Below, piece by piece: positions 1 through 25,656 of a DNA stretch of 25,656 nucleotides. The translations under genes and the position numbers were made by a program. The stretch is taken from contig JAFGDV010000028.1 of the NCBI GenBank assembly GCA_016931955.1, positions 1-25,656 of the forward strand, in the 5' to 3' direction. Numbering within the stretch: the stretch's first letter is position 1; every line of letters begins with the position of its first letter. Origin of the DNA: Candidatus Altiarchaeota archaeon (GTDB taxonomy: Archaea; Altiarchaeota; Altiarchaeia; IMC4; QMZM01). The notes below the pieces were generated by a model. That model had not been told where the DNA came from and did not search any database. It was given only the letters and a program-made list of their open reading frames with translations.

Positions 1-3
1 TTA

Positions 4-22
4 GAATCTGCGAAGCAGATTC
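4..22. repeat. Perfect inverted repeat GAATCTGC-GAA-GCAGATTC (GCGAAGC mini-hairpin core)
   Basis: 8-bp perfect stem with GAA triloop read directly from the sequence. Confidence 0.7.
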
Positions 23-45
23 CAATTTTTCTTTGGGATGATAGA

Positions 46-70
46 CCTTTCTTTTTCCTAAAAAGAAAGG
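46..70. repeat. Perfect inverted repeat CCTTTCTTTTT-CCT-AAAAAGAAAGG just downstream of the tRNA (possible terminator or repeat module)
   Basis: 11-bp perfect stem, 3-nt loop; lies a few nt past the tRNA 3' end on the minus strand. Confidence 0.6.
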
Positions 71-74
71 GCTA

Positions 75-169
75 TGCCCGCGCCGAGATTTGAACTCGGG
101 TCGGAAGCTCTCTGTGAACCTTTTTTTTTCTCCGCAGGCTCCCAGGATGTCCAGCTACCCTACGCGGGC
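75..169 (-). tRNA. tRNA-Arg(GCG) with a 22-nt intron at canonical position 37/38
   Basis: Minus strand gives acceptor stem GCCCGCG/CGCGGGC plus discriminator A, D-arm GGGTAGCTGGACATCCT with Arg identity base A20, anticodon stem GGAGC/GCTTC with loop CT-GCG-G^A, and T-arm CCGAG-TTCAAAT-CTCGG. CCA is not encoded. Confidence 0.93.
110..131 (-). other. tRNA intron AGAAAAAAAAAGGTTCACAGAG forming a relaxed BHB motif
   Basis: Removing 131..110 restores a 7-nt anticodon loop. Central helix CTGC/ACAG pairs 3 of 4, bulges are GG^A and AG^A, outer intron helix is GAA/TTC. Confidence 0.85.
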
Positions 170-206
170 CCGACGCAAAGTTGATGATTTTGGTTTCTTT
201 TATTCG

Positions 207-240
207 GTGGGGCTAAGCTCCGAAGGAGCGCACGCCCCAC
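207..240. repeat. Interrupted hairpin GTGGGGC..GCTCC-GAA-GGAGC..GCCCCAC
   Basis: 7-bp outer stem (207-213/234-240) and 5-bp inner stem with GAA triloop (217-229). Confidence 0.65.
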
Positions 241-270
241 ACTGGTGCCAGCTGACAGTGGCAGCTGCAG

Positions 271-295
271 GGATATCCAGCTACCCTACGCGGGC
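271..295 (-). repeat. Direct repeat of the tRNA-Arg 5' end (24/25 nt identical to 145-169)
   Basis: ggatatccagctaccctacgcgggc (271-295) versus ggatgtccagctaccctacgcgggc (145-169). Confidence 0.9.
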
Positions 296-337
296 TTTTT
301 GAGTGGGTATACTATTAGTGGTGAATTGATTTGTTAA

Positions 338-431
338 GTCCTGTCGAGCAACAGCGAAGACAGGACACGCATTTTAAAATCGCAGAGCGATTTTAAAGCC
401 ACAAGATTGCGAAGCAATCTTGATGTGTCAA
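338..431. repeat. Multi-hairpin non-coding element (MITE/REP-like or structured RNA)
   Basis: GTCCTGTC/GACAGGAC (338-366), TTTAAAATCGC-AGA-GCGATTTTAAA (373-397), CAAGATTGC-GAA-GCAATCTTG (402-422); an alternative closing stem GACAC(364-368)/GTGTC(425-429) is possible. Confidence 0.65.
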
Positions 432-447
432 CTGGGCGTGACAGTTG

Positions 448-460
448 TTATATATTTATT
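448..460 (+). promoter_or_regulatory. Putative archaeal TATA box for the 483 ORF (probably leaderless)
   Basis: TTATATATTTATT located about 23-35 nt upstream of the ATG at 483. Confidence 0.5.
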
Positions 461-482
461 CAGTAAGCGTTAAGTATTAACT

Positions 483-731
483 ATGTTGTATGGGTTCCTG
501 GGTTATTTGTTGGTTGGTATTGTGTTGTTGGGTTTCCTGTATATATTCTGGAAGGTTTTAAGGAAGGTGGTCGTGAATTCGTTGGTGGGTTTGTTCCTGC
601 TTTTCGTGCTGAAATACGCCTTCGGGATTCCGATACCGATAAACTACGCCACTATCGCAGTAACTGCCTTATTCGGGCTTGCCGGCGTCGGGAGTTTATT
701 GATTCTCTCACTTGGCGGCATGCTGAGTTGA
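483..731 (+). CDS. Small membrane protein, pro-sigmaK processing inhibitor BofA family
   Basis: 82 aa, hydrophobic, with N-S-x-x-G-L and 'GIPIPINYATIAVTALFGLAGV' matching the BofA-family pattern. Confidence 0.75.
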   Translation: MLYGFLGYLLVGIVLLGFLYIFWKVLRKVVVNSLVGLFLLFVLKYAFGIPIPINYATIAVTALFGLAGVGSLLILSLGGMLS

Positions 732-764
732 GTTAATTATTTTTATTCCAATTCTTAACCTAAT

Positions 765-1628
765 GTGGCGACTAAAGTAGAGATTTCGGTTGTGGTTCCA
801 GTCTACAACGAGGAGCGGTCCATATCCGGGCTGATAGCCGACCTTAAGAGGGTTATGAAGGCGTCCGGATACGGTCACGAGATTATTGTAGTGGATGATG
901 GGAGCACCGACGGCTCAAAGAAGATCCTTGAAGGCATCGATGGAATAAAGGTGGTTGAGCATGGGGAGAACAGGGGATACGGTGCAGCACTGAAGAGCGG
1001 GATAATGAAGTCTGCAGGCGAATGGATTCTTATAATAGACGCCGACGGTACCTACTCATCTGATGATATACCAAAGCTCCTTGGACACTTTAGAAAATAT
1101 GATATGATGATCGGCGCACGGATCGGGGAAAAGGTCAGAATACCGCTTAGTAGGAGGCCGATAAAAGGCTTCTTTAATATGTTCGCCGGTTACTTGACTG
1201 GCAAAGACATTCCTGACCTTAACTCAGGTCTCAGGCTTTTCAGGAGGGACATCGTGGAGAAATACTGGAAGCTGTTCCCGGATAAGTTCTCTTTTACATC
1301 GACTTTGACCATGCTCGCTATGACGAACGATCATGGCGTTAAGTTTATCCCAATAAACTACCACAAGAGGGTCGGCAGCTCCACCATACACCCGATAAAG
1401 GACACGATGAGGTTTTTCGCTCAACTGGTGAGGTTGACCCTCTACTTTAACCCATTGAAGGTGTTCGCCCCTATTAGCGCTGTTCTCTTGTTTCTAGCTC
1501 TTGTAAGGGGCATAAGAGACTTTATTGTCACCGACAGCATAGGAAACCTTGCACTGATATTGTTTTTTATGGGTGTTCAGGCACTCTTCTTCGGTTTACT
1601 GGCGGATATCATAAATAAGAGGACTTAG
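765..1628 (+). CDS. GT2 glycosyltransferase, dolichol/polyprenol-phosphate glycosyltransferase (DPM1/GtrB-like) with two C-terminal TM helices
   Basis: VVVPVYNEE, VDDGSTD, NRGYGAAL, DADG (DxD), DLNSGLRLF, hydrophobic C-terminus; GTG start. Confidence 0.9.
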   Translation: MATKVEISVVVPVYNEERSISGLIADLKRVMKASGYGHEIIVVDDGSTDGSKKILEGIDGIKVVEHGENRGYGAALKSGIMKSAGEWILIIDADGTYSSDDIPKLLGHFRKYDMMIGARIGEKVRIPLSRRPIKGFFNMFAGYLTGKDIPDLNSGLRLFRRDIVEKYWKLFPDKFSFTSTLTMLAMTNDHGVKFIPINYHKRVGSSTIHPIKDTMRFFAQLVRLTLYFNPLKVFAPISAVLLFLALVRGIRDFIVTDSIGNLALILFFMGVQALFFGLLADIINKRT

Positions 1629-1638
1629 GCTCTGGAAG

Positions 1639-3525
1639 ATGTGTGGAATAAGCGGCTTCAACTGGTGTGACACAGAACTGATCAGGGAGATGGATAATAG
1701 GTTGAAGCACAGGGGACCTGATGGAGAAGGAACATATGTAGATGATCACGTTTCCCTGGGCCATAGGAGGCTTGCTATCATAGACCTCTCTGAAAATGGC
1801 AGACAGCCGATGTCCAATGAGGATGAGAGCGTATGGATCACCTATAATGGAGAGGTCTATAATTTTAGGGAACTTAGGGTTGACTTGGAGGTAAAAGGCC
1901 ACCGATTTAAGTCAAAAACAGACACTGAGACCTTGGTTCACGCCTATGAGGAATATGGTTCGGATTTCGTCAACAAACTGGATGGCATGTTCGCTTTCTG
2001 CATCTATGATTCAAGAAAAAGAATGCTGTTTCTGTGCAGAGACAGGCTTGGGATAAAGCCTCTCTATTACTACTGGGATGGTAGCAGGTTTATTTTCTCC
2101 AGCGAGATAAAGGGGATACTAGAGCATCCTATAGAGAGGAGAATAAACCCCATAGTCTTAAACGAATTCATGAGCATGAGATACATCTCACATCAGGAGA
2201 CCATATTCAAAAACATTTATAGAATGCTGCCAGGTGAGTTGATGAGCTTTAGCCTGGAGGAAAAGAAACTCAACAGGTCTTTTTACTGGGATACTGGCGG
2301 GATTGATGAAGTATGCGTCGGCTGGAATGATGCGAAGAATGTAATCGAAAAGAGACTGTCGGATGCTGTTAATAAGCAATTGATTGCTGACGTGCCTGTG
2401 GGAGTGTTTCTCTCTGGAGGCATAGACTCCAGCGCAGTTACCGCATTCATAAGGTCATTGGATAAGGACAGAGAAATCAAGACATTCTCCATAGCCTTCG
2501 AACACGGCGACCAGGTGAATGAGTTGCCATATGCAAAGACTGTGAGTGATTTATTGAATACTAAACACAGAGAATTCATGATTGGCCCAAGCTCCTTCCA
2601 GGACATACGGAAGATAGTGAGTTCCTTCGACGAGCCAATGGCAGATCCAGCATCAATACCCCTTTACCATCTGTCCAAAAAAACGAGCAAGTACGTTAAA
2701 GTCGTCTTGGTGGGGGATGGAGCGGATGAGTTATTTGCAGGATACGACCAGCACAGGTTCATCGGCTTACATTCGAGGATACGAAAGATTATGCCCCAGA
2801 GGTTAAGGTCTTTGGGAGCTTACCTTGTAAGGCTTACTCCGTCGATGGTCTTCAAGCAGATGTATAAATACTATGACGACCTCGGTGAAAGAGGGAGGGA
2901 ACGGATTGAGGAATTACTTGAACTGGATAACAACTTTGATGTTTACTTCAATCTTTATCAGGCCTTCACAGACACAGAGCGACGAGAAGTGCTTGGGGGG
3001 AGTTTCCGGGAATTGGATTTCCTGAGAGAGAGGAAACATCTATTCAGCGACATGAACCAAGTCCTCAGATATGACATAAAGTATCTTCTGGCAGAGGGTT
3101 ACCTGATGAAAACAGACAAGATGACGATGGCACATTCACTGGAGGCAAGAGTGCCCTTCCTCGACCACGAGCTCGTTGAATTCGTTCTAGGTTTGCCCTA
3201 CTCCTTTAAGTATAATAGGAGGATGACTAAGTTTATTTTAAGGGATATCCTGAAAAAACACCTGCCAAAGGAAATCGTCTCAAGGAAAAAACAGACCTTC
3301 CACGTTCCAATAGATAGGTGGATTCAATACGACCTGAAAGACGACTTCGGGGGGATTTTAAGTAGGGAGAATGTGGGAGAGCATGGCTTATTCAGTTATA
3401 AGTACATAGAAAAAGTATTTGATAGATTCAATAGGTCGCCTTTTTACTATGCAAGACAGCTCTGGAATCTCGCCACATTCCAAATATGGTATGAAGAGTA
3501 CATGATTGAATATGACCCAGGATAA
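1639..3525 (+). CDS. asnB: Asparagine synthase (glutamine-hydrolysing) family amidotransferase, glycan-cluster type, copy 1
   Basis: N-terminal MCGI (Ntn Cys), HRGPD, RRLAIID, YNGEVYNF, SGGIDSS, GDGADELFAGY, EARVPFLD. Confidence 0.92.
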   Translation: MCGISGFNWCDTELIREMDNRLKHRGPDGEGTYVDDHVSLGHRRLAIIDLSENGRQPMSNEDESVWITYNGEVYNFRELRVDLEVKGHRFKSKTDTETLVHAYEEYGSDFVNKLDGMFAFCIYDSRKRMLFLCRDRLGIKPLYYYWDGSRFIFSSEIKGILEHPIERRINPIVLNEFMSMRYISHQETIFKNIYRMLPGELMSFSLEEKKLNRSFYWDTGGIDEVCVGWNDAKNVIEKRLSDAVNKQLIADVPVGVFLSGGIDSSAVTAFIRSLDKDREIKTFSIAFEHGDQVNELPYAKTVSDLLNTKHREFMIGPSSFQDIRKIVSSFDEPMADPASIPLYHLSKKTSKYVKVVLVGDGADELFAGYDQHRFIGLHSRIRKIMPQRLRSLGAYLVRLTPSMVFKQMYKYYDDLGERGRERIEELLELDNNFDVYFNLYQAFTDTERREVLGGSFRELDFLRERKHLFSDMNQVLRYDIKYLLAEGYLMKTDKMTMAHSLEARVPFLDHELVEFVLGLPYSFKYNRRMTKFILRDILKKHLPKEIVSRKKQTFHVPIDRWIQYDLKDDFGGILSRENVGEHGLFSYKYIEKVFDRFNRSPFYYARQLWNLATFQIWYEEYMIEYDPG

Positions 3526-4285
3526 ACAAGATGAGTGGAGATGGCAGTGGGATAGATTCTATGACGAGAATCTGTTTTTATTCAAGGAATGGATCCACCC
3601 AACTAGGTTAGAGGATTTCAGGGAAAAAAGCGTTCTGGATTGCGGCTGTGGTAACGGACAATACATCAACATCATCGCCCCTTACTGCAAAAGGATACTT
3701 GGAGTCGATTTGAATGCGGCCGAGATCGCGAGAACTAATACAGCCCATAACACAAATGTTGAGATCATAGAGGCTGACATAACAACTATGAATCTAAAAA
3801 AGAATTTTGACATTGTTTATTCAATCGGTGTTTTACATCATACCGATAATCCAACAAACGCCTTCAACAATATCAAGAGATTTGTAAAAAAGGGTGGTAG
3901 ATTGATAGTCTGGGTTTATTCCCGTGAAGGAAATTTCTTGAATATGCTGGTATTAGAACCGATAAAGGAATTATTTTTTCGAAAACTTGACCGGAAATTT
4001 TTATTGTACCTAGCCCATGCATTGACAATCATACTCTACATGCCGATTTATACTTTATATCTACTGCCTCTGAGATTCCTGCCCTACTACCAGTATTTTC
4101 AAAACTGGAGGAAATTAAGTTATAAGAGAAATTTTATGAACGTATTCGATAAACTGAACGCCCCCACAACCCACTTCATCGGAAAGGAAACTGTGGAAAA
4201 ATGGTTCGATTCAGATGAATTCAAAGACGTGCATATCTCACTTTATAAGGGAGTCAGTTGGAGGGCTTCGGGGACTAAGAGATGA
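3512..4285 (+). CDS. Class I SAM-dependent methyltransferase
   Basis: VLDCGCGNG motif I and FDIVYSIGVLHH. ATG at 3512 preferred over TTG at 3506; overlaps the end of asnB. Confidence 0.88.
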   Translation: MTQDKQDEWRWQWDRFYDENLFLFKEWIHPTRLEDFREKSVLDCGCGNGQYINIIAPYCKRILGVDLNAAEIARTNTAHNTNVEIIEADITTMNLKKNFDIVYSIGVLHHTDNPTNAFNNIKRFVKKGGRLIVWVYSREGNFLNMLVLEPIKELFFRKLDRKFLLYLAHALTIILYMPIYTLYLLPLRFLPYYQYFQNWRKLSYKRNFMNVFDKLNAPTTHFIGKETVEKWFDSDEFKDVHISLYKGVSWRASGTKR

Positions 4286-5022
4286 CGAATGACGAGGGGA
4301 TAAATTCATTTTTTGAGTTTTACGAAACACTTGACCAGGATTTCTGGTGGGTGGAGTCAAGGAATGACCTGATTGGTAAGATGATTGATAGATATGTCGA
4401 CCCTAACAAAAGATTAAGGATCTTAGACCTCGGCTGCGGGACAGGCCTGAACTACAGGTCACTCCAAGAGCACGGTGAAGTGTACAGTTTAGACCGATCA
4501 GATAAGGCGCTTAGGTATTGCAGACAAAAGGGCATAGACAGCCTGGTTTTGGGGGATGCAGAAAAGCTTCCCTTCTCTTCATCTCAATTCGATTTGGTTG
4601 TGGCGATAGAGCTAATAGAACATATAGAAAAAGACCACGTTGTTGTGGCTGAGATAAACAGGATCCTGAAGGATGACGGATTAGTTGTGATTACAACACC
4701 AGCCTTTGATTTCCTCTGGAGCTCCGATGATGTGGTCTCAGGTCATAAGAGGAGATACACCCAAAAAGGGCTTAGAAGATTGTTGGAGGATAACGGCTTC
4801 AAGATTCTCCTATCCAGTTACAGGTATTTTTTTATATTCGCTCCAACATTTATTCTGTTTAGATTACAGTCAATACTTGATATGAAGAAGAACAGCCTCA
4901 GCTACACGCCAGGCCTCATCGGATGGCTTTTGAAGAGAATAAACGCAATAGAGAACTATCTCATATCAAAGGGGGTGAGGTTTCCCGTTGGCGTCGGACT
5001 GATCTGTGTGATAAAAAAATGA
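4282..5022 (+). CDS. Class I SAM-dependent methyltransferase (type found with GT2/GtrA glycosylation genes)
   Basis: ILDLGCGTG, LPF..FDLV..ELIEHI, WSxxDxxxGHKRRY; ATGA coupling to the upstream gene. Confidence 0.88.
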   Translation: MTNDEGINSFFEFYETLDQDFWWVESRNDLIGKMIDRYVDPNKRLRILDLGCGTGLNYRSLQEHGEVYSLDRSDKALRYCRQKGIDSLVLGDAEKLPFSSSQFDLVVAIELIEHIEKDHVVVAEINRILKDDGLVVITTPAFDFLWSSDDVVSGHKRRYTQKGLRRLLEDNGFKILLSSYRYFFIFAPTFILFRLQSILDMKKNSLSYTPGLIGWLLKRINAIENYLISKGVRFPVGVGLICVIKK

Positions 5023-6926
5023 TTGACAGAAAAATTAGCCTACAATATTCTTTATTGGCGGCGGTTATAGTTGTGTATTTGTTCTACCAATTCAGTCTCA
5101 TCTCATCATTCCAGTCTCTACCGTCGCCAATTTATGGGGGAGACTACTATCATCAGCTTGGATCAGTGATTAACATCTACCGGGGGGGGAATCCCTTCGA
5201 CAGCAGCAACACGTTAACATCCAACCCCGTTTATCTTCCCTTGTATCCTATCCTTGTGGCGTTATTTGGTAGGATTCTTTCACTGGAACCCATCAAGGCA
5301 ATGCTTAATTTCTCCTATCTGGTTATGATCTCTGCAATCGTTATCTACTACTATCTCTCCCGCCTGCTTCTCAGGAATAATTATGTTGCAGTAATAACGA
5401 CCCTTTTCTTTCTGCCGCTAGCAAAGTTCCCAGTACTGAGGTATACGGAATTCACTCAGACCATCATGATGCCCTTGTTTTTCATAACGCTCTTCTTCTT
5501 CATCAAAGATATGAACTATAAAACCAGTTTTTTATTAGCATTGGTTATGGGCTTAGCGGCTGTCTCCCACAGTAGTGCGCTTATTTGTATGTATCCTGCT
5601 TTTTTCCTGACGCTCCTCTGTTCCTCGGATATCCTATCCCTGAAGATCGAAACGAAAAAGGCTGATGATGACAGTGAAAAGGGGGGACCAACACAGGTAG
5701 ACGTGCCGAGGATAAAGATAGGGTACAGTTCAGATAAATTCAGGAAGCTTGTGAAAGACAATCTCAGATACATTCTTCTAGCATTCGTCTTAAGTTTTAT
5801 CATAGCCCAGCTCTACTGGTTCGAACCGTTTTTCATCTATCATGGGAAGACACGAATTCATTACCTGGAGTGGAACTCGTTTGATTATTCAAACAGTTCG
5901 GTGCGGTCTGAATTTCTTGTGAGTACGATTAAGGGGGTCTTTCTCAACTTGGCGTCGCCTATTTCCATAATCAGATCCATACTGTCTCTCCTAGGTGTTG
6001 TATTCATCTTAAAATCTGGGAGAGACCTTGAGGTAAAATATCTCAAACTGATGCTCATTATCGCCTTCGCCTGGACGTTCCATTATTTCCTGACCATGCC
6101 GCTCTTAAACACCCATTTTGTGCCGTACCGGATTATTGATATGCTCTTATACCCCTTAACACCCATCTTGACTGGGGGAGGTTTGATGTTCATACATTCA
6201 AAGGCTGAGAAGAATACAAAAAAATACATAAGCTTCTTTTTTGTGCTATTGATAGCCGCAACCCTAGTGGATAACGTGACCAGTTTTGAAAAAAGGATAG
6301 GAGAGAGCAAATGGATTGAGACCGGCAGAAGCCCGATACCAGCTAACCTCAATGATCTAAGCGAGTTTGTTACAGAGGATACTGGAGTAAACGATGTTTT
6401 CCTAACAACGAATGAGGTTGGGTTTGCCTTAAATGCCCTAACCGGGGCAAAGTTGTTAACTACCAGAAGAGCTCACAGTGACCCATTCATGGACATGGAT
6501 TCCAGAATGCTTGCAGCATCAATCATACTCTACGGAAACGACACAAACAAGAGGATTGATCTAATACAAGAATACGACGTCAAGTATCTCTACTGGGATT
6601 ACTACTGGATTCAAAGCGAGTACTACTTTGACGAACAGGGAAGGGTTGTAGGGTGGTTTGATCCACTGCTGCTATTTGATACACCAGATAACAGGAAGAC
6701 ATTAGAAAGATATGATATCTCATATTTCCAACAAAACACCTGGGTCGATCCAGCATTAAAGGGTGATAACTTTTTAAAATTCGATCTGCTCTTCATCTCC
6801 CCACAGAACTACCGCAGTTTCGACCGCCCATGGAACCCTGATCTAGATGAATACTTGGAGGAGGTCTGGAGCTACAACTATCAGGGGGAAAAGATCGCAG
6901 TATTATATAGTATCAAGACTCAGTAG
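5019..6926 (+). CDS. Polytopic membrane protein, probable GT-C fold glycosyltransferase
   Basis: About 10-11 hydrophobic segments, acidic motif GGDYYHQ in the loop after TM1, and a soluble C-terminal domain (VFLTTNEVGFAL...YDVKYLYWD). Start moved from 4923 to ATG 5019 because of an ATGA overlap with the upstream stop. Confidence 0.65.
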   Translation: MIDRKISLQYSLLAAVIVVYLFYQFSLISSFQSLPSPIYGGDYYHQLGSVINIYRGGNPFDSSNTLTSNPVYLPLYPILVALFGRILSLEPIKAMLNFSYLVMISAIVIYYYLSRLLLRNNYVAVITTLFFLPLAKFPVLRYTEFTQTIMMPLFFITLFFFIKDMNYKTSFLLALVMGLAAVSHSSALICMYPAFFLTLLCSSDILSLKIETKKADDDSEKGGPTQVDVPRIKIGYSSDKFRKLVKDNLRYILLAFVLSFIIAQLYWFEPFFIYHGKTRIHYLEWNSFDYSNSSVRSEFLVSTIKGVFLNLASPISIIRSILSLLGVVFILKSGRDLEVKYLKLMLIIAFAWTFHYFLTMPLLNTHFVPYRIIDMLLYPLTPILTGGGLMFIHSKAEKNTKKYISFFFVLLIAATLVDNVTSFEKRIGESKWIETGRSPIPANLNDLSEFVTEDTGVNDVFLTTNEVGFALNALTGAKLLTTRRAHSDPFMDMDSRMLAASIILYGNDTNKRIDLIQEYDVKYLYWDYYWIQSEYYFDEQGRVVGWFDPLLLFDTPDNRKTLERYDISYFQQNTWVDPALKGDNFLKFDLLFISPQNYRSFDRPWNPDLDEYLEEVWSYNYQGEKIAVLYSIKTQ

Positions 6927-6931
6927 TCGGA

Positions 6932-8218
6932 TCAAGACCTGCCAACGCCTCTATAGATGATCCCATATTTTTCAACTACTTCCTTGTTCACAACATTTCT
7001 GCCGTCGACGAAGACCTTCACGCCCTTATCCTTCAGTTCCGCGAAGTCTAGGTCCCTGTATTCCCGGTGATTTGTCGCCAGGACTACCGCATCCAGCGAA
7101 CTGGGATTCTGGAGGTCTGAGAACATGGCCCCGAAGCCCTCGATCTCCTCCTTGGAGAACAATGAGTCATGGACGAATACATTCGCCCCAGACTTCTTCA
7201 GATTTTTTATTAATGCTATCGCTGGGCTCATGAAGGTCTCCTTTACGTTGCCTCTATAAGCTAAGCCGAGGATGAGGACATTCTTTTTCTTGAACGAACC
7301 CAGTTCCTTTTTGAGTATGCTTACTGTGAACTTCGGCATGCCGTCGTTTATCTTCCTCGCCTTCTTTGCGATGCTTAAATCGATGCCGACATCAGCAGCA
7401 TTCTTTATTAAGAAATGGGGGTACACCGGCGCACAATGACCTCCGACCCCCACTCCTGGGAGGAGGATGCGCGAAAACGGGTTCGAGTTAGCCGCTTCTA
7501 TTATCTCGACTACGTCAAGTCCTCGTGCATCGCAGAATTGGGCGAATTCATTGGCTACTGCAATATTTATGTCTCTGTAGACCATGTCGAAGAGCTTCGC
7601 CGCTTCGGCTGCTTCGCAGCTTGATACTGGGATGACTTTGGAGTCGAGAACCTTCCCATAGAATTCAACACCCCTCCTTGTTGATTCCTCATTTATTCCT
7701 CCGACGAGTTTCGGTATGTTGCGGAGATAGTCGAACATTACCCCAGAGGAAACCCTCTCCGGGCTGAAAACTAGATGAAAGTCTATCCCCACCTTGAGGC
7801 CTGACTTCTCCAGGATAGGTGCCATCCTGTTCCTGGTGTCGCCTACAGGTAGGGTTGTCTCGTAGACTACTAGAGAATTTTTCTGGAGGCCTTTTGCTAC
7901 TGTCTCAGTTACTGAGTCGACTATGCAATAGTCTATGTTTCCTTTCTTATCAACTACGAGAGGGACTATGATAACTACAACATCCGACCTCTTTACTGCT
8001 TCTACGGTATCGGTTGTTGCAGAAAGAAGACCCATAACTACTGCAGCCTTGACTTTCTCTCCTAAGCCCGGTTCTTCTTTTATATGGGATACGCCCCTAT
8101 TTATTGATTCCACGACGTCCTTGTTTACGTCACAGCCAATAACCTGAAAGCCCTTACTAGCGTATTGCGCAGCCAAGGGTAACCCGATCTTGCCTAAACC
8201 GATTACACATACCCTCAT
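6932..8218 (-). CDS. wbpA: UDP-N-acetylglucosamine 6-dehydrogenase (WbpA/WecC-type nucleotide sugar dehydrogenase)
   Basis: GLGKIG, ETTLPVG, FSPERV, PGVGVGGHC (catalytic Cys), LGLAYR, DGRN; lies in an operon with wbpB/E/D-like genes. Confidence 0.85.
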   Translation of the reverse strand: MRVCVIGLGKIGLPLAAQYASKGFQVIGCDVNKDVVESINRGVSHIKEEPGLGEKVKAAVVMGLLSATTDTVEAVKRSDVVVIIVPLVVDKKGNIDYCIVDSVTETVAKGLQKNSLVVYETTLPVGDTRNRMAPILEKSGLKVGIDFHLVFSPERVSSGVMFDYLRNIPKLVGGINEESTRRGVEFYGKVLDSKVIPVSSCEAAEAAKLFDMVYRDINIAVANEFAQFCDARGLDVVEIIEAANSNPFSRILLPGVGVGGHCAPVYPHFLIKNAADVGIDLSIAKKARKINDGMPKFTVSILKKELGSFKKKNVLILGLAYRGNVKETFMSPAIALIKNLKKSGANVFVHDSLFSKEEIEGFGAMFSDLQNPSSLDAVVLATNHREYRDLDFAELKDKGVKVFVDGRNVVNKEVVEKYGIIYRGVGRS

Positions 8219-9216
8219 AGAGAAATCACCTGCTTTTTTTCCGTCGACTCAATCAGTTTTTGCGCTAAAACCAATGCCTTTAGGCCGTCTTCCCCAGATA
8301 CAAGGGGTTCTTTGCCGTTCCCGACCGCATCGACCCAGGATTCCAGCTCAGCCTTTAGAGGCTCTTTCTTCTGGATCCTGATCTGCATTATGTTCCCCTC
8401 AGCCACGCCCATGAGTATGTCGGAGTAACTGTATTTTCCGTTTATGGCTTCAACGTTCTCGTAGAAGTACAGTTCTTGGGTCAGATACTTCACGACGAAC
8501 ATGCCCTTCTCCCCGATAATGGATATCTCCCTTATCTTTTCAGGGGTCAGCCAGTTAACCGATAAAACCCCTATGGTGTCGTTCTGGAACTTCAACAATC
8601 CAGAGAGTAGGTCCTCGTACTTTGTGTGGATCTTACGCTCTGTCTCGGCATAAAGCCTCTTCACATCGGAATTTGTCAGGTAACGCATGATGTCGATGTC
8701 GTGCACTGCAAGGTCTATGACAACACCAACATCCCTTATCCTACTAGGAAAAGGACCGACACGTATCGCCTTTATTTCGAATATCCTCCCCAATTCATCC
8801 CTGTCCAGCCTCCTTTTTAATTCTATGACAGCCGGGTTAAAGCGCTCAATATGCCCCACCGTGACCTTCACTTTGTTTTTCTCTGCGCTATCTATTATGG
8901 CTCTCGCATTATCCTCAGAATCAGCTATCGGCTTTTCGACCAGTGAGGGAATACCCCTCCTGGTGCACTCCAAAGCCACCTCACGATGATACTTTGTTGG
9001 AACAGCTATTGACAAAAGATCTATGTCCTCTTTATCTAACATCTCCTTGTAGTCTTTGTATGGATTACACCTTAGGGATTCTGCAACGTCCTTCGCGCTA
9101 TTGAAGGCCGCATCCGATACCGCTACGAGGTCAGTACTATCCAATTCAGCATAGATCCTAGCATGGTTTCTCCCCATGGAACCGACTCCGATAACCGCCG
9201 CTTTAAGCTTCCCCAT
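8215..9216 (-). CDS. wbpB: Gfo/Idh/MocA oxidoreductase, UDP-GlcNAcA 3-dehydrogenase (WbpB-like)
   Basis: GVGSMGRNHAR, VEKPIA, VGHIERFNPA, DLAVHDID. Confidence 0.82.
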   Translation of the reverse strand: MGKLKAAVIGVGSMGRNHARIYAELDSTDLVAVSDAAFNSAKDVAESLRCNPYKDYKEMLDKEDIDLLSIAVPTKYHREVALECTRRGIPSLVEKPIADSEDNARAIIDSAEKNKVKVTVGHIERFNPAVIELKRRLDRDELGRIFEIKAIRVGPFPSRIRDVGVVIDLAVHDIDIMRYLTNSDVKRLYAETERKIHTKYEDLLSGLLKFQNDTIGVLSVNWLTPEKIREISIIGEKGMFVVKYLTQELYFYENVEAINGKYSYSDILMGVAEGNIMQIRIQKKEPLKAELESWVDAVGNGKEPLVSGEDGLKALVLAQKLIESTEKKQVISL

Positions 9217-9217
9217 C

Positions 9218-10288
9218 TTAGACCTCGTTTAGGACAGATGCGATATAATCCAGGTTTTCCCTGGTTACTGAGGGGTGTATAGGCAAGGAAATGACTTTTC
9301 TTGCGAGCTCCTCTGAAACTGGTAGGCTTATCCTGTAGCCCAGATCCAAGTAGAGCCCTTGCTTGTGTATCGGAATGGGATAATAGATCCCAGTTCCTAT
9401 ACCCTTCTGGTTCAGTGTATTCACAATAGCGTCTCTGTCGCCTTCAACGCGTATAGTGTACTGGTGGAAGACATGCGTGCAATTTTTCCGAACAACTGGA
9501 GGCTTCACCTTCTTGTTTTCGATCAACTCTGTGAGGTATGCCGCATTCTCAGCCCTCTTCCTGTTGAATCCTGGAAGCTTCTTCAGCTGACACAAGCCGA
9601 TCGCTGCAGAGATGTCCGTCATCCTTAGGTTGAAGCCAATGATCTCATGGACGTAGCGCTGTTTTGAACCATGGGAGCGGATCATCCTCGCTTTTTCGGC
9701 AATTTTTTCATCATCTGTTGTAATAATTCCGCCCTCAGAGGTCGTCATGTTCTTGGTCGGATAGAAGGAGAAACAGCCTGTACCGAAAGAGCCGACCTTT
9801 TTTTTGTTGAATTCGGCGCCGTGGGCCTGACAAGCGTCTTCTATTACCACAAGGCTATGATCTTCAGCGATCTCCATTATGGCCTTCATGTCCGCTGGAT
9901 GACCATACAAGTGCACTGGCATGATCGCCTTCGTTTTTTCGGTTACCATCTCGGCCACGTCTACTGGATCAATGCAGAATGTGTCCTCTTCTATGGCTGC
10001 GAAAACGGGCCTTGCGCCGGTGAAGAGAACAGAGTTCGCAGACGCGATGAAAGTAAAAGAGGGAACGATCACTTCGTCGCCGGGGCCTATTCCGTGGGCG
10101 AGCAAGGCGACGTGCAACGCAGCAGTCCCAGAATTGACTGCTACCGCATGCTTAGTTCCTGTAAATCCAGAGAATTTGGTTTCAAACTCCTTGACCTTAG
10201 GACCTTCCGCAATAATACCGGAACCTAGGACTTCCATAACTGCCTGCTTTTCCTCTTCCCCTATCAATGGTTTAGCTATGGGGATCAT
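9218..10288 (-). CDS. wbpE: DegT/DnrJ PLP aminotransferase (WbpE-like 3-aminotransferase)
   Basis: NSGTAALH, FTFIASAN, EDACQAHGA, SFYPTKN (PLP lysine), GIYYPIP. Confidence 0.85.
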   Translation of the reverse strand: MIPIAKPLIGEEEKQAVMEVLGSGIIAEGPKVKEFETKFSGFTGTKHAVAVNSGTAALHVALLAHGIGPGDEVIVPSFTFIASANSVLFTGARPVFAAIEEDTFCIDPVDVAEMVTEKTKAIMPVHLYGHPADMKAIMEIAEDHSLVVIEDACQAHGAEFNKKKVGSFGTGCFSFYPTKNMTTSEGGIITTDDEKIAEKARMIRSHGSKQRYVHEIIGFNLRMTDISAAIGLCQLKKLPGFNRKRAENAAYLTELIENKKVKPPVVRKNCTHVFHQYTIRVEGDRDAIVNTLNQKGIGTGIYYPIPIHKQGLYLDLGYRISLPVSEELARKVISLPIHPSVTRENLDYIASVLNEV

Positions 10289-10875
10289 TTTTTATCGAGT
10301 TCTTCATGGACTTCTGGGGGTATTGTGACCTTCTTTCTGCAGACTGAACACTTCAATACAACACCCTGGGGGGTCACTTTTTCCTCCTCAAGCCTTCTCC
10401 CGCACTCGCAGACGAAGCCTCTGAGCTTTGCCGGGTTCCCGTACACGAGGGCATGGTCTGGGACGTCTCCTGTGACTACTGAACCGGAGCCTATCATCGC
10501 GTATCTGCCTATGGTGGTGCCGCATATGATCGTTGAGTTCGCGCCTATGGATGCGCCTTTCTTCACCAGGGTCTGGTATACTTTGAAATCCGAATTCGCA
10601 GCTCTGGGATACATGTCATTTGTGAATGTCATCGATGGACCCAGGAAGACGTCGTCCTCCACAACAACGCCGTGATAGACCGATACGAAGTTCTGTATCT
10701 TGACCCTGTCTCCTATTTTGACGTCGACGTCTATGTAGGATGATTTCCCTATGATGCAGTTTTTGCCTATCTTTGAGTTCTCCCGGACCTGTGCGAAGTG
10801 CCAGATCCTTGTTCCTTCACCGATCACCGCTTTTTCGGAGACTTCCGCTGTGGGGTGGATAAAAACGTTTTCCAT
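10285..10875 (-). CDS. wbpD: Hexapeptide-repeat N-acetyltransferase (WbpD/WlbB-like) with a C-terminal Cys cluster
   Basis: IHPTAEV, IWHF, KIQN, GPSMTFTND..PR, GASIGANSTI, GNPAK, CECG...CSVC. Confidence 0.87.
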   Translation of the reverse strand: MENVFIHPTAEVSEKAVIGEGTRIWHFAQVRENSKIGKNCIIGKSSYIDVDVKIGDRVKIQNFVSVYHGVVVEDDVFLGPSMTFTNDMYPRAANSDFKVYQTLVKKGASIGANSTIICGTTIGRYAMIGSGSVVTGDVPDHALVYGNPAKLRGFVCECGRRLEEEKVTPQGVVLKCSVCRKKVTIPPEVHEELDKK

Positions 10876-10879
10876 GCCA

Positions 10880-10995
10880 ATAATATTAAATATTGTTTAA
10901 TATATTTATATATATTATATACATTCTATTTTTATAAACAAGCCCATGACGCAGGCGAACATATAATTCCCCGGCGCCCTAATAATTATAGCAGA
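10880..10995. promoter_or_regulatory. AT-rich divergent promoter region between the wbpD block and the GT4 block
   Basis: TATATTTATATATATTATAT at about 10901-10920 and AATAATTATA at 10981-10990, each at a TATA-like distance from one of the two start codons. Confidence 0.55.
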
Positions 10996-11007
10996 TAGAA
11001 TAGAAAA

Positions 11008-12210
11008 ATGAGGATATTGCAGACGGCAAGGTGGTTCTTCCCCCACGTCGGAGGAGCAAGCGTAAGAGTCTACCAGACAGCGAAAAATCTCGTAGATAAA
11101 GGCCACGAAGTCCACCTATTGGTACACAACCCAAAGTCGATAGAGCAATGCAATCTATCACAAGAAGTGCCAAACTATGAAGAATATGATGGAATACATG
11201 TCTACAGGATGCCATATTTTGCGCCAAAACAGGTCTACTGGGCTGCAACGATCCCCTTAATGGCAAAAAAAGCAATCAACATCATCAAGAAAGAAAAAAT
11301 CGACGTCATTCTCTCACATAATCCGCCCTACCTAGTCGGTATGTCCTCCTGGATAGCCAGCAAGTTTACTGGAGTGCCATTAACCCTTAATGTCCATGAT
11401 GTTTGGGGAGCTCCGCATTACAAAAAATACGAGTACATGATCGGTAAATCCCTCGAAAGATTCTGCTGTAACAGAGCCAAACGGATCATAACAGTGTCCG
11501 AGGGCTTATCCGAGGTCCTGGCAAATGAGACGGGTGTGGATAGGGATAAAGTAACGGCAGCACCGAATGGTGTCGACATTGAAAGATTTAGGATAGAAAG
11601 AGAAGAGACTGACAAACTGAAGGAGAAATACGACCTCTCAGGTAAAAAGGTTGTTTTTTTCGTGGGAATACTCCGAACATGGGCAGGCATACAGTTTCTG
11701 ATAAAGGCATTCCCGAAGGTTCTCGAAAAACAGCCAGAAAGTGTGCTCTTTATTGTAGGCGACGGGGGAGACAGGAAATACCTTGAAAGTTTAGTTGATG
11801 AATTAGAGATCCGAGAGAATACAGTCTTCACTGGATCTGTTCCCTACAGCGATGTTCCATCTTTCATCGATCTGGCGGATGTGTGCGTCGCCCCTTTTCC
11901 CTCGACAAAGGTGACTGACAGCAGAAAACTCATGTCACCCCATAAAGTCCTTGAATACATGGCTGCAGAGAAAGCCGTCATTGCAAGCAGGGTGGGGGGA
12001 ATGGAAAACTATGTCGAAGAAGGGGAAACCGGTTTTTTAGTTGAACCTGAGGATATCAGCGATCTAGCAAATAAGATAATAGCTCTATTGGAAGATCCGA
12101 ACATGAGAGAAAGATTCGGGAGAAAGGGCAGAGAGCATGTGGCAGAGAAACATGCTTGGACTAATTATGTAGGGATTGTGGAAAAAACCCTGGAGGATGT
12201 ATTAACATGA
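11008..12210 (+). CDS. GT4 family glycosyltransferase
   Basis: FFPHVGGA, PNGVD, FVG, IVGDG, FTGSVP, KVLEYMAAEKAVIASRVGG, GETGFLV. Confidence 0.93.
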   Translation: MRILQTARWFFPHVGGASVRVYQTAKNLVDKGHEVHLLVHNPKSIEQCNLSQEVPNYEEYDGIHVYRMPYFAPKQVYWAATIPLMAKKAINIIKKEKIDVILSHNPPYLVGMSSWIASKFTGVPLTLNVHDVWGAPHYKKYEYMIGKSLERFCCNRAKRIITVSEGLSEVLANETGVDRDKVTAAPNGVDIERFRIEREETDKLKEKYDLSGKKVVFFVGILRTWAGIQFLIKAFPKVLEKQPESVLFIVGDGGDRKYLESLVDELEIRENTVFTGSVPYSDVPSFIDLADVCVAPFPSTKVTDSRKLMSPHKVLEYMAAEKAVIASRVGGMENYVEEGETGFLVEPEDISDLANKIIALLEDPNMRERFGRKGREHVAEKHAWTNYVGIVEKTLEDVLT

Positions 12211-13298
12211 AACTCTCCATAGTGGTCGGGACGCGGCCGCAGCTGATAAAGATAAGCCCGCTCATAAGGAGGATAGAAAAAGAGAGAGACATAAGACTGC
12301 AGTTCATCGATACTGGACAACACTACGACTATGAGCTGAACAAGACCTTCTACGATGAATTACGTCTGCCTGCATCAGAATTCTTAGACATCGGTTCAGG
12401 AACTCCTGGAGAGCAGACCGGTAATGCATTGATTGCAGTTGAAAGAGAGATTATAAAATTCAATCCAGATCTCGCACTAGTTATTGGGGATACTAATTCA
12501 GCCCTTGCAGGAGCCCTTGCTGCGGTAAAACAGAAGATCCCTGTAGGGCATATTGAAGCCGGTCTGAGGAGCTTTGACAGGAGGATGCCTGAGGAGATTA
12601 ATAGGATCATAGTCGACCACGTCTCAGATCATCTTTTCGCGCCCACAAAAAACGCAGTTAACAACCTAATGCGGGAGGGGATACCAAAGGATAAAATCTT
12701 CTTCACCCACGACATTACTGTAGACGCATGCCTGGAAAACTACGAGATTGCGAAAGAAAAATCCAAGATATTAGAGAAACTGAACATTAACCCAAGGGAC
12801 TATGTCTTAGTGACCGCCCACAGACAGGAGAACGTCGATGATAAAAGGAATCTGGAGAAATTGGTCAATGCATTAACGAAGCTCGAAAAGCCAACAATAT
12901 TCCCAGTGCATCCGAGGACACTGAAGAACATGAAGGCATTCAGCCTCTTGGAGAAGCTGGGAAAGAACTGCACATTAACCAAGCCTCTGGGCTACTTCGA
13001 CTTCTTGATGTTGCTTAAGAATGCGGCATGCGTTGTCACGGACTCTGGGGGCGTACAGAAGGAGGCTCTTATCCTGAAGACACCATGTGTTACCATTAGA
13101 ACAACAACGGAGTGGCCAGAAACGATAAAACTTAATGCAAATGTTCTTGTTGGCCTTGACGGGAAAAGGATTATCAATGAGGTCAATAGGAGATCTAATA
13201 ATGAATTCCACAGAGCTATGGAGGACATAAAGAGCCCATATGGTGAAGGAAAAACAAGTGAGAGTATATTAGATGCTATATTAGGACTCCAACAGTGA
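12207..13298 (+). CDS. wecB: Non-hydrolysing UDP-GlcNAc(-type) 2-epimerase (WecB/WbpI)
   Basis: VGTRPQLIK, TGQHYD, GDTNS, HIEAGLRS, MPEEINR, HRQENVD, TDSGGVQKEA. Confidence 0.92.
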   Translation: MKLSIVVGTRPQLIKISPLIRRIEKERDIRLQFIDTGQHYDYELNKTFYDELRLPASEFLDIGSGTPGEQTGNALIAVEREIIKFNPDLALVIGDTNSALAGALAAVKQKIPVGHIEAGLRSFDRRMPEEINRIIVDHVSDHLFAPTKNAVNNLMREGIPKDKIFFTHDITVDACLENYEIAKEKSKILEKLNINPRDYVLVTAHRQENVDDKRNLEKLVNALTKLEKPTIFPVHPRTLKNMKAFSLLEKLGKNCTLTKPLGYFDFLMLLKNAACVVTDSGGVQKEALILKTPCVTIRTTTEWPETIKLNANVLVGLDGKRIINEVNRRSNNEFHRAMEDIKSPYGEGKTSESILDAILGLQQ

Positions 13299-13301
13299 AA
13301 A

Positions 13302-15128
13302 ATGTGCGGTATATGCGGTTTCGTTGGTCTGGAAGACAAAGGCCTACTGAGTCGAATGAACGGCGTTATCCAACACAGGGGCCCTAATGAATCCGGCATC
13401 TACATGGACAAAAACATCGGATTAGGACATCAACGCCTGAGCATAATAGACCTCAGAACGGGTAAACAACCAGTGCATAACGAAGACCAGAGCATATGGA
13501 TAAGCTATAACGGAGAAACATACAACTTTCTGGACCTGCGGGTAGAGTTAGAAGAGAAGGGACATAAGTTTTATACAAATACAGATACAGAAGTCCTGAT
13601 ACATCTCTACGAAGAGGAGGGCGACCTGTTCGTGAAAAAACTCAATGGAATGTTTGCCTTCGCTCTGTGGGATTCAAACCAGAAAAAACTGCTGCTTGCA
13701 AGAGACAAAATCGGGATAAAGCCACTGTATTACACAATATCAGAGGATGGAAGCTTTCTTTTCGCGTCTGAGATCAAGTCTATCCTACAATACGAGAACT
13801 TGGAGAGAGCCGTCGACTTAGAAGCCTTAAACCTTACCATAAACCTCATGTACATTCCCGGAGAAAGAACCATGTTCCGGGGGATAAAAAAACTGCTGCC
13901 TGGGTTCATTTTGACATATAAAGACGGCAAAACAAACCTGCATAGATACTGGAACCTGAACATCAACCCAATAAAAGATTCTGAATCATACTACGCGAGA
14001 GAACTTAGAAGACTGCTAGAGGACGCTGTAAAAAGTCACATGATCAGTGACGTTCCTATCGGTTCTTTTCTTTCCGGCGGCTTGGATACTTCAACGATGG
14101 TTGCTTTGATGAGCAAATTCAGTGAAGAACCGGTTAAGACATTCTGCATGGGCTTTGGGGAAGATACAGACGAGCTCTCTGACGCCCGTTTGGTTGCAGA
14201 GCATTTTGGGACCGAGCATTACGAATTCATAATAACCCCAAAAAAAGGCCTACAAATACTGGAAAAAGCAATATGGCACGTAGAGATGCCAAAGATAAAT
14301 CTCTTCCCATATTACGTGTCAGAACTTGCTGCAAAGAAGGCCAAAGTCTGCATATCCGGTTTAGGCGGGGATGAACTATTTGCGGGCTATTTGCGGAGAT
14401 ACAAGGCTGTTTTGTTGGCAGACAGAATCAGGAAACTTATCCCAGCAGTCGTTAAGGGAAACCTTTTCACAAAACTTGGATTCGTAGACCGGGGGGGTAG
14501 GTACAACTACTTCCTGGCACTCTCTAAACTGGATGATTGGGCTGATTTCTATCTTGTGTTATTTGGTGACGTACTCGATAAGAACGAACTTGATAGGCTC
14601 TATCTGATGGGAGCCAATAATGGCGACCTTAAGGCCGAATTCGCAACTTTCTTTAACAACGACCTACATCCAGTGGATAAAGTGCTCCTAGCAGATATAA
14701 AAACCCAGTTAGTTGATGACTACCTTGTCGTAGACGACGCAATGTCGATGGCGAATTCCCTCGAAATACGGGTGCCTTTCTTGGATGCAGAACTCATAGA
14801 CCTATCTTGTAAAATACCTTGGAATCTGAAGTATAGAAATGGTTTGGGGAAGTATATCCTCAGGAGAGCTATGTCAGATATATTGCCAAAGGAGATCTTC
14901 AGAAAGAAGAAGCGCGGCTTCGGCATGAGCTCTTACTCTTGGTTTAAGGATGAATTGAGAGAGTATTCACAACAGCTCCTTGAAAGCGAGGCAATAAATG
15001 ACTACTTCAAAAGAGATCGCCTAGAAAAAATCTTCAGGAACGCGGAAAATGAAAGCCATCGACACCACCAATTAATGTTGACACTACTATCCTTCAACAT
15101 CTGGTATAAAAGATTCATCGAGGATTAG
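13302..15128 (+). CDS. asnB: Asparagine synthase family amidotransferase, glycan-cluster type, copy 2
   Basis: MCGICG, HRGPN, RLSIID, YNGETYNF, SGGLDTS, GLGGDELFAGY, EIRVPFLD. Confidence 0.92.
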   Translation: MCGICGFVGLEDKGLLSRMNGVIQHRGPNESGIYMDKNIGLGHQRLSIIDLRTGKQPVHNEDQSIWISYNGETYNFLDLRVELEEKGHKFYTNTDTEVLIHLYEEEGDLFVKKLNGMFAFALWDSNQKKLLLARDKIGIKPLYYTISEDGSFLFASEIKSILQYENLERAVDLEALNLTINLMYIPGERTMFRGIKKLLPGFILTYKDGKTNLHRYWNLNINPIKDSESYYARELRRLLEDAVKSHMISDVPIGSFLSGGLDTSTMVALMSKFSEEPVKTFCMGFGEDTDELSDARLVAEHFGTEHYEFIITPKKGLQILEKAIWHVEMPKINLFPYYVSELAAKKAKVCISGLGGDELFAGYLRRYKAVLLADRIRKLIPAVVKGNLFTKLGFVDRGGRYNYFLALSKLDDWADFYLVLFGDVLDKNELDRLYLMGANNGDLKAEFATFFNNDLHPVDKVLLADIKTQLVDDYLVVDDAMSMANSLEIRVPFLDAELIDLSCKIPWNLKYRNGLGKYILRRAMSDILPKEIFRKKKRGFGMSSYSWFKDELREYSQQLLESEAINDYFKRDRLEKIFRNAENESHRHHQLMLTLLSFNIWYKRFIED

Positions 15129-15176
15129 ACAGGTTGAATGATAGCATGTATGATGAAGTGAGTTTGAGTCCGACGC

Positions 15177-15189
15177 TTTTATAATATAA
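15177..15189 (+). promoter_or_regulatory. Putative TATA box for the 15215 ORF
   Basis: TTTTATAATATAA located 26-38 nt upstream of the ATG. Confidence 0.5.
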
Positions 15190-15214
15190 GCTACTGGACA
15201 CATATACTGTTACA

Positions 15215-16837
15215 ATGCCCAAGGAAACAGCTGGTGATGAATTTCTCAGAAGCGTAAAGAATTTCTCCCACACACCCATCGAAGACGGTAGAGACCTGAG
15301 GGATATCCTTGAATATGATGGTTTCTCTCTCTGGTGGTTCATAGAACCGTACCTTTATAATAGAGTGCTTGAGGTCATGAAGGGGGAATCAAACCTGCTT
15401 ATCAGCTACATCCGCTCCGGCAGCAAATACTGGATATTCGTAAAATTCGTCGTCCGATGCCTTCTTGGAAAAATTCTACGACCCCTTCACTTAAGAAGGC
15501 CGCCTTGTGTCCTTGTCATAAGTTCTGCCCTCAATTGGAGAAATAGCAATGATCCGCAATCAGGCAAGAAAAAGAAGGACATAATGTTAGGGGATGTCAT
15601 CGCTACACTAAAACAAATTGGTCATAGTGTAATAACCTTGGACCAGGTCACGACCAGTTCAGGTGATATGAAAAGCGTGATAGAAAAAAACTGCGAAGAT
15701 CTCGGAACATGGATACCTGCAGAAGCCTATCTATCACCAAGCATTTTTTTGAAGACCCTCAGGACTGCTCAGAGACTTAAGACCCTTTTATATGAGCTAA
15801 AGAAGAATAGGAAGTTTGTTGAAGCGCTAAGATCCAATGGGCGTTTGTTGTTCGAGGATATAGAAGAAGACCTGAATCTGTGTTTCAGATATCACCTCCC
15901 TAAAGACGCACTATATTTCGAGATGATGAAAAAGGCAGTGGACGTAGAAAAGCCGGACATTATAGTAGTAACCTGCGAATATGGTTCTCTTGGTCTGGCT
16001 GCCATAATGGCCGGAAGAACAAGGGGAATACCCACGCTAGCCCTGCAGCATGGAGTTATCCACCCAAAGCATTTCGCCTACGTGCATGCCGCTGACGAGG
16101 TCTCTGAGGATATATCACCACGATTCTACCCTCTCCCTGACAAGACAGCAGTCTATGGAACCTATGACAAACATGTCCTTACAGAAATCAACGCATACCC
16201 TGAAAGCAGCATAGTCGTCACTGGCCAGCCCAGATACGACATACTTGCACATGCCTCATCTACTTTCAGTAGAGAAACAACGATAAAAAAAATCGGTCTC
16301 AACCCAGACAAGAAACTCATGTTGTGGACGACGCAATCACATGGGTTGACAATAGAGGAAAACCGACGGTCATTTTTTGAGGTCTACCGGACAATAAATG
16401 AGCTGTCAGAAAGAGTGCAACTGGTGATAAAACTCCACCCAGGAGAGACAGACTACCGCATGCACAAGAGCATTGCGGATGAAGTCGGCATATCTCCGGT
16501 AATCACTAAAGACATCGACATCTACGAAATCATTCATGCCTGCGACCTGATGATAACAAAAGCCTCTACCACTGGACTGGAAGCCATCGCATTAAATAAG
16601 CCAGTCATAATCCTGAACTTTGGCGGCGAACCAGATATCTTCGACTACGTTAAGGAGGGTGTGGCTGCAGGAGTCTACAGAGAAAACGAGCTGAAGGCGA
16701 CAATCGAAAGACTGCTGGAAGATGACTCCAAGCTTGCAAAAAACAGGGGCGCATACATAGAGAAACACTTGTACAGGATAGACGGCAAAGCCACGGAGAG
16801 AGTAGTCGACCTCATACGCAAGATGATCAAATCTTAG
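15215..16837 (+). CDS. GT-B fold protein of the CDP-glycerol glycerophosphotransferase / capsule-biosynthesis superfamily; candidate nonulosonate transferase
   Basis: GIPTLALQHG, VTGQPRYD, VIKLHPGE, STTGLEAIALNKPVI, DGKATERV. Confidence 0.65.
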   Translation: MPKETAGDEFLRSVKNFSHTPIEDGRDLRDILEYDGFSLWWFIEPYLYNRVLEVMKGESNLLISYIRSGSKYWIFVKFVVRCLLGKILRPLHLRRPPCVLVISSALNWRNSNDPQSGKKKKDIMLGDVIATLKQIGHSVITLDQVTTSSGDMKSVIEKNCEDLGTWIPAEAYLSPSIFLKTLRTAQRLKTLLYELKKNRKFVEALRSNGRLLFEDIEEDLNLCFRYHLPKDALYFEMMKKAVDVEKPDIIVVTCEYGSLGLAAIMAGRTRGIPTLALQHGVIHPKHFAYVHAADEVSEDISPRFYPLPDKTAVYGTYDKHVLTEINAYPESSIVVTGQPRYDILAHASSTFSRETTIKKIGLNPDKKLMLWTTQSHGLTIEENRRSFFEVYRTINELSERVQLVIKLHPGETDYRMHKSIADEVGISPVITKDIDIYEIIHACDLMITKASTTGLEAIALNKPVIILNFGGEPDIFDYVKEGVAAGVYRENELKATIERLLEDDSKLAKNRGAYIEKHLYRIDGKATERVVDLIRKMIKS

Positions 16838-17588
16838 AGCCGTTGCCAAAGATATTGGCCACATACTCGACGTTCTTTATGTCCTCAGCAAGGCCGTTTC
16901 TACGTGGAGTCTCCAATGTCACACGAGGCCTGTCCATAGAAAGAAGACATTTTGCTATGTATTCTAAGTCAAAATTGCCGTCCCCAAGAGACTTGTGGTC
17001 GTCTACCTCCTTATTAGTGTCGCCGTCGCTCAGATGGAACATCGCCGGCTTAAGGTCAAGGAAGCTCCCGATAACCTCCATATAGGGTCTTCTCATGCTA
17101 ATGGATGCTTTATACGCGTGACCGAAATCCAAGCAGAATCCTATATTGAACCTATCAAGCAGGACAGCAAAATCATGGGGGTCATAGTACAGACAATCCC
17201 CACCGTGAATGCCTGCCTTCGGCATATTCTCGAGGATGACCCTGTCCAATTCTATGCTACTGAGTATGTCTTCGGCCGCCTCCCTGCTACCGTACTCCGC
17301 ATGCAGGATGACGTACGGAGAATGAAACCTTCTCGCAATCTGGAGGGAGACATCAATCATCTCAAGGTTGAAGTTCCTCTTGCTCGGATCGCCGATATTA
17401 ACCCCCAGATTCGAGTGCGGCGCATGTATTATGTAGTCACTCCTCGGAAGCTTCAAAACATCATCCACGTGTCCGGGCACAACCAGCAATTCAAAGTAGT
17501 CGACTATTTTCCTTACTTCTTCTGGAAGCTCATCTATCAGAGCCACATCATCCGACCTGAACTTCAGACCTAAACATATTTTTTTCAT
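16827..17588 (-). CDS. Xylose-isomerase-like / AP endonuclease family 2 TIM-barrel metalloprotein
   Basis: IHAP, VILH, ILENMP, CLDFGHA, FHLSD, DDHKSLGDG, TLET. Confidence 0.85.
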   Translation of the reverse strand: MKKICLGLKFRSDDVALIDELPEEVRKIVDYFELLVVPGHVDDVLKLPRSDYIIHAPHSNLGVNIGDPSKRNFNLEMIDVSLQIARRFHSPYVILHAEYGSREAAEDILSSIELDRVILENMPKAGIHGGDCLYYDPHDFAVLLDRFNIGFCLDFGHAYKASISMRRPYMEVIGSFLDLKPAMFHLSDGDTNKEVDDHKSLGDGNFDLEYIAKCLLSMDRPRVTLETPRRNGLAEDIKNVEYVANIFGNGSKI

Positions 17589-18076
17589 ATCTCATGCCTT
17601 CTTAGCACCATCAAGACGATTTGTGAGTCAGAACCGGCTTCCTTGAAGCTTGCATCATGGAAGGCATTAATCGATGCTTTGTTAAACTTCTTTATCCTCG
17701 CCCTCAGACAACGCAGAGATTCTCTCTCGTTGAAGAAACGCTCGCATGCCTTCCTCAGAGCAATCGACCCCAGACCTTTGCCCCTCCATGCAGGTGCTAT
17801 AGTCACGTTAATCTCCGCTTCGCTATCATCGTCCATTATATCAAAACGAACCTGGCCGACTCTCTCCTCACCGACCATGATCATCATTAAAACCCTTTTT
17901 TTGCTGACCAAAACGCCATCGAACCATCTACTATGCTCTTCAGCGCTTATCTTGTGACTGCTGAATGAATACTTTCGCGTTTCAGGGTCATTTCTCCACT
18001 CTAGTAGGATTTCACAGTCAGATTTCTGTGCAGGCCGCAGTGTTATCTCCTCTCCACTTATGACAGCATGCTCCAT
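17585..18076 (-). CDS. pseH: GNAT N-acetyltransferase, PseH-like
   Basis: LLEWRNDPETR..S, EEHSRWF, VGQVRFD, RGKGLG, NKASINAF. Confidence 0.8.
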   Translation of the reverse strand: MEHAVISGEEITLRPAQKSDCEILLEWRNDPETRKYSFSSHKISAEEHSRWFDGVLVSKKRVLMMIMVGEERVGQVRFDIMDDDSEAEINVTIAPAWRGKGLGSIALRKACERFFNERESLRCLRARIKKFNKASINAFHDASFKEAGSDSQIVLMVLRRHEI

Positions 18077-19113
18077 GTTATCCCCTCACCCGCCCTTATG
18101 TCGCGCTTAGCCTTCTTTCCCCAGATTTTCTCAATATGCTTCGGCTCAAGGCCGGGCCTGTTCTTGCCGCTTCGCAGGACTGCAACGTTCTTGGACAACA
18201 ATTGTTCGCCTCTTTTTATATCCTTTGTCGCATGGATCCTACGCTTAGCGAAATCGTATAGCTCTCTCTCGACATCTTCGACCTTTTTCCTGCCAGAACC
18301 AAGCGCTTCCTCGACCATACGGATCTTCTTTACCATGTCCGCAAGCTCGTGAGGCTCCAAGGAGAACCTATGATCCGGTCCTAAAAGGTCGTTGTCAAGT
18401 GTGAAGTGTTTCTCTAGGATGTTCGCACCAAGGGCTACTGCCGCAAGCGGTGCTACAAGAGGCTCCCTTGAATGGTCGGATAATCCCACTGGGATCCTGA
18501 ACTTCCGCTTCATCGACACTATGACACGTAGATTCATCGAACTTTGCGGGGCAGGATACTTTGCAGTGCACTGAGTAAGACAGACCTTCCTGTTGCCCGT
18601 AGAGTAAACAGCATCAAGCGACTCCACCACCTCGGAGAGGGTGCTCGCACCAGTTGATATTATCATCGGTTTATTTTTTCTGGCAACGTATTTCAGCAGA
18701 GGAATATGGCTTACCTCATAGGAGGCTATCTTATGTGCAAGAACATATTCATCCAGTCTATCCACTGATTCTTCATCGAAGACACTGACCAAAAAAAAGA
18801 CCCCTTTTTTCTCACAGTAGCCTGCAAGCTTTTCAATCCAGTTGTAAGGCATCTCAAGACCTTTTATTATCTCGCCTATCTGCTTCCTTGTGCCTAGATA
18901 GTCTGAGTTCCCCGCACCCTTGGAGTACAACTTCTCAGACCTGAACAGTTGGAACTTGACTGCGTCGGCTTTAGATTTGACTGCTACGTCTATAAGCTTC
19001 TTTGCCTGCGCCAAGCTGCCATCGTGATTAGACCCTGCTTCAGCGATGATAAAACACGGCTCGCCGTCGCCAATCAACCTATCTCCAATCCGTATCTTTC
19101 TCATATTATCCAT
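18058..19113 (-). CDS. Nonulosonic acid synthase (NeuB/PseI/SpsE family) with C-terminal SAF domain, copy 1
   Basis: IIAEAGSNHDG, DAVKFQ, KIASYE, CTAKYPA, GLSDHS, EKHFTL, GPDH. ATG at 19113 follows a GGAGGT SD; the ORF track starts at TTG 19125. Confidence 0.92.
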   Translation of the reverse strand: MDNMRKIRIGDRLIGDGEPCFIIAEAGSNHDGSLAQAKKLIDVAVKSKADAVKFQLFRSEKLYSKGAGNSDYLGTRKQIGEIIKGLEMPYNWIEKLAGYCEKKGVFFLVSVFDEESVDRLDEYVLAHKIASYEVSHIPLLKYVARKNKPMIISTGASTLSEVVESLDAVYSTGNRKVCLTQCTAKYPAPQSSMNLRVIVSMKRKFRIPVGLSDHSREPLVAPLAAVALGANILEKHFTLDNDLLGPDHRFSLEPHELADMVKKIRMVEEALGSGRKKVEDVERELYDFAKRRIHATKDIKRGEQLLSKNVAVLRSGKNRPGLEPKHIEKIWGKKAKRDIRAGEGITWSMLS

Positions 19114-19198
19114 TAAAACCTCCAAGTCCTTGCAGATGAGGATCCTTCAACCGCCAGATATGTCCAAGAACCCCTCTAGGATATACCCAAACAACCAT
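19106..19198 (-). pseudogene. 30-aa mini-ORF MVVWVYPRGVLGHIWRLKDPHLQGLGGFNG, possible remnant of pseG/spsG
   Basis: Translated by hand. It starts 1 nt after the cytidylyltransferase stop, ends inside the synthase start, and contains GHIxR after a hydrophobic strand. Confidence 0.3.
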
Positions 19199-19199
19199 C

Positions 19200-19883
19200 T
19201 TAGCTTTTCCCCCCAGTCCTTGCCAGCAGCCACTCAACGATCTCAAAATCCTCAAGCTCGTCGATGTCGATGGACTCATTCGACCCCATCACCAGGAAGC
19301 CGACTTTGCCACCAGTTAACTCGCCTTTTTCCATCAACAAATCCCTTGTGCAGACATACAAGGCTCCATTCTCCTTTAGGAGAGGCTTGGACAATTGGCG
19401 GTTATTTATGCTTTTAGGGTAGAAGCGAATGTATCTGCCGTTGCTCTCAGCCCAGTAATGCCCTCGGTCTGGAACGACGCTAACAACAGAATCGAAGCCG
19501 CCTGAGGTAAGGAGGCTCACACCTTCGGAGATCCGCGAAGACGAAAGTAGAGGAGAAGTCGCATACAAGAGGACGACAATATCAGGATTATAATCCTCTT
19601 TCTCCTCCAGATATCCCACCGCATGCTGAAGAACTGGCAACGTCGGAGTCTCGTCGCTGGCAAGAGCTGCGGGGCGGATGAAAGGCACTTCTGCACCATA
19701 CTTATTCGCGACCCCAACGATCTCTTCATCTTCCGTTGAGACGATGACCCTGTCAATCCCTTCCGCTGCAAGGGCTGATTCTATAGCGTACGCAATAAGG
19801 GGCTTATCCGATAGAAGCTTCAAGTTCTTCCGCGGGATTCCCTTGGAACCCCCACGCGCCGGAATTATTGCAATGACTTTCAT
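19200..19883 (-). CDS. Acylneuraminate cytidylyltransferase (NeuA/PseF, CMP-nonulosonate synthetase)
   Basis: IIPARGGSKGIPRKN, VSTED, PFIRPAALASD, TSPL, ENGALY, SIDID. ATG at 19883, alternative TTG at 19892. Confidence 0.93.
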   Translation of the reverse strand: MKVIAIIPARGGSKGIPRKNLKLLSDKPLIAYAIESALAAEGIDRVIVSTEDEEIVGVANKYGAEVPFIRPAALASDETPTLPVLQHAVGYLEEKEDYNPDIVVLLYATSPLLSSSRISEGVSLLTSGGFDSVVSVVPDRGHYWAESNGRYIRFYPKSINNRQLSKPLLKENGALYVCTRDLLMEKGELTGGKVGFLVMGSNESIDIDELEDFEIVEWLLARTGGKS

Positions 19884-19888
19884 CGGAT

Positions 19889-20533
19889 TCAACCTTTCTT
19901 CAGCAGATACATGACGTCTCTGTTATCGTTATTCGTGTATTTCATGACCTTCTTCTTGAGAAGCTTTGCATCTGGGAACCGATCAAGGAAAAGCTTTGGG
20001 AAGTCGGTCTTCCACAATAGATCATCCTTGCCGCGGTAGTTTATCATCTCATATCCCTTCTCCGAATAATACTCAAAACCCCCTATATATGAGGCTGCGC
20101 AGCGGTGAATCTCATCCAACGCCTTATTTATGTCGCTCGGAGAGATGTGTATCAGGACGCCTGCAGTGAAAACCATGTCGAAGAAGTCGTCTTTGAACGG
20201 CAGATCGAACGCTGACCCCAAGACTATGTTCAACCCACTAGTCCTCTTCCGAGCTACCTCAACCGCGTAGCTCTGAATCTCGACACCCCACAAATTGGAA
20301 TAACCCATGGTCTTGAGTAAGTCCAACTGATTCCCGACGTTGCACCCGACCTCGAGAATCCTGTCGTACTTCTCCAGAACACCATCAAGGAACTCTTTGT
20401 TCAGGGAAGTCCTTGAAATGCCATAGTTCCCTTCATAGAGGCTATCCAGTTCAGCCGGGGCCAAAAGATTCCTGTCCGTGTAATCTTTGCCGAATTCGCC
20501 CGACCATACCTCTTCCTGCTTCGTCTTAGCCAT
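19889..20533 (-). CDS. Pseudaminic acid biosynthesis-associated SAM methyltransferase
   Basis: TKQEEVWSGEFGKDYTDRN, ILEVGCNVG, FTAGVLIHI, EYY, YRG..D.LWK.DF; sits inside the pse operon. Confidence 0.85.
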   Translation of the reverse strand: MAKTKQEEVWSGEFGKDYTDRNLLAPAELDSLYEGNYGISRTSLNKEFLDGVLEKYDRILEVGCNVGNQLDLLKTMGYSNLWGVEIQSYAVEVARKRTSGLNIVLGSAFDLPFKDDFFDMVFTAGVLIHISPSDINKALDEIHRCAASYIGGFEYYSEKGYEMINYRGKDDLLWKTDFPKLFLDRFPDAKLLKKKVMKYTNNDNRDVMYLLKKG

Positions 20534-20539
20534 AAAACA

Positions 20540-21682
20540 TCACCCAATATAGTCTTTCGTTTTGCTGCAGATGTACTCAACGTTGTCGTCGCTCATCTTC
20601 GGATAAAGCGGCAACGTGACTATCCTCCTGAAGACATCCTCAGTCACTGGAAAATCCTTCGGCTTTACGCCAAGGCTTTTAGCGTAAAAACTGTGCCGGT
20701 AAACAGGTATGTAATGGACGTTAACTCCTATGTTTTCGTGACGCATATAATTGAAGAATTTATCCCTGTCAACTCTGAGGAGCACTGTGTATAGATGCCA
20801 CGCATGCTTTACGTCTTCCTCTGCGTGGGGCAACTCAACGAAACCAACGTCTCCAAGGAACTCGCCATAGAGTCCTGCTATATCCCTCCTGCGCTCAAGG
20901 AAGACATCAAGCTTCCTGAGCTGCGAGACACCGAGGGCGCACTGGAAGTCCGTGATCCGGTAATTCCTCCCAAGGAACTTCATATCGTAGACGTAACCCG
21001 CATCCTTCCCCTGCCTGCTGCTAGCATCCCGGTCTATGCCATGATTCCTCAATAACAACATGCGCTCATAAAGTTCACTGCTATCGGTCACAACAGCACC
21101 GCCTTCACCAGTAGTTATGTGCTTTACTGGATGGAATGAGAAGATAGAGAGGTCTGCGAAACACCCAAGACGTTTACCCCTGTATTCGGCACCTAGGGCA
21201 TGACATACATCCTCTATCAGGTAGAGTTCATGCTCTTCAGATATCTCCTGCAAGGCCTTGATATCACATGGGTGGCCTGCATAGTCTACATACAAAATCG
21301 CCTTCGTCTTCTCCGTTATCTTTTCCCTAACGCTCTCCGGATCGATGTTCCTCGTTTCTTTGTTTATGTCGGCAAAGACTGGCCTGCAGCCGTTGAAGAG
21401 TATCGCATTAGAGGAGGCAACAAAGGTAAACGGTGTTGTTATTATCTCAGAACCCTTAGGCAGTTCGAGGGATTGAACTGCAATATCCAAAGCAGCCGTC
21501 CCATTACAGACAGCGACCGAATGCTTACACCCAAGGTAGCTGCTGAGTTTTTCCTCGAACTCTCTCACCATAGGTCCACCAGTTAGCCACTCAGACCTGA
21601 GGGTAGATACAACTGCGGCAATGTCATCCTCCCCTATGTCATGGAGGCCGTATGGTATGAGTTCCTTTGCCACTCTATTCAA
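20540..21682 (-). CDS. pseC: UDP-4-amino-4,6-dideoxy-N-acetyl-altrosamine transaminase (PseC-like)
   Basis: IPYG, WLTGGP, NGTAAL, SFHPVKHITTGEGG, NYRITDFQCALG, GVNVHYIPV. Start is TTG 21682 or GTG 21673. Confidence 0.88.
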   Translation of the reverse strand: MNRVAKELIPYGLHDIGEDDIAAVVSTLRSEWLTGGPMVREFEEKLSSYLGCKHSVAVCNGTAALDIAVQSLELPKGSEIITTPFTFVASSNAILFNGCRPVFADINKETRNIDPESVREKITEKTKAILYVDYAGHPCDIKALQEISEEHELYLIEDVCHALGAEYRGKRLGCFADLSIFSFHPVKHITTGEGGAVVTDSSELYERMLLLRNHGIDRDASSRQGKDAGYVYDMKFLGRNYRITDFQCALGVSQLRKLDVFLERRRDIAGLYGEFLGDVGFVELPHAEEDVKHAWHLYTVLLRVDRDKFFNYMRHENIGVNVHYIPVYRHSFYAKSLGVKPKDFPVTEDVFRRIVTLPLYPKMSDDNVEYICSKTKDYIG

Positions 21683-22076
21683 ACCGGTAGATGAAGGTGT
21701 CTGATGGATCCTCTAAGCCATCGCTGAAAACGACGAGACTTGCACTTTTTTGCCTGCTTGGATTCTTCACAAGATGCGCCACCCCCGGGGGTATCAGGTA
21801 GACTGCATATTCGTCAGATTCCGAGTCCATGACAATCTTCTCCCTCATCCTGCAACCCACATCTTCTAACGTCAGCTCGATCCTGCCGCTTGCCAAGCAA
21901 AGCCACTCCTTCTTCTTTCTATGGAAATGACCGGCCCTACTATGCTCCGGCTCGATATTCACGAGATAGCTGTGGATAAAATCATGAGGCTCATCAGCGT
22001 AAGCTTTTGATACAAGCTCCACCAGCCAGCCGTCTTCCCTCACATGCTTCTCTCGGATCAGTTTCTCGCCCAGCAT
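21675..22076 (-). CDS. Stand-alone cupin (WxcM/CapF C-terminal-like sugar epimerase/isomerase)
   Basis: DGWLVEL, RAGHFHRKKKEW, IPPGVAH, DPSDT. ATG at 22076, alternative TTG at 22082. Confidence 0.8.
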   Translation of the reverse strand: MLGEKLIREKHVREDGWLVELVSKAYADEPHDFIHSYLVNIEPEHSRAGHFHRKKKEWLCLASGRIELTLEDVGCRMREKIVMDSESDEYAVYLIPPGVAHLVKNPSRQKSASLVVFSDGLEDPSDTFIYRFE

Positions 22077-22078
22077 TT

Positions 22079-23062
22079 TCAATCCTGAGCCTTTTCAGCC
22101 ATCTTTTTCAGCTCCACGCCAGTAAGCCACTGATCGTTAGCGTCGCTAGCGTACCTGAACCCTTCAGGCAGGCGCTTACCGGACGTCATATGCTCGTCGC
22201 TCCAGAAAGGATGCTCTGGATCTATGACAAAATAATCATCGAACTCCCTCGAGTGCCTCGACTCATCCTCTGTGAGAAGGATCTCGTGAAGCTTTTCTCC
22301 AGGGCGGATGCCTATCACCCTCCTTTTCGCCTTAGGCGCAATAGCGTCCGCAAGATCAGTTATCCTCATACTCGGTATTTTTGGGATGAATACCTCACCA
22401 CCCTTCATCCTCCCAATGCAGGACATGACGAACTCAACACCCTGCTCAAGGGTGATCCAGAACCGCGTCATCCGCTCATCGGTCAAAGTGATCTCTCCCT
22501 TCTCCCTCTGCTTCAAGAAAAGAGGGATAACGCTGCCTCGGCTACCGACGACATTGCCGTAGCGGACGCAGGAAAGCTTCGTCTTCTTCCCCCCAGAAGC
22601 GTAAGAATTGCCTTGGACGAACAATTTTTCGGCCACCATCTTGGTCGACCCATACAGGTTGACGGGGTGCACTGCTTTGTCTGTGCTGATAGCAAGAACC
22701 CTGTCGACGGCGTTATCAATAGCAGCGTCTATGACGTTGACTGAACCTTCGATGTTAGTCCTCACGGCTTCGATGGGGTTGTACTCACACGCAGGCACCT
22801 GCTTTAAGGCAGCCGCATGCACTACGATGTCTACGTTGTTCATCGCCCGAGAAAGCCTCACCCTGTCCCGGACATCGCCGATCAGGAAACGAAGCCGAGG
22901 ATCATCGAACTTGTTTTCCATCTCATACTGCATCAACTCGCCGCGGGAATATATGCGAACACTATCAGGCTTATGCTTCCTCAACAAGATTTCAGTGAAT
23001 TTCTGACCGAAAGACCCCGTACCCCCAGTAACCAATATCGTTTTTTCGTCAAAAATCGACAT
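22079..23062 (-). CDS. pseB: UDP-N-acetylglucosamine 4,6-dehydratase (inverting), PseB
   Basis: TGGTGSFG, HAAALKQVPACEYNP, STDKA, NLYGSTK, RYGNVVGSRGSV, MTRFWITL, GIRPGEKLHE. Confidence 0.93.
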   Translation of the reverse strand: MSIFDEKTILVTGGTGSFGQKFTEILLRKHKPDSVRIYSRGELMQYEMENKFDDPRLRFLIGDVRDRVRLSRAMNNVDIVVHAAALKQVPACEYNPIEAVRTNIEGSVNVIDAAIDNAVDRVLAISTDKAVHPVNLYGSTKMVAEKLFVQGNSYASGGKKTKLSCVRYGNVVGSRGSVIPLFLKQREKGEITLTDERMTRFWITLEQGVEFVMSCIGRMKGGEVFIPKIPSMRITDLADAIAPKAKRRVIGIRPGEKLHEILLTEDESRHSREFDDYFVIDPEHPFWSDEHMTSGKRLPEGFRYASDANDQWLTGVELKKMAEKAQD

Positions 23063-23242
23063 AATTACACCCTGACCTAAATATATTCCTTTTATGTCCT
23101 TAAATTAAGCGTGGATAGAGAATATTCGTGCTATTTTTCCTCTTCATCCTGACCCTGACGCGGGCAGAAAAAAGTGGGTAAAAAAGCAATACTGCGCGGG
23201 ATTCTTTTGACTTATTAAAATCAAAAACTATTTATATTTAAT
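23063..23242. promoter_or_regulatory. Divergent promoter region between pseB and the second synthase
   Basis: 180-bp intergenic region with AT boxes near both starts (AAATATATT ~23079-23087, TTAAATTAA ~23100-23108, TTATTAAAA ~23212-23220, TATTTATATTTAA ~23229-23241). Confidence 0.5.
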
Positions 23243-24292
23243 ATGATAAGGCTGCGAACAAGAAACCTGACGCGAGATTCTCCGCCCTTTGTAATCGCTG
23301 AGATAGGCAACAACCACCAAGGAAGCCTGAAGAACGCCATAGAGCTTGTGAAGACCGCCAAGTTCTGCGGGGCCGACGCGGTCAAGTTCCAGAAGAGAAC
23401 TAACATTAAGCTTTACACAAAACACCTATACAATCAATTGTATGACAATCCAGACAGTTTCGGGGAAACATACGGAAAACATCGCGAGGCCTTGGAACTT
23501 TCACTGGATGAATTCATCGAACTAAAGAAGTATACAGAAGACCTAGGTCTCGAGTTCATGTGCACTGCCTTTGATTTTGATGCCGTCGATTTCCTTGAGG
23601 GCATAGGATTACACAGCTACAAGATAGCCTCAGGCGACCTGACTTCTCTACCATTAATCGAATACGTCGCCAAGCTGGGCAAACCCATATTCATTTCAAC
23701 GGGCGCCGCAACCTTGGAGGAGGTACACACCGCCTATAAGACGGTCCTGGAATACCACGACCAGATCTGCATAATGCAATGCACTGCTTCCTATCCCGCA
23801 GACTATGAGATCCTTAACCTCAACGTCATAAAAACATATCTCGAAGAATTCCCGGAGGCCATAATAGGGTACTCAGGACATGACACCGGCGTTTTAGCCA
23901 CCTCAATCGCTAGGATGCTCGGCGCCACGGTCTTCGAGAAACACTTTACCATGAACAGGGCTTGGAAGGGGACAGACCACAAGTTCAGCCTAGAGCCCCG
24001 TGGCCTGCAGGTAGTAGTAAGGGATCTGAAGAGAATCAGCCAAATACTTGGATCGCACGAAAAACAGACACTTGACGTGGAGAAAAACGCCAAGATCAAG
24101 ATGGGTAAAAGCATATATTATTCAAGAGACCTTAAGGCGGGAACGGTGCTCTCAGAAAGAGACATAAACATCAAATGCCCATTCAAGGAAGTGCCTGCTT
24201 CTGATTTCAAAAGATTCATAGGCAAGAAAATCCTGGTCGACGTTGAAGAAGACGATGCTCTGGAGTACTCTCACTTCAAAGGTTTATCATGA
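23243..24292 (+). CDS. Nonulosonic acid synthase, copy 2 (NeuB family; probably Neu5Ac-9-P/KDN-9-P synthase type)
   Basis: VIAEIGNNHQG, AVKFQKR, SFGETYGKHRE, KIASGD, CTASYP, GYSGHD, EKHFT, KGTDH, SAF-like tail; coupled to a HAD phosphatase. Confidence 0.9.
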   Translation: MIRLRTRNLTRDSPPFVIAEIGNNHQGSLKNAIELVKTAKFCGADAVKFQKRTNIKLYTKHLYNQLYDNPDSFGETYGKHREALELSLDEFIELKKYTEDLGLEFMCTAFDFDAVDFLEGIGLHSYKIASGDLTSLPLIEYVAKLGKPIFISTGAATLEEVHTAYKTVLEYHDQICIMQCTASYPADYEILNLNVIKTYLEEFPEAIIGYSGHDTGVLATSIARMLGATVFEKHFTMNRAWKGTDHKFSLEPRGLQVVVRDLKRISQILGSHEKQTLDVEKNAKIKMGKSIYYSRDLKAGTVLSERDINIKCPFKEVPASDFKRFIGKKILVDVEEDDALEYSHFKGLS

Positions 24293-24783
24293 AAGCAGAT
24301 TACCGAAAGATAAAGCTTTTTGCCATGGACTTCGACGGCGTATTGACAGACAACTTTGTCTACGTCAGCGACGAAGGAAGAGAATTCGTGAGATGCACTC
24401 GCGCAGACGGCATAGGGTTGCAGAAACTCAGAAGCCATGGGATCGAACTGCTTGTTCTCTCAACAGAAGAAAACTCTGTTGTATCCAAGAGATGTGAGAA
24501 ACTCAACCTAAAATATTTTCACGGAGTCAAAAACAAGGCCGACTTCTTGAGAGAATACATAGAGAAAAAAGGCATTAGACCAGAGAATGTGGCCTTTGTT
24601 GGAAACGACGAAAACGATCTGGATGTCCTGAAGATCGTTGGATTCCCATTCGTTGCGGGTGACTCTCATCCCAACGTGAAGAACGTAGCAAAATATGTGA
24701 CAAAAAAATCAGGCGGAACGGGCGCTGTAAGGGAAATATGCGATTTGATAGATGACTCCTTTGGGGGTGGGGTTGATGAGTAA
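24289..24783 (+). CDS. HAD phosphatase, KdsC / KDN-9-phosphate phosphatase family
   Basis: DFDGVLTD, DGIG, LST, K, FVGNDEND, GGTGAVREICD. Confidence 0.9.
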   Translation: MKADYRKIKLFAMDFDGVLTDNFVYVSDEGREFVRCTRADGIGLQKLRSHGIELLVLSTEENSVVSKRCEKLNLKYFHGVKNKADFLREYIEKKGIRPENVAFVGNDENDLDVLKIVGFPFVAGDSHPNVKNVAKYVTKKSGGTGAVREICDLIDDSFGGGVDE

Positions 24784-25597
24784 ATACAAAAACACGCTCT
24801 TCGACCTCAGCGGGGAAATCGCTGTAGTAACAGGTGGGATGGGACAACTGGGTGCGCAGTTCTCTCTTGTATTGATGGATGCTGGCGCAAAAGTTGCTAT
24901 ACTAGACATCACAGACAAAACATTAAACAATAGGCTGAGAAAAGCAATTGATTCTGAAGAAATAATGCTCATAAAAGCGGACATCACAGACAAAAACGAG
25001 GTCAAGGATGTCGCCGAAAAAATCAAAAGAGAACTTGGCATCCCAACTATTTTGGTCAACAACGCCGCATTGGATTCTCCACCCAACGCTTCCGCAGAAG
25101 AAAACGGGCCCTTTGAGTCTTATCCAGAGGAGTCATGGGATAAGGTCTTGGATGTCAACCTGAAGGGGGTATTTCTTATGTCGCAGGTCTTCGGCGGGGA
25201 AATGGCGAAAAAAGGTAAAGGCAGCATCATAAACATTTCCTCTGTCTATGGCATGGTTTCACCGAACCAGAGGATATATGAGTACAGGCATCGGGGAGAT
25301 AAAAAATTCTATAAGCCCGTCGCCTACTCAGTCTCCAAGTCGGGGATATACAATTTCACAAGGTATCTCGCCACTTACTGGGCTAAGAAAAACGTTAGAG
25401 TAAACACCCTCACCCTCGGAGGGGTGTTCAATAACCAAGACAACCAGTTTCTGGAGAATTACTGCGGTATCGTGCCCAAAGGCAGGATGGCGAAAGAAGA
25501 TGAATACAACGGAGCTGTGTTGTTTCTTGCTTCTATTGCCTCAGAATACATGACAGGCTCTAACCTGGTCATAGACGGCGGCTGGACCATCATTTAA
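24776..25597 (+). CDS. SDR oxidoreductase, PtmA (flagellin modification protein A)-like
   Basis: TGGMGQLG, LVNNAA, NISSVYG..SPNQRIY, YSVSK (YxxxK), TRYLATYW, GGVFNNQ. ATG at 24776 follows GGGGGTGG; the ORF track starts at 24752. Confidence 0.85.
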   Translation: MSKYKNTLFDLSGEIAVVTGGMGQLGAQFSLVLMDAGAKVAILDITDKTLNNRLRKAIDSEEIMLIKADITDKNEVKDVAEKIKRELGIPTILVNNAALDSPPNASAEENGPFESYPEESWDKVLDVNLKGVFLMSQVFGGEMAKKGKGSIINISSVYGMVSPNQRIYEYRHRGDKKFYKPVAYSVSKSGIYNFTRYLATYWAKKNVRVNTLTLGGVFNNQDNQFLENYCGIVPKGRMAKEDEYNGAVLFLASIASEYMTGSNLVIDGGWTII

Positions 25598-25611
25598 AAA
25601 AAAATAAACTT

Positions 25612-25631
25612 CCCCGCCCTGAAGGGCGGGG
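25612..25631. repeat. GC-rich hairpin CCCCGCCC-TGAA-GGGCGGGG (IS200/IS605-end-like, or terminator)
   Basis: 8-bp perfect stem just after the SDR stop, preceded by an A-run; the window ends 25 nt later in GTCAA. Confidence 0.6.
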
Positions 25632-25656
25632 TATTATGTAATTAAAAATGTGTCAA

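Follow-up and report, generated by a model that had tools for sequence, protein, structure and literature searches.

A TIM-Barrel Protein as a Candidate Replacement for the UDP-Sugar Hydrolase PseG in a Nonulosonic Acid Gene Cluster from Candidatus Altiarchaeota

We propose, from comparisons of sequence and with a probability that we estimate at about 60%, that the last gene of a nonulosonic acid operon from a Candidatus Altiarchaeota archaeon encodes a non-orthologous replacement of PseG. The operon lies in the window analyzed here, a stretch of 25,656 nucleotides, and the protein in question is a TIM barrel. An earlier, sequence-only reading of the window had put forward the same replacement. 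The core of that idea stands: neither PseG nor hydrolyzing NeuC scored over its cut-off in the host genome, the barrel is syntenic with pse genes, it does not overlap with PseG among genomes, and it is found fused to GNAT domains. Two parts of the reading are not supported, namely the description of the route as archaeal and the step from fold and ligand order to phosphoester hydrolysis.

The Barrel Gene and Its Operon

The genes of the operon are arranged in the order pseB-cupin-pseC-methylase-pseF-neuB/pseI-GNAT-barrel, with the barrel gene last (Table 1). PseB, PseC, PseH, a synthase, and a CMP-synthetase had all been named on the minus strand in the sequence-only reading, and genes of all five types are present. 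PseB and PseC score over their cut-offs. The synthase, the cytidylyltransferase, and the GNAT protein fall under the Pse-specific cut-offs, so that the scores do not fix which nonulosonic acid is made. GNAT domains of the type encoded here are fusion partners of the barrel in many of its relatives.

Table 1. Coordinates of the operon genes and of the convergent neighboring gene
Feature	Position	Strand	Basis
AP_endonuc_2/xylose-isomerase-like TIM barrel, 253 aa; candidate UDP-sugar hydrolase in the PseG role	16827..17588	-	ligands, synteny, fusions, phyletic pattern
PseH-like GNAT N-acetyltransferase	17585..18076	-	Acetyltransf_3, 68 bits; TIGR03585 (PseH), 56.6 bits, under cut-off of 93
NeuB/PseI-type nonulosonic acid synthase (NeuB + SAF)	18058..19125	-	PF03102, 270 bits; TIGR03569 (NeuB), 335 bits, and TIGR03586 (PseI), 284 bits, both under cut-offs
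PseF-like CMP-nonulosonate cytidylyltransferase	19200..19892	-	TIGR03584, 164 bits, under cut-off of 206
Pseudaminic acid biosynthesis-associated methylase	19889..20533	-	TIGR03587, 184.6 bits, cut-off 112
PseC aminotransferase	20540..21682	-	TIGR03588, 438 bits, cut-off 423.5
Small cupin with a weak resemblance to WbuC, encoded between pseB and pseC	21675..22082	-	position kept in related clusters (L007, L044-L048)
PseB, inverting UDP-GlcNAc 4,6-dehydratase	22079..23062	-	TIGR03589, 499 bits, cut-off 408
Convergent 540-aa GT-B protein	15215..16837	+	NF046086, 89.8 bits, and TIGR04396, 89.1 bits, both under cut-offs; 12.7 bits to PseG

The reading frames of the barrel and the GNAT protein share 4 nt (17585-17588), and the 3' end of the barrel gene overlaps that of the convergent 540-aa ORF by 11 nt. 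The barrel protein matches Pfam family PF01261 (AP_endonuc_2) over residues 53-236 with 59.3 bits against a cut-off of 31.1 and is thus a member of this superfamily. The location of the gene, its overlap with pseH, and its description as an endonuclease-IV-fold TIM barrel were confirmed. A search for relatives gave 617 representatives at E ≤ 1e-3, with 429 left at E ≤ 1e-10, and the barrel gene is therefore real and not a chance ORF. In public sources the relatives are named "endonuclease IV", "deoxyribonuclease-4", or "sugar phosphate isomerase/epimerase", and the ESM Atlas offers only generic "xylose isomerase-like TIM barrel" clusters. A literature search confined to non-subscription journals returned no description of the barrel family in Pse synthesis.

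Distribution of the Barrel and PseG

The whole of the host genome (1.55 Mb, 92.4% complete) was searched with models for PseG (TIGR03590) and hydrolyzing NeuC. No match over the cut-off was found for either model, which extends to the genome the earlier claim that no PseG-like hydrolase is encoded; the best PseG scores were 22 bits in six frames and 35 bits for a whole ORF. The strongest match was to a GT28/MJ1255-like protein on contig 26 (22.1 bits; 35 bits, N-terminus only), which is the only GT28-type protein of the genome, and the 540-aa neighbor of the barrel scored 12.7 bits. The contig-26 protein was rejected as a hidden PseG; its gene is embedded among queC, queD, queE, and folE2, which are queuosine/archaeosine-type neighbors. 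A DUF354 protein on contig 23 was also rejected, as its gene belongs to a different glycan cluster, where FemAB-like and GT1 genes are its neighbors. A 374-aa unannotated ORF from loci L006 and L019, considered as an alternative PseG, was found to be a WbuX-type N-acetyl-sugar amidotransferase.

Using one peptide pattern from an alignment of eight sequences, we collected 22 barrel loci, a set that is biased to relatives keeping the CLDxGHAxK motif. These loci span Altiarchaeales, Methanoperedens, Bathyarchaeia, DPANN, Patescibacteria, Desulfobulbaceae, and others. Co-occurrence of the subfamily with pseB/C/H/I/F, which had been suggested earlier as a check of the proposed role, was found: NeuB/PseI-type genes are present in 17 of the 22 loci, PseC-like genes in 13, PseB-like genes in 12, and PseH-like GNAT genes in 11. 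The pse-type genes are nearly always upstream of the barrel gene and on the same strand. At one locus (L024) the barrel has no pse gene within 10 kb. In the two order samples described below, a strict PseB is encoded within 9 kb of the barrel in 3/5 Desulfobulbales and 8/8 Methanosarcinales-order genomes. Contrary to the earlier description of the route as archaeal, the barrel family also has bacterial members, among them proteins of Patescibacteria, Desulfobulbales, and a gammaproteobacterium.

Among the best 150 representatives of the barrel family, 26 carry a domain homologous to the GNAT protein of the window (6 N-terminal and 20 C-terminal), and one is joined to a PseF-like cytidylyltransferase. 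Fusions between canonical PseG and a PseH-like GNAT domain were verified as well, in L037 (a protein of 514 aa) and L041 (524 aa). In Helicobacter pylori, PseG is known as a fusion with PseF. A complex prediction for the barrel and the adjacent GNAT protein, made without controls, returned a score of 0.01 against a mark of 0.32 and argues neither for nor against binding.

Most of the genomes surveyed are incomplete MAGs. In a separate search, a match of at least 190 bits was taken to be a barrel orthologue (6 genomes), and 16 other genomes with matches of 42-67 bits were treated as having paralogues. PseG was found over its cut-off in none of the 22 barrel-carrying genomes of the locus set, where the best score was 31.6 bits. 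The barrel and PseG occur together in none of approximately 41 barrel-carrying genomes, a number from which duplicates were removed (four of the six orthologue genomes are G001, G002, G003, and G006, with identical contig coordinates) and in which more duplicates are possible. Homologues beside an intact pseG, which would have spoken against the sequence-only reading, were thus not encountered among these genomes.

The Desulfobulbales sample contains 201 genomes, 65 of them with a strict PseB. PseG was found in 45 of the 65, the barrel in 5, both in 0, and neither in 15. The hypergeometric probability of this non-overlap was determined to be P = 0.0019, but the genomes are related and not independent, and such P values therefore overstate the significance. 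Of the 251 genomes in the Methanosarcinales-order sample, 15 carry the barrel and 7 a PseG-like protein, and none carries the two together; this non-overlap is not significant (P = 0.32) because PseG is rare in that order. Neither protein was found in 5/13 strict-PseB genomes of the Methanosarcinales order, and the clusters of these five (L044-L048) contain a trio of SDR, ATP-grasp, and HAD proteins in place of either. Because clusters with neither PseG nor the barrel exist, a missing PseG does not by itself assign the PseG role to the barrel.

Fold, Metal Ligands, and Alternative Functions

The AF2 structure prediction for the barrel protein, a step recommended in the sequence-only reading, gave a confident TIM barrel (mean pLDDT 96.0, pTM 0.92) with the (beta/alpha)8 arrangement common to solved members. 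Foldseek matched the model to 5zhz with an E value of 1.7e-11. With VIA-align, Z scores of 20-24 were obtained to endonucleases IV, MJ1311, ketose epimerases, and xylose isomerases, with values of 23.9 for MJ1311, 22.1-22.3 for endonucleases IV, and 21.6-21.9 for ketose 3-epimerases. MbnB, a diiron/triiron oxidase, is also among the structure and profile matches. From the predicted model, endonuclease IV and sugar epimerases cannot be told apart by fold alone. The structure search was thus non-discriminating, and ligand conservation was relied on instead.

All nine endonuclease-IV-type ligand positions are present in the barrel. The motifs in the translation are IIHAP (H55), VILHA (H96), ILEN (E120), LDFGH (D154 and H157), FHLSD (H185), VDDH (D196 and H198), and LETP (E226), and the order of ligands read earlier from the sequence (H, H, E, D-x-x-H, H, D/H, E) is correct in every motif quoted. 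Across 70 barrel-family sequences, six of the ligands (H55, H96, E120, D154, H185, and H198) show no variation, and at least 90% of the sequences retain the other three (H157, D196, and E226). In a family-profile alignment, the nine ligands are identical to the residues of the endonucleases IV 3aam and 5zhz; the first eight are identical in 8edd/8axy, for which the printed alignment stops before the last Glu. Hosfield et al. reportedly found in 1999 that these nine residues bind three metals in endonuclease IV. The barrel, judged from its alignment, carries the endonuclease-IV-type ligand set of a putative metal site. Ligand order and fold do not by themselves prove phosphoester hydrolysis, given that ketose 3-epimerases are structurally near-equal.

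The closest solved structure to the barrel is MJ1311 (PDB 3wqo, "D-tagatose 3-epimerase-like protein"), both by profile (E 1.2e-16) and by VIA-align (rmsd 2.4 over 228 residues), and it has the same His/Glu/Asp positions. To our knowledge, MJ1311 has no known function. Its score of ~64 bits is at the level of a paralogue, like that of the second AP_endonuc_2 protein of the host genome (contig 20, 57 bits). The latter protein cannot be called a true nfo product, with 64 bits against a cut-off of 244.

Every curated NCBIfam cut-off lies far above the scores of the barrel. For the nfo models NF002198, NF002196, and NF002199, whose cut-offs are 244, 333, and 315, the barrel scored 25.1, 16.7, and 15.3 bits, respectively, and it is not a member of these families. 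CbiR belongs to the same superfamily and, in PMC7733943, is described as a separate clade that hydrolyzes a small-molecule phosphodiester in cobamide remodeling; it serves as a precedent for the proposed role of the barrel. The barrel is not a CbiR by score (NF041277, 23.2 bits against a cut-off of 105), and its neighbors are pse genes, with no cobamide genes nearby.

The best surviving alternative, which we nonetheless regard as improbable, is that the barrel acts on sugars as an epimerase or isomerase of the ketose 3-epimerase or xylose isomerase type, altering the stereochemistry of an intermediate or of the free 6-deoxy-hexose to give a Pse stereoisomer while another enzyme removes UDP. 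Over ~230 residues, the predicted model aligns with ketose 3-epimerases and xylose isomerases at Z scores of 20-22, and some sources label the barrel relatives as "sugar phosphate isomerase/epimerase". These enzymes use four ligands (Glu, Asp, His, and Glu), which are a subset of the conserved set of the barrel. However, the five extra ligands (H55, H96, H157, D196, and H198) are conserved and align with endonucleases IV, and no NCBIfam epimerase or isomerase family matched the barrel at E ≤ 0.01; the fold similarity to these enzymes is as high as that to endonuclease IV. An epimerase would also leave the non-overlap with PseG unexplained and the removal of UDP without a candidate in the genome, in which no PseG or hydrolyzing NeuC scored over its cut-off.

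Slightly less probable is a function for the barrel as a phosphoesterase elsewhere in glycan assembly, acting for example on a lipid- or nucleotide-linked product, in CMP-Pse turnover, or on a phosphorylated intermediate, with the PseG step catalyzed by a divergent GT-B protein. GT-B is the known fold for UDP removal, and the 540-aa neighbor and the contig-26 protein are the top PseG matches, very weak as these are. However, the 540-aa protein best resembles, through its C-terminal half, the BFO_1060/TIGR04396 surface-carbohydrate family, and BFO_1060 proteins are Tannerella nonulosonic acid transferases according to PMC5420450. It may therefore be a transferase for nonulosonic acid and is only a minor contender for the step of PseG; its homologues are found in only 3/22 barrel loci. 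The contig-26 gene sits in its queC-queD-queE-folE2 cluster, no PseG match exceeded 31.6 bits in 22 other barrel-carrying genomes, and the GNAT fusions put the barrel beside the PseH step.

It is very unlikely that the barrel is a standard repair endonuclease IV whose gene happens to close a glycan operon: the fold, all nine ligand positions, and the "endonuclease IV" and "deoxyribonuclease-4" labels of several sources are those of Nfo, but Nfo acts in DNA repair on abasic sites, whereas the barrel has a sugar-biosynthesis context and a proposed nucleotide-sugar substrate, scores 15-25 bits against nfo equivalog cut-offs of 244-333, keeps its pse synteny in distant lineages and a recurrent PseH-like GNAT fusion, and has a length of 253 aa, below that of most solved endonucleases IV (258-307 residues).

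Proposed Reaction and Significance

PseG is a GT-B enzyme that breaks the C1-O bond. The barrel has the pseB/C/H/I/F neighborhood and the PseH-like GNAT fusion partner in common with it and, as its replacement, would catalyze the same step. In contrast, PseG has a metal-independent GT-B fold, and the barrel is a TIM barrel with a putative metal site; there is no sequence or fold relationship between them, and the barrel ORF gave no match to the TIGR03590 model.

In the proposed pathway, PseB, PseC, and the PseH-like GNAT protein would produce UDP-2,4-diacetamido-2,4,6-trideoxy-L-altrose. The substrate of the barrel would thus be a UDP-sugar, and the metal-dependent barrel would hydrolyze the sugar-UDP linkage to release the free hexose. 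The NeuB/PseI-type synthase would then condense this hexose with PEP, and the PseF-like enzyme would activate the product with CMP. Water activated by a multinuclear metal site may attack the beta-phosphate and displace the anomeric oxygen, giving UDP and the free sugar with the C1-O bond intact. The bond cleaved is therefore expected to differ between the barrel (P-O) and PseG (C1-O), and the anomeric outcome may differ as well. Cleavage to UMP and sugar-1-phosphate would be chemically possible, but no phosphatase is conserved in the barrel clusters.

We consider the odds to be about even that the unnamed and widespread barrel clade, with 429 representative clusters at E ≤ 1e-10, members in archaea and bacteria, and frequent fusion to PseH, is a second, independently evolved Pse UDP-sugar hydrolase, which would cleave at phosphorus via a multinuclear metal site and not at the anomeric carbon. 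If the SDR/ATP-grasp/HAD clusters, which lack both enzymes, are counted as well, the Pse pathway would have at least three separate solutions for UDP release.

PseG is regarded as indispensable for Pse synthesis. It is also used as a marker by pathway predictors, for example as K15897 in PMC11337218. If the proposed function is correct, genome-based calls of an "incomplete Pse pathway" would be wrong for Altiarchaeota, Methanoperedens, DPANN, Patescibacteria, and Desulfobulbales, and a function could be assigned to hundreds of proteins that now bear the label "endonuclease IV" or "sugar phosphate isomerase". Nucleotide-sugar hydrolysis would join the activity of CbiR in the AP_endonuc_2 superfamily, and an alternative catalyst would be available for the chemoenzymatic synthesis of Pse. 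The barrel would also represent a clean case of non-orthologous gene displacement in which the domain-fusion partner has been kept.

Operon structure and the search for PseG

The genome holding the window was found to be 1.55 Mb in 46 contigs and 92.4% complete, with the window making up all of contig C45. Its relatives place it in the phylum to which the Altiarchaeales MAGs belong. The pse genes and the endonuclease-IV-like TIM barrel form a tightly packed operon on the minus strand. ORF and domain calls confirmed the sequence-only reading that the barrel gene ends this operon and overlaps the GNAT gene by 4 nt, and the motifs quoted in that reading were all found in the translation. The cupin encoded between pseB and pseC is kept in distant archaea with 47-55% identity (loci L007:632-1027 and L044:9016-9423).

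Glycan genes of contig C45
Feature	Position	Strand	Evidence
Two asparagine-synthase-type amidotransferases	1639-3525 and 13302-15128	+	
UDP-ManNAc dehydrogenase-like nucleotide-sugar dehydrogenase, UDP-GlcNAc 3-dehydrogenase, DegT-type aminotransferase, hexapeptide acetyltransferase	6932-10875	-	
WecB 2-epimerase	12207-13298		
TIM barrel, 253 aa	16827-17588	-	start overlaps GNAT stop by 4 nt
PseH-like GNAT	17585-18076	-	57 bits, below cut-off 93
NeuB/PseI-type synthase	18058-19125	-	
PseF-like cytidylyltransferase	19200-19892	-	164 bits, below cut-off 206
Pse-associated methylase	19889-20533	-	TIGR03587, 185 bits (cut-off 112)
PseC	20540-21682	-	438 bits (cut-off 423.5)
Small cupin, weakly WbuC-like	21675-22082	-	
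PseB	22079-23062	-	TIGR03589, 499 bits (cut-off 408)
Second NeuB-type synthase (349 aa), KdsC/KDN-9-phosphatase-like HAD phosphatase, SDR (weakly PtmA-like)	23243-25597	+	contig ends there

TIGR03590, searched against all six frames of the complete contig set, gave no PseG match over the cut-off of 153.55 bits. No hydrolysing NeuC was found over its cut-off, and the two Epimerase_2 genes are of the WecB type. PseG is thus likely absent from this genome, which is 92% complete. Three weak PseG matches were obtained: a contig-26 protein of the GT28/MJ1255-like kind (35 bits, confined to the N-terminus), which carries the sole GT28 C-terminal domain in the genome; a DUF354 protein in a different glycan cluster; and the convergent 540-aa GT-B neighbour of the barrel (12.7 bits). 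This neighbour matches NF046086 (the BFO_1060 family) and TIGR04396 with its C-terminal half, both below cut-offs, and only 3 of the 22 barrel loci contain a homologue. BFO_1060 is described as one of the Tannerella forsythia transferases for Pse/Leg derivatives (PMC5420450). Because of this likeness and the sparse occurrence, the GT-B protein was set aside as the hydrolase and is read as a candidate pseudaminyl transferase.

Several other glycan genes were noted. The genes at the contig end appear to encode a second nonulosonic or KDN-type pathway that depends on phosphate and lies next to the pse operon, and the four-gene set at 6932-10875 is as expected for 2,3-diacetamido-2,3-dideoxy-uronic acid synthesis. 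Of the two amidotransferases, which share one glycan locus, the second was scanned and is most like the XrtA/PEP-CTERM-associated type (492 bits, below cut-off). The contig-26 protein (374 aa) lies among queC, queD (PTPS), a radical-SAM queE-like gene, and folE2 (C26:49061-54319; L004:4062-9320). It is unusual to find a glycosyltransferase of this family among 7-deazaguanine genes; a deazapurine might be what it glycosylates.

Family, ligands, and fold of the barrel

The barrel matches PF01261 and falls far below every curated NCBIfam cut-off, with nfo and CbiR as the only weak matches; neither NCBIfam nor Pfam holds a specific model for the family. A library-wide HMMER search returned 617 representative relatives at E ≤ 1e-3, with 429 passing the stricter E ≤ 1e-10. 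Public sources label relatives "endonuclease IV", "deoxyribonuclease-4", "sugar phosphate isomerase/epimerase", or "hypothetical", and about 15 of the 120 listed bear a name; the ESM Atlas gave generic names only, and the open-access literature searched gave no description of the family. Across 70 aligned unfused relatives, E33, H55, H96, E120, N121, D154, H185, and H198 are invariant, and K9, C152, H157, D196, and E226 are retained by 90% or more, so that all nine positions matching endonuclease-IV ligands are conserved. The family profile has the same residues as endonucleases IV 3aam and 5zhz at the HAP, HPG, EN/ET, CLD..H, H.ND, D.H, and ET motifs, and those of 8edd/8axy are likewise identical as far as the alignment extends.

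AlphaFold gave a confident model (pLDDT 96.0, pTM 0.92), for which the top Foldseek match was M. tuberculosis endonuclease IV (E 1.7e-11). The VIA-align Z scores were nearly tied, at 23.9 for MJ1311, 22.3 for both T. thermophilus endonuclease IV and TTHB071, 22.1 for the M. tuberculosis enzyme, and 21.6-21.9 for ketose 3-epimerases, so the chemistry cannot be read from the fold by itself. The profile aligns better to MJ1311 (E 1.2e-16), a protein with no assigned function, than to endonucleases IV, and MbnB oxidases were weak matches in structure and profile searches. That the scaffold supports reactions other than the proposed hydrolysis is evident from MJ1311, TTHB071, and the epimerases. 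The genome (G000) encodes a second AP_endonuc_2 protein (273 aa; C20:3616-4437, L054) that reaches none of the curated cut-offs (nfo 64 bits, CbiR 56, IolO 53) and matches the barrel profile at a level equal to MJ1311; similar paralogues (42-67 bits) are present in a further 16 genomes of the phylum.

Gene context, fusions, and distribution

A pattern scan, with one genome per species, gave 22 barrel loci. The archaeal loci are from Altiarchaeales (4), Methanoperedens (2), Bathyarchaeia (1), Methanosarcinales (1), Pacearchaeota, and Nanoarchaeota, and the bacterial loci are from Patescibacteria-group genomes (4), Desulfobulbaceae/Desulfocapsa (3), a gammaproteobacterium, Vulcanimicrobiota, Delongbacteria, and two unclassified bacteria. 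Co-occurrence with pse genes was borne out: BLAST of the window's proteins against all ORFs placed a NeuB/PseI-type gene in 17 loci, a PseC-like gene in 13, and a PseB-like gene in 12, and a profile search found a PseH-like GNAT in 11. Among the five loci without a synthase, the barrel is at a contig edge in L008, L011, and L025 and has PseC beside it in L023. The fifth, L024 (G019 contig 9), is a genuine exception: its flanks are complete, and the 10 kb to each side of the barrel contain no pse gene. A strict PseB lies ~64 kb away on the same contig. Across the 22 whole genomes, PseB is over the cut-off in 10 and PseB-like at E ≤ 1e-80 in 16. Two of the operons include a WbuX-type N-acetyl-sugar amidotransferase (L006:7306-8430; L019:4993-6144), which suggests acetamidino-modified Pse in those organisms.

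Among the best 150 barrel representatives, 28 are at least 330 aa long, and 26 of these carry a GNAT homologous to the window's own, N-terminal to the barrel in 6 and C-terminal in 20; that of P0006 scores 81 bits on the PseH model. The barrel is joined to a CTP_transf_3 cytidylyltransferase in P0071 and, in place of the GNAT, to a Pol-beta-type nucleotidyltransferase in P0094 (394 aa). Canonical PseG is itself fused to a PseH-like GNAT in L037 (514 aa, Desulfobulbales) and L041 (524 aa, Methanosarcinales order), and many PseG frames in the Desulfobulbales sample are ~510-600 aa, judged by length only. A fusion partner and neighbourhood common to two unrelated proteins is the classic signature of non-orthologous displacement, and the barrel and PseG display it.

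None of the 22 barrel-carrying locus genomes has PseG over the cut-off (best match 31.6 bits). In 61 genomes of the own phylum, barrel orthologues (at least 190 bits) occur in 6 and PseG over the cut-off in none; G064, with a near-miss of 146.8 bits, lacks the barrel and any PseB-like match at E ≤ 1e-30. The anti-correlation with pseG that the sequence-only reading proposed as a check was seen in Desulfobulbales. Of the 201 genomes in that sample, 5 carry the barrel, 50 have PseG at E ≤ 1e-25 (43 over the cut-off), and 65 have strict PseB. These 65 divide into 45 with PseG, 5 with the barrel, 0 with both, and 15 with neither; under a hypergeometric model, all five barrel genomes would lack PseG by chance with a probability of 0.0019, for genomes that are related and not independent. 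In the Methanosarcinales-order sample (251 genomes), 15 have the barrel, 7 a PseG-like match (2 over the cut-off), and none both. Its 13 strict-PseB genomes comprise 8 with the barrel, 0 with PseG, and 5 with neither, and its 42 loose-PseB genomes comprise 13, 3, and 26, respectively, with 0 having both; here the non-overlap is not significant (P = 0.32). Over all samples, PseG was found in 0 of ~41 distinct barrel-carrying genomes and the barrel in 0 of ~58 with PseG or near-PseG, counts drawn from related genomes, most of them MAGs, with thresholds that vary slightly between searches.

Clusters with neither enzyme and the proposed reaction

The five neither-class strict-PseB genomes of the Methanosarcinales order (G353, G321, G369, G429, and G396; L044-L048, e.g., L044:1880-10414) share one operon layout, judged from the order and sizes of the ORFs, and represent a third type of pse cluster. 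With domains taken from L044, it reads PseB-cupin-PseC-cytidylyltransferase-GNAT-SDR epimerase-ATP-grasp-HAD hydrolase-PseI-methyltransferase, and the five PseB proteins are 71-73% identical to that of the window. The HAD hydrolase is TIGR02253/pyrimidine-nucleotidase-like in L044 and is another candidate for releasing UDP. These clusters imply at least one further solution to UDP release or a different pathway logic.

For the barrel operon, we infer that PseB, PseC, and the GNAT would form UDP-linked diacetamido-altrose, whose pyrophosphate the barrel would coordinate with two or three metal ions, in the way that endonuclease IV engages its scissile phosphate. A metal-bound hydroxide would attack the beta-phosphate, and the anomeric oxygen would leave, giving UDP and the free sugar. 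Alternatively, the pyrophosphate could be cut to UMP and sugar-1-phosphate; the loci examined have no conserved phosphatase beside the barrel, which counts against this route. The proposed release of UDP by the barrel has an analogue in CbiR of the same superfamily, which is reported to hydrolyze a small-molecule phosphodiester (PMC7733943) and shows that the superfamily can do so.

The argument that something must replace PseG does not, given the neither-class clusters, point uniquely to the barrel. Nevertheless, synteny, fusions, and distribution considerably strengthen the proposal that the barrel is a non-orthologous replacement for PseG. The proposal is partly supported, and we favour it as the best reading, with a probability of roughly 0.6.
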